Of a DNA stretch of 64,000 bases, positions 1 through 64,000 are shown one piece after another. Each line of letters begins with the position of its first letter. Within the stretch, counting starts at the first letter, position 1. The stretch comes from a virus, in the IMG/VR virus record IMGVR_UViG_3300009159_000032; one strand, given 5' to 3'. A model generated the notes under the pieces. It ran no database searches and was not told where the DNA came from. It worked only from the letters and a program-made list of their open reading frames with translations. A program made the translations under genes and the position numbers.

Positions 1-241
1 AAGTTTTAGGATCGGCACAGCAATTCCCTTAACTAGGAACTGTTAGACACCGTGGTAGTTCGTTGGAGCGAAGCAGGTAAAACTGCCTAGCATTGAAGGC
101 GACTATTGAAGCAGGACTAACGAGCTCAGAGTGATGGCCTGAGTAAAATAAAAGCAGTCAACAACGATCCTGTTAAAGTTAATAGGTTATTAACAGCAAC
201 AAAAACAATTTTCGCTTATATTGAAAAAAAACATAACCTGA
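1..241 (+). ncRNA. Candidate structured RNA array: two related units (1-175, 176-241), possibly truncated by the window edge
   Basis: Both units start AAGTT, have AGG-N6-ACAGCAA (8-23; 184-199), and close with a complementary arm plus CCTG. AGGATCG 8-14 pairs with CGATCCT 165-171; AGGTTAT 184-190 pairs with ATAACCT 233-239. Unit 1 has extra internal hairpins. Confidence 0.55.
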
Positions 242-253
242 AAGGAAACACAA

Positions 254-1660
254 ATGAACGCATTTGTAAACGCAGTAGCAAACCAAGAAGCCCGTACCGC
301 AAACGGTATGAAGGCACGTAAGTCAACAGCCAAGGCTGTTGTCGATCTATTCTATAATATTGGCGCAAGCCGTGGTAAGAATATCGTACCGGCATTCACT
401 GCCGCATACGTAGAAAACGCTGATGTAGCACTACGCATCGCACAATGGGCACGTGATGTCCGTGGTGGTGCAGGTGAACGTCAACTATTCCGCGACATTC
501 TAGTTCATCTAGAAAAGCGTGACCCAAAGGCAGCTTTGAGCCTATTGGCCAAAGTTCCAGAAGTCGGCCGTTGGGACGACATCTTTGTCTTTGAAACAAA
601 GCAGTTGCGAGCAGCCGCTTACACAATGTTGGGCAATGCCCTTCGTGAAAGCAATGGATTGGCAGCAAAGTGGACTCCTCGCAAGGGACCAATTGCCGCA
701 GAAATCCGAGCATTCTTCGGAATGACTCCAAAGCAATACCGTAAGAGCCTTGTGGCACTTACCAAGGTTGTTGAAACACAAATGTGTGCCAACGACTGGG
801 ATAACATTAACTTCTCACACGTTCCTTCTGTAGCGGCTCGCCAATACAAGAAGGCATTCAACCGTCACACACCTGCATTTGCAGAATACGTGGCCAAGTT
901 GGTTGCCAAGGACCCAAGTGTCAAGGTAAATGCTTCGGCAATTTACCCACACGATGTGTTGAAGGGTATTGCACACGGCTACGTTAAGATGGACAAGACA
1001 GAAACAGACCATGTGATCGCACAATGGGATGCTCTGCCTAACTATGTAGGTGACGCAAGTATCCTACCTCTAGTTGACGTAAGTGGTTCGATGGCAACAT
1101 CGGTTCCAGGTTCGACTGTTCGTTGTTTGGACGTTGCGGTTGGTCTAGGTTTGTACCTAGCAGACAAGAACAAGGGCGTGTTCAAGGACACATTCTTGAC
1201 TTTCTCTAGCAAGCCACAACTAGTTACTCTAAAGGGTAACATTGTTGAAAAGGTGGAACAAATGTCTAAGAGCAACTGGGACATGAGTACTGACCTACAT
1301 GCGGCTATGAGTAAAATCCTAGACGTTGCAGTCAAGGGCAATGTACCAGCAAGCGACATGCCAAAGATGTTGTTGATCTTGTCAGACATGCAGTTTAACG
1401 CTTGTGCTCGTTTCGACGACACAGCAATGCAAATGATCGAACGCAAGTTCGCAGATGCAGGTTACACTGTGCCACAGATTGTTTTCTGGAACCTAAACAG
1501 TTCAGACAACGTGCCTGTAAAGGCAGACAAGAGTGGTGCCGCATTGGTAAGTGGATTTAGTCCATCAATCATGACTAGCTTGCTAGCCGCTGATTTGGAT
1601 CAGTTCACTCCAGAAGGTATCATGCTCAAGACTGTAATGGTCCCACGCTACGATATCTAA
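254..1660 (+). CDS. TROVE-like/vWA domain protein (DUF2828-type)
   Basis: Helical N-terminal region with RDVRGGAGER and GRWDD; C-terminal vWA MIDAS DVSGS and ILSDMQF; RBS AAAGGA. Confidence 0.75.
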   Translation: MNAFVNAVANQEARTANGMKARKSTAKAVVDLFYNIGASRGKNIVPAFTAAYVENADVALRIAQWARDVRGGAGERQLFRDILVHLEKRDPKAALSLLAKVPEVGRWDDIFVFETKQLRAAAYTMLGNALRESNGLAAKWTPRKGPIAAEIRAFFGMTPKQYRKSLVALTKVVETQMCANDWDNINFSHVPSVAARQYKKAFNRHTPAFAEYVAKLVAKDPSVKVNASAIYPHDVLKGIAHGYVKMDKTETDHVIAQWDALPNYVGDASILPLVDVSGSMATSVPGSTVRCLDVAVGLGLYLADKNKGVFKDTFLTFSSKPQLVTLKGNIVEKVEQMSKSNWDMSTDLHAAMSKILDVAVKGNVPASDMPKMLLILSDMQFNACARFDDTAMQMIERKFADAGYTVPQIVFWNLNSSDNVPVKADKSGAALVSGFSPSIMTSLLAADLDQFTPEGIMLKTVMVPRYDI

Positions 1661-1674
1661 AAACTAACGTTTTG

Positions 1675-1701
1675 AATAGCACCTCCGGGTGCTATTTTTT
1701 T
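1675..1701 (+). terminator. Rho-independent terminator
   Basis: AATAGCACC-TCCG-GGTGCTATT followed by a T run. Confidence 0.85.
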
Positions 1702-1713
1702 GACTAAAATATC

Positions 1714-1742
1714 TTGCAATAAATAGGAATCTCAAGTATAAT
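1714..1742 (+). promoter_or_regulatory. sigma70-type promoter for tRNA-Arg
   Basis: TTGCAA-N17-TATAAT. Confidence 0.7.
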
Positions 1743-1750
1743 ATATACAA

Positions 1751-1825
1751 CTGGCGTTAGTATAACGGATAATACAGCGGCCTTCTAAGCCGTCAATAGA
1801 GGTTCGATTCCTCTACGCCGGACCA
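1751..1825 (+). tRNA. tRNA-Arg(TCT)
   Basis: Acceptor CTGGCGT/ACGCCGG, anticodon loop CT-TCT-AA, T arm AGAGG-TTCGATT-CCTCT, encoded CCA. Confidence 0.93.
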
Positions 1826-1847
1826 ACAAAATTAAAAAGGAAAAATA

Positions 1848-2018
1848 ATGGCATATATGAAACCGGGTCCTAACTACAAAATGAGCAAAAACGTTAAGAG
1901 AGAATTGGCAACTATTGTCGATCCTCAAGAAAGAGGTATTCAAAAACGAATTATGATTCAGGCAGAATTATTTGGAAATGTACGCCATAAAGAAAAGCGT
2001 CCAAAAGATAACGATTAA
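1848..2018 (+). CDS. Small hypothetical phage protein (56 aa, not in ORF track)
   Basis: RBS AAAGGA; translates MAYMKPGPNYKMSK...RPKDND*. Confidence 0.7.
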   Translation: MAYMKPGPNYKMSKNVKRELATIVDPQERGIQKRIMIQAELFGNVRHKEKRPKDND

Positions 2019-3214
2019 AAATTAAAGAAGTATAGGTGTTTTACTTCTTCGAGGTCTGTGAAAGCAGACCTTTCGCTTTGTTGTTTTATTTTTTCTAATG
2101 CACCAGGCCTAAACACTACATTATCGTAGGCAAAGTACATGTAGATATCGTTATTAAACTCAACAGTATGCGGGGTATAACTTCCGTTGAACACTAATAT
2201 ACTTGATCGATGTTCTGATTGTATTTCTATTGGTATTCGATTGTCTATATATTCTGCTACAAGATTAGACGAACCATAATAATTTTCTAAGTTTGGATCG
2301 GTATCTGCTATCGGTTTCCAAAATTTATAGGTAACTGGTTTATCATTAAATGTAAGCCTAACTGCTATTGTAAATGTTAATCTTTTATCATTAGATAATT
2401 GATGTGTATGTGTAAGTATCTGAGATCCCAATGAACTATGACCAAAGATAACAGCAGAATGAGTACATTCTGCTATATATTGTTCCGCTAAAAACTCAAC
2501 ATCTTCTGTAAGTTTTCCTAACCTTTTATAAACAGACGAGGCATCATACATTGCTACTTGGATAGCATGTTCAAAAGAATAAGACAGATGTTTACAAGGA
2601 AAATTTTTAACCTTATTATTTTTATCACTGGTATTTCGTAAAATACCACTCGTCCGTTCTTTCATAAGCCTAGATCCAGAAAGAGTTTCTGGATATTTTT
2701 TAGGATCGTCAAAATCTCCGCTACCTTGATAAATTCCTCTAAATATTCCTAATGGAATAATATTCTTTATAATATAATCTTTGTAATAATCAATTAGTGT
2801 CCAATCAATTATTTTGTTCTTTTTAGGATAGTCAGTATAGGGAAACTCACTAACATAATTGTCATCAGAAGTTAGCCGCTGATATTTGATATTATTTTTT
2901 ATTTTATTTTGATCAAAACAATCAATTAAATTTTTATATTGTTCAACATGAGAATCTGCCCAATCGAGGTAACACTGCTTATTCCACCAGATAACTCTAA
3001 TTTCTTGACATAGTTTATCTTGAGATTCGTGGTATTCAATATTAACAATTCCTGGTTCCATTAACAAAAGAGAATACAGGTAAATGATATCTTTTATATT
3101 GTACGCAGTATCAGGAGTTTGAGTTCTAGTTACATTATGTACAATGTAAAAATTTTGATTTATCTTTTTTTCATCTGTCCAAAAATTAGAAAAATTGTCA
3201 GTAATTAATATCAT
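2015..3214 (-). CDS. Putative fusion of an N-terminal ABM-like barrel and a C-terminal 2OG-Fe(II)/cupin-like oxygenase
   Basis: ILTHTH...LTFTIAVRL and SILVFNGSYTPHTV resemble a jelly-roll metal site; N-terminal EIRVIWWNKQCYLDW resembles the neighbouring ABM-like ORFs. Confidence 0.45.
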   Translation of the reverse strand: MILITDNFSNFWTDEKKINQNFYIVHNVTRTQTPDTAYNIKDIIYLYSLLLMEPGIVNIEYHESQDKLCQEIRVIWWNKQCYLDWADSHVEQYKNLIDCFDQNKIKNNIKYQRLTSDDNYVSEFPYTDYPKKNKIIDWTLIDYYKDYIIKNIIPLGIFRGIYQGSGDFDDPKKYPETLSGSRLMKERTSGILRNTSDKNNKVKNFPCKHLSYSFEHAIQVAMYDASSVYKRLGKLTEDVEFLAEQYIAECTHSAVIFGHSSLGSQILTHTHQLSNDKRLTFTIAVRLTFNDKPVTYKFWKPIADTDPNLENYYGSSNLVAEYIDNRIPIEIQSEHRSSILVFNGSYTPHTVEFNNDIYMYFAYDNVVFRPGALEKIKQQSERSAFTDLEEVKHLYFFNF

Positions 3215-3576
3215 CTATGTACTTGAATTAGTCCAGGAGGTTCAACATATTGATCAAATGGCAATGCACCCGGCATACGAGAATTTTCAATTTCAGAATA
3301 AGTCTTTACAGTTACTTCGTTTACTTCCAAGTATTCTAAAAGAGATGCCAGTAACTCGTCTCTTTTTTCTCCAAATTCTGCATACCAATTTTCATATTCT
3401 GCATTATCTGCAAAAAACCAATGACCTTCAAAACGAGTGTAGTCTTGCGTAGCATAAAATAAAGTGTCGATATTAGATAAACAATCAACGTCTAACGCAT
3501 GTACATCAACTGAACTATATAAAATTCCAATAACTTCAAAACCTGGTTTTTCAAAAGTCATAATTATTTTTTTCAT
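3211..3576 (-). CDS. Small acidic protein, possible dimeric alpha+beta (ABM-like) barrel
   Basis: 121 aa; FEGHWFFADNAEYENW pattern; preceded by a perfect TATAAATA on the minus strand. Confidence 0.4.
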   Translation of the reverse strand: MKKIIMTFEKPGFEVIGILYSSVDVHALDVDCLSNIDTLFYATQDYTRFEGHWFFADNAEYENWYAEFGEKRDELLASLLEYLEVNEVTVKTYSEIENSRMPGALPFDQYVEPPGLIQVHR

Positions 3577-3593
3577 AGTGTAATCCTTTTTAA

Positions 3594-3622
3594 TATTTAT
3601 AGGGTAAAAGATTATGTAAATA
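3594..3622. promoter_or_regulatory. Divergent T4-like late promoters
   Basis: TATAAATA on the minus strand (3594-3601) and TAAATA on the plus strand (3617-3622), between divergent genes. Confidence 0.6.
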
Positions 3623-3627
3623 AGATC

Positions 3628-4230
3628 ATGATAGAAAATAGACCACTAAACATTAACGATTGTGAGCAACTGATAAAGTTAATAAAATCTCGTCCAGAAA
3701 CATTTAATGGATACACGGACGATCAATTAAAACATCGTGTTGAATATGACATAGAAAAACTTATTCCTCTATATTTAATTGATCCTTTGTATTACATACC
3801 GGGCATTTTTGTTGACGGTAAATTATTTGGAGCTCTAATTTGTAAAGAATTTTCCAATGCTCCTTGTTGGTCTTGGGGATATTGGATTAGTGACGGGCAT
3901 CATGATAAGATGTACACTGTAGAAGGAGCCAAGGCCTTTAGAGCTTGGGATCAGATCTTATTTGACGAAATGGAAATTAACCGAAAACTTAATCGATTCT
4001 TTATTGTTTACGAAAATCGAAACGATAATACATTAAAATCTACAGGGTTTGGTGAAAGACTGTTTACATGGATGGGACGCCAGGGATACAGGGTTTCAAA
4101 ATATCAGTTCATAACAGATTGCGAAATTGAACCTAACACCGAACCAAAGTACGAATATCAAAAACAACTACTGACAAACAGAACATGGCCTATTCCTTTG
4201 TCAGTTAGAATGGGAATCTTAGTCAAATGA
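3628..4230 (+). CDS. Putative GNAT-fold acyltransferase
   Basis: N-terminal RPLNINDCEQL and central GIFVDGKLFGAL beta-hairpin are typical of GNAT topology. Confidence 0.45.
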   Translation: MIENRPLNINDCEQLIKLIKSRPETFNGYTDDQLKHRVEYDIEKLIPLYLIDPLYYIPGIFVDGKLFGALICKEFSNAPCWSWGYWISDGHHDKMYTVEGAKAFRAWDQILFDEMEINRKLNRFFIVYENRNDNTLKSTGFGERLFTWMGRQGYRVSKYQFITDCEIEPNTEPKYEYQKQLLTNRTWPIPLSVRMGILVK

Positions 4231-4557
4231 GAATGGTTCAGTCTCTTCACCTGTGTCACCGTCAGTAATAAAAAATCTAATACCATGTCGATGACACTCT
4301 AATTCAAAACGTGTCCAAAACATTTTTCTATAAGGGTGTTGTTGCGACTTTTCAAAAGCTTCTTTACTTTCCCACTCTGAAGTAACTTCCCAACGTTCGT
4401 CATCAAAATGGTCGTCTACTACGTTAATAAGTCCGGAAGTAGGAATATTATATCGTCTCATCATTTGACTGAATGAAAGATTCTGTGTAGTTACTACTTT
4501 AAATCTTTTCATTTTTGGTCCTTCTGTGCAGACTAATCGATATTTTCTGATATACAT
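4219..4557 (-). CDS. ABM-like (antibiotic biosynthesis monooxygenase-fold) protein
   Basis: VTSEWESKEAFEKSQQHP matches the ABM motif; start moved to the ATG at 4557, which has an AAAGGA RBS. Confidence 0.55.
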   Translation of the reverse strand: MYIRKYRLVCTEGPKMKRFKVVTTQNLSFSQMMRRYNIPTSGLINVVDDHFDDERWEVTSEWESKEAFEKSQQHPYRKMFWTRFELECHRHGIRFFITDGDTGEETEPFSFD

Positions 4558-4632
4558 TGTATGTTGTCCTTTTTTAGTAATTATCGTTTTTGTTAATAGT
4601 AAATAAAATATCTGAAACAAAGGAAATTCAAA

Positions 4633-4977
4633 ATGTACGCAAGAGTATCAACAACTATAGTAACTGATCCAACTATCGATAGACCCGGTATGAAACTTAG
4701 ATCCTGGGCAGATTCTTTATATTATAATCCCATGTACTCTACTATTAGATCTCAAATGGCTGACCGTCCAGGATTTATGTACAATTCACATTCATTAGTT
4801 GAATACAAAGATACAGCAAAACTGGTCAGTCAAGTAGTATTTGATACAAAAGAAAATTTTGATGTTTATGTTTCCGACCCGCAGACTATTAACTTATGGG
4901 AACTAATTGAATCATTAAGTAAAGAAAGCGGTGTACTTATACAGTTTATTGATACCGATAAATTTTTAAATTTCTAA
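4633..4977 (+). CDS. ABM-like small protein
   Basis: VSQVVFDTKENFDVYVSDP resembles the ABM motif; AAGGA RBS; TAAATA at 4600-4605. Confidence 0.45.
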   Translation: MYARVSTTIVTDPTIDRPGMKLRSWADSLYYNPMYSTIRSQMADRPGFMYNSHSLVEYKDTAKLVSQVVFDTKENFDVYVSDPQTINLWELIESLSKESGVLIQFIDTDKFLNF

Positions 4978-5766
4978 TTTATAATTTAATTGATCTTTGT
5001 ATTTTGCAATACTTCGATCGATTAGATTTTCTAATTTAGAAATACTAAACGTTCCATTAACAACTAGCAGTTGTTTTCGTAAACCATAATAATCACTGCC
5101 GTGCATCTGAGACCCATTTGACCAACAGAAACAATTTGTATCTGTAGGCAAGTCTATGTAATTTTGATCATAGTGCTCTATATCAGCAACAAATAATGTT
5201 GGTTGAGGGTTCTCGTCATGTATCATCATTCTAAATTCTGTAGGAGCGTCCCAAAATTTAGTTTGATCAGTATGCAGACCAACAGGTACTACACTTTCCC
5301 AGATGTACATATGATCAATAAAGTGAAAAGGAAAATACTGTTTAACATGTTCAACCATCGGTTCGAAAACAGGATGCGGATAATATTTGTGTGTCCATAT
5401 TCCTAAATTTTCTGCTTCAAACTTTTCCGGGTTGGATGTGTGTGGATATAACCCTTTAAATGTAGGCCTATACCAATGGCTTTCCTTCCCTAACGGATGA
5501 GCTTCTTTATCCCAAGGTTCGGCTGAATCTGGTTTTGTTCGTATAATATCAATAGCTTCTCGATCAAAGATTTCTAAGAATTTATTATAGTCTTCAAATT
5601 CAAATTTTGGAATATCTAACGGTAACCATCTAATTGGTCGATATTTTTTGCTTAGTCTTTTTAGTTCGGTTACATACCATTCAGGTAGATGACTAGGATA
5701 AGTTTCACCTCTAAAAGAATTATTGGCTACTTTTATTCTCATTTTTAGTTCTTCAATAGGTAACAT
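4966..5766 (-). CDS. 2OG-Fe(II) oxygenase, Asp/Asn beta-hydroxylase-like
   Basis: HxD (LHTD) and distal H (MHGSDY) facial triad; paralogue of 5774-6598. Confidence 0.65.
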   Translation of the reverse strand: MLPIEELKMRIKVANNSFRGETYPSHLPEWYVTELKRLSKKYRPIRWLPLDIPKFEFEDYNKFLEIFDREAIDIIRTKPDSAEPWDKEAHPLGKESHWYRPTFKGLYPHTSNPEKFEAENLGIWTHKYYPHPVFEPMVEHVKQYFPFHFIDHMYIWESVVPVGLHTDQTKFWDAPTEFRMMIHDENPQPTLFVADIEHYDQNYIDLPTDTNCFCWSNGSQMHGSDYYGLRKQLLVVNGTFSISKLENLIDRSIAKYKDQLNYKLEI

Positions 5767-5773
5767 AATGTCC

Positions 5774-6598
5774 TTACATTTCTAATTTATAATTCAATTT
5801 ATCTCTATACTTTTCAATACTTCTATCCATAAGTATTTCATATTTTTTAGTATTTACAACAGCATTAATGCAGATCAACTGTTTACGTTTTCCATAAAAA
5901 TCACTTCCGTGTATCTGAGATCCGTTTGACCAAGCAAATGTGTTGGTATCAGGTGGCGGATCAATGTAATGAATATCTCCATGATCAACATCGCAAACAT
6001 ATAATGTGGGCTGTGTATTTTCATCATTTAACATTATACGGAACATAGTTGGCATGTCCCAAAAATAATCAGCATCTCTATGCGGATAAACTTCTCGAAT
6101 GCTTTCCCAAATATATAAATGACTAACCATTTCGAACGGAAGTGTATCTTGTATCTGTTCTATGATTGGTACAAACAAAGGATGCTCATACAACTTTGCA
6201 GACCATTCCATACATTTTGTTTCTAAAAAATTTTCTCTGCTATATGTGTAAAAGTCTAATCCTTTAAATTGAGGATTATACCAATTACTAGCCTTACCTA
6301 ACGGATGAGCTTCTTTAGGCCATGGTTCGGCAGCATCTACACCAGTTCGTAAAACATCTATTTTTTCTCTGTCCCAGATATCCATAAATTCTTCCATATC
6401 AATTTCAAATTTTGGAACATCTAAAGGAATCCATCGAATAGGACGGTATTTTTTATTCATTCTATGAATTTCTGTAAGATACTCGTTGGAAAAATTATAC
6501 TGAGGGTCGAAATGGTGCCAAGCTGTTCTTTGTTGATTAGCCCAACTATTTCGACCAACGGTTTTTCTAACAAGATCAACAACACTTTTATTAGGCAT
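5774..6598 (-). CDS. 2OG-Fe(II) oxygenase, Asp/Asn beta-hydroxylase-like
   Basis: PHRD and IHGSDF; shares KKYRPIRW and AEPWxKEAHPLGK with the adjacent paralogue. Confidence 0.65.
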   Translation of the reverse strand: MPNKSVVDLVRKTVGRNSWANQQRTAWHHFDPQYNFSNEYLTEIHRMNKKYRPIRWIPLDVPKFEIDMEEFMDIWDREKIDVLRTGVDAAEPWPKEAHPLGKASNWYNPQFKGLDFYTYSRENFLETKCMEWSAKLYEHPLFVPIIEQIQDTLPFEMVSHLYIWESIREVYPHRDADYFWDMPTMFRIMLNDENTQPTLYVCDVDHGDIHYIDPPPDTNTFAWSNGSQIHGSDFYGKRKQLICINAVVNTKKYEILMDRSIEKYRDKLNYKLEM

Positions 6599-6599
6599 T

Positions 6600-7775
6600 T
6601 TATCCTTCCAATGACTCTATGATAGCAATAGATGTTCGGCCGCCGAATCCAAAACTTGCTTTCATAAAAATCTTTCCTTTTAAATCAGTCTTTTTAGTAA
6701 TTAGTCTAGGATCATCACTAAGCGGATTGTCTAAAGAAAAATTAGGTTGTAGATAACCATGCTTAACTGCTTCTATTCCGTAGGCTGCTTCAATTAAACC
6801 ACAGGCACTCATAGTATGCCCTATGTAACCTTTAAACCCAACGATAGGGATCTCGATACCTTCAAAAGCACGTTGAAACACATCTAATTCAATGTCGTCA
6901 CCTACTGGTGTACTTGTAGCATGAGCATTAAAAAATGCAATATCACTCGGAGTTAAGTTAGCTTGTTTTAATGCTTGATTAATAATCTTTAATTGATTTT
7001 CACAAGTTCGATCATGTGCAGTCATACTTGTTAATTTAGCACCGCTAGCAATTGATCTTAATTTAGCCTTTGGTTTAAGATTATATTTTATCAGTGTTTC
7101 TTCATCGCAGATAAACCAAATTGTGCCACCTTCACCTTGTAAGAAGCCATCTCGATTTTTGTCAAACGGTTTTGATGTGCCACCGTTATGATTAGACAAG
7201 GCACTTGAACATTGCCAGTAATATTGCAGTGTAGGATGCAACGAATGATCAATGGCTCCTACTAGTGCAGAACTGGTCTGCCCAGTTTGTATCAACATCG
7301 ATGCAAAATGCAGATTATACATACTACTAGAGCAGGCAGCATTTACACTGGCATTCATATTTTCTGATTTTGTTTTTCCAGAAATCAATGCCGACAACAG
7401 ATCGTGGTTGTTAGAAAATAACCTACTAGGGCTATACCGATTTTTATGATCTTCCATAGACTTGTAAAAGTCTTCTCTAATAGCAGAGTTAATTGCAAAC
7501 GATCCAACACTAACTACACTGTCTTTGAATATATCGTTATCATAGGCTTCAAGATATTCGTTAGTAATGTTTACTGCTGTCTTATATGACAAATAACCAT
7601 TTTCCATATAGTCGGCCTGAAACCCTTTAGTACTCAAAATATAAGGATGGTCTTCAACATTATATCTAGTTATTGTCTGCGGGCCTTTTGACAAGGGCAT
7701 ATTTTCGTAGTTAGATGCTACATTTTTTCCAAGAGAATCATGCACACGATAGTCGACTATGTAAATGTCTTTCAT
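6600..7775 (-). CDS. fabF: Beta-ketoacyl-ACP synthase (FabF/FabB-type elongating ketosynthase)
   Basis: Cys-His-His triad motifs NAACSSS, NAHATST and KGYIGHT; also PFDKNRDGF..GEG and SFGFGG. Confidence 0.9.
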   Translation of the reverse strand: MKDIYIVDYRVHDSLGKNVASNYENMPLSKGPQTITRYNVEDHPYILSTKGFQADYMENGYLSYKTAVNITNEYLEAYDNDIFKDSVVSVGSFAINSAIREDFYKSMEDHKNRYSPSRLFSNNHDLLSALISGKTKSENMNASVNAACSSSMYNLHFASMLIQTGQTSSALVGAIDHSLHPTLQYYWQCSSALSNHNGGTSKPFDKNRDGFLQGEGGTIWFICDEETLIKYNLKPKAKLRSIASGAKLTSMTAHDRTCENQLKIINQALKQANLTPSDIAFFNAHATSTPVGDDIELDVFQRAFEGIEIPIVGFKGYIGHTMSACGLIEAAYGIEAVKHGYLQPNFSLDNPLSDDPRLITKKTDLKGKIFMKASFGFGGRTSIAIIESLEG

Positions 7776-8149
7776 GGGGCAGGTGTAGTTGATGGTGATG
7801 TTTTTTGTTTTGGTGGTTCTTGGCTATCTGTAATATATCCAATCAAGTCTTTCCATGCCAGTAGCTTTGGAATTTCTTGATCATCAATAACTACGCCAAA
7901 TTCTTCTTCAACTTGAATTACCAGTTCAAGAATATCGATGCTGTCAATTTCAAGATTTTTCTTTTCTAATTCATAAAGTTCAGGTGGAAGATTTTGAATT
8001 TCATTGTTATTAACAATTTTCAAATCTTTAATATTCATCTCTGGAGGAAGCGGGTATTCTAACTCTAATTTGAGATAAACGTTGATCATTTCAATAAATC
8101 TACGCTCAACTGCTTCTTCAGAACGGGGTGTCCAATTTTCGGTACTCAT
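7772..8149 (-). CDS. acpP: Acyl carrier protein 1 (extended)
   Basis: IDSIDILELVIQVEEEFGVVI phosphopantetheine Ser motif; longer than a typical ACP; GGAG RBS. Confidence 0.85.
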   Translation of the reverse strand: MSTENWTPRSEEAVERRFIEMINVYLKLELEYPLPPEMNIKDLKIVNNNEIQNLPPELYELEKKNLEIDSIDILELVIQVEEEFGVVIDDQEIPKLLAWKDLIGYITDSQEPPKQKTSPSTTPAP

Positions 8150-8166
8150 AGTATCTCCTATATAAT

Positions 8167-8198
8167 TATTTAAATAAATGCTGTGTTATTAACAGCAA
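8167..8198 (-). terminator. Terminator after fabZ followed by a TAAATA late promoter for acp-fabF
   Basis: Minus strand reads GCTGT-TAATAAC-ACAGC-ATTTATTT, then TAAATA (8172-8167). Confidence 0.55.
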
Positions 8199-8206
8199 AT
8201 ATGATC

Positions 8207-8671
8207 TTAAACTCCGCCAAGTGCTTTTAGTTTGCCCTCAGTAACAACTAGTCCATCTACTTCAATTCGAGCATCAAACTCAAAAATATTTCTAGCATTT
8301 CTTGTTAGTGTAGAGTGAATTATGAGTTGCTCTCCAGGTAACACCACTTTTTTAAATCTAACTTGATCTGCTCCTACAAACAGTATTCCGGCGCCCTTGG
8401 CCATATACTTAAAAAAGTCTTCTGAAGGCATTACGTCTTCAACATATTTAAATGCCAAAATAGTACTGGCCTGTGCCATTGCTTCGACCATCATAACTCC
8501 GGGCATGATATGGTTACCTGGAAAATGTCCTTGAACATATGGTTCATTGATGGTGAAATTCTTAACTGCTGTTATGGTTTTTTCATCGTAGTCCAATACA
8601 CGGTCGACCATTAGAAAGGGGTAACGATGCGGAAGTATTGATAAAATGTCTTGTGATGATAATGGTTTCAT
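8207..8671 (-). CDS. fabZ: 3-hydroxyacyl-ACP dehydratase
   Basis: LPHRYPFLMVD and GHFPGNHIMPGVMMVEAMAQ (His/Glu dyad). Confidence 0.93.
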   Translation of the reverse strand: MKPLSSQDILSILPHRYPFLMVDRVLDYDEKTITAVKNFTINEPYVQGHFPGNHIMPGVMMVEAMAQASTILAFKYVEDVMPSEDFFKYMAKGAGILFVGADQVRFKKVVLPGEQLIIHSTLTRNARNIFEFDARIEVDGLVVTEGKLKALGGV

Positions 8672-9228
8672 TCTAGTCCTAACATGTGATATGGCGGATT
8701 ATAAAAATACATAGAGAAAGCTAATCTCGGATTCGAAGGCGACAACAATTTATTAAATTTTATTCGATGGGGAATGTCCGGATTGAATATAATTGGTCTA
8801 GTTAGTTCATAACAATCGATCAATGTGGCATCTTTTTTGTTGTATTTCAAATACCAATACGGAACTCCTGCATCTGCACTTTTAATTTTTTCCAAATTCT
8901 TTATATCATAAAATTCTGTTACGGCTGTCCCCACAGTATTGAGTAATGGAAAATTCATTCTTGGGTACGGAGGGCCAGAATCAATATGTATACCAGATGT
9001 AGCAAAATATCCTAATATCCAAAATTCAGCAGGTTCTAGACAGATACTATCAAACCACGTACCCATTTCGGGCACAGCCGTTAATAAATTGCCTAATTCA
9101 TCATCCTTGATAGGACCTCGCCAATTGGCATGGGATGATAGCCAGTTTGTTGTTGCTAGATATTCTAAAGATTTTTTAATTATAATTTCTTGATCTGGAC
9201 AATCTAAATATATAAAGTTTTTTGCCAT
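8668..9228 (-). CDS. 2OG-Fe(II)/cupin-like oxygenase (tandem copy A)
   Basis: IHIDSG and PHRI metal ligands; near-identical N-terminus to 9281-9841. Confidence 0.55.
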   Translation of the reverse strand: MAKNFIYLDCPDQEIIIKKSLEYLATTNWLSSHANWRGPIKDDELGNLLTAVPEMGTWFDSICLEPAEFWILGYFATSGIHIDSGPPYPRMNFPLLNTVGTAVTEFYDIKNLEKIKSADAGVPYWYLKYNKKDATLIDCYELTRPIIFNPDIPHRIKFNKLLSPSNPRLAFSMYFYNPPYHMLGLE

Positions 9229-9895
9229 AATTATATTATAAATACCTCGGCAGTAGAAGTCAAGCCTGATGATAAAGTTTTTATTTAAGTCCTAACATAT
9301 GATACGGTGGATTCCAAAATGCTATGCTAAACATAAGCCTAGGATTTTCTGCCGATAAAGGTTTATTAAATCTTACTCGATGCGGTATTTCGGGATTAAA
9401 AATTATAGGTTTAGTTAATTCGTAATGATCAAGTAATATAGCATCATTATTATCAAATTTTAATTCCCAATAATCAACTCCGTTTTCCTTAGCAGGAATT
9501 TTTTCTATTTTTTTTATTTTAAAAAATTCAGTTACTGCTGTTCCTATATTATTACTTAACGGAAAATTCATTCTTGGATATGATGATCCAGAATCAATAT
9601 GTATCTGAGACGAATCAAAAAATCCTAATATCCAAAAATGAGCAGGTTTTAAATTAAGATCTATAAGCCATTTATCTAATTCAGGAACAGCTTCCAAAAG
9701 TCTTTTTAAATATCGACCACGAATAGGGCCACGCCAAGTACCTGTAGTTGTTAACCAGTTTGTTGTTGCTAGATATTCTAAAGATTTTTTAATTATAATT
9801 TCTTGATCTGGACAATCTAAATATATAAAGTTTTTTGCCATAATTATATTATAGATGCTGTTGCTGAAGAAGTCAAGCCTGATGATAAAGTTTTT
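8670..9895. repeat. Direct tandem duplication, ~613 bp period
   Basis: 9141-9282 closely matches 9754-9895, including a relic of the 3' end of the 9844-10773 gene. Confidence 0.85.
9281..9841 (-). CDS. 2OG-Fe(II)/cupin-like oxygenase (tandem copy B)
   Basis: IHIDSG and PHRV; paralogue of 8668-9228. Confidence 0.55.
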   Translation of the reverse strand: MAKNFIYLDCPDQEIIIKKSLEYLATTNWLTTTGTWRGPIRGRYLKRLLEAVPELDKWLIDLNLKPAHFWILGFFDSSQIHIDSGSSYPRMNFPLSNNIGTAVTEFFKIKKIEKIPAKENGVDYWELKFDNNDAILLDHYELTKPIIFNPEIPHRVRFNKPLSAENPRLMFSIAFWNPPYHMLGLK

Positions 9896-10773
9896 ACAAC
9901 CTTATGATACTGATGATCAGAGGTACCTAGCCATTGATCTTTTCTACTGATCACAGTCTGTATATCTGGATGTTGAAATATTGTACTAGTCTCTACATGC
10001 TCATACCCAGTTTGTTTTATTCGCTGTTCTAGATTAAATCCTGTACCTCTATTAAAAACTTCTACCTTGGTGGAGTTTGTACCCAGCCGGCCTGGAAAAC
10101 CATGATTGGCTAATTTTTCAATAGCAGGGTCGACAAGGAAGGCTAACATCTGTTCGGGAGTGTAACTTAGAAAAAATGGTGTACCATCAAGGCCGTGTTT
10201 CTTCCAGTAGGTTAATTGGCTGTGACTAAATTCTTCCTCGTCAAGATACCACAAATTATCTTTAGAGTTTAATTTTAAATGAGGAGGATCATTACCTGTT
10301 ATCACAGTACCGTCAAGCTGACTGGCTAACCACATGTTGCAAGGAATTTGAAAAGCAGAACATTTAATTGACTCGGCAATTTCTAATAACTGTCCGGACT
10401 CAACAAACTTGTCGTAATCTAAATCAATAACTGTAGGAGTAATATTTTTAGCTTCACAGAATTTGAAAGCATATTGTGTTTCGTGATGATTATATTGTGT
10501 ACGCATGATCACAACTTCCACAGTCATGCCAAACTTCAAAAGTATACTAAGCACATATTCACTATCAAGCCCGCCGCTATAGCACAGGTGAAGTTTGCCT
10601 CGTTTGCGTTCCCATAACATTTCAGCAGCGATTAAAGTTTCTTCGTAGTAACTTCTTACAGGCCTACGTGGGGGATCAATTTCCACAGTCCATGTAGGAC
10701 CATTGCCCGAACTTCTAAGATAATTGTTATCTACTAATTGCATTGAGTTATTTTTTAAATTGGTAAGATGCAT
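9844..10773 (-). CDS. PP-loop ATPase (asparagine-synthase C-terminal / adenine nucleotide alpha-hydrolase-like)
   Basis: LCYSGGLDSE PP-loop; no glutaminase domain; likely start at ATG 10743, downstream of a TAAATA motif. Confidence 0.65.
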   Translation of the reverse strand: MHLTNLKNNSMQLVDNNYLRSSGNGPTWTVEIDPPRRPVRSYYEETLIAAEMLWERKRGKLHLCYSGGLDSEYVLSILLKFGMTVEVVIMRTQYNHHETQYAFKFCEAKNITPTVIDLDYDKFVESGQLLEIAESIKCSAFQIPCNMWLASQLDGTVITGNDPPHLKLNSKDNLWYLDEEEFSHSQLTYWKKHGLDGTPFFLSYTPEQMLAFLVDPAIEKLANHGFPGRLGTNSTKVEVFNRGTGFNLEQRIKQTGYEHVETSTIFQHPDIQTVISRKDQWLGTSDHQYHKVVKTLSSGLTSSATASII

Positions 10774-10786
10774 ATTTACCAGGATC

Positions 10787-10814
10787 TTGACAGGCTAAAA
10801 TAAAAAAGTATAAT
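10787..10814 (+). promoter_or_regulatory. sigma70-type promoter for the acpS operon
   Basis: TTGACA-N16-TATAAT. Confidence 0.75.
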
Positions 10815-10820
10815 TACAGT

Positions 10821-11201
10821 ATGATAAAAGGTACCGGTATAGACATTGTCGATCTTAGAAGATTTCAATCTATGGATTCAAATAGATTAGAACGCCTTGC
10901 CAAAAGAATTCTTACAGAAAAAGAATTAACTGAATATCGTGCTCAGGTTGATGCAAGAAAATTTGTATTCCTTGCCAAACACTGGAGTGTGAAAGAATCA
11001 GTAGCCAAAGCATATGGCACAGGTATTTCTGGCATAGTTGTTTGGAAAAATATAGAACTTTCAAAATCTTTATTTGGACGACCACAAATAACTTTTTTAA
11101 ATTTTTTAGGAAAAATGGCCAAAGATTTAGTCTGCCACGTTAGTATAAGTCACGACGGAGACTACTTGATTTCATCCGCTGTGTTAGAATATGCATGTTG
11201 A
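10821..11201 (+). CDS. acpS: Holo-ACP synthase (4'-phosphopantetheinyl transferase)
   Basis: GTGIDIV, WSVKESVAKAYGTG and SISHDGDY motifs. Confidence 0.93.
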   Translation: MIKGTGIDIVDLRRFQSMDSNRLERLAKRILTEKELTEYRAQVDARKFVFLAKHWSVKESVAKAYGTGISGIVVWKNIELSKSLFGRPQITFLNFLGKMAKDLVCHVSISHDGDYLISSAVLEYAC

Positions 11202-11739
11202 AATTTGGGTGCAGGGTACTGACTCTAAATTAGATTCTTTATTTGAAGAACTACGTATTAAACAGCATAGCGATACTTCACATCCCCTCTATAGAAACTA
11301 TGCGGCAGAGGCATTTGTGGAATGTTCAGCTCTATCAATAACCTTTGAAGATAACAAACCTATTGTTGTAGGTAGCATACTGACTCGAAATTGTTGGCCA
11401 AAAAATACCTACAGGATATTAAACAGATTTTGGAAAGTACATGAGCACAGGCTTCCACATCTAGATCGCAATCACGGAATGGCTATATTCAGCAAAACTG
11501 TTGAAGCTCATGTACACTATGCAGAAAAAGAACTAAATGCAGATCTAGTCTTTATCAGCAGACAGCACGATAATTGGCAAGCATTTACTAAACGGATTCT
11601 AATACAAAAAATTGGCATTGAATTTAAATACAATGATTACAAATATCTTACCTGCGGAAACGAACATGATGATACTTGTTGGCAAAAGATTGTCTATCGC
11701 GGCCGTGAAGATTTGTTAACTGATTGGAAAAAGAGATGA
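11191..11739 (+). CDS. Putative GNAT-fold acyltransferase
   Basis: GNAT-like strand order; ILNRFW resembles the SRF motif of acyl-ACP-dependent synthases (LuxI/FeeM-like). Confidence 0.45.
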   Translation: MHVEIWVQGTDSKLDSLFEELRIKQHSDTSHPLYRNYAAEAFVECSALSITFEDNKPIVVGSILTRNCWPKNTYRILNRFWKVHEHRLPHLDRNHGMAIFSKTVEAHVHYAEKELNADLVFISRQHDNWQAFTKRILIQKIGIEFKYNDYKYLTCGNEHDDTCWQKIVYRGREDLLTDWKKR

Positions 11740-12515
11740 AAGAAATTATCAAAGGTATGTTTAGAATGTACAGCATTGTACCTGTATGGTTTGTGGGACT
11801 CTATGCTATCTATACCGTAGTAATTGGAACTGCACCTAGTTGGTGGTGGATAGGAACCTTCATTGGCTATGTGTGCATTATGATGCTAGGTGTTAGTGCA
11901 GGATATCATCGCTTGCTTAGTCATCGAGGCTTCGAAGTACATCCTTGGGTAAAACGGTTGATGTTATGGTTTGCTGCCCTTTCATGTCAAGGTAGTCCTA
12001 TTTTTTGGGTAACAATACACCGAGGGTATCATCATCGATATGCTGATCAAGAACGTGACCCGCATCGACCCGCAGACGGATTTTGGCATAGCTATATGTT
12101 ATGGATGTTTAAGATCAAAGACGGAGATCACAATACCAAATATGTTGTAGACCTATTACGTGATCCTATCTGTATTTTCTTTCACAAATACTATAATTAT
12201 ATTATTTGGGTCAGTCATGTTGCTATTGCCTTTATCAGTGTTGACCTTTGGTTATATACTGTGATGTTACCTGCATTTTTAACCATTCATAGTTTTGCCT
12301 TACAGACCAGTCTCAATCATTCGCAAGTTTACGGATATAAAAATGCAGAAACTAACGACCATGGTGTTAATGTAATTTGGCTATTTCCTTTGATACTGGG
12401 AGAAGCATGGCACAACAATCACCACTCGGATGCTAAGAATCCAAATTATGGCAGTCGTCGTTGGTGGGAGTTAGATCCCACGTATTGGTTAATTAAATTA
12501 ATTAGAACCGGTTAA
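11736..12515 (+). CDS. Membrane fatty-acyl desaturase (delta-9-like)
   Basis: His boxes HRLLSH, HRGYHH and HNNHH, plus WWELDP; transmembrane segments. Confidence 0.92.
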   Translation: MKEIIKGMFRMYSIVPVWFVGLYAIYTVVIGTAPSWWWIGTFIGYVCIMMLGVSAGYHRLLSHRGFEVHPWVKRLMLWFAALSCQGSPIFWVTIHRGYHHRYADQERDPHRPADGFWHSYMLWMFKIKDGDHNTKYVVDLLRDPICIFFHKYYNYIIWVSHVAIAFISVDLWLYTVMLPAFLTIHSFALQTSLNHSQVYGYKNAETNDHGVNVIWLFPLILGEAWHNNHHSDAKNPNYGSRRWWELDPTYWLIKLIRTG

Positions 12516-12749
12516 CAGCAGAATTCCGTTATAAAGATCACGTACAGTACGAGCATTTCTAGTATCTGGATGATCCATGTCAATTTCAATTTTGAATTCG
12601 TCTTCGCAAGCCACTATCATTTCTGTAAGGCTTAGACTGTCCAGTCTAAGATCTTCATAAAGGTTTAAATCTAAATGTACATTGGATTCAGATTCTTTGT
12701 ATACATTAACAATTTGTAGCAGTCTTTGTTCGATATTTGTCATAGTCAT
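12498..12749 (-). CDS. acpP: Acyl carrier protein 2
   Basis: LRLDSLSLTEMIVACEDEFKIEI; 83 aa, acidic. Confidence 0.88.
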   Translation of the reverse strand: MTMTNIEQRLLQIVNVYKESESNVHLDLNLYEDLRLDSLSLTEMIVACEDEFKIEIDMDHPDTRNARTVRDLYNGILLLTGSN

Positions 12750-12788
12750 CTTAGATTAAATAACTACTTATAACAAACAGAGAGAAAT

Positions 12789-12817
12789 TTGACAATTATC
12801 GATTACCGTGTTACAAT
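12789..12817 (+). promoter_or_regulatory. sigma70-type promoter for the tRNA-like RNA
   Basis: TTGACA-N17-TACAAT. Confidence 0.75.
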
Positions 12818-12822
12818 GATAG

Positions 12823-12924
12823 ACGGTCGTGAGCAAATTGGCAAAGCTCCCACCCAATTGGGTCGGGGATGGGGCAGAGTCTTAGACAGCGCCTTTGTAG
12901 GTTCGAAGCCTACCGACCGTACCA
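12823..12924 (+). tRNA. Non-canonical 102-nt tRNA-like RNA (no assignable anticodon)
   Basis: Perfect acceptor ACGGTCG/CGACCGT plus A-CCA; D arm AGC-AAATTGGCAAA-GCT; T arm GTAGG-TTCGAAG-CCTAC; the anticodon region is an ACCC-AATT-GGGT palindrome. Confidence 0.7.
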
Positions 12925-12939
12925 AATTTTGAGAATATT

Positions 12940-13674
12940 ATGTCCGAAGCATTTAATAACTACGTAGCATGGTCCTGGAAAAGACGAGAAGAACTTACCA
13001 ATTTAGTTTTTGATAGAACTAAAGGTCATATATTCAAAGGACCGTTTCAGGGAATGAAAATTTTACCCAAATGGAGTTGGGGGGACGGAGACAGTGCAGG
13101 CAAACTGCTAGGTCTATATGAATGTGAATTATTTGAAAGCATTGAATATGAAATAGCACATGAACCTGATCTTGTGTTGAACATCGGTAGTGCCGAAGGC
13201 TACTACGGTATTGGATTTGGCATGAGAACCAACGCACAGATTGTACTAGTTGATGTACAGCAGCCTGCCATTGATATTGCTAGAGAAAATGCTCAGGTTA
13301 ATAAGGTAAACAAAATACAGTTCAGCACCGACAGTAGTGTTGAAAATTTTAGATCATACCTCAGCAAATATGACAGGCCGCTAATTTTTATGGACTGCGA
13401 AGGATACGAAGAAGACTTCTTAGATCTAGAAAAAATTCCAGAGCTAGTTAAAACATCAGTGATTGTTGAAAGCCACGACTGTATACGTGCAGGATTGACT
13501 GACAAACTTATAGACCGTTTCAAAGACACACATCAAATCGAATCAATTCGACAAGGTGCTAAAAATCCCTATATCTTTATAATCGATGATCTCAGCGATT
13601 ACGACAAAGTTTTACTCTGTTGTGAATCAAGACCCAGCACTATGACTTGGCTGCATATGAGACCACTGAGTTGA
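12940..13674 (+). CDS. FkbM-like class I SAM-dependent methyltransferase
   Basis: LNIGSAEGYYG motif I and FMDCEGYE. Confidence 0.7.
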   Translation: MSEAFNNYVAWSWKRREELTNLVFDRTKGHIFKGPFQGMKILPKWSWGDGDSAGKLLGLYECELFESIEYEIAHEPDLVLNIGSAEGYYGIGFGMRTNAQIVLVDVQQPAIDIARENAQVNKVNKIQFSTDSSVENFRSYLSKYDRPLIFMDCEGYEEDFLDLEKIPELVKTSVIVESHDCIRAGLTDKLIDRFKDTHQIESIRQGAKNPYIFIIDDLSDYDKVLLCCESRPSTMTWLHMRPLS

Positions 13675-13724
13675 CTTTCAGTTTTAATAGTGCGTATAAT
13701 AGCTGTACTTAAATAAAATCATGC

Positions 13725-13798
13725 GCCCTGCTAGTTAAGTGGTATAACATCTGTTTTGTAATCAGAAATTGGCAGTTCGATTCTGTCGCGGGGCACCA
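13725..13798 (+). tRNA. tRNA-Thr(TGT)
   Basis: Acceptor GCCCTGC/GCGGGGC, loop TT-TGT-AA, T arm GGCAG-TTCGATT-CTGTC, CCA; promoter TTGACT-N18-TATAAT at 13671-13700. Confidence 0.92.
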
Positions 13799-13811
13799 AC
13801 TTAAAGATACT

Positions 13812-14666
13812 ATGAAAAAAATATACGATTGCTTTACATTCTACAATGAGTTCGACATTTTAGAATTACGATTACAAGAACACTGGGACCATGTAGATAA
13901 ATTTGTTATTGCAGAAGCTAACATGACACACCAAGGAAAACCTAAAGAATTCCTATTAGAGCAAAACTGGGACAGAGTCAAAGACTACGCTGATAAAATT
14001 ATTCATATCAAGGTAGACGACATGCCCACAAATGATAATGCATGGGTTCCTGAAAACTATCAACGCAATGCACTAGCAAGAGGACTTGCCGATGCAGATG
14101 AGGAAGATGTTATTTTAATTTCAGACTGTGATGAAATGATTCGTGATGCAGCGTTTGAATTTATTAAAGAGTCAGACCATTCATTATGGGCTACTAGAAT
14201 TCCTTTATTCTATTTTAAATTAAATTACATGATGCACAAACCCAACACTACGTTAATTGGTGCAATAGGTGTGAGAAAAAAATTCCTACGTAATCCGCAA
14301 GATGTTCGTAACATGGGTGTAGGATTAATGCAACGTCCGTGGGACTATAATGACGGAGTACAATGTAGTATTCCCCACGCAGGGTGGCACTTTTCTTACT
14401 TTGGTAACGAAAATCATGTACGTAATAAAATACAGAGTTTTGCACATCGCGAAACTAATAACGATTATATCTTAGGAAATCTTAACCTAGATGAAATGTT
14501 GAAGAACAAACGTGGGCTTGATCCAAATAGCACAACTGAAGAATTTGAATATGTCGAAGTTGATGAATACTTTCCCAATACTGTGATCAATAATTTAGAA
14601 AAATATCAAAACTTTATTATTGACGGTGCTACTAAGAACGTGTTAGATTTTTTACCAGCAGAATAA
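13812..14666 (+). CDS. Glycosyltransferase family 17-like (beta-1,4-GlcNAc transferase-like)
   Basis: [28 protein letters not shown] and GWHFSY. Confidence 0.8.
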
Positions 14667-14667
14667 T

Positions 14668-15822
14668 ATGAGCCAAAAATTTCGTTTCCATATATTGGGG
14701 TTACCCCATACTGTATCCAGCAAAGAATACAATGCCTGTGCCTATACTCAGAAGGTAGTCAAGTTTGGCAAAATGATGAAAGAGCGTGGGCACTACATCA
14801 TTCATTACGGACATGAGGAAAGTGATCTTGTCTGCGACGAGCATGTGACCGTTAGCACAAATAAAGATTTAGAAATTGCCTATGGTAACTACAATTGGCG
14901 TGAAAACTTTTTTAAGTTCGATACCAATGATCATGCATATCAAACGTTTTACAAAAATGCTATTCGTGAAATAGGTCTACGCAAACAACCTAAAGATTTT
15001 ATTCTTCCGTTTTGGGGTTCGGGTGTACGTGCTATTTGCGATGCTCACGAAGATATGATCTGTGTTGAACCAGGTATTGGTTATGCAGGCGGGCATTGGG
15101 CACGATGGAAAATATTTGAAAGCTATGCTATCATGCATGCCTATTTTGGTTTGAACAGTGTAGGTACTTGTAATCAAGATTGGTACAATGCTGTGATTCC
15201 AAACTACTTTGACCTAGATGATTTTACTTTTGCTCCAGAAGAAAAAGAAGATTATTTCCTATTTTTAGGCCGTGTGTACGAGGGCAAAGGTACACATATT
15301 GCTATTGAAGTAACAAGAGAAATTGGTGCCAAACTTAAGATTGCAGGACAAAATAATCTAGCATCCATGGGTTATGCCAAAACTCCAGACCATGTTGAGT
15401 TTATTGGTTATGCTGATGTACCTACTCGCAAACGTCTAATGAGTCGTGCCAAGGCTGCATTTGCTCCTAGCCTATATACAGAACCGTTTGGCGGAGTTCA
15501 GGTCGAAATGTTACTAAGTGGTACTCCTACTATCACTACTGATTGGGGGTCATTTAGCGAAAACAATATACAAGGTGTGACAGGTTATCGTTGCCGTACA
15601 ATGGATCAATTTAAATGGGCTGCTAAAAATATTGATAAAATTGATCCTGCTAACTGCCGTAAGTTTGGAGAAAACTTTAGTTTAGATCGTGTTGCTCCTA
15701 TGTACGAAGAATACTTCCAAATGGTTTATGATGTGTATGATGGCAAAGGTTGGTACGCAGAACATCCAGAAAGAACTGATTTAAATTGGTTAGCAAGACA
15801 ACATCCTGGATTATCTTTATGA
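14668..15822 (+). CDS. GT-B (GT4-like) glycosyltransferase
   Basis: [10 protein letters not shown] and [23 protein letters not shown]. Confidence 0.85.
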
Positions 15823-16757
15823 AAAGAGTAGTATTTTATTTTGAACCTAACTGGGCCTTTGGCACAGTACACTACGAGCTATTTAAATATCTATGGGGTT
15901 ACGGATTTAACTGCCAATTGCTTCCTTGGAATACCAGTTATACCAGAGAAGAAATGTTAGAGCTCAACGAAACTACTGATCTATTTGTAACTACACCTCA
16001 CGGTTGGCGATTCCTTGGTTACAACTACGGTACTGTTAAACCAGAACAATGTGTAATTATCAGTCATGCCAAGTTAGATATGACTGAACTTATACATTTT
16101 CACGGATACGAAGATTTTGATAAGTTCCATCGGTATGCTTGTGTTAGTCAGTGGCTAGTCGACCTTAGTAAAGAATTAGGGATTCAACGTCCCGCAGCAC
16201 TTACTCCAGTCGCTATTAACTGTAATACGTTTTATAGCCTGCCCAATGACAGCCTAAAAGTTGTAGGTTATACAGGATCATTTCATCCTAAAGAAGAATT
16301 TAGTGACGACATGGTGCAGTCAAATCTAGCACAACCCAAATATCACAAACGTGGTTGGTTGGTAAAAGAAGCAGTGGATCGTGCTGGTCTTGAATTTAGA
16401 GTAGCACAGCCCTATCATCACAGTTTTGTAACCATGCCCGGATTTTATAAAATGATTGATGCAGTGGTTGCAGGGAGTACAGAAGAAGGTGCCGGGCTCC
16501 CAGTTATGGAAGGTGGTGCTTCTGGAAAACTGGTAATCAGCACTGCTGTTGGACACTGGCATCAAAGGATTGGGGACAAAGGCGGATATGCTGTTCCTGT
16601 AGAAGAAAAAGAATTCCTCGAGCGTACAGTCGAAATTCTCAGTTACTATAAATCAAATCCAGAAAAATATCGTCAAAGATGCTTGGAAATACAAAATCAC
16701 GCACAGAGTTACGATTGGAAATACGTTATTGATCGCTGGGTAGACATTTTATCATAG
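15819..16757 (+). CDS. GT-B glycosyltransferase
   Basis: [24 protein letters not shown] donor-binding motif. Confidence 0.75.
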
Positions 16758-16816
16758 TTAACTATGTAGTTAATAGCAGATTTTTTCTAGATAATTACAT
16801 AAAACAGGGGAACGCT

Positions 16817-17554
16817 GTGACCAAAGCACAACACTATGATTGGTCTGAGTTAAGTAGGCATCTAGTTATAGAGATGGTAAGTCTTGCAGGACCGATGGTT
16901 ATCCAAAAAAATTTAACTCCTAAAAATTATACCTCCATTATTAGAAAAATAATACGTTTTTTTCAAATCCCAATACATATACGTTCTTCCTATGGACCAA
17001 CATCGGATCCCAACTGTGTATGGATTGGTGGTTTATATGACGGTAGATTAGATAGAAAAAATTTCAAAGCAATTACACTGACCTTGCATTTTAACATAGG
17101 TGCAAAATCTATCAAAATAAAAAAATCTAATTTTAAAAAAATGTGTGCTAGTTTTGCTGACACTCTACTGCATGAAATTATACACACACGGCAATATCGA
17201 AGAAGAGGCTTTGTTGATATCCCTGGATATCTAAGTACAGCACAGGCAGGTAAACAACGTTCAGAACAAAATTATCTTGGACATCCTGATGAAATAGATG
17301 CTTACAGTTTCAACATTGTTTGTCAGTTGCTTGATCAATTTCGTAATGATCAGAAAAAAATTGTCAAATATCTCAATTCAGATCTATCAAATAAAAAGAA
17401 ACCCGATAATCCTTTTATATCATATCTAAAAGCGTTTGATCACGACCACGATCACATTGTAATAAAAAGATTAAAAAAGAAAATAATTAACTACATGCCC
17501 AACGCTAAAGAAATAGGCAAGCCCTATAAAACAACTGATTGGTTAAAAAAATGA
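16817..17554 (+). CDS. Putative zincin-like metalloprotein (HExxH)
   Basis: LLHEIIHTRQ and YLGHPDEIDAY; GTG start. Confidence 0.5.
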   Translation: MTKAQHYDWSELSRHLVIEMVSLAGPMVIQKNLTPKNYTSIIRKIIRFFQIPIHIRSSYGPTSDPNCVWIGGLYDGRLDRKNFKAITLTLHFNIGAKSIKIKKSNFKKMCASFADTLLHEIIHTRQYRRRGFVDIPGYLSTAQAGKQRSEQNYLGHPDEIDAYSFNIVCQLLDQFRNDQKKIVKYLNSDLSNKKKPDNPFISYLKAFDHDHDHIVIKRLKKKIINYMPNAKEIGKPYKTTDWLKK

Positions 17555-18270
17555 GAAAAAAAATTAAAAGATTTAATTGTTGTCCTAAGTTAGACAAGCC
17601 AGTGGTTGTTCCTACTAGAAAAGAAATACTAGAAATATTAGAGGAATTAAGACCAAAGATTGTAGATCATTTTTACAGTGTTGATGAGTTAATTCAAGAC
17701 TTGGGTGTATTCATTGGACAGCGATTTAATGTTGATGTAAAACATGCTGAAGCCAGTCAAGTAGATCAAAATGATTTAGATCTAAATGGATATTATGACG
17801 GAGGTCTTGACGAGGGTGGAGATATTCCAATCGAAATATATCTCATAACCAATCCTATGCAGGACGTTATGATTATTGATAATACTACATTTAATAATAT
17901 TATTCGACGGATTGCTGATACCCTTAGCCACGAAGTAATACACATGAGTCAATATCGTGCTAGAGATTTTCTCGAAGTTGAAAAAATAGAGTACGCACCA
18001 GACGAAATGGAAGAAGATGAAGAGAATCGTTTCTATCTAAGTTCATTAGACGAGATCAATGCCTATGCCTATAACATAGCCAACGAGCTTTTGGATAGAC
18101 ATGCATACGCAGTTGTGTTGGAAAAACTACATAAAATTAAAGAAATATCAGTTGAAGATAGTATCAATCTTTGGGCTTATGTTAATGCGTTTTCCAAAGA
18201 TGTTAATCATCCGGTACTCAAACGATTGATCAAAAAAGTCTACAAAAATTTGGGTAATCTTTCTAAATAA
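17551..18270 (+). CDS. Putative zincin-like metalloprotein, paralogue of the preceding gene
   Basis: LSHEVIHMSQ and YLSSLDEINAY. Confidence 0.5.
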   Translation: MRKKIKRFNCCPKLDKPVVVPTRKEILEILEELRPKIVDHFYSVDELIQDLGVFIGQRFNVDVKHAEASQVDQNDLDLNGYYDGGLDEGGDIPIEIYLITNPMQDVMIIDNTTFNNIIRRIADTLSHEVIHMSQYRARDFLEVEKIEYAPDEMEEDEENRFYLSSLDEINAYAYNIANELLDRHAYAVVLEKLHKIKEISVEDSINLWAYVNAFSKDVNHPVLKRLIKKVYKNLGNLSK

Positions 18271-18286
18271 TCGGTAAATCCGAGTC

Positions 18287-18315
18287 TTGACAAAACCAGT
18301 ATTGTGCTGTATACT
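18287..18315 (+). promoter_or_regulatory. sigma70-type promoter
   Basis: TTGACA-N17-TATACT with extended TG. Confidence 0.75.
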
Positions 18316-18321
18316 TATAGC

Positions 18322-18573
18322 ATGATTAAAACACTTTGTCTATCATTCCTTATTCTAGTAACTGGCTGTGCAACATCTCCCAATTACAGAGTACTCACCC
18401 CATATGAAGTGCAAAATATTCCTGTGGATTGTTTTAACAAGAAACGCATTACTGCTTGGTTAGAAGACCAATTAGCCTATGCTGATCAATTTCCAAGATT
18501 GTACAATGAAAACATCGATTCAATCAAACAAAAGATGTGGGAAATACGTACTACCTGTGCTAATACTAACTAG
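18322..18573 (+). CDS. Predicted lipoprotein
   Basis: MIKTLCLSFLILVTG-C lipobox. Confidence 0.6.
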   Translation: MIKTLCLSFLILVTGCATSPNYRVLTPYEVQNIPVDCFNKKRITAWLEDQLAYADQFPRLYNENIDSIKQKMWEIRTTCANTN

Positions 18574-18841
18574 TCTAGTTGGCTGCGGTACCCAACGTAT
18601 TCCTATGAAAAATGACGATTTGGCTTCTTTCAAAGTTGACTGTTCGATTGCCGAACAACAGTTAAACTATCTAAGAGATATGAGACCAAACATCTATGAT
18701 CGCCGTGAAGCACTACAACAAAAAACCATGTTTGGTGGCTTTTCGTCAGATTACCAAAAGAATAAAGACGTTGTAACTGGAAAAATTGATTACCTGATTG
18801 ATGTAAACATTAAAGAAATTTACTACAAATGCGATCGTTAA
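18506..18841 (+). CDS. Predicted lipoprotein
   Basis: VLILTSLVG-C lipobox; start uncertain. Confidence 0.55.
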   Translation: MKTSIQSNKRCGKYVLPVLILTSLVGCGTQRIPMKNDDLASFKVDCSIAEQQLNYLRDMRPNIYDRREALQQKTMFGGFSSDYQKNKDVVTGKIDYLIDVNIKEIYYKCDR

Positions 18842-19404
18842 AATTAATTCCCTTGGTTACATCTTTAGCAGTACTGAGTGTATCTGCTCAAGAATGTATT
18901 ATGAAAGAACACATTGTTTCTAAAGAGATTGGCGTTATTGCCGATATCCGAAACATCCAGGCAGAAGTTACACCATTTGGTAAGAATCAACAAAAATGCA
19001 CAGTGACCTTAGAAGGTTTTACCAGTAACAAATGGTATCCTGCTCGAGGTGAATTTATTTGGGACGGTGACTACACACCTGCCAAGGCCTGTTCTGCCGC
19101 AGTGGATTTGGCAAAGAAAAATTTGCTCACAGGCTTAAATTCAAGTACAATAGCTAATACCAGTGTGGTGATTTGTAAAGAGCCAGAGGAAAAAGACAGA
19201 CCAATATTGAATCCAAAAGTTGGAACAATATTAGACAATTTAAATCGTCTACGTCTTAATCCGGCAAAGCCTACCTTTTACCACAAAGGTGAAGAATGTA
19301 AATGGTATTTAGAAACTGCTTGGAATGGCAAGGACATCAAACAGTTTAATGGTATTGTTTGCAGGTACGGTCCAGACAAATGGATCATTGTTGATAAGTT
19401 TTAA
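18829..19404 (+). CDS. Predicted secreted Cys-containing protein
   Basis: Signal-peptide-like N-terminus ending VSA; six Cys in the mature part. Confidence 0.55.
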   Translation: MRSLKLIPLVTSLAVLSVSAQECIMKEHIVSKEIGVIADIRNIQAEVTPFGKNQQKCTVTLEGFTSNKWYPARGEFIWDGDYTPAKACSAAVDLAKKNLLTGLNSSTIANTSVVICKEPEEKDRPILNPKVGTILDNLNRLRLNPAKPTFYHKGEECKWYLETAWNGKDIKQFNGIVCRYGPDKWIIVDKF

Positions 19405-19421
19405 CACACAGAGAGGAAAGT

Positions 19422-19550
19422 ATGACAAACTTTATTGTAGGCACAATTTTTGGAATTGCTGTCTCCACTATCGGATTTTCAGGAGTTGCTAAAATTGGCG
19501 ACCGAGCTGTAGATCAAACCAAAGTTATTATTCAGGAGACCGTAAAATGA
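19422..19550 (+). CDS. Small membrane peptide (42 aa, not in ORF track)
   Basis: GAGAGGA RBS; MTNFIVGTIFGIAVSTIGFSGVAK...; ATGA overlap with the next gene. Confidence 0.65.
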   Translation: MTNFIVGTIFGIAVSTIGFSGVAKIGDRAVDQTKVIIQETVK

Positions 19551-20143
19551 AAAAAATTGCCCTAGTTACCGCTATCTTAGCACTGACTGCCTGTTCGTCA
19601 ATGACCACTGTGCAGACAGAGAATCTCGACAAAAAGACTGTACCCACTTGGTACCTTGAGCATGATGATGTTGGTACACAACAAAAGGCATGGTACAAGC
19701 CTTGGGACCGAGAAGGCATGTATTATGCTGTAGCAGAAGATGTTAGCCCTAGCATGGAAATGGCCATGAAGAAAGCCACGCTCAAAGCCAAGGCTAAAAT
19801 TGCCGATCGTGTAAACGGTGAAATGAATAATCGTACCACTATGCGGTTAGATGAACGCGGTCCTGTTGATCGTCCGTCTGCCAACTCTCAAGCACAAGAT
19901 GTAATTGTTAACTTGATTGCAGAAAGTGTTGTCCGCACCTACGGTGTTGAAAAGAAAATGGTTATTTACAATCCAGAATTGAATAACTATCGTGCGTTTG
20001 TTATGCTGAAGATCACTAAAGAAGATGTCAGAGCAATGGCAGATCTTTATGATCAAAGCAAGCAGGTAAAACTGCAAGGACGAGTCGGCGGCAAATCTTT
20101 AGACGAAACTGCCTCAGAAGTTCTGCAACAAACACAACGATAA
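19547..20143 (+). CDS. Lipoprotein, LPP20-like
   Basis: LALTA-C lipobox; VPTWY and AMKKATLKAKAKIA patterns. Confidence 0.6.
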   Translation: MKKIALVTAILALTACSSMTTVQTENLDKKTVPTWYLEHDDVGTQQKAWYKPWDREGMYYAVAEDVSPSMEMAMKKATLKAKAKIADRVNGEMNNRTTMRLDERGPVDRPSANSQAQDVIVNLIAESVVRTYGVEKKMVIYNPELNNYRAFVMLKITKEDVRAMADLYDQSKQVKLQGRVGGKSLDETASEVLQQTQR

Positions 20144-20205
20144 TCAAGAACGCTGTTATCCATAGCTATAATAAGATAATTACAAGAATAAAATAAAAGG
20201 AACCT

Positions 20206-20916
20206 ATGAAAAACAAACCAAAGTTCAACGTGCGGCCTGCTCAAAGTAAACCTGCGTCGGCTGCACCTCAAGTACAACAGCCACAGGGCAAAACACCTTC
20301 AGTAATGATTGCTGTTCCTGCCATGGAAATGGTCAATGCTGAATTTGCACAACATCTTGCCATGGCGGCTGCTAACATGGTTGCCAACGGTATCAAGATC
20401 AACTGTGCATTTAACATTGGATCAGTTATCACTATTGCTCGACGCAACTTAGTTGACATCTTTATGAAGTCAGACTTTGATTATATCTTTTGGGTTGATA
20501 GTGATATGAAGTTTCCGATTGATGCTCCAATACGTTTATTAAAACGTAACAAAGCTATTGTTGGTGCTAACTATCGTAGACGCCGTTTTCCTAACCCTAA
20601 CTTTACGGGCATGAGAGGATCTAGTGGACAGTTTACAGAGTTTGAAACTAGAGACGATAGTCCTCCAATGGAGTTAATTGACGTACTACCGCATGGGTTG
20701 GTCATGGTACATCGTTCAGTATATGAAAAAATTCCCCAACCACATTACCTGCAAGAGTACATTCCAGAATTAAATCTAGAAATTGGTGAAGATATTTTCT
20801 TCTGCCAACAAGCTCAAAAAGCAGGTTATGAAGTTTGGTGTGATCAGGAGTTGAGTCGAGAAGTTGCACACATTGGTATCTTCCACTTTAACTACAATTT
20901 AAGTGTTCCAAAATAA
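20206..20916 (+). CDS. GT-A fold glycosyltransferase-like protein
   Basis: YIFWVDSDM DxD motif and GEDIFFC. Confidence 0.7.
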   Translation: MKNKPKFNVRPAQSKPASAAPQVQQPQGKTPSVMIAVPAMEMVNAEFAQHLAMAAANMVANGIKINCAFNIGSVITIARRNLVDIFMKSDFDYIFWVDSDMKFPIDAPIRLLKRNKAIVGANYRRRRFPNPNFTGMRGSSGQFTEFETRDDSPPMELIDVLPHGLVMVHRSVYEKIPQPHYLQEYIPELNLEIGEDIFFCQQAQKAGYEVWCDQELSREVAHIGIFHFNYNLSVPK

Positions 20917-20930
20917 CCGAAAGGCGAACC

Positions 20931-21089
20931 ATGTTCGAAAGTATTGAATTGCGTAAAGTAGAAAACGGTATAATCATTGTGCTTCGAGATGAAGAAAACG
21001 ATGAACGAGAATATGTCTATGACACTACTCGCAAAGCATTAAAATTTGTCAAAGAATTGCTAGAAGCCAAAGAGGCCAAAGTAGTTTGA
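20931..21089 (+). CDS. Small hypothetical protein (52 aa, not in ORF track)
   Basis: AAAGG RBS; MFESIELRKVENG...EAKVV*. Confidence 0.65.
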   Translation: MFESIELRKVENGIIIVLRDEENDEREYVYDTTRKALKFVKELLEAKEAKVV

Positions 21090-22075
21090 GCAAAATTTTA
21101 GTTACAGGTGGCAGTGGCTACGTAGGTAGCCATGTAGTCAGAATGTTAATCGAACATGGTTATCAACCTGTGGTTGTTGACCTCCGTGCTGATAGCAGAT
21201 TATGGGCACACCCAGAATGCCGGGCTTATCAAGGCGATGTACGAGATGCTAATATATTAAATGCTATTTCTCTTAAGCATAGAATTTCAGCTATCATTCA
21301 TTTAGCAGCTAGTTCCGAAGTTGGTCCTAGTGTAACTAATCCATTAGCCTATTACGATAACAACATTAATGGAACACGGCAAATTATACAGTTTGCCAAT
21401 TGGGAAGGTATTGGAAAAATTGTATTTTCGTCTACTTCCAGCGTCTATGGTGAAATTGATCCTAGTCAACTGCCCACCAAAGAACATTACTCGAAAAATC
21501 CTTCAACCAGTTATGGTGCCAGTAAACTGACTGCGGAGTATATGTTACGTGATGCAGAAATTGCCTACGGAATTAAATCAGTTAGTTTGCGATACTTCAA
21601 TGCCAGCGGCGCTTGGCCAGATGGTACACTAGGTGAATTTAGGGAACGTCCCACTCATCTTATTCCCAGTATACAACAAGCATATGATACCGGTAATGAC
21701 TTCACAATTAACGGTGTTGATTATAATACTTCAGACGGAAGTGCTGTGCGTGACTTTACTCATGTCTGGGATATTGCAGCCGCACACATTAACGCATTAA
21801 AATATCTTGAAGCTGGCGGCAACACTGACCAATTTAACATTGGTGCAGGTGCTGGCAAAAGTGTATTAGAAGTGGTTAACGAATACCAAGAGCAAATGGA
21901 CCAAGCACTGTTGATCAAAGTTGGATCACGTAGGCCCGGTGATATTCCTATCAATTACGCAGATATTACCAAAGCCAAAGAAGTATTAGGCTGGGAACCA
22001 AAAATGAGTGATTGTCAGTCAATAGTTAAAGACGCAATCCGTTGGTATTCTAGTGACCTTTATAAAAGTCTATGA
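21086..22075 (+). CDS. galE: UDP-glucose 4-epimerase
   Basis: TGGSGYVG, YGASK, LRYFNASGA and RDFTHV. Confidence 0.88.
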   Translation: MSKILVTGGSGYVGSHVVRMLIEHGYQPVVVDLRADSRLWAHPECRAYQGDVRDANILNAISLKHRISAIIHLAASSEVGPSVTNPLAYYDNNINGTRQIIQFANWEGIGKIVFSSTSSVYGEIDPSQLPTKEHYSKNPSTSYGASKLTAEYMLRDAEIAYGIKSVSLRYFNASGAWPDGTLGEFRERPTHLIPSIQQAYDTGNDFTINGVDYNTSDGSAVRDFTHVWDIAAAHINALKYLEAGGNTDQFNIGAGAGKSVLEVVNEYQEQMDQALLIKVGSRRPGDIPINYADITKAKEVLGWEPKMSDCQSIVKDAIRWYSSDLYKSL

Positions 22076-22431
22076 TTGAAATATTACTACTATTAGTCCT
22101 GTTACAGATTAAACACTGGCTAATTGACTTTGTTTATCAAACCGATGATATGATTAAGCATAAAGGCCTTTACGGTCATAGCGACGGTCTAGAGCACAGT
22201 CTTTGGCATGGTGCGGCTACTGTGATAATATTGATTTTGTTTACTCCAATTGAATGGGCTGTGGTACTGGCGTTTGTTGATTTTGTTGTACATTATCATA
22301 TTGATTTTATTAAAATGCGATACGGTGAAAGAGATATCACTAACAAAAAGTTTTGGCATCATCTAGGATTTGATCAAATGCTTCACCATTTAACCTACAT
22401 TGGCATTATCTATGCCTTACTGATATTATGA
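22072..22431 (+). CDS. His-rich membrane protein (DUF3307-like)
   Basis: KHWLIDF, HSLWH, HYHID and DQMLH motifs; hydrophobic helices. Confidence 0.65.
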   Translation: MIEILLLLVLLQIKHWLIDFVYQTDDMIKHKGLYGHSDGLEHSLWHGAATVIILILFTPIEWAVVLAFVDFVVHYHIDFIKMRYGERDITNKKFWHHLGFDQMLHHLTYIGIIYALLIL

Positions 22432-22946
22432 AAAAAGAATACAACATAAAAGACAAAGTTTGGATTCACATAGGTGAACGAACACTTACTGAAGGTCGTG
22501 TAGTAGAAATTATTACACTAGACCATTTAAAAGAAAATCATTGTCCTGGACATGAACTGTATGTAATAGAAATTAAAACAGGAATTGACGACGTCTACGA
22601 AGTTCGAGACTTTGATCTGATTAGTCCGGACTCTCAAGGACCAATCATGCTGTATAGGCATATAAAGAACAATACTGTCTCTGCAAACCGGTTCTTAAAG
22701 AAAGTAGGTATCATACTGCCCACAGGCGAACCTAATCCTGTGATATATGATGACTTTGACGGTGACGGACATGACGGAACGGGTTCTATCGATGACCCGA
22801 CTCCAGAACAGATACATGCCGCATTAGAACGTGCAGAACGTGAAAAGAATCAACCATTTAATTTAAACCCTCGTCCTGCAGGAAAACGTCCCAGCAAAAA
22901 ACAAACATTTACAAAGCGTAAAAAGAATGACAGCGTTAACTCTTGA
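22428..22946 (+). CDS. Hypothetical protein
   Basis: ORF coupled to its neighbours by overlapping start/stop. Confidence 0.6.
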   Translation: MKKEYNIKDKVWIHIGERTLTEGRVVEIITLDHLKENHCPGHELYVIEIKTGIDDVYEVRDFDLISPDSQGPIMLYRHIKNNTVSANRFLKKVGIILPTGEPNPVIYDDFDGDGHDGTGSIDDPTPEQIHAALERAEREKNQPFNLNPRPAGKRPSKKQTFTKRKKNDSVNS

Positions 22947-23238
22947 ACAGGTAGTGAAGGGTTGGGTCATGAGCAGTGAACAAATACCAATCAAATCTTT
23001 GATAGTAAAGGCTAAAGGTCAAGGTTGGAATCTAAGTTTCTTTGAAGACTATTCTTCAGTTGACGATGCAGGCAATCCCTATCCTAGTTCTAAATTAGAT
23101 GAACAGATTAGATGGATCACTGAGAAATTACAAGGGCAGGAAAACTGCTCAAGGCAAGCATGGAACATTTGGACATTCAAATACAAACGTGATGCTGAAA
23201 AATTTTTAACGGTATATTATTTGGTATGGGGCAGATAA
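22927..23238 (+). CDS. Hypothetical protein
   Basis: ORF; C-terminal FKYKRDA motif shared with 24395-24610. Confidence 0.55.
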   Translation: MTALTLEQVVKGWVMSSEQIPIKSLIVKAKGQGWNLSFFEDYSSVDDAGNPYPSSKLDEQIRWITEKLQGQENCSRQAWNIWTFKYKRDAEKFLTVYYLVWGR

Positions 23239-23534
23239 GATACGAATACGTTGACGAAGACGGTCAACGCACAGTAAAAGAAATATATAAAATAGTTGTT
23301 CATCAATTCAATATGGGTGATGTGGACGATCCAGACTTGTATGCGGCACAGCCAATTTGGGAATGGCAGGAAAGTGAAGCAGGAAAGTTTGTATTAGAAA
23401 ATGCTGTAGAAACACCAATTTGGCAAAGACAGCACGACAATGTGCAGTACGGGTGGCAGTACGTTATCATTGCCGAATTGGAAAAGAAAAAACTTTCAGA
23501 ATACTATCTGAGGTTTGACAAAGTTAAGATTTAG
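23226..23534 (+). CDS. Hypothetical protein
   Basis: ORF in operon context. Confidence 0.55.
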   Translation: MGQIRYEYVDEDGQRTVKEIYKIVVHQFNMGDVDDPDLYAAQPIWEWQESEAGKFVLENAVETPIWQRQHDNVQYGWQYVIIAELEKKKLSEYYLRFDKVKI

Positions 23535-23543
23535 CTGTATAAT
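23515..23543 (+). promoter_or_regulatory. sigma70-type promoter
   Basis: TTGACA-N17-TATAAT with extended TG. Confidence 0.8.
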
Positions 23544-23561
23544 AACAGCATAGGAGATAAC

Positions 23562-24404
23562 ATGGCACAACATACACATTACTGGAGTTGCAGTAAATTT
23601 GCAGATTGGATTCGCGGTACTACTAAATTAAAAATGGGTACCAGTGAGCAATGGGACGAATGGACTACTACTGCTCAAATGAAGCATAACTTCCGCTACT
23701 GGCTAGCAGAAGAAGGTCTCAGTCATCTACAAGATTTTGTAACTTGGCCTATTAGGAAATTGTATGATATCAAATATTACATCAACAATCGGTGGGTTAC
23801 TAGTACTCATGCTCTTACTGCCCACCCTCGCGATATCAAGCCTGGTAATTGGTGTGACGTGGGTTATCGGTTTTTGCCATGTCTGTTTAATTCGCTTGTG
23901 GACTTTGTTGAAATTGAACTAGCATGGTGGCATGTTGTTTGGGACGACAAAGCATATAAACAGTTTCATGCACCTTGGTACAGCCGAGGTTGGTTCCGTT
24001 GGCGTACATGGCGCAGTCCAGAAGCAGGACTTGCTAACCTAGAATGGCAGAGAAAACTTATCTATGATGATGAATGGATTGGTGCTGATGATCCTAGATA
24101 CGGAAAGCCAACACCGCAGGCTATTAGAGCACAAGAAATTCTAGACCTGTACACATGGTGGACTGTTACATATCGCAATCGTCCAGATCCACATGATGCT
24201 AGTGGTTGGAGTGCTTACTGTGATGCTATGCGTGTAAAATATCCTGGACAAATGTTGGGTGGCTTAAACAGCAAGGATGCTGAAGATCGTAAGGCCAGCG
24301 ACAAGGCTCATAAGCTACTTCAAAAGATTGAAGCCCAATATGAAAAAGAAGATGAGCAAATGATGATCCGATTGATTAAAATTCGAGACGGATTATGGAC
24401 ATGA
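23562..24404 (+). CDS. Trp-rich hypothetical phage protein
   Basis: AGGAG RBS; 280 aa. Confidence 0.65.
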   Translation: MAQHTHYWSCSKFADWIRGTTKLKMGTSEQWDEWTTTAQMKHNFRYWLAEEGLSHLQDFVTWPIRKLYDIKYYINNRWVTSTHALTAHPRDIKPGNWCDVGYRFLPCLFNSLVDFVEIELAWWHVVWDDKAYKQFHAPWYSRGWFRWRTWRSPEAGLANLEWQRKLIYDDEWIGADDPRYGKPTPQAIRAQEILDLYTWWTVTYRNRPDPHDASGWSAYCDAMRVKYPGQMLGGLNSKDAEDRKASDKAHKLLQKIEAQYEKEDEQMMIRLIKIRDGLWT

Positions 24405-24610
24405 GTCCTAGCGACAACGAAGTTATTGTAGATTGGACTCCTACAAGAGGCGACCAATGGTGGAACGAAACCTGTGCTATGGTACTGGAAGTATTTGGAT
24501 TGCCGGGACAAAAATTTGTTTACACACCAAGTACTGATTTTATGACCTTTACGTTTAAGGACAAGCGTGATGCGTTTATGTGTAGAATACTATTAAGTGA
24601 CAGAATTTAA
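24395..24610 (+). CDS. Hypothetical protein
   Basis: ORF; FKDKRDA motif. Confidence 0.55.
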   Translation: MDMSPSDNEVIVDWTPTRGDQWWNETCAMVLEVFGLPGQKFVYTPSTDFMTFTFKDKRDAFMCRILLSDRI

Positions 24611-24623
24611 CAGGAGAAAGCAA

Positions 24624-24815
24624 ATGGCAAAACTAACTAAATTAGCAAAAGTAAATGAATCAATTACTATCAATCGTTATGATAACGCATGGATGGTAGA
24701 AATTGGTGGACGTGATAAGAAAGAGGATTGGAAGACTTCCAAGACTGTTTGTAATACTGAAGAAGAATTAATTGCACTAATCAAAGAATACAACGCAATG
24801 GATTTGGACAACTAA
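24624..24815 (+). CDS. Hypothetical protein
   Basis: AGGAGA RBS before ATG 24624. Confidence 0.6.
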   Translation: MAKLTKLAKVNESITINRYDNAWMVEIGGRDKKEDWKTSKTVCNTEEELIALIKEYNAMDLDN

Positions 24816-24816
24816 C

Positions 24817-25320
24817 ATGTCGCAAGTATATCTTATTAAACCTCTAGAAAAGAAAAGCATTGTATGGCGTGTAGAAATGTTCCGCGACAATGCCGACGGT
24901 ACCACCAGTTGGTTTAATCTTGAAGATACTTATCGATGGGGCCAAGGTTTCATCGAAACAGACATGGATGTGAATTTACCCTACGAAGGTGATAATATTG
25001 CCTACGCCAAAAACGACTGCGGATGGGGAGCTGAATTAGATGACAGCGTAAGTTGCTATTTTGAATTTAGCGATGATTTGTCTGAAGAAGAAAAAAAGCA
25101 AATTGAAGAACAATACTACGCAGGCGGTGCCAGCTGGCTTTACGATGGCGAACATGATTGGCAATTTGAAGATGACAGTTTATTAATCTTTGCACCATTC
25201 CAAATTAGTCTTTGTGAAGAAGATGGTACAGTGATCGAAGAGAACGTCAAACTAAAACCAAGACCAGATCCAAGAACAAGTTGGCCATTTAGTCCAGCAT
25301 TTCCTAAACCGGAGGAATAA
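24817..25320 (+). CDS. Acidic hypothetical protein
   Basis: ORF in operon. Confidence 0.6.
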   Translation: MSQVYLIKPLEKKSIVWRVEMFRDNADGTTSWFNLEDTYRWGQGFIETDMDVNLPYEGDNIAYAKNDCGWGAELDDSVSCYFEFSDDLSEEEKKQIEEQYYAGGASWLYDGEHDWQFEDDSLLIFAPFQISLCEEDGTVIEENVKLKPRPDPRTSWPFSPAFPKPEE

Positions 25321-25535
25321 TGAATTCAGCAGAAAAGGCAAACAATATAATTTTTAGAGCCAAACATATAAGTGAATTTACAGTAATAACTGAATTGCCG
25401 GAAGGATTTCAATTCAATGGCAGAGTTCCTTTTGATATTGATATTTCCGATAATACCCTAGAAGCCAAAGTTTGGGCTATGGATTTTGATGAAGCTGTTA
25501 AGATTTTAGATGAGTACCTAGAAAGTTGTAAATGA
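25320..25535 (+). CDS. Hypothetical protein
   Basis: GGAGG RBS; TAATG coupling. Confidence 0.6.
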   Translation: MNSAEKANNIIFRAKHISEFTVITELPEGFQFNGRVPFDIDISDNTLEAKVWAMDFDEAVKILDEYLESCK

Positions 25536-26083
25536 CTGTAAGCAAAAGTCCAGAACGTCATACCTTCCAAATGGCGGGTGCAAAAAAGCGATCTGAAGAA
25601 ACTGGGACAGAAATTCCCGAGCACTATGAAAACTTATGGAAAACAGCTAAGGAACGAGACGAAGCCAATTTTGTAGATCCAGCATGGCAAAAGAATAACA
25701 TGGAATATGATCTACGTACTACACAATGGATTTTAGACAAAGTTAGGGCCAGCGATGCTTATGCTCAAAACTTGTATGCGGCCATGTGTAATATGCAGTT
25801 TGTTAAGTTAGAAGTATTACCAATTCTAAAAGAAGAACGATGGAGTGCCAGTTGGCGACACAGTGGCGGTATTATTGCTGACATGCTAGAAAAGGGCGAC
25901 TACATTGATTGGTATTGTAGTGGAATGGGCGGACTTTCTATGCAATGGGACGAAGATAAAGAAACATTTGAAGAGTGGCAAGTCCGTACTGACTACGTTC
26001 CAGAAGGCACTGTCACTGAAGAAATCAAAGAAGATTTAAAAAAATTGGGCTGGGCTCCTATAGAATGGCCAGATGATGAATAA
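25532..26083 (+). CDS. Hypothetical protein
   Basis: ORF; ATGA-type overlap. Confidence 0.6.
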   Translation: MTVSKSPERHTFQMAGAKKRSEETGTEIPEHYENLWKTAKERDEANFVDPAWQKNNMEYDLRTTQWILDKVRASDAYAQNLYAAMCNMQFVKLEVLPILKEERWSASWRHSGGIIADMLEKGDYIDWYCSGMGGLSMQWDEDKETFEEWQVRTDYVPEGTVTEEIKEDLKKLGWAPIEWPDDE

Positions 26084-26100
26084 TTTGGTAAAACCGGCTC

Positions 26101-26129
26101 TTGACAACTGCCCAAAAAAGCTGTATAAT
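26101..26129 (+). promoter_or_regulatory. sigma70-type promoter
   Basis: TTGACA-N17-TATAAT with extended TG. Confidence 0.8.
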
Positions 26130-26161
26130 TAATACATAGAAACAGCACACTAGGAGCAACA

Positions 26162-27334
26162 ATGGCTACCAAAGCACTAACAACAGCAAGAAATAACCAA
26201 AAGCGTGATTACAGTCCAAAATGGGACGGCGCTGAAACATGGAACGGAGAGCAGTTTACTTCTTACTTCCGTGACGCATTGAAATACTATCGTTTGGAAT
26301 CCAGCGGTAAAGAACTTAAACCCAAAGTTATTGATTGGATGGGCCGTAATGGCTACAACAAAAACGATATCCAATCATTTAAACAAACTGCCGATAGTCG
26401 CTGTGGTTTAACCATGGGTGCTATTGCAGCCTGCCTAATCAAAGGTATGCCTGAAGCTCATCCCGGATTTAATAAAGGACGCAACTCTGCAGATTGGTTA
26501 CGTAAAGAAATTACAGATGTAACTGCACAAGGCAAGAATGACGAAGTAGCCGAAGAAAAAGAAACCAAAGTTATCAAAACTCCTACGCAGGTCTATAACA
26601 TTCAAGACCGTATCCGTGAACAAGCAGGACAGATGACTGAAGAAATTGACGTTGCCATTGATAACTGGATTATTGATGCAGAAGCATTTGATCCAAAAGC
26701 ATTTAAAATGGTCAGCCTCCTGCGTGGTAAAGGCGCTAAAGCCGCACAAGCTCGTTACATCAAGAGTTTTTACCAACGTAGTATGGACGAACTTCATGAG
26801 TTGGCCAGCGGCAATGCTGACGAACAGTTACGTGAAGGTTACAAATATGCCGCTCGTAAGAATGTTAAAAAATTAATTGAGTTCTACGAAAGTATTATGG
26901 CTGCTTGCGAACAGATTACACAAGAAGCCAAAATACTCAAGAAGCCACGTGCTAAGAAAGCCAAACCTGCAGAAGATTTGGTCAAGAAATTAAAGTTCAA
27001 AGCCATTGACGATAAGTTAGGCGTAGTGTCAGTACCTGCCGCTGGTTTAATCGGTGCTCAGGGTGCAGTAGTCTACAACTCCAAGACTCGCAAAATTGGA
27101 GTCTATATCAGCAAAACCAGTGCTGGTTTGAACGTAAAAGGCACTAGTATTGTTGACTTTACTGAAAAGAGTTTCCAAAAGACTCTGCGTAAACCAGACG
27201 TACAATTAAAAGAGTTTAAAGAACAGAATACTCAAAAGCGTATCGAAACTTGGTTCCAAAAGATCAAGGCCACTGAGACTATACTTAATGGACGTATGAA
27301 TGCAGACATTATGATTTTGAAAGTGTTTAAATGA
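26162..27334 (+). CDS. Basic hypothetical phage protein (390 aa)
   Basis: AGGAG RBS; Lys-rich C-terminal domain. Confidence 0.65.
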   Translation: MATKALTTARNNQKRDYSPKWDGAETWNGEQFTSYFRDALKYYRLESSGKELKPKVIDWMGRNGYNKNDIQSFKQTADSRCGLTMGAIAACLIKGMPEAHPGFNKGRNSADWLRKEITDVTAQGKNDEVAEEKETKVIKTPTQVYNIQDRIREQAGQMTEEIDVAIDNWIIDAEAFDPKAFKMVSLLRGKGAKAAQARYIKSFYQRSMDELHELASGNADEQLREGYKYAARKNVKKLIEFYESIMAACEQITQEAKILKKPRAKKAKPAEDLVKKLKFKAIDDKLGVVSVPAAGLIGAQGAVVYNSKTRKIGVYISKTSAGLNVKGTSIVDFTEKSFQKTLRKPDVQLKEFKEQNTQKRIETWFQKIKATETILNGRMNADIMILKVFK

Positions 27335-27573
27335 ATATGATTTTTATACCCGTGCTTTGGGTGTGTTTAAATGCCAATTGTGAGTTTATGCAAAAAGATT
27401 GGTATTTCTTATCCGAAGCGGAATGTCAACAGGTTGTAATAGAACAGCGTAAACAAATAATTGAAATAGCCAAAAAGAATCGGGCAAAAATTGGAACTAT
27501 TGAAGGCACTTGTGTACAGGCCAAGATCAACGCTAATCGTCCAGAACAAATCGTAAATGGACAAATTTCATAG
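27331..27573 (+). CDS. Hypothetical protein
   Basis: ORF with hydrophobic N-terminus and four Cys. Confidence 0.5.
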   Translation: MNMIFIPVLWVCLNANCEFMQKDWYFLSEAECQQVVIEQRKQIIEIAKKNRAKIGTIEGTCVQAKINANRPEQIVNGQIS

Positions 27574-27618
27574 TCCTTTCTCGGGGCTAGAACGTTATAT
27601 ACATACAAAGGTGCTATT

Positions 27619-27756
27619 ATGAAAATGAACATAATTAGTCAGGTTAGAGAGTTATTAGACCGGGGGCTCGACCCGATTGAAATATCTCAAAGAATGCGTA
27701 TAGATCCGGACATGGTACGCATGGCCATAGACATCATCAATAATTTACTCACATAA
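27619..27756 (+). CDS. Small helix-turn-helix-like protein (45 aa, not in ORF track)
   Basis: AAAGG RBS; MKMNIISQVRELLDRGLDPIEISQRMRID... Confidence 0.5.
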   Translation: MKMNIISQVRELLDRGLDPIEISQRMRIDPDMVRMAIDIINNLLT

Positions 27757-27817
27757 GTTGACAACTGATCATAAAAGATGTTAAAATAATTTAACATTAA
27801 CTTTTAGAAAGATCAAA

Positions 27818-28174
27818 ATGTCGGGCTGGAATACAATCACTAGAGTTCGCAGACTTGAAGACCAAGTAGATAAACTTGGTTTTAAATTCAAGTCGCCTAG
27901 ACACGGCGACTGGGAACAACAAGAACGAAGCCTTGCCCTTGTGCCAAAAGACGCAGATGCATTACCAATATACAGTCGTGATGCTGAATTGTTTGTAGGT
28001 ACTTTGGAAGGATTGGAAACTTGGCTACACGGAGTTCGTTGGGCACGTGAATACGACATGATGTTGCGTCTCAGCGATGAAAAGAAACGTGCTCGCAAAG
28101 AACAAGACGAACGCAATCGTATCTTGCTAAAAACTATTAAAGACAGTAAAATACCAAATAGAATTAAAACTTAA
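27818..28174 (+). CDS. Hypothetical protein
   Basis: ORF after promoter TTGACA-N18-TAAAAT (27758-27787). Confidence 0.6.
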
Positions 28175-28185
28175 AAAGGAAAAAA

Positions 28186-28776
28186 ATGCTAGTACCAATG
28201 GTAATTGAAAAAACAAGCACAGGCGAGCGTGCCTTCGACATTTTCAGTCGATTGCTTAATGAACGTATTGTGTTTCTTAATGGCGGTGTTGATGACCATT
28301 CTGCCAATTTGATTGTGGCACAGTTGCTACATTTGGAAAGTCAAGACAGCGAAAAGGACATACATTTTTATATCAATAGTCCGGGTGGTGTTGTAACAGC
28401 AGGTATGAGCATTTATGATACCATGCAGTTTATCAAACCCAATATCTGTACCTATGTTATGGGTCAGGCCTGCTCTATGGGCAGTTTGTTGGCACAGGCA
28501 GGTACCGCGGGTAAACGATACATGTTGCCCTATGCTCGCCATATGATTCATCAACCCAGTGGCGGTGCTCGTGGACAGGCTACAGACATGGAAATCCAAG
28601 TAAAAGAGATCCTAAAAATGAAGAAAGAGTTGACTCAAATCTATGTAAAACATAACAGCAAAGGCAAGACTTTTGAACAGTTGAGTGCTGATATGGAACG
28701 TGATTTCTTTATGGATGCTACAGAAGCCTTAGAATACGGATTAATTGATCAAATTGTGAATAAACGACCTGAATAA
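28186..28776 (+). CDS. clpP: ATP-dependent Clp protease proteolytic subunit
   Basis: [15 protein letters not shown] (Ser), MIHQP (His) and MERD (Asp). Confidence 0.95.
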
Positions 28777-28853
28777 TTGTTCCTGCATTACGGACGCCCT
28801 TGTGTGCTAAATATAAAAAGCACACAGGGGCTTCTTATTTACGGAACAAAACC

Positions 28854-29933
28854 ATGGTAAAAACATTTGATGCAGGTAACTTACAAGATATTCCACGCGG
28901 TAGCTTACTGCTTAATGAAAACGATCTAAGCGGAGATTTAATTGACGGCGGCACAATTACCAATTTTGCCAGTACTGGTATTAAAGATTCCAGCACCAAA
29001 CAGACACTGCTAGTCGAAGATGACAAAATTACCGTTAAATCTATCAGTGTAAAGACTGTTGAAGGCGATACAACCATTCGCGGTAATGTTAAAATTTACG
29101 GTGTACTAGATGCTGGTTTTGTCCGAACTACAGAATTAATTACTAATCAAATCTACGAAAAACAATATCTAGAATTTGCCCTAGGCGAATCTGGTACCAA
29201 TATAGGTACAGGACTTTTATGGCCAGGTGATCCATACAACAAACAGTTGGTGTTAATGGCTGGTCCAGACCGTTTCTTTAGTACAGAAAGTATTGAAATT
29301 GCTCGTGGACGAGATTTCATGATTGGCGGGACTAGTGTTATTAATCTTGAATCCTTAGGCAGCAGTGTTGTAAATTCCAGTTTAAAAACTCTTGGAACAC
29401 TGCGAGAATTAAATGTCAGTGGCCGTGTAAATTGGAATGACTATGTTTGGTTTGATCCTAGTAGTAATCGCTTTAGTCTAGGACAAGACCAACCTACTGC
29501 ATTGTTTACAGTATACGATTATCCTAACAATGTAGAAATAGTTATTGATGTTGATAAAAACTCCAGAGGTAGAATTGGTACTTTTAATACCAAGCCGTTG
29601 GATTTAATCACAGACGACCAAGTTCGAATTAGTGTAAGTGAACAAGGTCATATTACTCTAGGGCAAGAACTTCGTGACAGCACAGTCATTCGTGCATACG
29701 GCAAGTTGTCTGTTAATGTTAAGAACCCTACAGAAGATTTTGAAGTAGGCGGCAACATGCGTGTGGCTGGTAAGTTACATGCTCGAGGTATTGAGCCGCC
29801 AACACAAGGTACTTTTGTTCAAGGTGATATAGTTTGGAACAATAGTCCGTTACCTACTGGGTATATTGGATGGGTCTGCGTAAGAGGCGGAACTCCGGGT
29901 ACTTGGAAAACATTTGGACAAATTAGTCCTTGA
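28854..29933 (+). CDS. Putative virion/tail structural protein
   Basis: Beta-rich; C-terminal GDIVWN..GWVC..GTPGTWKTFG fibre-like motif; preceded by TAAATA. Confidence 0.5.
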   Translation: MVKTFDAGNLQDIPRGSLLLNENDLSGDLIDGGTITNFASTGIKDSSTKQTLLVEDDKITVKSISVKTVEGDTTIRGNVKIYGVLDAGFVRTTELITNQIYEKQYLEFALGESGTNIGTGLLWPGDPYNKQLVLMAGPDRFFSTESIEIARGRDFMIGGTSVINLESLGSSVVNSSLKTLGTLRELNVSGRVNWNDYVWFDPSSNRFSLGQDQPTALFTVYDYPNNVEIVIDVDKNSRGRIGTFNTKPLDLITDDQVRISVSEQGHITLGQELRDSTVIRAYGKLSVNVKNPTEDFEVGGNMRVAGKLHARGIEPPTQGTFVQGDIVWNNSPLPTGYIGWVCVRGGTPGTWKTFGQISP

Positions 29934-29937
29934 TCAC

Positions 29938-29966
29938 TTGACAAGAGTAAATATGTGTCTTATACT
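29938..29966 (+). promoter_or_regulatory. sigma70-type promoter for queD
   Basis: TTGACA-N17-TATACT. Confidence 0.8.
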
Positions 29967-30056
29967 ATAAGACACAGTGGTCTTTTACGTCATTCATCCC
30001 ACTTTAAATATTCTGCATGTCGTCAAACTTGCTACTTTTATTAAAGGAGACTAGAG

Positions 30057-30563
30057 ATGGCAAATCTTCAATCAGTACTATACAAGTACACCAGCACTAA
30101 AGAATACCACGATGCATTTCCCTGTGCATATCGACAGTGGCGAGCCGATAGCCACTGCAATCTAATTCACGGCTATTCATTTAGCATGAAGTTCTATTTT
30201 GGAACTAACGACTTAGATGTGCGTAATTGGGCCGCCGACTACGGTGGTTTAAAAGAACTAAAGAAAACTTTAGAAGATCAATTCGATCACACACTTATTG
30301 TAGCAGCTGATGATCCAGAAATGGCTACATACAACTTGCTACAAGAAAAGAAAATGGCTAAAATTGTGGTCCTACCTAAACTAGGCTGTGAGGGACTCAG
30401 TGATATGTTGTACAAATATGTCAACGGTGTTTATATTCCAGAAATGTGGGGACCAGGCGAGGCAGCTAGACTTTGGTGTTATCGTGTAGAAGTACGTGAA
30501 ACACAATCAAACATGGCATTCCGAGAAGGGCATCGTGAATGGAATGAGGATCTATTTGCATGA
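30057..30563 (+). CDS. queD: 6-carboxy-tetrahydropterin / 6-pyruvoyl-tetrahydropterin synthase (QueD-like)
   Basis: HCNLIHGYS, DYGGLKELK..LEDQFDH and VEVRET; AAGGAG RBS. Confidence 0.82.
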   Translation: MANLQSVLYKYTSTKEYHDAFPCAYRQWRADSHCNLIHGYSFSMKFYFGTNDLDVRNWAADYGGLKELKKTLEDQFDHTLIVAADDPEMATYNLLQEKKMAKIVVLPKLGCEGLSDMLYKYVNGVYIPEMWGPGEAARLWCYRVEVRETQSNMAFREGHREWNEDLFA

Positions 30564-30706
30564 ATATGACTGACAAGGATTGGTTAGAACGTGTGACCAT
30601 AGCCTATCGAGCATACCCCTATCCAAGTAAAGACCTTGAAACATTTATACATTGGTTGTATAATCAATACGGGATAGTAGAACCCAAAAAGGAAAACGAT
30701 GATTAA
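30560..30706 (+). CDS. Small hypothetical protein (48 aa, not in ORF track)
   Basis: ATGA overlap with queD; [12 protein letters not shown]... Confidence 0.55.
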
Positions 30707-31637
30707 GAAAATATTAGTAACTGGTGGTGCTGGTTTTTTAGGTAGTCACCTCTGCGATAGATTAGTTGCAGAAGGACATCATGTGCTGTGTGTAGACAAC
30801 TACTTTACAGGCAGTAAAAAGAATATCGAACATCTGCTACCTAACCCAAATTTTGAAGTACTTCGACAAGATGTATGTTTTCCGCTGTACGTTGAAGTGG
30901 ACGAAATTTATAACTTAGCCTGCCCTGCTAGTCCATTTCATTATCAGTATGATCCTATTCAAACAATGAAGACCAGTGTACTAGGTGCATATAACCTACT
31001 AGGACTGGCTAAACGTACCGGTGCTAAAATATTACAGGCTAGCACTAGCGAAATTTATGGTGATCCTGTTGTACATCCACAACCTGAACAGTATTGGGGT
31101 AATGTAAATCCAATTGGTGTTCGCAGTTGCTATGACGAAGGTAAACGTGCCGCAGAAACCTTGTTTATGGATTACTATCGTGTTCATGACGTTAGGGCTA
31201 AGATCATACGTATTTTTAATACCTACGGACCTAGACTGGCACAAGGTGATGGCCGTGTTGTCAGCAATTTTATTGTACAGGCATTGCAGGGCAAGGATAT
31301 CACAGTTTACGGTAGCGGTCAACAAACTCGTAGTTTCTGTTATGTGGATGATCTAATCGACGGAATGATGGCCATGATGAATCATACAGATGACGAATAT
31401 ATCGGACCAGTGAATTTAGGCAATCCCGGCGAGTTTACTATCTTTGAATTGGCTGAAAAAGTAATTGAATTGACTGGTTCCAAAAGTATAATACTCCAAC
31501 AACCGTTACCACAAGATGATCCGAAACAACGCCGACCAAATATTCAAGAAGCCAAGGGCATGTTAAAATGGGAACCAAAGATTGATCTGGACACAGGACT
31601 TGAAAAAACCATTGACTATTTTAGAAAAATCCTGTAA
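30699..31637 (+). CDS. UDP-glucuronate decarboxylase (UDP-xylose synthase-like SDR)
   Basis: [28 protein letters not shown] and RIFNTYGPR. Confidence 0.88.
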
Positions 31638-31646
31638 AATATTGTT

Positions 31647-31826
31647 ATGGAACAAAATATCAATACATGGACAATTACAGTAGAAGAAGACCCAGACACT
31701 GGTGATCTCATTCTTCCTTTTCCTAAAGACTTCCTTACTCAAACAGGTTGGATCGAAGGCGACACATTGGAATGGATTGACAAGGAAGATGGATCGTGGA
31801 TTTTACAGAAAGTTAAAAGTGATTAA
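31647..31826 (+). CDS. Small AbrB/MazE-like protein (59 aa, not in ORF track)
   Basis: GDLILPFP...GWIEGDTLEW swapped-hairpin pattern. Confidence 0.55.
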   Translation: MEQNINTWTITVEEDPDTGDLILPFPKDFLTQTGWIEGDTLEWIDKEDGSWILQKVKSD

Positions 31827-32832
31827 ACGAATTGGATTTGCCTGCAAATGGATCGATGGTCCTAGTCAAATTAATGGTATTAAACAAACTGATACTGCTC
31901 GTGCATTCAACACTGGCAGCACTACTGTTGCTTGGCTGAAGCGTCAAACTCGAGAAGTAGCAGAACAAAAGCTATGGGACTTGATGGTCCAAAATATTGA
32001 ATCAACCCGTAAACTTGTAGAAAGAGTAGGTACACTTGATGACAATCTTCGAATGGTTAGGATTAGCAGCGACATTTTGCCTGTGTATACTCAGTGCAAT
32101 TATAGTTATTTTTGGACCCAACCCAGTGTTAGAAGTTATTGCGAGATTCACTTTGCTGAAGTAGGACGCATAGCACGTGAACAAGATGTGCGTCTTAGTA
32201 TGCATCCAGGCCAGTTTACAGTATTAGCCAGTGAAAATCCTGGCATTGTGGAACGTAGTATTGAAGAATTTGAATACCATGCAGACATGGCTCGCTGGAT
32301 GGGCTATGGCTGTAAATTTCAAGACTTTAAAATAAATGTACATATAAGTGGAAAACAAGGTCCTGCTGGTATTAGGGCCGCACTTAAACGACTTTCGCCA
32401 GAGGCACGAAACTGTATTACTATCGAGAATGACGAGATTTCCTGGGGACTCGATGCTAGCCTGGAACTTGAAAAAGACCTTGCTCTAGTATTAGATATTC
32501 ATCACCATTGGATTAACACAGGAGAATATATTGAAGCAAACGATGACCGCATTAAAAGGGTTATTGATAGCTGGCGCGGTGTCCGGCCTGTTATACATTA
32601 CAGTGTTAGCCGTGAAGATGTACTCGTCGATCATGACCCTAGAAGTCGCCCTGCTTTGGAGTCTTTGCTTGTAGAAGGCTATAAAAAATCTAAACTTCGA
32701 GCACACAGTAATTTCTATTGGAATGAACCAGTTAACCAGTGGGCACTGACACACAGTGAATGGGCTGATATTATGTGCGAGAGTAAAGGTAAGAATCTTG
32801 CCAGTTTTGCACTTTATGAACAATCAAAATAA
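31819..32832 (+). CDS. uvsE: UV-damage endonuclease
   Basis: RIGFACK, RISSD, SMHPGQF, IENDE and LDIHH; GTG start at 31819. Confidence 0.9.
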   Translation: MIKRIGFACKWIDGPSQINGIKQTDTARAFNTGSTTVAWLKRQTREVAEQKLWDLMVQNIESTRKLVERVGTLDDNLRMVRISSDILPVYTQCNYSYFWTQPSVRSYCEIHFAEVGRIAREQDVRLSMHPGQFTVLASENPGIVERSIEEFEYHADMARWMGYGCKFQDFKINVHISGKQGPAGIRAALKRLSPEARNCITIENDEISWGLDASLELEKDLALVLDIHHHWINTGEYIEANDDRIKRVIDSWRGVRPVIHYSVSREDVLVDHDPRSRPALESLLVEGYKKSKLRAHSNFYWNEPVNQWALTHSEWADIMCESKGKNLASFALYEQSK

Positions 32833-33101
32833 TGTTTGGCAGCAACTACAACGATCATAGAGCCAGCCTAGGATACTCAGTTAGAAGTAGGAAAGAAATG
32901 GACCAAGCATTTTATAATCGAGCTCAGTGGTCATTGAAGTTTGCATTAGTTCCACACAGATGCGACATAACTAAAAAACTTGTTTGGCTAGACTATGCGT
33001 ATCGTGGCGTTGCTATATGGACTGGTCCAGGAGACGATGCTATCGAAACTCGCTGGCATAGCAAGCTCGAACATGTAATATTCCAATTAAAAAGGGCTTA
33101 A
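32832..33101 (+). CDS. Hypothetical protein
   Basis: TAATG coupling with uvsE. Confidence 0.55.
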   Translation: MFGSNYNDHRASLGYSVRSRKEMDQAFYNRAQWSLKFALVPHRCDITKKLVWLDYAYRGVAIWTGPGDDAIETRWHSKLEHVIFQLKRA

Positions 33102-33111
33102 AAGCCCTTTT
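33090..33111. terminator. Bidirectional terminator
   Basis: AAAAGGGC-TTAAAA-GCCCTTTT between convergent genes. Confidence 0.75.
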
Positions 33112-33112
33112 A

Positions 33113-33469
33113 TTATTTTGCCGTTTTAGCAGTTTTCTTTACTGCTGGTTTTTTAGCAGGAGTTGCTGCCTTTAGCTCACGCGGTTTGCGTGGCTTTTTA
33201 GCAGGTGTAGCACCACTAATATCCATTGGTTCTAGATCAAGTGCAACTGCAACTGGATCAACCTTGTTTTCTACAACAGTGGTCACAGCTTCTGCCGCTG
33301 TAGAAGTAGCAGGTGCAACATCACTAGTTTTAACATGAATTTTTCCATCGGCTACCTTATTGCCAAAAGGCCATTCTTTATTGTCGTTGACAGATTCTGT
33401 CGGTTTCTTTTCTCTAAAAATCATGTATAGCACTGCTACACATACTATCGCTAATAAAATATATCCCAT
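33113..33469 (-). CDS. Membrane-anchored protein with a Lys/Ala/Pro-rich tail
   Basis: AGGAG RBS before ATG 33469; N-terminal TM helix; PAKKP repeats. Confidence 0.65.
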   Translation of the reverse strand: MGYILLAIVCVAVLYMIFREKKPTESVNDNKEWPFGNKVADGKIHVKTSDVAPATSTAAEAVTTVVENKVDPVAVALDLEPMDISGATPAKKPRKPRELKAATPAKKPAVKKTAKTAK

Positions 33470-33645
33470 TCTAATCTCCTTGCAAGTAAGTATTGAATAC
33501 AGTTTATTTAATACTACGTTAATGACCAGACAAAAAAACATTCTACGTGCTTTGACTAACTTAAAATAAATACTTGTTAGAATACTACCTGCAAAAATTT
33601 GGCAGATTTTTACCATAATAAATATGGTATAGTACAGAGGAAAAC

Positions 33646-36600
33646 ATGGCTACTCAACAACTTATTAACATCGGAAGTCAACCAAATGACGGCACAGGCG
33701 ACAGCGTTTATGTTGCTTTTCAGAAAGTAAATTCCAACTTTAACGACATCTTTACGCTATTAGGCTATGGTGCTGGTTTCAGCTTTCTAAGATTAAAAGA
33801 AGCGCCGGGGTCGTTAACTCCTAATGCAATTATGCAGGTCAATGCTTTAGGTACAAAATTTGTTAATAAAACACTAGTTGCAGGCACAGGTATGACTATT
33901 GACACTGTGTCGAGCTCAACTGAAATTAGAATTATCAATACATCAAGCAGACTAGTAACAGATAGAAGTCCACAACTAGGCGGGGATTTAGACGGTCAAG
34001 GATCTTTTAATTTAATCAACATGGATACTACTTCTCCGCATAATGATTATGATGCTGTTAGTAGAAAATGGGTCTACGAAAACTTTTTAAATAGAGACGG
34101 TGTTACAGTTTACGATACAACAAGCAGTTTCGAAATTCCTTATAATCAAAAGAGTGTTTTACGAGATAACATCGAAATGTCTTCGGTTCCAGTAGAACCA
34201 ACACACCTTGTAAACAAAACTTATGTCGACGATCTAATCGAAACCAGCGGTTTTGCCAGTCGAACAAACTTTTATGTTTCGACAAACGGTGACGATAACA
34301 GATTTAATATTCCTACCTACAAGAGAGGTAGAAATTTTGCCTATGCTTTTAAGACTGTTAACAGAGCTGCTAAAGCTGCACAACAATTTATTGACGCCAG
34401 TGAGATTGTTCTAGGTCCTTATCAAAAGACCATTACGCATGCCGAAGGTTTATATAAATCAACGGTAGCTGCTATTACAACCAGCACAATATTGCCAGCA
34501 AGCTCATTTGGTATAAGATTACGTGTTGATTTAGACGCAAGTTCAATTAATATTGGCACCGACCCGTATATTAACCGTAGTATTTTTCCAGGAAATTATC
34601 TTATTGGGGCATCTAGTGAAGCAGTAGGATTGATTGAATCTATTGTATTGGACCCAATCAATGGTTATGAATACTATGATATCACTCCTTACGATTATGC
34701 CAAACCATACAGAATCACTGCTACTCCTGATAACGTATTAGATACCAGTGTCGAATTTACATTTGGAGTAGGAGAAACAATTGATATTCCAGATTTCTGG
34801 ATTGGCTATAAATTTGTAATTTCAAATTCTAGTTATAACGTTATTGGATATGGTACTATTACTGCAATTAATACTACCTATGATGCATCACTAAATGTTG
34901 TGGATACCGTTACTGTTGACTTTAGTAACGGTCAATTACCGCCAACAGACAACACTATTGACTTTGATAAATGGCATGTTTTTACTGCTGACTACGAACT
35001 AGGTGAAGAACTGCAATGGGGTCAAAGACAAAATAAAAATCAATGTTCGATCATGATCGAATCTGGTGAACACGAAGACCAATATCCAATTAAAATTTCT
35101 GAAAACGTGTCTTTACGTGGAGATGAATTTAGACGTAGTATTCTTAAACCAGCACCTTTATTTGGTACACGATTACCAAGTATTAGTTCATCTAAATGGG
35201 CAAATACATATTTCTTTAGAGATACACAGACTGACGGTATTATTACCGCTCCTATAAACACAGCAACAGATTATAATAGTGCCGGTAGTTCTATTACTAT
35301 TGATGCTGTAAATAATAATAGTATAACTGGTGTTGTAACTGTTACTCTTGCTATTGGTACTGCACCAACTGCATGGATTGGTAAGGTATTTAAAACCAGC
35401 GGATCTATTGATGCTATAGGTGAAGTTAAAGCGGTAAATGGTCCTACATTCACAGTCGCACTAGCTCAAAATAGCGAATACAGAAAAGAAGTAGGTAATT
35501 ATTCAGCAGGTGCAACCATTGCTAGTGCCGATTGGCATTTGTATAATCCTGTAAATTATGCATACCACTATCTTAGAGATCCTCTAAGACCAGTTGATAC
35601 ACTGACTACAATTACAAATTATGGCGGTATTAATAATGCTGCTATCCTACTTGAGTCAAACAAAGAATTTATTAAAGCAGAGTGTATAGCATATCTTATA
35701 GCAACATTCACATCATTTGTATTTGATCAAGACAAATGTGCTCGAGACCTTGGAATTATTGTCGATTCTCTAGTCTACGATTTAAGAAGCGGTGGTAATA
35801 ATAGAACCATCAATGCTGGCGATAGTTATAGAGAAGTTGCTGTTGTTAAACAAACTCAGCTAACTGAAACTGTGGCTGCAATCGGGTATATTAATCAGAT
35901 CGGTCAGTCTATCATTAATAATGTAGCAGTTGCTCCTATTAGATCTAGCGAGACTCAGGTATATGATGTAACATTAACCACTGAACTTGTTGCAAGTAGT
36001 ATTCTATACGATCTAGTAAGAGCTTGTTATAGAATTGTTAACAACGATCCAGACTTTAATCCTCCAAAATATAACGATCAAATGGACGTTTTATTGATGA
36101 ATGACGCTACATTGAATCGATATGTTAGTGCTCAGGGCCATGGCGGATTTATGAAAGTATTAGATCCAGATGGTCAAATCTTAGCTAAATCGCCGTACAC
36201 ACAAACTTGTTCAAGTTTTTCAAAGAGCTATAATAGACAAGTATTCAGTGGCGGTATGTTTATTGATGGCTTTGCAGGAAATACCAAAGTTACACCAGCA
36301 TACATCACAACCAGCACTCAAGGATTTCCTACTAAAATCAGTGCTACTACTACAGGTAGTATGGGACGTCCTTCTATTATACCAGGCGAAGGATACATTA
36401 GACCACAAACACCTTGTTTCTTTGTAAACAAAGGAATTACCTATGAAGTTAGCTTTATCAGCGAATGGGACGGTACTAACGGTACCGGCGGATTAAATAT
36501 CAACCCATTGCGTCCAGGAGGTATTGCCAGCGTTCCTGCAATCAGTGCCACTGGATTTATGACAGGCTCTACTCAGACTGTTACTGTGAGATTTAGTGCT

Positions 36601-39600
36601 CCGACACAAAGCGGAGGATTAACAGCTACAGGTACCGCTGTGATCAGTCATTTAGGCGCTGTTACAGCTCTTAATGTTACATTCCCAGGTACAGGATATA
36701 CTAACGGAACATACACCAATGTATCAATAGGAGCACCAACTATTATTATTGGCGGTGCAAGATTAAGTTGGACACTAAGCTCAACAGGATCAGTTACTGC
36801 TTGTACAATTATCGACGGCGGTTTAGGTTATGCAATAGGTACAAAAATTACCTTTCCATCAGGACCTGTTAGTACAGCAACAGGTGTTGTCTCAACTGTT
36901 GATGGATTTGGTAAAATAACAGGAATAACAATCAACAACGGTGGGGGTGGGTATTTGTCTGACCCTCCTGTAACTTTTGGTACAAATCTTACCTATACTG
37001 TAAATGTTAAACCAGGATTTAATGTCACTGCTGATAATCCTTTACCATCAGATATCACGCTAATAACTGCTGGTAATCGAAGTATGCTAGCCAATGACTT
37101 TACACAAATCAACGACCTTGGCTACGGAATTTTCTGTACCAATGGTGGACTTGTTGAAAACGTTAGTATGTTTACATACTATTGCTACAGTGCGTACTAT
37201 GCTCTTAACGGTGCTCAATGCCGTAGTATTGCAGGTTCTACATCAAATGGTCTAAATGGTCTAAAGGCAGAAGGCAGCGATCCTTTAGAAGTTCCTGTTG
37301 GTGTTAGAAACAAATATCCTATGAGTCAGATAGCTACAGTAAATGCCGTAGCGACTTACACTAATTTCATAAATGATTTTACACTGTACGTAGATGGGTT
37401 GACATATCCTCCAACTGCACAGAGTCAAATTGAAGTAAATCACAGTGGTACTGTTCAAATATATCTTATTAGAGCAGCACAACAAGACGAATCTGATAGT
37501 AATGTTTATAGTTTATCTATTGACGACGGTGCCGGCGGTGGCTTAGTTGCTGCTGTAGAAGATAATAGACCAGTTATAATTAGAACTTACTATAATCAAA
37601 CATTGTTAGATCTTAATGCCGCAACATTGTCTCGTCCTAGCACTGTGTTAACATACACTGAAGATCCCACATACGTTTATCGTATTTTAAGTTATGCTGA
37701 TCTTGGCGCAGATACTGCACTTGCAGAAGGCGATAGCCCTTACAATTATATTATTATAAGTCCGTATACTGAAAATGACCGATTTAGACAAGGTTTAGGA
37801 AATATCACTGTCACTGCTGGCGGCAGTGGTTATACACCAAGCTCAACTGTAGATGCTGTTATTCCTGCACCAAGCACTGCCGGTACCGGTACTGTGGCAG
37901 TAACTTCAGCAAATACTGATCTTATATATCTAAGTGCCGGATATAATACAATTATGCCAGGTAGTAGAGTTACACTAACATCAGGTGGTGGAGATCCTAA
38001 CGGTGTTCCAACTTATGTTACCTGGGTTGATTCAACTAAAACTGCGGTTAGAGTTAATAAAGCATGGACTTGGACTAGCAGTACTGCTTTAACATTCTCT
38101 GGCACACAAGCAGCAGGTTATGGAGTTACTAACAGCTCCGGAGTCATAACTCATGTAGTACTAAGTAACCAAGGTTCTGGATATTCAGGAACCAGTGTCC
38201 GTAATATTACATTTGCTTCAGGTACAGGTACAGCCACAGCTTATGCAGTTGGTGTAACAGGCGCTACAAAAATTAAAATTGTCGATTTAGATGTTACAAG
38301 TCAAGCTAGACTATCGTCGGGATTTTCTAATGGATGGTACTATACATTCGGTCACGAAGGTATAATGTATAAAGTTACAGGTTATACCAACGCATTAACT
38401 ACTAAAAATGACTGGGGAGAACTAACTGTAGAACGTCTAAGTGACGGTGGTTCTATATCAAATGATATTCTTCAAACTGAACTAAAGGCAGGTATCACAG
38501 CCAACCAATCGGGACAGGTGACTTCAAGAATATCAACAATGCGTGTTACAGGACACGATTTCTTAAACGTTGGAACAGGCGGTTATGCTGATAGTAAATA
38601 TCCAAATGATCTATACGGTCCTCCAAACAATCCAGTAGACAGTGCTTTAGAAGTTCAACAGGTTGGTAAGGGTCGTGTTTATTATGCAACCACTGACCAA
38701 GATGGTAATTTTAAAGTTGGAGAATTTTTTAGTGTTGATCAAGGACGAGGTACTGTAAGTATCAGTGCGCCAGTGGCGTTAACTAACGTTGACGGTATTA
38801 GTTTTAAACGCGGTCAATCACTAATACAAAAATTCTCTGTAGATGGCACTATGGGAGGAAACAGTAACAATGCTGTTCCAACAGAACGTGCTATACAAAG
38901 TTACGTTAACAATAGATTAGGTATTAATAAAAACAATACAGTAGCAGGTGTTCAACTTCTAGGTAGCGGCTTCTTAGATCTAGGCGGCGTCCTTGATATG
39001 AAAGCTAATATCAAGATGGGAACTAACCGTGTTACCAACATGGGTGATCCAGTCAATCCTCAAGATGCGGTTACTAAAGCGTGGGGAGATTTAAATTACG
39101 TCAACACCAGCGGCGATACCATGGTTGGTACTTTAGCTACACAGATCTTAGAACCAACCACTAACGGTACTTACAGAATAGGCAATACTGGCAAAGCCTA
39201 TACAAACATATATGCCAATAACTTTGTTGGGACAGCATCAAGAGCATTGGTTTTTAATACTGCAAGAACAATATCATTTACAGGTGATGTAACTGGTTCA
39301 TTCTCATTAGATGGCAGTACTGATATTAGCACAGCACTAACTATTGCTGCTAATAGTGTAGCATTAGGTACTGATACAACAGGTGACTATGTTGCTACGG
39401 GTGCTACTAGCGGGTTTGGTATTAGCGGAAGTACTTCTGGTGAAGGTCAAACATTCACTGTTACTTCTAATGCAACAAGTACCAACGCTGCTAACACTAT
39501 TGTATTTAGAGATGCATCTGGTGTGTTTGGCGGAACTGCTGTACAAGCACAATACGCCGACTTGGCAGAAAAATATGTTCCAGACGCTCATCATTCTCCT

Positions 39601-39927
39601 GGTACTGTTATGATCTTCGGCGGTGACAAAGAAGTTACTGCTGCTAGAGATTATATGGATAGAAGAATTGCAGGAGTGGTTTCTACCAATCCAGCTTACA
39701 TGATGAACAGCGAGCAAGACGGCGGAATTTATATTGCTCTTGTGGGGCGTGTACCATGTAAAGTTGTAGGTAAAATTAAGAAAGGTGATATGCTGGTATC
39801 TAGCGGAGCGCCCGGAGTTGCTACGGCAGAAAAGAATCCTGCATTAGGATCTGTAATTGGTAAAGCACTTGAAGATTACGATAGTCAGACAGTCGGAGTT
39901 ATTGAAGTTGTAGTAGGAAGAATTTAA
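33646..39927 (+). CDS. Large virion structural protein (baseplate/tail fibre, 2093 aa)
   Basis: N-terminal INIGSQPNDGTGD baseplate/fibre motif; Thr/Gly-rich beta repeats; C-terminal YADLAEKY chaperone/peptidase G2-like domain; TAAATA upstream. Confidence 0.8.
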   Translation: MATQQLINIGSQPNDGTGDSVYVAFQKVNSNFNDIFTLLGYGAGFSFLRLKEAPGSLTPNAIMQVNALGTKFVNKTLVAGTGMTIDTVSSSTEIRIINTSSRLVTDRSPQLGGDLDGQGSFNLINMDTTSPHNDYDAVSRKWVYENFLNRDGVTVYDTTSSFEIPYNQKSVLRDNIEMSSVPVEPTHLVNKTYVDDLIETSGFASRTNFYVSTNGDDNRFNIPTYKRGRNFAYAFKTVNRAAKAAQQFIDASEIVLGPYQKTITHAEGLYKSTVAAITTSTILPASSFGIRLRVDLDASSINIGTDPYINRSIFPGNYLIGASSEAVGLIESIVLDPINGYEYYDITPYDYAKPYRITATPDNVLDTSVEFTFGVGETIDIPDFWIGYKFVISNSSYNVIGYGTITAINTTYDASLNVVDTVTVDFSNGQLPPTDNTIDFDKWHVFTADYELGEELQWGQRQNKNQCSIMIESGEHEDQYPIKISENVSLRGDEFRRSILKPAPLFGTRLPSISSSKWANTYFFRDTQTDGIITAPINTATDYNSAGSSITIDAVNNNSITGVVTVTLAIGTAPTAWIGKVFKTSGSIDAIGEVKAVNGPTFTVALAQNSEYRKEVGNYSAGATIASADWHLYNPVNYAYHYLRDPLRPVDTLTTITNYGGINNAAILLESNKEFIKAECIAYLIATFTSFVFDQDKCARDLGIIVDSLVYDLRSGGNNRTINAGDSYREVAVVKQTQLTETVAAIGYINQIGQSIINNVAVAPIRSSETQVYDVTLTTELVASSILYDLVRACYRIVNNDPDFNPPKYNDQMDVLLMNDATLNRYVSAQGHGGFMKVLDPDGQILAKSPYTQTCSSFSKSYNRQVFSGGMFIDGFAGNTKVTPAYITTSTQGFPTKISATTTGSMGRPSIIPGEGYIRPQTPCFFVNKGITYEVSFISEWDGTNGTGGLNINPLRPGGIASVPAISATGFMTGSTQTVTVRFSAPTQSGGLTATGTAVISHLGAVTALNVTFPGTGYTNGTYTNVSIGAPTIIIGGARLSWTLSSTGSVTACTIIDGGLGYAIGTKITFPSGPVSTATGVVSTVDGFGKITGITINNGGGGYLSDPPVTFGTNLTYTVNVKPGFNVTADNPLPSDITLITAGNRSMLANDFTQINDLGYGIFCTNGGLVENVSMFTYYCYSAYYALNGAQCRSIAGSTSNGLNGLKAEGSDPLEVPVGVRNKYPMSQIATVNAVATYTNFINDFTLYVDGLTYPPTAQSQIEVNHSGTVQIYLIRAAQQDESDSNVYSLSIDDGAGGGLVAAVEDNRPVIIRTYYNQTLLDLNAATLSRPSTVLTYTEDPTYVYRILSYADLGADTALAEGDSPYNYIIISPYTENDRFRQGLGNITVTAGGSGYTPSSTVDAVIPAPSTAGTGTVAVTSANTDLIYLSAGYNTIMPGSRVTLTSGGGDPNGVPTYVTWVDSTKTAVRVNKAWTWTSSTALTFSGTQAAGYGVTNSSGVITHVVLSNQGSGYSGTSVRNITFASGTGTATAYAVGVTGATKIKIVDLDVTSQARLSSGFSNGWYYTFGHEGIMYKVTGYTNALTTKNDWGELTVERLSDGGSISNDILQTELKAGITANQSGQVTSRISTMRVTGHDFLNVGTGGYADSKYPNDLYGPPNNPVDSALEVQQVGKGRVYYATTDQDGNFKVGEFFSVDQGRGTVSISAPVALTNVDGISFKRGQSLIQKFSVDGTMGGNSNNAVPTERAIQSYVNNRLGINKNNTVAGVQLLGSGFLDLGGVLDMKANIKMGTNRVTNMGDPVNPQDAVTKAWGDLNYVNTSGDTMVGTLATQILEPTTNGTYRIGNTGKAYTNIYANNFVGTASRALVFNTARTISFTGDVTGSFSLDGSTDISTALTIAANSVALGTDTTGDYVATGATSGFGISGSTSGEGQTFTVTSNATSTNAANTIVFRDASGVFGGTAVQAQYADLAEKYVPDAHHSPGTVMIFGGDKEVTAARDYMDRRIAGVVSTNPAYMMNSEQDGGIYIALVGRVPCKVVGKIKKGDMLVSSGAPGVATAEKNPALGSVIGKALEDYDSQTVGVIEVVVGRI

Positions 39928-42680
39928 TGGCAACACCAATATGGTTAACCAAAGCAGGATTTTTAGCAACACTTACAGAAAGAACACCGGTTGATATTCC
40001 GTTTTCTGTAAGTGGGACTGACAGTCAGTTTTCTATTATTTCCGGTAATCTTCCAGACGGTATGGTATTGCTTGCAGAAACTAGTGCCACTACAACTTCA
40101 ACAATTGGTTATATTACCGGAAATCCAACTTCAGTTCCTGCTCCAATAACATCAACATTTGTTATACGTGCTAAGAATGATCAAGGTGTGAGTGACCAAA
40201 CCTTTACATTAGACACTGTTGGAGGTGTTGCTCCTTTATGGTTGACACCTAGCGGATTCCTGCACGTTGGAACCAGCGGAGAATGTTTTGCTGTCAACAA
40301 ACATATTATTGATTATCAAATGTCAGCAATACCAAATGTATTGTTTGAAAATATGAAATTGCGATACTATATTGCAGAAGGTGACGGACAGTTACCTTTA
40401 GGTCTAACAATCAACGAGGACGGTAGAATAACTGGTACTATTGACGAAATCACAGTAATTGAAGGCAGTGATAGTGCCAGTAGTGCGGGATACGACAATG
40501 AAAAATATGATAAGTATCCTTATGACGGTGCTGTAATAATTAACAACATTACTACTAAACCTACCTATATCAAAAAAATATATCAATTTTATGTTACAGC
40601 CACCGACGGATTCAATAGTACTCGTAAAATGTTTAAAATGCAGGTTGTGGATGTTAACAGTCTAAGAAGCGATACTAGTTATATCAGTGCTGACGCGGGC
40701 TGCTTCCAAGCAGGCAACAGTTATCTATATGCACCAATATGGTTAAGTCCTGCTAATCTAGGCATTCGTCGTGCCAATAACTATCAAATTGTCAGATTAA
40801 AGACCTACGAACCATTTCCTGAATTAGGTTCATCTAGATGGGAATGGGATATAGTCAGTGTCAATCCTGAAATAAAAGCATTTGCAGATAGCGAATTAGA
40901 AGTAGGACCATATGGTACTAACTATAATATTCGTGGATCAGTATTGAATTATCAAGACCTACCTTTTAATGCTGCTCAAGGCGATGTGTTTACTGTTCAA
41001 GAAGATGAAACGTTTTTAAATCAAACAAGAAGTTATATTTGGATTGGAACTGGTTGGGAGTATGTGAGCTTTTACCCCAAATACAATAGAACTGGAACTT
41101 CAACTGTACATGTTAAAAACTTAACTAGTTTACCCACTGTAGGACAACAATTTAGATTAGACAGTTATATCGATACAGTGTTTACAACTACATACACAAT
41201 TACATCAGTCAGCGGAAACACAGACTATTGTGCTATTGGGTTTAAACACAGTCCAGAACAAGTAGGCGATAGCATTGTTTATCGCACAGATCTATTAGAC
41301 GATATTCCTGATAACAGTATTTTCTTTTTCGGCAGTGCAGTAACCAAACCTGTAGGCTTTAAATTAAATTCCGAGACAGGGGATCTATACGGTCAAATTC
41401 CTTACATTCCTGCATACAGTATAGATTATAAATTCACAGTTAGAACTGTTAAAACTGATCGTGTCACTGGAGATACTAATCGCAGTGACAGAGTATTCCA
41501 ACTAAGATTACAAGGCAGTGTTAATACAGATCTAGATTGGATCACTACATCAACTGTGGGTGTAATTAAAACAGGCTATCAAAGCGAATTGAGCATCAAA
41601 GCAGAACATTTAAATTATCCAGAATTAGGTATACAGTATAGATTTGTAGACGGAGATCTACCTAACGGATTAGAATTTAAATCTGACGGAAGTATTATAG
41701 GAAAAATTCCTTATGGTGGTCTTACAGATATCGACTTAAATTTAGATACATTTTCTATAGACGGCGGTGATACTACTTTAGATAGAACTTACACATTCAC
41801 AGCAGAAGCAACCAACGCATATAGACTGGCTACAATTGATCAAGAATTTAAAATCTATATTGGTGATAATAGTAGAACTCCGTTCAGTAGCATTTATGTA
41901 AGACCATTTATGAATAGAAGTAAACGCAGAACATATCGAGAGTTTATCTATAACACTGATATATTTGACTATAAAACTTTGTATAGACCTTCTGACCCTG
42001 CATTTGGCCTGCAAACAGAAATCAAAATGACTCTAGAGCACGGTATCCAAAGATTAAACCTTGCAGAATATATTATTGGTCTACAATATTATTTTTACAA
42101 TAAAAGATTTTATTTTGGGGATGTAAAGTATCTGCCAGCCGAAGATGAAAAAGGAAATCATGTATACGATATCGTTTATCTAGATATTATTGATAGTAAC
42201 TTAAACATTTTAGGTAAAAGTCCAGATAGTATAAGTTTTTTAATTAATCAACAACTAGTTGATGTGTATACTGACAGTGTAATTAATTGGCAAAATAGTT
42301 TAGAAGGTATTTCTGTTTACGGCGAAACTATTAAAGTCGACGAATATCTTAGACCAAGATTTATGAGAACTATTCAACAAGAAACTGGTTCACCTTTAGG
42401 ATTTATTAAAGCCATGCCAATTTGTTATGTCAAACCTAACTATGGTTTTGAAACAATGCGTCGAATACAACTAAGTGGTTTTGATTTTAAAATTTTAGAT
42501 TTTGAAGTTGATCGACTGATCATAGATCAAACCTTTGATTATAGCGGCGATAAATACCTCAAGTTCCCAATTATAAACACAGATAAGAACAATGTAGCTG
42601 CTCGTCCGTTAAATGTACTTGCTGGACCAGACGGTGTTATCATTACTGACGAAAACGGAAACGAACTTTTAGTTGAATAA
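39927..42680 (+). CDS. Baseplate wedge-like protein with Ig-like repeats
   Basis: Repeated G.LP.GL.....G.I.G Ig motifs; located in the structural module. Confidence 0.7.
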   Translation: MATPIWLTKAGFLATLTERTPVDIPFSVSGTDSQFSIISGNLPDGMVLLAETSATTTSTIGYITGNPTSVPAPITSTFVIRAKNDQGVSDQTFTLDTVGGVAPLWLTPSGFLHVGTSGECFAVNKHIIDYQMSAIPNVLFENMKLRYYIAEGDGQLPLGLTINEDGRITGTIDEITVIEGSDSASSAGYDNEKYDKYPYDGAVIINNITTKPTYIKKIYQFYVTATDGFNSTRKMFKMQVVDVNSLRSDTSYISADAGCFQAGNSYLYAPIWLSPANLGIRRANNYQIVRLKTYEPFPELGSSRWEWDIVSVNPEIKAFADSELEVGPYGTNYNIRGSVLNYQDLPFNAAQGDVFTVQEDETFLNQTRSYIWIGTGWEYVSFYPKYNRTGTSTVHVKNLTSLPTVGQQFRLDSYIDTVFTTTYTITSVSGNTDYCAIGFKHSPEQVGDSIVYRTDLLDDIPDNSIFFFGSAVTKPVGFKLNSETGDLYGQIPYIPAYSIDYKFTVRTVKTDRVTGDTNRSDRVFQLRLQGSVNTDLDWITTSTVGVIKTGYQSELSIKAEHLNYPELGIQYRFVDGDLPNGLEFKSDGSIIGKIPYGGLTDIDLNLDTFSIDGGDTTLDRTYTFTAEATNAYRLATIDQEFKIYIGDNSRTPFSSIYVRPFMNRSKRRTYREFIYNTDIFDYKTLYRPSDPAFGLQTEIKMTLEHGIQRLNLAEYIIGLQYYFYNKRFYFGDVKYLPAEDEKGNHVYDIVYLDIIDSNLNILGKSPDSISFLINQQLVDVYTDSVINWQNSLEGISVYGETIKVDEYLRPRFMRTIQQETGSPLGFIKAMPICYVKPNYGFETMRRIQLSGFDFKILDFEVDRLIIDQTFDYSGDKYLKFPIINTDKNNVAARPLNVLAGPDGVIITDENGNELLVE

Positions 42681-42683
42681 AAT

Positions 42684-46819
<4,136 letters not shown>

Positions 46820-46823
46820 AATT

Positions 46824-47930
46824 ATGGCACCACCACCAAGTAGATATTGGGTAGGCGGAACAGGCACCTGGGATGGAACAGATACCACCCATTGGGCAAC
46901 ATCATCTGGTGGTGCTGGTGGTGCCTCAGTACCTACTTCTAATAAGAACGTATTCTTTGATGCCAATTCAGGTGGTGGAACCATCACCACCGGCACTGAC
47001 GGCATTCCATTAGAGATGGCTTCTTTAACCTGCACAGGATTTACTGGAACATTAGATACCAGAACTGCGTCTGAATCAACCGGTGGTCCTGGATTTTATG
47101 TTTACGGCAACGTGACATTATCAACAGGTGGCACATATATTAATTTAAGTTTAAGTATAACAGGTACTTGCACATTTACATCAGTGGGCAAAAAAATTGG
47201 TCAATTTGTCGTGGGCAGCGTGGGGCAAGGCCTTGGCGGCACAGTTACCTTGGCTGATGATTTTTCGTGCGGTTCGCCGGATTCAGGATTTGACAGTTTT
47301 CGTCTAGTAGGCGGAACATTTGATGCAAATAATTTTAATGTAACAACGTTGGATTTTTACACTCAATATGATTTTGTTCCTTCTAGAACTCTAAACATGG
47401 GTTCAGGAACCTGGACCTTGTTTGGCGGCTTTGGTTCCAACGGCTGGTATGTAAATGTTGATAACCTAACAGGACTAACTATCAATTGTGGCACATCTAC
47501 TATAAACATCGACGGCACTGACCCAAGCCCTGGTTTTAATTTTACTGGAGCAGGGTTCACTTATTATAATCTAAATTTAGCAACCGCAAACCTTACTTTT
47601 GAGTTTTCAGATGATAACAGCTTCAATAATATTTCAAACAGTGCAGTATCTGGTATTAATTTAAATGGCTCTGGTATAACTATAACAGTTGCCAATTTTA
47701 ATGTGTCGGGCGCTGATCCTGATTTTGTTAATTTAGGCGGTGGTTTTACCCTATCAAAATTATCTGGTGTAGTAAGTTGTGATTATCTAAACATAACAAA
47801 CTGTGATGCCACTGGCGGTGCCACATGGTATGCAGGGGCTAATTCGGTAAATGGTGGCGGTAACACAGGATGGATATTTACTGCACCACCCAGTGGTGGT
47901 CTTACAGGCAGCTTTTTTGCATTCTTCTAA
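46824..47930 (+). CDS. Gly/Thr/Asn-rich beta-helical tail-associated protein
   Basis: RYWVGGTGTWD...W and GNTGW.F termini; beta-strand repeats. Confidence 0.6.
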   Translation: MAPPPSRYWVGGTGTWDGTDTTHWATSSGGAGGASVPTSNKNVFFDANSGGGTITTGTDGIPLEMASLTCTGFTGTLDTRTASESTGGPGFYVYGNVTLSTGGTYINLSLSITGTCTFTSVGKKIGQFVVGSVGQGLGGTVTLADDFSCGSPDSGFDSFRLVGGTFDANNFNVTTLDFYTQYDFVPSRTLNMGSGTWTLFGGFGSNGWYVNVDNLTGLTINCGTSTINIDGTDPSPGFNFTGAGFTYYNLNLATANLTFEFSDDNSFNNISNSAVSGINLNGSGITITVANFNVSGADPDFVNLGGGFTLSKLSGVVSCDYLNITNCDATGGATWYAGANSVNGGGNTGWIFTAPPSGGLTGSFFAFF

Positions 47931-47976
47931 AAACAAGGTATAAAAACGGCTAGATAAATAGATAAAATATAATACT

Positions 47977-48891
47977 ATGTCAATAAATTTTCCAACAACA
48001 GCAACTAACGGTCAAGTCTATTCCTATGGCGGGCATCTATGGGTATACAACAGTTCTTCAACTGCTTGGCTAGCTGGTCCGTTACCATTAGGTTCAACGG
48101 GTGCAACAGGACCTAGCGGTAGCCCAGGTGGTGCTACTGGTCCTGCCGGTGCAACTGGACAGACAGGAACTGCCGGAGGAACAGGCGCTACAGGTGCTAC
48201 AGGACCAAGCGGTACAGGGGCTACTGGGTCTACCGGTGCTGCTGGTAATAATGGTTCAACAGGTGCAACTGGTCCGGCAGGTCAAGGATCTACAGGTGCT
48301 ACTGGTCCGGCAGGTGCAACAGGACCTAGTGGCGGTCCAGTAGGTTCAACAGGTGCTACTGGTCCTAGCGGAACTGGGTCAACAGGCGCCACCGGTGCTA
48401 CTGGAAGTGGTTCAACCGGTGCTACTGGAAACATCGGATCAACTGGTGCTACTGGATTGCCTGGAGGTTTAGGATTAACTGGTGCAACTGGTGCTAATGG
48501 AACAAACGGTGCTACAGGTGCAACTGGACCAGCAGGTCAAGGATCTACAGGTGCTACCGGGCCTAGCGGAACCGGAGCTACTGGTGCCGCAGTATTAGTT
48601 GGAAACACCTATACTGTACAGACATTATATGTTTCTACACTTACAGTAGGAACAGTAGGTGCAGTTACCATTGAATCTGGAAATGATTTAAATTTTAAAG
48701 CAGTGGGTCAGATCACAGTTAACAAACCATTCGTATTAACCACTGCCACAACTGCACAGCTATCAGCATTAGGTGCTACTACACAACGAGGTGCTATGTT
48801 GTATGTCATAGATGCTTCAGGCGGAGCACAACCTTGTTTCTATGACGGAACAAATTGGAGACTCTGTACTGATCGAACCAGCATAGCATAA
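47977..48891 (+). CDS. Collagen-like fibre protein
   Basis: Gly-X-Thr run; TAAATA upstream. Confidence 0.85.
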
Positions 48892-48899
48892 GGACATTT

Positions 48900-50483
48900 A
48901 TGTTACATAAATTTTATGTTGTAGTTGACCATCCTGACTATAAACAGGAAATCTTAAACGAATTACAGGCCGAATTGGGCAATGAATCTATACCTGATCG
49001 CAGTGTGGAAATATTAAATCCTATGCCAGGTAGTGAATACAACGCTGTAGTAATGCTCACTGAACAAGAAGCAGATGCTCTAATATCTGATCTACGAATT
49101 AATCATGTACACAGAGATCCCAAAGAACGTGGCGTTGAAAAAATACACTATGGTGTAAGATCTGGTGTATATGACAAACAATCAGGTACAATATCTTCTA
49201 CTCATAAAAATTGGGGGTTAATCCGTTCTACTGCTACATCAAATATTTTTGGAACACTATCATCAATAACTGGTACATTTCCCTATAACTTAGATGGCAC
49301 AGGAGTTGATGTTGTTGTTATCGATTCTGGTGTCGAACCTAATCATCCCGAGTTTGCAGTCAACGCTGATGGCACAGGTGGTAGCAGAGTTGTTGATCAC
49401 GATTGGACACAGTATGGATATATTACCGCAGTACCAACTGGAGGATTCCTAGGTGACTGTGACGGGCACGGTAGTAATTGTGCTAGTATAGCTGCGGGCA
49501 ATACCTGTGGGTGGGCACCTGGAGCAAAAATATACTCTTTACGTAGTGTAGGTAACGGCAGTGGCGGACCATACTATGATATAACAGATGGCAGGCAATT
49601 AGATCTTCTTGATGATTTTCAAGTATGGCAAAGTCTACGTGCGTTTCACCAAGCCAAGGCTATAGATCCAGTCACGGGTTATAAACGGCCCACTATAGTA
49701 AACTGTAGTTTTGGATTTATTAATTATTATACCACTGTTACCGCAATTAGATATAGAGGTACAACTTATAGTGTTTCCACAACCACAGCTGCCTATGGAA
49801 CAATTGGTAAACCAGAAGGCAATACTAGCGGTCTTCACGGGGTTCGATATACTGCTCTTGATGCCGAAATAGCCAGTTGTATCAACGCAGGTATAGTTGT
49901 AGTTGCGGCTGCAGGAAATGATCGTCACAAGATAGACACCGTTGGCGGCAGTGATTACAGCAATTATTGGACTGATTATCTAGGATTCAACGACTACTAT
50001 CATAGAGGTAGTACTCCTGCGGGAACATCAAATGTTGTTACTGTGGGCTGCATTGCTAGTTTTGCAAATACTAATATAAATCCAGAACACAAACGTGCCT
50101 TTAGTTGTGCAGGACCGCGTGTGGATATTTGGGCGCCAGGAGATTATATTATGGGTGCTTATTCTAACAATTCGTATGCCACTGCCGCAGTAGCCGATCC
50201 TAGAAGTGCAGGGCTGTACACTTACTATCTAAATAAAATTTCTGGAACTAGTCAGGCCTGTCCACAGGTTGCCGGTGTATTAGCCTGTTTGTTACAAGCT
50301 CGTCCGTGGATGACTCCAGAGCAGGTACGTACTTGGACCACAGCCACTGCATCAACATGGCTGGTAAACGAAGCATACTATGGAGGCAGCGGATATACCA
50401 ATTTTGGAAGTCTGCAAGGTGGGCCTGCTAAAGCTCTAGTTCAGCCGTTTATTTTACCAGACCCCTTAGTAATTCGCGGATAA
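48900..50483 (+). CDS. Subtilisin-like (S8) serine protease
   Basis: Catalytic VIDSG (Asp), GHGSNCAS (His) and GTSQACP (Ser); AAGN oxyanion residue; N-terminal prodomain. Confidence 0.9.
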   Translation: MLHKFYVVVDHPDYKQEILNELQAELGNESIPDRSVEILNPMPGSEYNAVVMLTEQEADALISDLRINHVHRDPKERGVEKIHYGVRSGVYDKQSGTISSTHKNWGLIRSTATSNIFGTLSSITGTFPYNLDGTGVDVVVIDSGVEPNHPEFAVNADGTGGSRVVDHDWTQYGYITAVPTGGFLGDCDGHGSNCASIAAGNTCGWAPGAKIYSLRSVGNGSGGPYYDITDGRQLDLLDDFQVWQSLRAFHQAKAIDPVTGYKRPTIVNCSFGFINYYTTVTAIRYRGTTYSVSTTTAAYGTIGKPEGNTSGLHGVRYTALDAEIASCINAGIVVVAAAGNDRHKIDTVGGSDYSNYWTDYLGFNDYYHRGSTPAGTSNVVTVGCIASFANTNINPEHKRAFSCAGPRVDIWAPGDYIMGAYSNNSYATAAVADPRSAGLYTYYLNKISGTSQACPQVAGVLACLLQARPWMTPEQVRTWTTATASTWLVNEAYYGGSGYTNFGSLQGGPAKALVQPFILPDPLVIRG

Positions 50484-50507
50484 ATATCTACTATTAAAGA
50501 GATTCTT

Positions 50508-51071
50508 ATGTCAAGTACCCTAACAACTTATAGCAACAATATTAATACAACTTACCCATATCCTGGAGTAGATAATGATACGCAGGGTTTTAGAGATAAT
50601 TTTGCCAACATTAAAAATTCTCTAAATGTTGCAGCCGGTGAAATTGGCAATTTATTACAAGGTGCTGTAAAAACCACTGATAGCCTGAATGACTTCAATA
50701 GAAACGTAATTTATAAACCAACACTACAAGCAGAAGGCTACATAGTCAATAATGAGGGGTCAGTGAGCGGCGATGTTACCGTGGACTTATTATTAGGCTC
50801 CTATCAACAATTACAAGTTAGTGGTGATGCTACCGTAAGTTTTTCAAATTGGCCGGGCAGTAATAGGTACGGAAACGTTAGGTTGCAAGTATCAAATGCC
50901 AACACAAATACTACCAGCACTGTTGCATTTAGTGGTGTTAAACGTGATACCAGTACTTCTACCTATACACTAACCACAGCTATGAATACCAGCTCGATAT
51001 TCTTTGATGTTTGGAGCCCAGATAACGGATCGAACATTTTCTTAAAATATCTCGGTGGTCCATTTGTATAA
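50508..51071 (+). CDS. Putative baseplate/tail protein
   Basis: YPYPGVDNDTQGFRDNF N-terminus; TAAATA upstream; structural context. Confidence 0.55.
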   Translation: MSSTLTTYSNNINTTYPYPGVDNDTQGFRDNFANIKNSLNVAAGEIGNLLQGAVKTTDSLNDFNRNVIYKPTLQAEGYIVNNEGSVSGDVTVDLLLGSYQQLQVSGDATVSFSNWPGSNRYGNVRLQVSNANTNTTSTVAFSGVKRDTSTSTYTLTTAMNTSSIFFDVWSPDNGSNIFLKYLGGPFV

Positions 51072-51306
51072 TCCGCTATTGCCCGATCCATCCACTCTAA
51101 AAGATGCAGAGCTAGATCAACGCATAAATGATCTAAGCCGCAAATACCATATTGCTGCTCGAACAGGAATGACACAGGTAATACCACAAATACTAATTTC
51201 TTTAGAAATGTATAAAACAGAAATGAGTAAACGTAGTCAACTGGCACTGCAAAGTACTGCAAAAAGAACCAACGGCAATCTTGATGACTTGATTAATGTA
51301 AATTAA
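51064..51306 (+). CDS. Hypothetical protein
   Basis: Probable TTG start (MYNPLLPD...). Confidence 0.5.
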   Translation: MYNPLLPDPSTLKDAELDQRINDLSRKYHIAARTGMTQVIPQILISLEMYKTEMSKRSQLALQSTAKRTNGNLDDLINVN

Positions 51307-51323
51307 TCTGTTATACTTAGGGT

Positions 51324-51842
51324 ATGAAGATTGATGATTACGGACAAGTAGTTTTAACCACTGATGATATTATACAGGGATTATATTCTGGAAAGATAAA
51401 CAATCTTACAGATATAACGTTAAACGATACTGAAGAATTTGAACGTTTTCGAACTGCTGTAAAAAGAAATTACAATAAATTTCAATCTATCGATCAGTAT
51501 CAATTACCCAGTGTTCCTGTTGAGCAGTTTGATGCAGATATGCAAAAGCACTGGTTTATGCCTGAGGATTATTATCCGAATCTAGTAGAAATGCTCTACG
51601 GAATGTGCAAAACACCAGAACAACAAGACAGAGTAAGCGAAGAATTAGAATTGTTTATTCAGCATGGAATGATGGATCTGTTGTTCTATCTTAAATACTT
51701 AGTAGACACCATGAGATCAAATAACATAATATGGGGCGTAGGACGAGGTAGTAGCGTAGCTAGTTACGTGCTATATTTGTTAGGTGTACACAAAGTAGAT
51801 AGTATCAAATACGGATTAGATATCCGAGAATTTTTAAAATAA
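51324..51842 (+). CDS. dnaE: DNA polymerase III alpha (family C) fragment, pre-catalytic palm segment
   Basis: RVSEELELF...WGVGRGSSVASYVLYLLG...KYGL..REFL; ends just before the expected PDxDxD motif. Confidence 0.8.
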   Translation: MKIDDYGQVVLTTDDIIQGLYSGKINNLTDITLNDTEEFERFRTAVKRNYNKFQSIDQYQLPSVPVEQFDADMQKHWFMPEDYYPNLVEMLYGMCKTPEQQDRVSEELELFIQHGMMDLLFYLKYLVDTMRSNNIIWGVGRGSSVASYVLYLLGVHKVDSIKYGLDIREFLK

Positions 51843-51853
51843 GGAGTCATAAA

Positions 51854-52120
51854 ATGACCAGAACATATAAGACAATGAAGGGCAAAGAAATTGACATGGA
51901 TCAATTGTTGGAAAAGAATCAACTAATGCCCGCAGTAGGTAATGTAAGAATGAACGCACGTGGAGACGAACTAGGTCCGGGCGGCCAGGTTGTTAAAAAG
52001 CGTGAAGAAACTATTAACGAATATTACGAAAGTAATCCTGCCGCCAATGTTTCTTCTCAAGGAAAAAAAGTTAACACCGTTATGCAAGATTCTGTAACTT
52101 ATTCAAAAGGTAAGCAATGA
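51854..52120 (+). CDS. Hypothetical protein
   Basis: AAGGAG RBS. Confidence 0.65.
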   Translation: MTRTYKTMKGKEIDMDQLLEKNQLMPAVGNVRMNARGDELGPGGQVVKKREETINEYYESNPAANVSSQGKKVNTVMQDSVTYSKGKQ

Positions 52121-52494
52121 AGGTAATTGGTAAAATTGTTCCGTTAAGTAACAAAGTGCTGATCAGCGACATGAATTTCGAAGGACAACGCACTCGTTCT
52201 GGAATTATTGTTCCGTCAGATAACGGCAAAGTAAACGGTATTCATCCTCGATGGGGCCGTGTTTGGGCCATTGGTCCAGAACAAACTGATGTAAAAGTTG
52301 GTGAATGGATTCTTGTAGAGCACGGACGTTGGACACGTGGTGTTGAGCACGAATTAGAAAACGGTGAACTTATTGAGTTACGCATGGTAGACAATAATGC
52401 TATAATGATGTCAGCAGACGAACCGCCAGCAGATATCATGTTAGCATTTCAATCCGGAGCTCCAGCTGCTAATACATCAAACGTAGGAAAATAA
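52117..52494 (+). CDS. groS: GroES-like co-chaperonin
   Basis: IVPLSNKVLI, TRSGIIVP, GRVWAIGP and DVKVGEWILV. Confidence 0.8.
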   Translation: MKVIGKIVPLSNKVLISDMNFEGQRTRSGIIVPSDNGKVNGIHPRWGRVWAIGPEQTDVKVGEWILVEHGRWTRGVEHELENGELIELRMVDNNAIMMSADEPPADIMLAFQSGAPAANTSNVGK

Positions 52495-52862
52495 TGACTA
52501 ATCCATTTCGCGATCAAGAAAAATTTATGCAGGCCTGTGACCAAACGGTCGGTCAATCTAATGCAGAACAGTTTAAATTATATGTTAAACTAATGGCAGA
52601 AGAATCGCAAGAGTTAGCACAGGCCATGCAGAGCACAGACGAATTAGAAACCTTAGATGCTCTTATAGATATTTTAGTGGTTACTATTGGTGCTATCCAT
52701 AGTGCCGGATTTGATGCAGAAGGTGCATGGAAAGAAGTTATGCGAACAAATTTTGCAAAAATTGATTCAGACACAGGTAAAGTTCGTAAGCGTGAAGACG
52801 GCAAAGTTTTAAAACCGCTAGGGTGGACACCACCTAATTTAACTCCGTTCTTAAGAAAATGA
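52494..52862 (+). CDS. MazG-like / PRA-PH nucleotide pyrophosphohydrolase
   Basis: EESQEL...ETLDALIDI and KVRKREDGKVLKP.GW.PP. Confidence 0.8.
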   Translation: MTNPFRDQEKFMQACDQTVGQSNAEQFKLYVKLMAEESQELAQAMQSTDELETLDALIDILVVTIGAIHSAGFDAEGAWKEVMRTNFAKIDSDTGKVRKREDGKVLKPLGWTPPNLTPFLRK

Positions 52863-53653
52863 CATTAGATTTAAAATTTAAAAATAACTTTTGGTTAGTT
52901 TTTTTACCTCTTCATATCTTAGGGTTCTGCGGTCTATTCTATCTAAATGATTACTGGCAATGGTTATTAATCTTTTGGTTTACTTTTGGTGTGCTAGGTA
53001 ATGGTGTTGCAGGACATCGTTATTTTGCACATGGTCAATTTGAAACATGGACTCCTGTAAAATGGGCACTGGGTTTTCTAACATCGCTTGGAGGATTTGG
53101 TCCTGCAACTGATTGGAGAATACAACACAAGATGCATCATCTTAGAGCAGACAAAGAAGCTGATCCCCATTCTCCACATTTTAAAAATCCTTTCCAAGTT
53201 TTCTACGGATGGTATATATTTCAACACCAAGGTGAAGGATATCTTACTGATAGATTTGTACGCAAGATGGCAGTGAGTCAATTACGAGATAAATTTTACA
53301 GTTTCTTTGATAGAAATCATTATCGCATTATCTTTATTTTTTGTGCTATACTAGGTATAATTAATTTTCATTTGTTATTAATCTATGCTCTTGCATACTG
53401 CATCGACTTTTTTAGACTAGGCTCAGTAAACTATTGGTGTCATCGCAGTGGATACCGTACCTATGAAACTAATGATTACAGTAGGAACAATGTTTGGATA
53501 GGTTGGTTAGGTATGGGATTTGGTTGGCATAATACACACCACGCACATCCTGGTAAACTTATCCTAACTGAACGTTGGTGGGAAATTGACGTTGAAGGTT
53601 ATATCGGTTGGTTACTATCTAAGAACAAATATGGGACACAAAAAACAAATTGA
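52859..53653 (+). CDS. Second membrane fatty-acyl desaturase (delta-9-like)
   Basis: HRYFAH, HKMHH and HNTHH boxes; WWEID. Confidence 0.9.
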   Translation: MTLDLKFKNNFWLVFLPLHILGFCGLFYLNDYWQWLLIFWFTFGVLGNGVAGHRYFAHGQFETWTPVKWALGFLTSLGGFGPATDWRIQHKMHHLRADKEADPHSPHFKNPFQVFYGWYIFQHQGEGYLTDRFVRKMAVSQLRDKFYSFFDRNHYRIIFIFCAILGIINFHLLLIYALAYCIDFFRLGSVNYWCHRSGYRTYETNDYSRNNVWIGWLGMGFGWHNTHHAHPGKLILTERWWEIDVEGYIGWLLSKNKYGTQKTN

Positions 53654-53873
53654 TGTAGCTGCCGTTGTTGGACAGATTAATGCTGCCGCATATGAATGCA
53701 ACAGTCCGTACAATGACGGATTTATAGGTTGGGGTTACAAGCAAGACTTGTATAGGATTAAATGGATATTAGAAGATGCCATTAGACGATGCCCAAAATA
53801 TTCTCCCGAACCTGAATGGTTGCGAGAACAAGAAAAACAAAAAGTAATCAGGATTTTAAAAGATGATATTTAA
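53631..53873 (+). CDS. Hypothetical protein
   Basis: ATG at 53631; operon context. Confidence 0.55.
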   Translation: MGHKKQIDVAAVVGQINAAAYECNSPYNDGFIGWGYKQDLYRIKWILEDAIRRCPKYSPEPEWLREQEKQKVIRILKDDI

Positions 53874-54321
53874 TAAAGTTAGAGAATTAAAAGATGCCGG
53901 CATGAAGATCGGCATTACCTTTAGTCAGTTTGATATGCTTCATGCAGGACATATTGCTATGTTAAGTGAAGCTCGAAATCACTGCGATTACCTTATTGCA
54001 GGACTACAAAACAATGCCAAATGGGATCGACCAGAAAAGAACGAGCCAATTCAAAGTATTGTAGAACGTCAAATCCAATTAGCCGCTACACGATATGTGG
54101 ACGAAATTGTTGTATACAACACCGAAAAAGACCTTGAAGATCTCTTGCTTATTCTGCCAATTGATGTTAGAATATTAGGTGTAGAATATAAAGACAAGGC
54201 GTTTACCGGAAGAGAGATCTGTGTCCAACGTAGAATTGAATTGGTTTACAACGGACGAGATCATAGTTTTTCTAGTAGCAGTCTACGTAAACGTGTAGTT
54301 GAAGCAGAAAGCAAGAAATGA
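53863..54321 (+). CDS. Cytidylyltransferase (TagD/HIGH family)
   Basis: FDMLHAGH and SFSSSSLRKR. Confidence 0.82.
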   Translation: MIFNKVRELKDAGMKIGITFSQFDMLHAGHIAMLSEARNHCDYLIAGLQNNAKWDRPEKNEPIQSIVERQIQLAATRYVDEIVVYNTEKDLEDLLLILPIDVRILGVEYKDKAFTGREICVQRRIELVYNGRDHSFSSSSLRKRVVEAESKK

Positions 54322-55142
54322 AAATCCATTTAGTATCGGACCTACATTTAGAATGTGAGCATCAAGAACTTCCAGGTGGTGAAGTGTTGATTCTTGCAGG
54401 CGACATTGCAGAGTCTCGTACTATTGCAAGACATAAAAAAAGTTTTGAACAAGACCCTGCTGGTATCCTTACAGGCAATCCCTATCGTGCCTGGACGTTC
54501 TTTAAAGAAGAATGTGCCAAATACGATAAAGTATTTTATGTCATGGGCAATCACGAACACTATCACGGTAGGTTTGACAAGACCTATCACGAACTAAAAG
54601 TTATGATGCCCGACAACGTTGTGGTATTAGAAAATGAAGTTTTTGAATACAATGGTGTGATGTTCTTAGGTGCTACTCTGTGGACTGACTGTAATAAACA
54701 CGATCCTATAACAGAGATGACTCTTAAACACGGTATGAATGACTATAACGTGATTACTAATTTTTATGCCAGTAAAAATATCTATTACAAACTAACTCCG
54801 GAACACACTGCCGGTGTTCATCGTAAAACTCTGCAATATTTTAAAATTGTTTTAGAAGATAACAGAGACAAACCATTTGTGGTCATTACGCATCATGCCC
54901 CTAGTTTTGCCAGCGTTAATGAAAAATATGCTCAAGAAAAAACTATGAACGGTGGTTATGCCAGCGAACTTACAGAGTTTGTTCTTGATCATCCCAACAT
55001 CAAAACTTGGGTACATGGTCACATGCACGATCCTGTTGACTACATGATCGGAAGCACTCGTGTACTAAGTCATCCCCGTGGATATTACGGCTTTGAATAC
55101 AATGCCGAAATATTTGAACCTAACTGCGTTTTTGAAATCTAA
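54318..55142 (+). CDS. Calcineurin-like metallophosphoesterase
   Basis: SDLH, AGDI, GNHE, HH and HGHMH. Confidence 0.88.
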   Translation: MKIHLVSDLHLECEHQELPGGEVLILAGDIAESRTIARHKKSFEQDPAGILTGNPYRAWTFFKEECAKYDKVFYVMGNHEHYHGRFDKTYHELKVMMPDNVVVLENEVFEYNGVMFLGATLWTDCNKHDPITEMTLKHGMNDYNVITNFYASKNIYYKLTPEHTAGVHRKTLQYFKIVLEDNRDKPFVVITHHAPSFASVNEKYAQEKTMNGGYASELTEFVLDHPNIKTWVHGHMHDPVDYMIGSTRVLSHPRGYYGFEYNAEIFEPNCVFEI

Positions 55143-55146
55143 ATAA

Positions 55147-55587
55147 ATGAAAATTGGTTTAAGTTATAGCCGATGCGTTAGAGATATCGTAGACGGAGTT
55201 GTTGACATCAATGATGTATTAGTTATAATTGCACGTACAGATTTTGATCCTCACAACGATGATCAATGGCGAGGTATTTGGATCAGCTACGGTGGCGGCA
55301 CTGATCACGGTCCTACTACCGGATTCTACAGTATGAGTCATCCTGAATGGGCTGGCTATACAGATGAAGATCGGTTTCGAAGTGTAAGTATTGAACTTTG
55401 GGAGTCTGGTAAATTACACCAGCCGCGTAAGTTTGGAGCACATCCTAGTCGCCGTCCTGAAATTTGGTTAGAAGCAGTTCTACCAAGCAGTGAGTTGACT
55501 AAAAATCCAGCCGCTAAGAAAGCCTGGGAGCAGTTCCAAACTATTGCAGGTTTAACTAATGTAAAATTAGATAAAGACTATCAATGA
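55147..55587 (+). CDS. Hypothetical protein
   Basis: ORF in operon. Confidence 0.6.
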   Translation: MKIGLSYSRCVRDIVDGVVDINDVLVIIARTDFDPHNDDQWRGIWISYGGGTDHGPTTGFYSMSHPEWAGYTDEDRFRSVSIELWESGKLHQPRKFGAHPSRRPEIWLEAVLPSSELTKNPAAKKAWEQFQTIAGLTNVKLDKDYQ

Positions 55588-56222
55588 AAGAAGACCTTAG
55601 TAATTACAAATATTTCAAACCTATTGGCGGGGAAATAATTGATTACATTGCAGATAGATATGACGAGCTAAAGAAAGATTTTTTTGAAAATATTATTAAT
55701 TCTAGCATAGTTACTAACAAACCAGCTTATAAATTTCCAGATGATGTAACTGATTTGTATAGAGGAAAAATTATAAGTGCAGGGTTGAAGTTATCTTACA
55801 TTGCCGTAGATCATTATGAACGAGAAATCTTAGATTGGACTCCGGGAGAAAGATACAGACATTCGTATGATAAATTTACACCAAAAGTAACCGGGCCTTG
55901 GGTTGATTTTGTTAAAAAGTTTGACCATATGATTGAGCAGTTACATTTTAATATGGCGTATCCCGGAGCAACTATAACTCCGCACAAGGGAATTTCTACA
56001 AAATATTTTAGAGTGCATATATGTTTACAGGAAAATCAAGGTTTTTATTTTGATATTGAGGGTGAAAAAAAATATTGGTACGAAGGTGTAGAAAATGCAT
56101 TTGCATTTGACGACGCCAATGTTAAACACGCTGTTTACTATGAAGAAAAGAATAATCCTAAACCAAGAGTAATAGTATTACTAGATATTAAAAAAGAATT
56201 TTATACAGATTTATTTAAATGA
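55584..56222 (+). CDS. Aspartyl/asparaginyl beta-hydroxylase family oxygenase (LpxO-like fold)
   Basis: PGATITPHKG, RVHICL, FAFDD..KHAV and PRVIVLLDI. Confidence 0.78.
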   Translation: MKEDLSNYKYFKPIGGEIIDYIADRYDELKKDFFENIINSSIVTNKPAYKFPDDVTDLYRGKIISAGLKLSYIAVDHYEREILDWTPGERYRHSYDKFTPKVTGPWVDFVKKFDHMIEQLHFNMAYPGATITPHKGISTKYFRVHICLQENQGFYFDIEGEKKYWYEGVENAFAFDDANVKHAVYYEEKNNPKPRVIVLLDIKKEFYTDLFK

Positions 56223-56238
56223 ACAAGGAGTATAGATA

Positions 56239-56574
56239 ATGTACGCAGAAACACAAGTCCCCCCATATAGAGCCCAACAGAAAAAGAAACCGTGGTTCCT
56301 AAAAAGATGGGTTATTAATTGGGTTCGTGAGGACTGGGAGAATGCCAGTGAGAATACTCTAGCATCTAATAGAATTGATTCTCCTAGAGATACTCTGGAT
56401 TCTGATCGAGCTATAAGATTTAACATCTATCACGCCAACGGTGGTCGAGTTGTTGAAGTTAGTAGTTATGATCTCCACAAAGATAGACATAAGAGATCAT
56501 TGTATGTTATAACTAGTGATCAAGACTTTGGTCGTGAGATTGATAAAATTGTTACAATGGAAGCGTTAAAATGA
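56239..56574 (+). CDS. Hypothetical protein
   Basis: AAGGAG RBS. Confidence 0.6.
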   Translation: MYAETQVPPYRAQQKKKPWFLKRWVINWVREDWENASENTLASNRIDSPRDTLDSDRAIRFNIYHANGGRVVEVSSYDLHKDRHKRSLYVITSDQDFGREIDKIVTMEALK

Positions 56575-57491
56575 AAGAATTATGGGTAGAAAAATATCGG
56601 CCTAAGAAAGTCAGTGACTACGTCTTTAGAGACGAGAATCAAAAACGACAAGTTGAGAATTGGATCAAGGAAGGTTCTATTCCGCACTTGTTGTTGAGTG
56701 GTAGTGCTGGTATTGGAAAAACTACTCTAGCAAAAGTACTATGCAACGAGCTAGGCATTGAAGATTTTGATGTACTTGAAATCAATGCAAGTCGAGACAA
56801 TAACGTAGAAACTGTACGTGACAAGATTATCAACTTTGTACAGATGATTCCATTTGGTCCGTTCAAAGTAGTGTTACTGGACGAAGCTGATTATCTTACT
56901 CCTAACGCACAGGCAATCTTACGTGGGGTTATGGAAACATACAGTAACCACAGTAGATTTATTCTTACCTGCAATTATCCGAATAGAATTATTCCTGCTA
57001 TTCACAGTCGTTGTCAAGGTTTCCATGTAGAGAAAACTGATCAAACAGAATACACTGCTCGAGTGGCTACTATTTTGATCGAAGAAGACATTGAGTTTGA
57101 TTTAGATGTGCTTGATACATTTGTTAAGGCAGCATATCCTGATCTGCGTAAGTGTATTAATCTAGTACAGCAATCTGTTACAGATAAAAAACTTCATTCA
57201 CCAGAAGCAAACGATACAGGTATATCTGATTGGAAGATTGATATGGTGCAGTTGTTCAAAGCTAGACAGATTCAGCAGGCACGTAAACTGATCTGTAGCA
57301 AGGCCAAGCCAGAAGAAATTGAAGATGTGTTCCGCTGGATGTATGACAACGTAGATTTGTTCGGTGCCGACGAAGAGTCTAAAGACTCAGCTGTTATTAT
57401 TATCAAACAAGGGCTGTGTGATCATGCCCTTATTGCAGACCCAGAAATTAATTTGTCTGCAACACTGATCAAATTAGCAAGACTACAATAA
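56571..57491 (+). CDS. Clamp loader subunit (gp44/RFC-like AAA+)
   Basis: LWVEKYRP, GSAGIGKTT, LDEAD, SRC and DLRK. Confidence 0.93.
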   Translation: MKELWVEKYRPKKVSDYVFRDENQKRQVENWIKEGSIPHLLLSGSAGIGKTTLAKVLCNELGIEDFDVLEINASRDNNVETVRDKIINFVQMIPFGPFKVVLLDEADYLTPNAQAILRGVMETYSNHSRFILTCNYPNRIIPAIHSRCQGFHVEKTDQTEYTARVATILIEEDIEFDLDVLDTFVKAAYPDLRKCINLVQQSVTDKKLHSPEANDTGISDWKIDMVQLFKARQIQQARKLICSKAKPEEIEDVFRWMYDNVDLFGADEESKDSAVIIIKQGLCDHALIADPEINLSATLIKLARLQ

Positions 57492-57493
57492 AA

Positions 57494-57536
57494 AATCAGG
57501 TAGTGTGCAGGTCGATAAACGATTCACTACCTGATT
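57494..57536. terminator. Hairpin between convergent genes (likely bidirectional terminator)
   Basis: AATCAGGTAGTG/CACTACCTGATT 12-bp stem. Confidence 0.75.
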
Positions 57537-57570
57537 ATACGCTTTTTAATTAAAGTGGTATTATAGCTGC

Positions 57571-58308
57571 TTATTCGTTTTCTGATTCCTTATAAATTTT
57601 AAGAACTTCTTTGACTACTGGATGTCTCTCTACATCTTTTGTCTCAAACCTCGCCATAGCAATCATTCGGAAATCACCTCCTTCATCGAATAAACTGCAA
57701 AATTCTAATAGACCGTTTTCACGCGGACGGTCCGCTTGGTTTAAATCTCCTGTAACTACCATACGGCTATTTTCGCCAATACGTGTTAACAACATTTTCA
57801 TCTGTGACGGTGTGGCGTTTTGCATTTCGTCAGCAATAACAAAAGCGTTCTTAAATGTACGCCCTCGCATATAAGCCAACGGTGATATTTCTATCACTCC
57901 ATCATCGAGCATATCAGCTATTTCTCGAGGATGGTAATACTCTTCAAATACATCAAAAATAGGTCTAGTCCAAGGCTCCATTTTTTGATTCAACGTACCG
58001 GGTAAAAATCCGTGTTCTTCATCCACACTGACAGCAGGTCGTGTAACAATTATTTTACTAATTGCACCTTCCTTGAACAATTTAATTGCCATTTGAACTG
58101 CCAACATAGTTTTACCTGTACCGGCTGGGCCGATAGCAAATACTATGAATTTACGGGGGTTTTTCAACATTTCTAGATATGTTTCCTGGCTTATATTGCG
58201 AGGAACTATATTGACCTGTTGTTTCTTACGCAGATACTGATTAATTTGAATCAAATTTTGTTGCTCGGGACGAACCATAGTTCTTTCCTTACGTTTTGCT
58301 CTAGACAA
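57571..58308 (-). CDS. phoH: PhoH-family ATPase
   Basis: GPAGTGKT, RPAV, LAYMRGRTF, DEMQN and GDLNQ; AGGAGG RBS with TTG start. Confidence 0.93.
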   Translation of the reverse strand: MSRAKRKERTMVRPEQQNLIQINQYLRKKQQVNIVPRNISQETYLEMLKNPRKFIVFAIGPAGTGKTMLAVQMAIKLFKEGAISKIIVTRPAVSVDEEHGFLPGTLNQKMEPWTRPIFDVFEEYYHPREIADMLDDGVIEISPLAYMRGRTFKNAFVIADEMQNATPSQMKMLLTRIGENSRMVVTGDLNQADRPRENGLLEFCSLFDEGGDFRMIAMARFETKDVERHPVVKEVLKIYKESENE

Positions 58309-58420
58309 ATTATGCCTCCTTTGTGAGCGACCTGCATATATAATTATCTCAATATTGTAAAAAGCTAATCAAATAGGTCTTTTTTGAATAGCATAAATAT
58401 TATCATAAAAGAGAACTCTC

Positions 58421-58978
58421 ATGCACGACATTGTAGACATTATTAAAAACATACAAACTATCAGTTCCAATGACACAGCATTTAAAATACTTAAAGATTT
58501 TGAACGTGTGTTAGATGAGCTAGATATCTATGTTTTTGACAACTGGAAGGACGGCGAATTAATACAAGGCCCCGAAGTTAACAGATATTCTGTTAGCTGT
58601 GAATTTATGTGGCCTAGAGAAAACATGCCTGATCCAGAAGGCGGTACAAGATTGCTAGACTACGGTTGCAAAGTGATCTACAAAAAAGACAATCTCATGG
58701 TTCCACGCAAAGTGTATAGTCCTGACGATTTTCGACCAGGAACTAAAAAAGGTAAAATAGATGCTCATCCTATTTGGCGTGTAACTATTATAATTCCTAA
58801 AAAGTTAATGCAGGATATCTTCCAAGGATACACTGATAAAGAGAATCGTGCTCTTGCAGATTCAATGAAATATGAACAAATGCTTCAGGCTAATCAGCAG
58901 GCAATGTCCGCAGGTCCAGAAGATGCGGCAGCAGGAGCAACAACAGGAGAAGCAGGTGCAGAAGTTCCGACTATTTGA
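58421..58978 (+). CDS. Conserved phage hypothetical protein (late)
   Basis: TAAATA upstream; low-complexity C-terminus. Confidence 0.6.
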   Translation: MHDIVDIIKNIQTISSNDTAFKILKDFERVLDELDIYVFDNWKDGELIQGPEVNRYSVSCEFMWPRENMPDPEGGTRLLDYGCKVIYKKDNLMVPRKVYSPDDFRPGTKKGKIDAHPIWRVTIIIPKKLMQDIFQGYTDKENRALADSMKYEQMLQANQQAMSAGPEDAAAGATTGEAGAEVPTI

Positions 58979-59705
58979 AGGACTACGTAGAGGTGATCTA
59001 CAGGGATTTGTAGAAACAACTTTTAGCGTTGACCAATTTACCAGCAAGATGGGTGAAGATGCCAATGTTGCTGTTGTGGGTTTTAAAGTAAACGATAAAC
59101 ATCCAGCTATGGATTTAATGGAGTTTATTGAAAAAGGTTATGACTTTGTTTTAGATGCTGATATCAGTTCTGGCGAAGGCAAGGACGGCAAGTATCAAGT
59201 ATTTGTAGAAATTGAAAGATCTAGAAGACTACCAGAACAGATTAAAGAATTAGTAGGCGGAGTTAGTAGATTAATTGACAGCAAAGATTGGAGATTTAGA
59301 TATTATAGAGATTCTAAAAGCTACGAATTTTCTGAAGAAGCTATTTCAGAAAGTGTGCCACTGACCAGTGATTCATACAAAACAAAAATGTTAGAAATGA
59401 AAAATGTCACAGTTGGTGAATTTTTTAATCAAACACCTTTTGAATCAATTCGTATAGACGAAAACGATCATATTACCATTGTCAAACCCTATTCAGGTTA
59501 TGTCAACATGGAACTGTTAGCAATGGGCAAATACGAAGATATCAAAGACAGTCTTCAAGGTGCTATCCAACTAGACGAAGCTAGCCAGAGTCAGGTTAAT
59601 TTCCTTGAGAAATATCTAGGTAATTACGAAATACATAAAATTAACAACAAATTTTTAATTAGAAACGGCGACCAGGCGGTTGTTGTTACAAAAGAGAGAT
59701 GGTAA
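58872..59705 (+). CDS. Hypothetical protein (start uncertain, perhaps ATG 58923)
   Basis: Long ORF overlapping the 3' end of the upstream gene. Confidence 0.6.
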   Translation: MNKCFRLISRQCPQVQKMRQQEQQQEKQVQKFRLFEGLRRGDLQGFVETTFSVDQFTSKMGEDANVAVVGFKVNDKHPAMDLMEFIEKGYDFVLDADISSGEGKDGKYQVFVEIERSRRLPEQIKELVGGVSRLIDSKDWRFRYYRDSKSYEFSEEAISESVPLTSDSYKTKMLEMKNVTVGEFFNQTPFESIRIDENDHITIVKPYSGYVNMELLAMGKYEDIKDSLQGAIQLDEASQSQVNFLEKYLGNYEIHKINNKFLIRNGDQAVVVTKERW

Positions 59706-59725
59706 TAAAAACATAAGAGGTAACA

Positions 59726-60352
59726 ATGAGTTTTACATTTGAATTTGAAGAAAAACACTTAGAAGCAATGCTACATAATAATCCTTATGTAGATCAATGG
59801 TATAATGCGTTACATGAGATACTACCAGAATACAATATCAATACTCCCCAGCGTGTGGCTGCGTTCCTTGCCCAATGTGCTCACGAAAGCGGTGGGTTTA
59901 AATTTTTAAAAGAAAATTTAAATTACAAAGCAAAAAGTCTACGTACAGTATTTCCAAAGTACTTTACAGATGATAGTATTGCCGCACAATACGCCAACAA
60001 GCCTGAAATGATTGCCAACAGAGTCTATGCCAGTCGCATGGGCAATGGTGACGAATCTAGTGGTGACGGATATCGTTATTGTGGTCGTGGACTTATTCAA
60101 TTAACAGGTAAAGATAACTATTCATGGTTCGCTGCCAGTCTTGACATGACTCCAGAAGATGTTGCAGAATATCTAGGAACATTTGAAGGTGCTGTACAAT
60201 CAGCTTGCTGGTTTTGGGAAAACAACAACTTGAACGTAGAAGCTGACGCAGGCGATATTAAGAAAATGACCAAGAAGATTAACGGTGGTTATATTGGTCT
60301 TGAAGATCGTATCAAACATTACGAACACGCATTACACGTATTTGGAGTCTAA
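59726..60352 (+). CDS. Endolysin, glycoside hydrolase family 19-like
   Basis: FLAQCAHESGGF, GRGLIQLTG and TKKINGG. Confidence 0.88.
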   Translation: MSFTFEFEEKHLEAMLHNNPYVDQWYNALHEILPEYNINTPQRVAAFLAQCAHESGGFKFLKENLNYKAKSLRTVFPKYFTDDSIAAQYANKPEMIANRVYASRMGNGDESSGDGYRYCGRGLIQLTGKDNYSWFAASLDMTPEDVAEYLGTFEGAVQSACWFWENNNLNVEADAGDIKKMTKKINGGYIGLEDRIKHYEHALHVFGV

Positions 60353-60355
60353 CCA

Positions 60356-60814
60356 ATGTGGCAGATAATGTGGATACTTTCACTACTACCTGATTGGGTC
60401 TATCATCTTATTACTATTGCAGGTGTACTAGGATTAATTGCAGCCTGGGTTTTAAAATTTATTCCTTTTATCAGCACATATAGACTGCCTATTCAAGTAG
60501 GTAGTGTTATTGCCTTGTTGTTTGGAATATGGATGGAAGGCGGCATTGTTAACGAAGCTAAATGGCAGACTAGAGTTAAAGAACTTGAAGAAAAAGTTGC
60601 AGTAGCAGAAACACAGTCAAAAGAAGAAAATGTTAAGATTGTAACCAAGGTTGTTACAAAAACACAGATTGTAAAAGTTCGTGGAAACGATATTGTAAAA
60701 TATGTTGACAGAGAAATTGTAAAATACGATACAAAATTTGCTCCCGGCGGGATCTGCGAGATTCCTAAAGAGTTTATTAAAGCACACAACGATTCAGCAG
60801 AGGTACCAAAATGA
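60356..60814 (+). CDS. Putative inner-membrane spanin (Rz-like)
   Basis: N-terminal TM helices followed by a coiled coil; follows the endolysin. Confidence 0.65.
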   Translation: MWQIMWILSLLPDWVYHLITIAGVLGLIAAWVLKFIPFISTYRLPIQVGSVIALLFGIWMEGGIVNEAKWQTRVKELEEKVAVAETQSKEENVKIVTKVVTKTQIVKVRGNDIVKYVDREIVKYDTKFAPGGICEIPKEFIKAHNDSAEVPK

Positions 60815-61098
60815 ATTTGCTTAAATTATTTGTATTAACAATTTGTATTATACTTGCATTCTTAGCAACAGGATGTAGCACAGTAGTACCTGTAACTATG
60901 AAATTTCCCGAAGCACCAGGTAATATAGCATTAACAGCCTGTCCTCAACTGCAAAAACTACAAGAAGATGCTAAATTAAGCGATATTAGCAAGACTGTTT
61001 CTGTAAATTACACAACTTATTACGAATGTGCTGTAAAAACAGATGCATGGATAGAATGGTATCAAAAACAAAAGCAAATATTTGAAAAAGTAAAATAA
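60811..61098 (+). CDS. Putative outer-membrane spanin (Rz1-like lipoprotein)
   Basis: LATG-C lipobox; Pro/Cys-containing body. Confidence 0.65.
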   Translation: MNLLKLFVLTICIILAFLATGCSTVVPVTMKFPEAPGNIALTACPQLQKLQEDAKLSDISKTVSVNYTTYYECAVKTDAWIEWYQKQKQIFEKVK

Positions 61099-61158
61099 CG
61101 GCAATCATTATATTTGCATTTAACAAATAAATACACTGTACACTTAAAGGAGCCTGCT

Positions 61159-61614
61159 ATGGCAGAAGAACAAAAAGTAGAGAAAAAAGACGAAGATTGG
61201 ATGCAAAAGAAATGGCGTCCAGCTATGGGCTGGATGTATATGGGCATTTGTACACTAGACATGGGTATATTTCCAATTCTATGGAGTGTGCTACAAACAG
61301 TGACTCATGCACCACTTACACAATGGCAACCGCTGACACTACAGGGAGCAGGCCTGTTCCATGTAGCCATGGGTGCTGTTTTAGGTATTGCTGCATTTGG
61401 TCGCACACAAGAAAAATTAGCTGGCGCTGCACAAAACCCTGCACCTGCACCAACGCCAGTTTCATCATTTGCACCGGCACCTGATAATTCAGGGTTTGGG
61501 GGAGGTTTTACAGCACCTGTTACAACACCGTCATTTAGTGCAGCTAAGCCGCCAGTCGTAACTTCCAGCAGTGGAAAGCCAGGACCAGCACAACAACCGA
61601 TGCCAGAACTATAA
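61159..61614 (+). CDS. Putative holin (GTA 3TM-like)
   Basis: KWRPAMGWMY and FGRTQEK; TM helices; AAGGAG RBS. Confidence 0.65.
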   Translation: MAEEQKVEKKDEDWMQKKWRPAMGWMYMGICTLDMGIFPILWSVLQTVTHAPLTQWQPLTLQGAGLFHVAMGAVLGIAAFGRTQEKLAGAAQNPAPAPTPVSSFAPAPDNSGFGGGFTAPVTTPSFSAAKPPVVTSSSGKPGPAQQPMPEL

Positions 61615-61624
61615 AGGAATAACA

Positions 61625-61822
61625 ATGAAAAAATTATTAGCACTATTGATAGCATCAGCATTTATCATGCCAGTTATGGCTGAAGATGTTAAGCCAGAAG
61701 TCAAGAAAGTTTGTATCAAACAAAAAGACGCTAAAACAGGCAAAGAAAAAGAAGTCTGTAAGAATGTAAAGAAACATAAAAAACACGAAGGCACCGAAGT
61801 ACCTACTGGTAAGAAAAAGTAA
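61625..61822 (+). CDS. Small secreted Lys-rich protein
   Basis: Signal peptide MKKLLALLIASAFIMPVMA; two Cys; AAAGGA RBS. Confidence 0.6.
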   Translation: MKKLLALLIASAFIMPVMAEDVKPEVKKVCIKQKDAKTGKEKEVCKNVKKHKKHEGTEVPTGKKK

Positions 61823-61828
61823 TTTTAT

Positions 61829-61871
61829 TTGACACAACCAAAAAGGTATAGTATAATAGCTATACCTTTTT
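61829..61871 (+). promoter_or_regulatory. sigma70-type promoter overlapping a terminator-like hairpin
   Basis: TTGACA-N17-TATAAT; the -10 box sits in the loop of AAAAAGGTATAG/CTATACCTTTTT. Confidence 0.75.
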
Positions 61872-61877
61872 TCTTTT

Positions 61878-62699
61878 ATGGAATATTACAATACACTAGG
61901 AATAACCAAAGATGCTGGCCCCGATGAAATCAAACGGGCTTATCGCAGTCTTGCATCTAAACATCATCCAGATAAAGGTGGCGACACTGCAACATTCCAA
62001 AAGATACAAGAGGCATACGCAACACTAAGCGACCCTCAGAAAAAATCCGAATACGATAATCCAAGGCCTCAAATGGAGGGATTCCATTTTGGTGGAGGTG
62101 GTATGCCTCAAGGATTTGAACAATTTTTTCATCAGTTTGGACCAAACATTGGAGACCTATTTGGTAGGAATAGGGCCATGCGTAATCGAAACATTAATCT
62201 AGAAACACAAATTGATTTAGAAGAAGCATATCGAGGTAAGGATGTCATTGCCAGTTATCGCCTAGGTAACAACAGTGAAAGAACATTTGAAGTAAAAATC
62301 CCCCCCGGCGTACATGACGGAGTAACTTTAAGAATTGCAGGTGCAGGTGATAATCAATATCAACAGTTACCTCCAGGCGATGCAATGTTAACTGTAAGAG
62401 TCCGACAGCATTCAAAATTTCAGCGTAACGGCAATGACCTAGTAGAACAAATTACAATTTCAGCGTTTGATGCCATGTTAGGCCGTGACTTAGAGATAAC
62501 AACCATCGATGGAAATAAATTAACCGTAGGCATAAAAGAAGGAACACAACCTGGCAACATGTTAAGAATACAAGGGTATGGTATGCCTGATTTGAACAAT
62601 CCCAATATCAAAGGTAATCATATGTTGATCATTAATGTTCAAATACCAAATAACCTTACTGAATATCAAAAGAATACAATCCGTTCTATATTACCTTAA
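61878..62699 (+). CDS. dnaJ: DnaJ-class co-chaperone without a zinc finger (CbpA-like)
   Basis: J domain with HPD; G/F-rich linker; C-terminal substrate-binding domain. Confidence 0.88.
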   Translation: MEYYNTLGITKDAGPDEIKRAYRSLASKHHPDKGGDTATFQKIQEAYATLSDPQKKSEYDNPRPQMEGFHFGGGGMPQGFEQFFHQFGPNIGDLFGRNRAMRNRNINLETQIDLEEAYRGKDVIASYRLGNNSERTFEVKIPPGVHDGVTLRIAGAGDNQYQQLPPGDAMLTVRVRQHSKFQRNGNDLVEQITISAFDAMLGRDLEITTIDGNKLTVGIKEGTQPGNMLRIQGYGMPDLNNPNIKGNHMLIINVQIPNNLTEYQKNTIRSILP

Positions 62700-62707
62700 A
62701 TATTATT

Positions 62708-63202
62708 ATGATGAAAATTATTACTTTCCCCGATCCCATTCTTAGAGAAAGAATGCCAGAATTTGATTTTAAAAATCCTGTTATGGATCCAAAAGAATTA
62801 GAAAGAGAAATGATAGCAACTATGTTTGCCAATGACGGTATGGGACTAGCAGCCAATCAAATTGGTGTTCGAGCTCGAATGTTTGTTATGGGAGATAAAA
62901 GAAATTTCCTAATGGCCAAAGCATACTTTAATCCTATCATTGTTGCTAATACAACAGATATACATGATTTGGAAGAGGGATGTTTGAGTTTTCCTGGAGT
63001 TTATGTTAATATAAAAAGACCTACTGGGATACAAGTAGAATATCAAAATGCTGACGGTGAAACAGAAAGAGCAGAATTTCAAGGATATGATTGTAAATGT
63101 TTTTTACATGAGTATGATCATTTAGAAGGAATTACCTATCAAGATAGAGTAAGCACTTTGAAATGGGCATTGGCAGTTAAACAATCAAAAAAGAGGAAAT
63201 AA
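62708..63202 (+). CDS. def: Peptide deformylase
   Basis: GMGLAANQIG, EGCLS and HEYDH. Confidence 0.95.
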   Translation: MMKIITFPDPILRERMPEFDFKNPVMDPKELEREMIATMFANDGMGLAANQIGVRARMFVMGDKRNFLMAKAYFNPIIVANTTDIHDLEEGCLSFPGVYVNIKRPTGIQVEYQNADGETERAEFQGYDCKCFLHEYDHLEGITYQDRVSTLKWALAVKQSKKRK

Positions 63203-63207
63203 AAATA

Positions 63208-64000
63208 ATGTTAGAACCAAACAGCGATCTAGAAAAGATTTTTGAAAGAGCAGTTTCGATTGCTTCAAAAAATCAACACGAGTATATCACACTTGAACAT
63301 TTTCTTTATAGTATTGTAACCGACGAAACGTTCAATGCAATACTAAAAGATTTTGGTGCAGAAGTAGATCAGCTAAAAAAGAATTTGGAAAAGTTTATCA
63401 AGGACGATCTGGCAGATATTAAAACTGACAAAGAAGACTATCGTCCTAAAAAGACCAATACTGTTGAACGTATGTTAAACCGTGCATTTACACAGGTGTT
63501 GTTTGGTGGTCGTAATGTCATTGAGCCGGTTGATTGTTTTATCAGTATTTTCAGCGAAAAGAAAAGTTTTGCTAATTTTTTCTTACGTAAAGCAAAGATT
63601 GAAAAAGATAAATTTATTGAGTTTATTGAAAACAGTCCTATGGGAGAAGGTGACGAAATTAGTGAAGCTAGCGGAAATCAATTAGAAAGAATGATTGTAC
63701 AATTCTGCACTAACTTGACTAACAAAGTTAAACAGAAAAAGATTGATCCAGTTATTGGTCGAGAAAAAGAAATTGAAGAGATTCAATTGGCTCTGGCCCG
63801 TAGACAAAAATCCAACGTTATGTTGATTGGCGATCCTGGTGTTGGCAAGACTGCTATTGCAGAAGGACTTGCACGTAAGATCGAAGAAGGCAAAGTTCCT
63901 AAATTTATTCAAGACCACACTGTCTACAGTCTAGACATCAGTGGATTACTAGCAGGCAGCAAGTATCGAGGCGATTTTGAAGAACGTTTAAAAATGGTCA
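63208..64000 (+). CDS. clpA: ClpA-like AAA+ chaperone, N-terminal part (runs off the window; not in ORF track)
   Basis: Translates MLEPNSDLEK...HEYITLEHFL...IDPVIGREKEI...NVMLIGDPGVGKTAIAEGLA...LAGSKYRGDFEERLK. Confidence 0.9.
   Translation, partial: MLEPNSDLEKIFERAVSIASKNQHEYITLEHFLYSIVTDETFNAILKDFGAEVDQLKKNLEKFIKDDLADIKTDKEDYRPKKTNTVERMLNRAFTQVLFGGRNVIEPVDCFISIFSEKKSFANFFLRKAKIEKDKFIEFIENSPMGEGDEISEASGNQLERMIVQFCTNLTNKVKQKKIDPVIGREKEIEEIQLALARRQKSNVMLIGDPGVGKTAIAEGLARKIEEGKVPKFIQDHTVYSLDISGLLAGSKYRGDFEERLKMV

What the first reader, a model, noticed from the sequence alone, without database searches (positions are those of the whole stretch)
2015..12749. Phage-encoded type II fatty-acid/polyketide-like biosynthetic cluster with heavy tailoring
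Seen in sequence: a CHH-triad ketosynthase, two ACPs, FabZ, the ACP-activating AcpS, a desaturase, two GNAT-like proteins, a PP-loop ATPase, about five 2OG-Fe(II)-like oxygenases and three to four ABM-like barrels. They fill one contiguous island bounded by tRNA-Arg and a tRNA-like gene. Gene orientation flips repeatedly here, unlike the almost uniformly plus-strand remainder. Established knowledge: ACP, KS, DH and PPTase form the core of carrier-dependent acyl assembly lines. Isolated acyl genes occur in phages, but I do not know of a characterised phage pathway this complete. No FabG, FabI or FabD is visible in the window, so these would be borrowed from the host, as with the rhizobial acpXL-fabZXL-fabFXL lipid A very-long-chain acyl cluster. 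Inference: the phage builds a dedicated hydroxylated, unsaturated acyl chain and transfers it onto a target such as virion proteins or glycans, host lipid A, or a diffusible acyl-amide signal.
Basis: partly seen in the sequence, partly recalled or inferred. Interest (0 to 1): 0.92.

Follow-up and report, generated by a model that had tools for sequence, protein, structure and literature searches.

The report
Jumbo-phage acyl-carrier lipid-building gene island
An uncultured giant phage carries about 17 intact genes for building and oxidising a fatty chain on its own carrier proteins; related phages keep the same set, no cellular genome searched had a close copy of its key enzyme, and the product is unknown.

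Summary
The core observation holds. Window 2015-12749 encodes:
- a ketosynthase with an invariant Cys-His-His triad;
- FabZ and AcpS, both above NCBIfam cut-offs;
- two acyl carrier proteins with invariant DS(L/I) serines;
- a membrane desaturase with three His boxes;
- an SGGLDS PP-loop enzyme;
- a GNAT-fold protein, shown by a fold model.

The 266/274-aa pair has a 2OG/Fe(II)-oxygenase fold. The 186-aa pair, the 399-aa C-terminus, the second GNAT and the "ABM barrels" rest on motifs or weak hits only.

The DNA is phage. It has tail fibres, an endolysin and a clamp loader 58% identical to that of jumbo phage PA5oct, and relatives lie on 350-390 kb contigs.

Ten independent viral loci (KS 54-94% identical) keep the core together with the tailoring genes. 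The KS forms its own clade on the longest branch of the tree. It is at most 33% identical to the cellular relatives recovered from 185,579 species genomes.

Fuller relatives add a Rieske protein, a B12-type radical SAM enzyme, an SDR and extra desaturases. The window keeps one of those desaturases 40 kb away.

Most likely this is a dedicated carrier-bound acyl pathway, helped by the host and off-loaded as an amide. The product is unknown.

The scan noted analogous phage modules before on other DNA. I found no published description beyond single-gene lists.

The parts
1751..1825 (+). tRNA-Arg(TCT), the left boundary of the island
   Evidence: ARAGORN; Rfam tRNA 61.7 bits
2015..3214 (-). 399-aa two-domain protein. 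The N-terminal domain is related to the 121-aa protein. The C-terminal domain carries invariant HxH...PH and is a possible metal centre of unknown fold.
   Evidence: No Pfam, PHROG, NCBIfam or PDB hit. hhalign of the N-terminus against the 121-aa family gives 89%, E 2e-6. The C-terminus occurs as stand-alone proteins of about 240 aa. One relative is fused to an SDR (P0279). dN/dS 0.14.
3211..3576 (-). 121-aa small protein, homologous to the N-terminal domain of the 399-aa protein
   Evidence: Present in 4 of 10 loci.
3628..4230 (+). 200-aa protein, tentatively GNAT-like
   Evidence: Pfam Acetyltransf_3 E 0.006, below the cut-off. 2-3 of 9 orthologues give weak GNAT hits. Present in 10 of 10 loci. 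No detectable homology to the 182-aa GNAT.
4219..4557 (-). ABM-like small protein of about 112 aa. The ORF runs to 4620, but orthologues start at M22.
   Evidence: Pfam ABM E 0.003, below the cut-off. Orthologue starts. Present in 9 of 10 loci. dN/dS 0.018.
4633..4977 (+). 114-aa small protein, a distant paralogue of the ABM-like protein
   Evidence: hhalign against the 133/112-aa family gives 72%, E 3.4e-5. Present in 8 of 10 loci.
4966..5766 (-). 266-aa protein with a 2OG/Fe(II)-oxygenase fold, paralogue of the 274-aa protein
   Evidence: 50% identical to the 274-aa protein and keeps HTD...H. Same family as the modelled protein.
5774..6598 (-). 274-aa protein with a 2OG/Fe(II)-oxygenase (double-stranded beta-helix) fold. 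The nearest annotated relatives are Asp/Asn beta-hydroxylase-type (PF05118).
   Evidence: AF2 pLDDT 94.8. Foldseek probability 1.0 to proline 3-hydroxylase, ABH2, PHD2 and AspH. VIA Z 9.2, with all 50 top rows 2OG oxygenases. Atlas TM 0.58 to a viral PF05118 cluster. Present in 10 of 10 loci.
6600..7775 (-). Divergent elongating beta-ketoacyl synthase with a Cys-His-His triad
7772..8149 (-). ACP1, a 125-aa carrier protein with a conserved N-terminal extension, translationally coupled to the KS
   Evidence: The 4-base overlap with the KS start can be read from the coordinates.
8207..8671 (-). FabZ, 3-hydroxyacyl-ACP dehydratase
8668..9228 (-). 186-aa protein, copy a, with invariant HxD...H...R. 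A candidate small Fe/2OG-type oxygenase; the fold is not verified.
   Evidence: dN/dS 0.19.
9281..9841 (-). 186-aa protein, copy b, a tandem duplicate 67% identical to copy a
   Evidence: Duplicated promoter-like sites scoring 11 of 12 lie upstream of each copy.
9844..10773 (-). PP-loop (SGGLDS) ATP pyrophosphatase of an unnamed subfamily. Orthologues start at M11, position 10743.
   Evidence: Present in 9 of 10 loci.
10821..11201 (+). AcpS, holo-ACP synthase (phosphopantetheinyl transferase)
   Evidence: A 12 of 12 sigma-70 consensus lies at 10787-10814.
11191..11739 (+). 182-aa GNAT-fold acyltransferase from a large virus-only family
11724..12515 (+). Membrane fatty-acid desaturase 1 with three His boxes
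12498..12749 (-). ACP2, an 83-aa carrier protein, convergent with desaturase 1 and overlapping it by 18 bases
52859..53653 (+). Desaturase 2, outside the reported span. It is the orthologue of the in-island tandem desaturases of related phages.
   Evidence: phrog_35201. 61-63% identical to L002, L004, L005, L142 and L147 in-island copies; His boxes HRYFAH/HKMHH/HNTHH.

Best explanation
The island is a working, phage-specific pathway of uncultured jumbo myoviruses that builds an acyl chain on carrier proteins. Proposed mechanism, with steps marked as shown or inferred:

1. Phage AcpS puts the phosphopantetheine arm on the two phage carrier proteins. The gene identities are shown; the pairing is inferred.
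2. The divergent Cys-His-His ketosynthase and FabZ, co-transcribed with ACP1, extend and dehydrate an acyl chain on ACP1. Malonyl transfer, keto-reduction and enoyl-reduction are borrowed from the host in this phage, whereas fuller relatives carry their own SDR. This step is inferred.
3. Membrane desaturases introduce double bonds. One is always paired with ACP2, and a second is encoded at 52859. The soluble Fe/2OG-fold oxygenases (266/274 aa, probably also the 186-aa pair) hydroxylate or otherwise oxidise the chain. The folds are shown; the substrates are inferred.
4. The chain leaves the carrier through an amide-forming step. The candidates are the virus-only GNAT-fold protein that always sits between AcpS and the desaturase, and the PP-loop adenylating enzyme. 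This step is inferred.

The product would be an unsaturated, oxygenated, probably N-linked fatty compound of unknown identity and target.
For: - Core identities and catalytic residues.
- Phage origin: tail fibres, endolysin and clamp loader; IMG/VR relatives and contigs of 351-387 kb.
- Co-conservation over 10 independent loci with KS 54-94% identical: KS, ACP1, 2OG-270 and the 200-aa protein in 10 of 10; PP-loop, FabZ, AcpS, GNAT182, desaturase and the ABM-like protein in 9 of 10.
- All genes are under purifying selection, dN/dS 0.02-0.25.
- The KS is not a borrowed housekeeping gene. It scores 150 bits against the 494-bit FabF cut-off. It is at most 33% identical to the cellular relatives recovered from 185,579 species genomes. 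It forms its own clade with support 100 on the longest branch.
- A private AcpS plus two private ACPs argue for an acyl pool kept apart from the host's.
- Operon structure shows overlapping stops and starts along PP-loop, 186, 186, FabZ, ACP1, KS, 274, 266 and along AcpS, GNAT182, desaturase.
- One relative fuses the 399-aa protein to an SDR, which ties that unknown protein to acyl chemistry.
- The 2OG-fold pair is structurally nearest to PF05118 enzymes. From my own knowledge, PF05118 includes the lipid acyl-chain hydroxylases LpxO and OlsC.
- The GNAT182 model ties with the acyl-ACP-using enzymes LasI (Z 10.3) and FeeM (Z 9.8) as well as with ordinary acetyltransferases. Its beta4-alpha3 loop reads R-Q-H-D-N-W, without the glycines of the usual CoA-pyrophosphate loop.
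Against: - No product, substrate or expression data exist.
- Several 'tailoring' assignments are fold-level or motif-level only.
- The 2OG-270 family also occurs in a phage contig without KS or ACP (L146), so it need not act on carrier-bound chains.
- The PP-loop gene is missing from L005 and FabZ from L144, so neither is indispensable.
- No thioesterase, acyl-AMP ligase or malonyl transferase was found, so both loading and release are unexplained.
- The structural ties of GNAT182 do not separate acyl-ACP users from acetyl-CoA users.
- FabZ is ordinary.
Confidence: 0.55

Rival explanations
1. These are auxiliary metabolic genes that only retune the host's own membrane lipids. On this reading the FabZ/KS pair acts like the FabA/FabB or FabZ/FabF pairs that divert type II fatty-acid synthesis towards unsaturated chains, and the desaturases raise unsaturation of existing lipids. 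No new compound is made; the phage keeps membranes fluid or supplies lipid during a large burst.
For: - FabZ is a normal FabZ above the equivalog cut-off.
- Single lipid desaturases are known cyanophage auxiliary genes (PMC5776448).
- fabF plus a stearoyl-CoA desaturase are listed for freshwater pelagimyophages (PMC7029224).
- FabZ/FabF pairs are discussed for unsaturated fatty-acid synthesis in Clostridium (PMC2700279, title and abstract seen).
- The window lacks FabG, FabI and FabD, so it must plug into host synthesis.
Against: - Simple retuning would not need a private AcpS, two divergent private ACPs, two GNAT-type proteins, a PP-loop enzyme and two to four oxygenases, all co-conserved.
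- The KS sits on the longest branch, far from housekeeping FabF.
- Relatives add a B12 radical SAM enzyme, a Rieske protein and up to six desaturases, which looks like specialised chemistry.
Confidence: 0.22
2. The island is mixed. The acyl core (AcpS, ACPs, KS, FabZ, desaturases) is real, but the oxygenase-fold proteins, the PP-loop enzyme, the GNAT-type proteins and the small proteins act on other substrates such as tRNA, DNA or virion proteins. On this reading they merely share a hypervariable, low-GC, tRNA-flanked island.
For: - PP-loop, 2OG/AlkB-like, GNAT and radical SAM folds are all common in nucleic-acid modification (own knowledge).
- The PDB top hits of the 274-aa model include AlkB-family enzymes.
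- The island lies between tRNA genes, next to a TRM5/TYW2-like methyltransferase and a TROVE-like RNA-binding protein.
- A 2OG-270 homologue occurs without KS or ACP in L146.
- Island GC is 31-36% against 36-47% elsewhere.
Against: - These genes are interleaved with the acyl genes and translationally coupled to them in single operons.
- They keep that linkage across loci whose KS is only 54-65% identical, even where gene order is reshuffled (L144, L147).
- The fusion of the 399-aa protein to an SDR links an unknown member to acyl-type chemistry.
Confidence: 0.15
3. The stretch is bacterial chromosome, or a chimeric or mis-binned contig, and the cluster is an ordinary cellular fatty-acid or polyketide locus.
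For: Many 'phage' database records that match KS and FabZ are really host contigs, which shows how such errors arise.
Against: - The window carries tail fibres, an endolysin, a clamp loader and virion proteins.
- The same island with the same flanks is found in independent assemblies.
- No genome hit recovered from 185,579 species has a KS above 33% identity.
- The 2OG-270, GNAT182 and 399-aa families are found only in metagenomic or viral records.
Confidence: 0.03

Closest known systems
Lipid genes listed for freshwater pelagimyophages (group PMP-D): fabF, stearoyl-CoA desaturase and a 2OG-Fe dioxygenase (Zaragoza-Solas et al. 2020, PMC7029224)
   Same: Uncultured T4-like aquatic phages carry a KS plus a membrane desaturase plus 2OG-type proteins. 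This is the only published mention I found of a phage fabF together with a desaturase.
   Different: That paper only lists the genes as 'unique genes'. It describes no ACPs, AcpS, FabZ, PP-loop, GNATs or conserved operon. I did not test whether those genes are orthologues of the ones here. The one isolate hit, Pelagibacter phage Mosig, is a desaturase at 30% identity.
Thiotemplated desaturation cassettes: JamABC (terminal alkyne) and the bacterial polyyne cay/pgn clusters (PMC9828172)
   Same: A dedicated ACP is genetically paired with membrane desaturases that work on the carrier-bound chain, with several desaturases acting together. The ACP2-desaturase pairing is conserved here, and relatives have 3-6 desaturases.
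   Different: The defining fatty acyl-AMP ligase, thioesterase and rubredoxin were not found in the island. Here a KS and FabZ build or extend the chain, and GNAT and PP-loop proteins replace the thioesterase as candidate release enzymes.
Rhizobial acpXL-fabZXL-fabF2XL-fabF1XL very-long-chain lipid A acyl cluster
   Same: A private ACP, a FabZ paralogue and a KS are clustered and depend on housekeeping FabG, FabI and FabD.
   Different: There is one KS here rather than two, and no LpxXL-type acyltransferase. The island adds AcpS, desaturases, oxygenases, GNATs and a PP-loop enzyme, and it is viral. Relatedness was not tested.
Asp/Asn beta-hydroxylase family PF05118, which includes the lipid acyl-chain 2-hydroxylases LpxO and OlsC (functions from own knowledge)
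   Same: This is the nearest annotated structural neighbour of the 274-aa model (TM 0.58 viral and 0.52 bacterial PF05118 clusters; AspH Z 7.3). The HxD/E...H pattern is present in the window copies.
   Different: There is no sequence-level Pfam hit. Other 2OG subfamilies (AlkB, prolyl hydroxylases) score as high or higher in the PDB. One paralogue clade in relatives has Tyr in place of the distal His.
Cyanophage lipid desaturases (Roitman et al. 2018, PMC5776448)
   Same: A phage-encoded membrane fatty-acid desaturase serving as an infection-time lipid gene.
   Different: Those are single auxiliary genes. The paper mentions no ACP, ketoacyl synthase or FabZ. The window's desaturase found no cyanophage match by tblastn.
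Isolated ACP genes of jumbo phages (Eneladusvirus; PMC7760394)
   Same: A jumbo phage with its own ACP. That paper states that ACPs are rarely found in phage genomes.
   Different: That is a lone ACP without PPTase, KS, dehydratase or desaturase.

Membership tests
Elongating beta-ketoacyl-ACP synthase (FabF/FabB type, thiolase fold) | Both KS Pfam domains above the gathering score | tested here: met
   PF00109 63.8 bits and PF02801 73.2 bits, each against a cut-off of 20.8
Elongating beta-ketoacyl-ACP synthase (FabF/FabB type, thiolase fold) | Cys-His-His catalytic triad and the conserved Lys | tested here: met
   C148, H285, H320 and K315 are invariant in 5 orthologues. They align with the active-site blocks of PDB KS domains.
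Housekeeping FabF (NCBIfam TIGR03150 equivalog) | Score above the curated equivalog cut-off and grouping with cellular FabF | tested here: not met
   150.3 bits against a cut-off of 493.75. At most 33% identical to the recovered matches in 185,579 species genomes. Separate clade with SH-aLRT 100 and a stem of 1.38 substitutions per site.
FabZ 3-hydroxyacyl-ACP dehydratase | Score above the NCBIfam equivalog cut-off; His/Glu active-site motif | tested here: met
   NF000582 155.9 bits against 113 (TIGR01750 falls just below, 151.7 against 155.15). The motif HFPGNHIMPGV...VEAMAQ is read.
AcpS-type phosphopantetheinyl transferase | Score above the TIGR00516/TIGR00556 cut-offs | tested here: met
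   85.5 bits against 59.8, and 89.5 against 45.35
Acyl carrier protein | PP-binding domain and a conserved Asp-Ser-Leu/Ile attachment serine | tested here: met
   ACP2 32.1 bits against 20.8, with D37-S38-L39 invariant in 9 sequences. ACP1 is exactly at the cut-off, 20.8, with D69-S70-I71 invariant in 9 sequences. Both fall below the NCBIfam AcpP equivalog cut-offs.
Membrane fatty-acid desaturase (PF00487) | Pfam score above cut-off and three histidine boxes | tested here: met
   52.7 bits against 29.7. Boxes HRLLSH, HRGYHH and HNNHH in desaturase 1; HRYFAH, HKMHH and HNTHH in desaturase 2. Regiospecificity and substrate (lipid, CoA or ACP) were not tested.
2OG/Fe(II)-dependent oxygenase superfamily (266/274-aa pair) | Double-stranded beta-helix fold | tested here: met
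   AF2 pLDDT 94.8. Foldseek probability 1.0 with 39 hits at E of 1e-3 or better. All 50 listed VIA rows are oxygenases of this superfamily, best Z 9.2.
2OG/Fe(II)-dependent oxygenase superfamily (266/274-aa pair) | HxD/E...H iron triad and a basic residue that binds 2OG | tested here: inconclusive
   The His of HxD/E is conserved in at least 90% of 76 sequences. Both window copies have the distal His, but a paralogue clade in relatives has Tyr there. The 2OG-binding residue was not mapped, because model coordinates could not be inspected.
2OG/Fe(II)-dependent oxygenase superfamily (186-aa pair; 399-aa C-terminus) | Fold, or a significant profile match to the superfamily | tested here: inconclusive
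   Only motifs support it: H81-x-D83...H154...R168 invariant in 10 sequences, and HxH...PH invariant. No Pfam or PDB hits. hhalign to the 270-aa family gives under 1%.
GNAT acyltransferase superfamily (182-aa protein) | GNAT fold | tested here: met
   pLDDT 92.6. Foldseek gives 182 hits at E of 1e-3 or better, all listed ones GNATs. VIA Z 11.3.
GNAT acyltransferase superfamily (182-aa protein) | Canonical acetyl-CoA pyrophosphate loop Q/R-x-x-G-x-G/A after strand beta4 | tested here: not met
   The loop after beta4 (residues 119-124) reads R-Q-H-D-N-W and has no glycines. S123, R124 and W129 are conserved in the family. This was read from sequence only.
Acyl-ACP-dependent GNATs (LuxI-type AHL synthases; FeeM-type N-acyl amino acid synthases) | A specific structural or sequence match standing above that to generic acetyltransferases | tested here: inconclusive
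   LasI Z 10.3, FeeM 9.8, RpaI 9.8 and TofI 9.5 tie with generic GNATs at Z 9-11.3. There are no Pfam or NCBIfam hits.
GNAT superfamily (200-aa protein) | Pfam or fold match | tested here: inconclusive
   Acetyltransf_3 17.7 bits against a cut-off of 25.4. Weak GNAT hits in 2-3 of 9 orthologues. No PDB profile hit. Not modelled.
PP-loop ATP pyrophosphatase superfamily | SGGxDS PP-loop motif | tested here: met
   S56-G57-G58-x-D60-S61 invariant in 7 orthologues. The motif region aligns to NadE.
Named PP-loop families (QueC, NadE, LarE) | Score above the family cut-off | tested here: not met
   QueC 20.2 bits against 150.3, NadE 16.8 against 63.65, LarE 16.1 against 150
Bacterial polyyne/alkyne thiotemplated cassette (cay/pgn, JamABC) | Fatty acyl-AMP ligase, ACP, three desaturases, thioesterase and rubredoxin (PMC9828172) | tested here: not met
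   An ACP and desaturases are present. No ligase, thioesterase or rubredoxin family was hit by any island ORF. The window has two desaturases.
ABM (antibiotic biosynthesis monooxygenase-like) small barrels | Pfam ABM above cut-off, or the fold | tested here: inconclusive
   The 133-aa protein scores 18.1 bits against 23.1. The 114-aa family links to it by hhalign at 72%. The 121-aa family and the 399-aa N-terminus link to each other but not to ABM. Not modelled.

The most novel reading that the evidence does not exclude
A clade of giant aquatic phages encodes its own thiotemplated natural-product-like pathway. It has a private PPTase, two carrier proteins, a virus-specific ketosynthase, desaturases and several enzyme families seen so far only in viruses or metagenomes (the 270-aa oxygenase, the 182-aa GNAT, the 399-aa protein). 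On this reading it makes a new amide-linked, oxygenated, unsaturated lipid that acts as a signal, toxin or envelope/virion modifier during infection. That would be the first biosynthetic gene cluster of this type described for a bacteriophage.
Probability: 0.3. Interest if true: 0.9.

Novelty: new variant of a known kind. Interest (0 to 1): 0.75.

Why it matters
Phage auxiliary lipid genes are known as single genes: desaturases, and an occasional ACP or fabF. Here about 17 genes form a conserved, selected module with its own carrier activation.

Its key enzymes have no close cellular counterpart among the genomes searched. Several of its families (at least 100 to 350 sequence clusters each) carry no annotation at all.

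If it makes a distinct compound, giant phages would be a source of new lipid or natural-product chemistry. They would also offer a new way of manipulating host envelopes or communities.

If it only remodels host membranes, it is still the most complete phage fatty-acid toolkit I could find described. Either way it assigns folds to two large uncharacterised viral protein families and gives a defined gene set for expression.

Tried and rejected
SEARCHES THAT FOUND NOTHING
- No whole genome is held for this window.
- megablast of the island and of 40-60 kb against GenBank phages found nothing.
- tblastn of the 274-aa and PP-loop proteins against GenBank phages found nothing.
- KS and FabZ 'phage' hits there are host-contig records at 20-47% identity.
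- Most island ORFs have no PHROG family.
- Profile searches of the PDB with the 270-aa, 399-aa, 182-aa, 186-aa, stand-alone C-domain and 200-aa families gave nothing meaningful.
- Pfam on family members gave nothing.
- The ESM Atlas feature search for the 399-aa protein gave no usable hit.
- Scan notes searched by sequence show no look-alikes of the KS, GNAT182 or PP-loop protein in other windows.

COMPARISONS THAT SHOWED NO RELATION
- hhalign found no relation between the 186-aa and 270-aa families, between the 399-aa family and either of them, or between the two GNAT-type families.

JOBS WITHOUT A RESULT
- Complex prediction of GNAT182 with ACP2 returned 'no answer' (score 0.02). It counts neither for nor against binding.
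- Promoter-like sites are not enriched over shuffles (61 against 54), so I make no early/late promoter claim.

IDEAS CONSIDERED AND SET ASIDE
- A queuosine or 7-deazaguanine DNA-modification cluster: only a weak QueC-like PP-loop is present.
- Aryl-polyene membership: ApeP-like hits are weaker than FabA/FabZ, and no Ape-specific parts were found.
- Sphingolipid synthesis: no PLP-dependent serine palmitoyltransferase hit among the island ORFs scanned.
- A ladderane-type cluster: the B12 radical SAM enzyme of relatives hits TIGR04072 at only 76 bits against a cut-off of 360, and it is absent from the window.

Full report
WHAT IS THERE

Window 2015-12749 holds 17 intact ORFs on alternating strands between tRNA-Arg (1751-1825) and a methyltransferase gene. 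Almost everything from 12.9 kb to 64 kb runs on the plus strand. Island GC is 31-36%, against 36-47% elsewhere.

Family searches confirm the acyl core.
- The ketosynthase at 6600-7775(-) has both KS domains. C148, H285, H320 and K315 are invariant in five orthologues.
- FabZ at 8207-8671(-) scores above the NCBIfam equivalog cut-off, and AcpS at 10821-11201(+) is above its cut-off.
- ACP2 at 12498-12749(-) and the longer ACP1 at 7772-8149(-) have invariant Asp-Ser-Leu/Ile attachment sites.
- The membrane desaturase at 11724-12515(+) has three histidine boxes.
- The protein at 9844-10773(-) carries an invariant SGGxDS PP-loop but belongs to no named PP-loop family.

THE UNKNOWN ORFS

Eight ORFs had no Pfam hit, so I gathered relatives and modelled two of them.

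The 266/274-aa paralogues belong to a family of at least 103 sequence clusters, all metagenomic and unannotated. The model (pLDDT 94.8) is a double-stranded beta-helix. Foldseek and the exhaustive aligner return only 2OG/Fe(II) oxygenases, best Z 9.2. In the ESM Atlas the nearest annotated clusters are Asp/Asn beta-hydroxylase-type, PF05118 (TM 0.58). Both window copies keep HxD...H. A second paralogue clade in relatives has Tyr at the distal position.

The 182-aa protein next to AcpS belongs to a family of at least 350 clusters seen only in viral or metagenomic data. It models as a GNAT (pLDDT 92.6, Z 11.3). The acyl-ACP-using enzymes LasI and FeeM tie with ordinary acetyltransferases. The usual glycine-containing CoA loop is absent (read).

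- The two 186-aa proteins are a tandem duplicate (67% identical). They belong to a family of about 180 aa with invariant HxD...H...R, but no profile or database link.
- The 399-aa protein has two domains. Its N-terminus is homologous to the neighbouring 121-aa protein (hhalign 89%). Its C-terminus also exists as stand-alone proteins of about 240 aa with invariant HxH...PH.
- The 133-aa protein has a sub-threshold ABM hit and is distantly related to the 114-aa protein.
- The 200-aa 'GNAT' has only weak hits.
- The 'tRNA-like gene' at 12823-12924 folds like a cloverleaf but is called by neither ARAGORN nor Rfam.

IS IT PHAGE, AND IS IT REAL?

The window encodes tail-fibre proteins, a virion protein, an endolysin and a clamp loader 58% identical to that of the Pseudomonas jumbo phage PA5oct. 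It also encodes a baseplate-associated protease about 35% identical to cyanomyovirus proteins.

Orthologous islands occur on IMG/VR and metagenome contigs of up to 387 kb. The same flanking genes bracket the island in the window, L001 and L142, so the contig is not chimeric.

No GenBank phage carries the 274-aa or PP-loop proteins. Against L001, every island gene has dN/dS of 0.02-0.25 where dS could be estimated.

CO-CONSERVATION AND ORIGIN

I compared ten independent loci whose KS is 54-94% identical to the window's.
- KS, ACP1, the 270-aa oxygenase and the 200-aa protein are present in all ten.
- PP-loop, FabZ, AcpS, GNAT182, a desaturase and the ABM-like protein are present in nine.
- ACP2 and the 114-aa protein are present in eight.
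- The remaining genes are variable.

In a tree with 77 best cellular matches and 28 other IMG/VR ketosynthases, the island KS forms one clade (SH-aLRT 100). It sits on the longest internal branch, 1.38 against a median of 0.08 substitutions per site. It scores 150 bits against the 494-bit FabF cut-off. No genome hit recovered from 185,579 species exceeds 33% identity. FabZ, by contrast, is ordinary.

THE WINDOW HOLDS A REDUCED VERSION

Fuller islands (L142, L145, L002, L005) add several genes:
- a Rieske protein upstream of the PP-loop gene;
- a B12-binding radical SAM enzyme between the KS and the oxygenases;
- an SDR beside the 399-aa gene, fused to it in P0279;
- a UbiB-like kinase;
- two to five further desaturases.

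None of the Rieske, radical SAM, SDR or kinase genes has a homologue in the window. Nor do 1,732 ORFs from 80 bacterial fabF neighbourhoods match anything in the island beyond KS, FabZ and AcpS.

One of the 'extra' desaturases does exist in the window, 40 kb away at 52859-53653, and is 61-63% identical to the in-island copies.

The GNAT182-desaturase-ACP2 block is only about 51% identical to L001, while its neighbours are 90-98% identical. That block therefore appears to move as a cassette.

HOW IT MOST LIKELY WORKS

Shown: the gene identities and folds above, their operon coupling, their co-conservation and their viral specificity.

Inferred:
- AcpS activates both ACPs.
- KS and FabZ extend and dehydrate a chain on ACP1 with host FabD, FabG and FabI.
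- Desaturases, one always paired with ACP2, and the Fe/2OG-fold proteins introduce double bonds and hydroxyls.
- GNAT182 and/or the PP-loop adenylating enzyme release the chain as an amide.

I put about 0.8 on 'a functional carrier-dependent acyl module'. I put about 0.55 on the fuller statement that it is a dedicated pathway with carrier-bound tailoring and amide-type release.

The main rival is plain remodelling of host membrane lipids (0.22). It is supported by the ordinary FabZ and by published single-gene precedents (PMC5776448, PMC7029224). It does not explain the private PPTase, the two ACPs and the co-conserved transferases and oxygenases.

A mixed-island reading, with the tailoring genes acting on RNA, DNA or protein, keeps 0.15. 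The reasons are the AlkB-like structural hits, the tRNA/TROVE surroundings and one oxygenase homologue found outside any KS cluster (L146).

COMPARISON WITH WHAT IS KNOWN

The closest published statement is a one-line listing of fabF, a stearoyl-CoA desaturase and a 2OG-Fe dioxygenase in freshwater pelagimyophages (PMC7029224).

Mechanistically, the ACP-desaturase pairing resembles the thiotemplated alkyne and polyyne cassettes (PMC9828172). Their defining acyl-AMP ligase, thioesterase and rubredoxin were not found, so this is an analogy and not membership.

The acpXL analogy shares ACP, FabZ and KS but lacks the second KS and the LpxXL transferase.

A jumbo-phage paper states that ACPs are rarely found in phages (PMC7760394).

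Earlier follow-ups of this scan described analogous phage modules of ACP, KS, desaturase, PP-loop and GNAT genes on other DNA. Sequence look-ups found no look-alikes of this window's KS, GNAT182 or PP-loop protein among them.

VERDICT

I rate it a new variant of a known kind: carrier-protein-dependent acyl synthesis, here viral, self-activating and built partly from virus-only families. The product is unknown. Interest 0.75.

Noticed in passing
window 11191-12749: The GNAT182-desaturase-ACP2 block is only about 51% identical (aa) to L001, while flanking genes are 90-98% identical. Closer copies sit in L142 (72-78%) and L147. It looks like a cassette exchanged between phages by recombination.
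   Followed up: partly
window 52859-53653: A second membrane desaturase lies 40 kb outside the island. It is orthologous (61-63%) to the tandem in-island desaturases of related phages. The neighbouring metallophosphoesterase (54318-55142) lies right beside the island in L002, L004, L087 and L147, so the island's position differs between genomes.
   Followed up: partly
window 12823-12924: A tRNA-shaped RNA (7-bp acceptor stem, GGTTCGAAGCC T-arm, CCA end) sits behind an 11 of 12 promoter-like site with a TG extension (12789-12817). ARAGORN and Rfam do not call it. The fold z-score is only -1.86.
   Followed up: partly
window 8668-9841: The 186-aa gene is tandemly duplicated (67% aa identity), and each copy is preceded by the same 11 of 12 sigma-70-like site. 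L001 and L142 have a single copy.
   Followed up: partly
window 10774-10820: The 47-bp divergent gap between the PP-loop operon and the AcpS operon contains a perfect 12 of 12 TTGACA-16-TATAAT site (10787-10814) facing AcpS.
   Followed up: no
L146:8816-10813: A homologue of the 270-aa oxygenase sits beside a radical SAM gene in a phage contig that has no KS or ACP nearby. The oxygenase family is therefore not confined to the acyl island.
   Followed up: no
L144:1-12000: A 351-kb contig carries a rearranged island with six desaturase genes, KS, two ACPs and AcpS, but no FabZ.
   Followed up: no
L142:7655-9139 and orthologues in L002, L005, L145: The radical SAM enzyme of the fuller islands is of the B12-binding class. 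Its best sub-threshold hits are PhpK-type methyltransferases and the 'lipid biosynthesis B12/radical SAM' family TIGR04072, which hints at C-methylation of the chain in those phages.
   Followed up: partly
window 254-1660 and 12940-31637: The island is flanked by a TROVE/Ro-like RNA-binding protein (phrog_850) on one side.
   Followed up: no
window 4219-4620: The ORF of the ABM-like protein is probably over-extended. All orthologues begin at the Met that corresponds to residue 22 (position 4557).
   Followed up: partly
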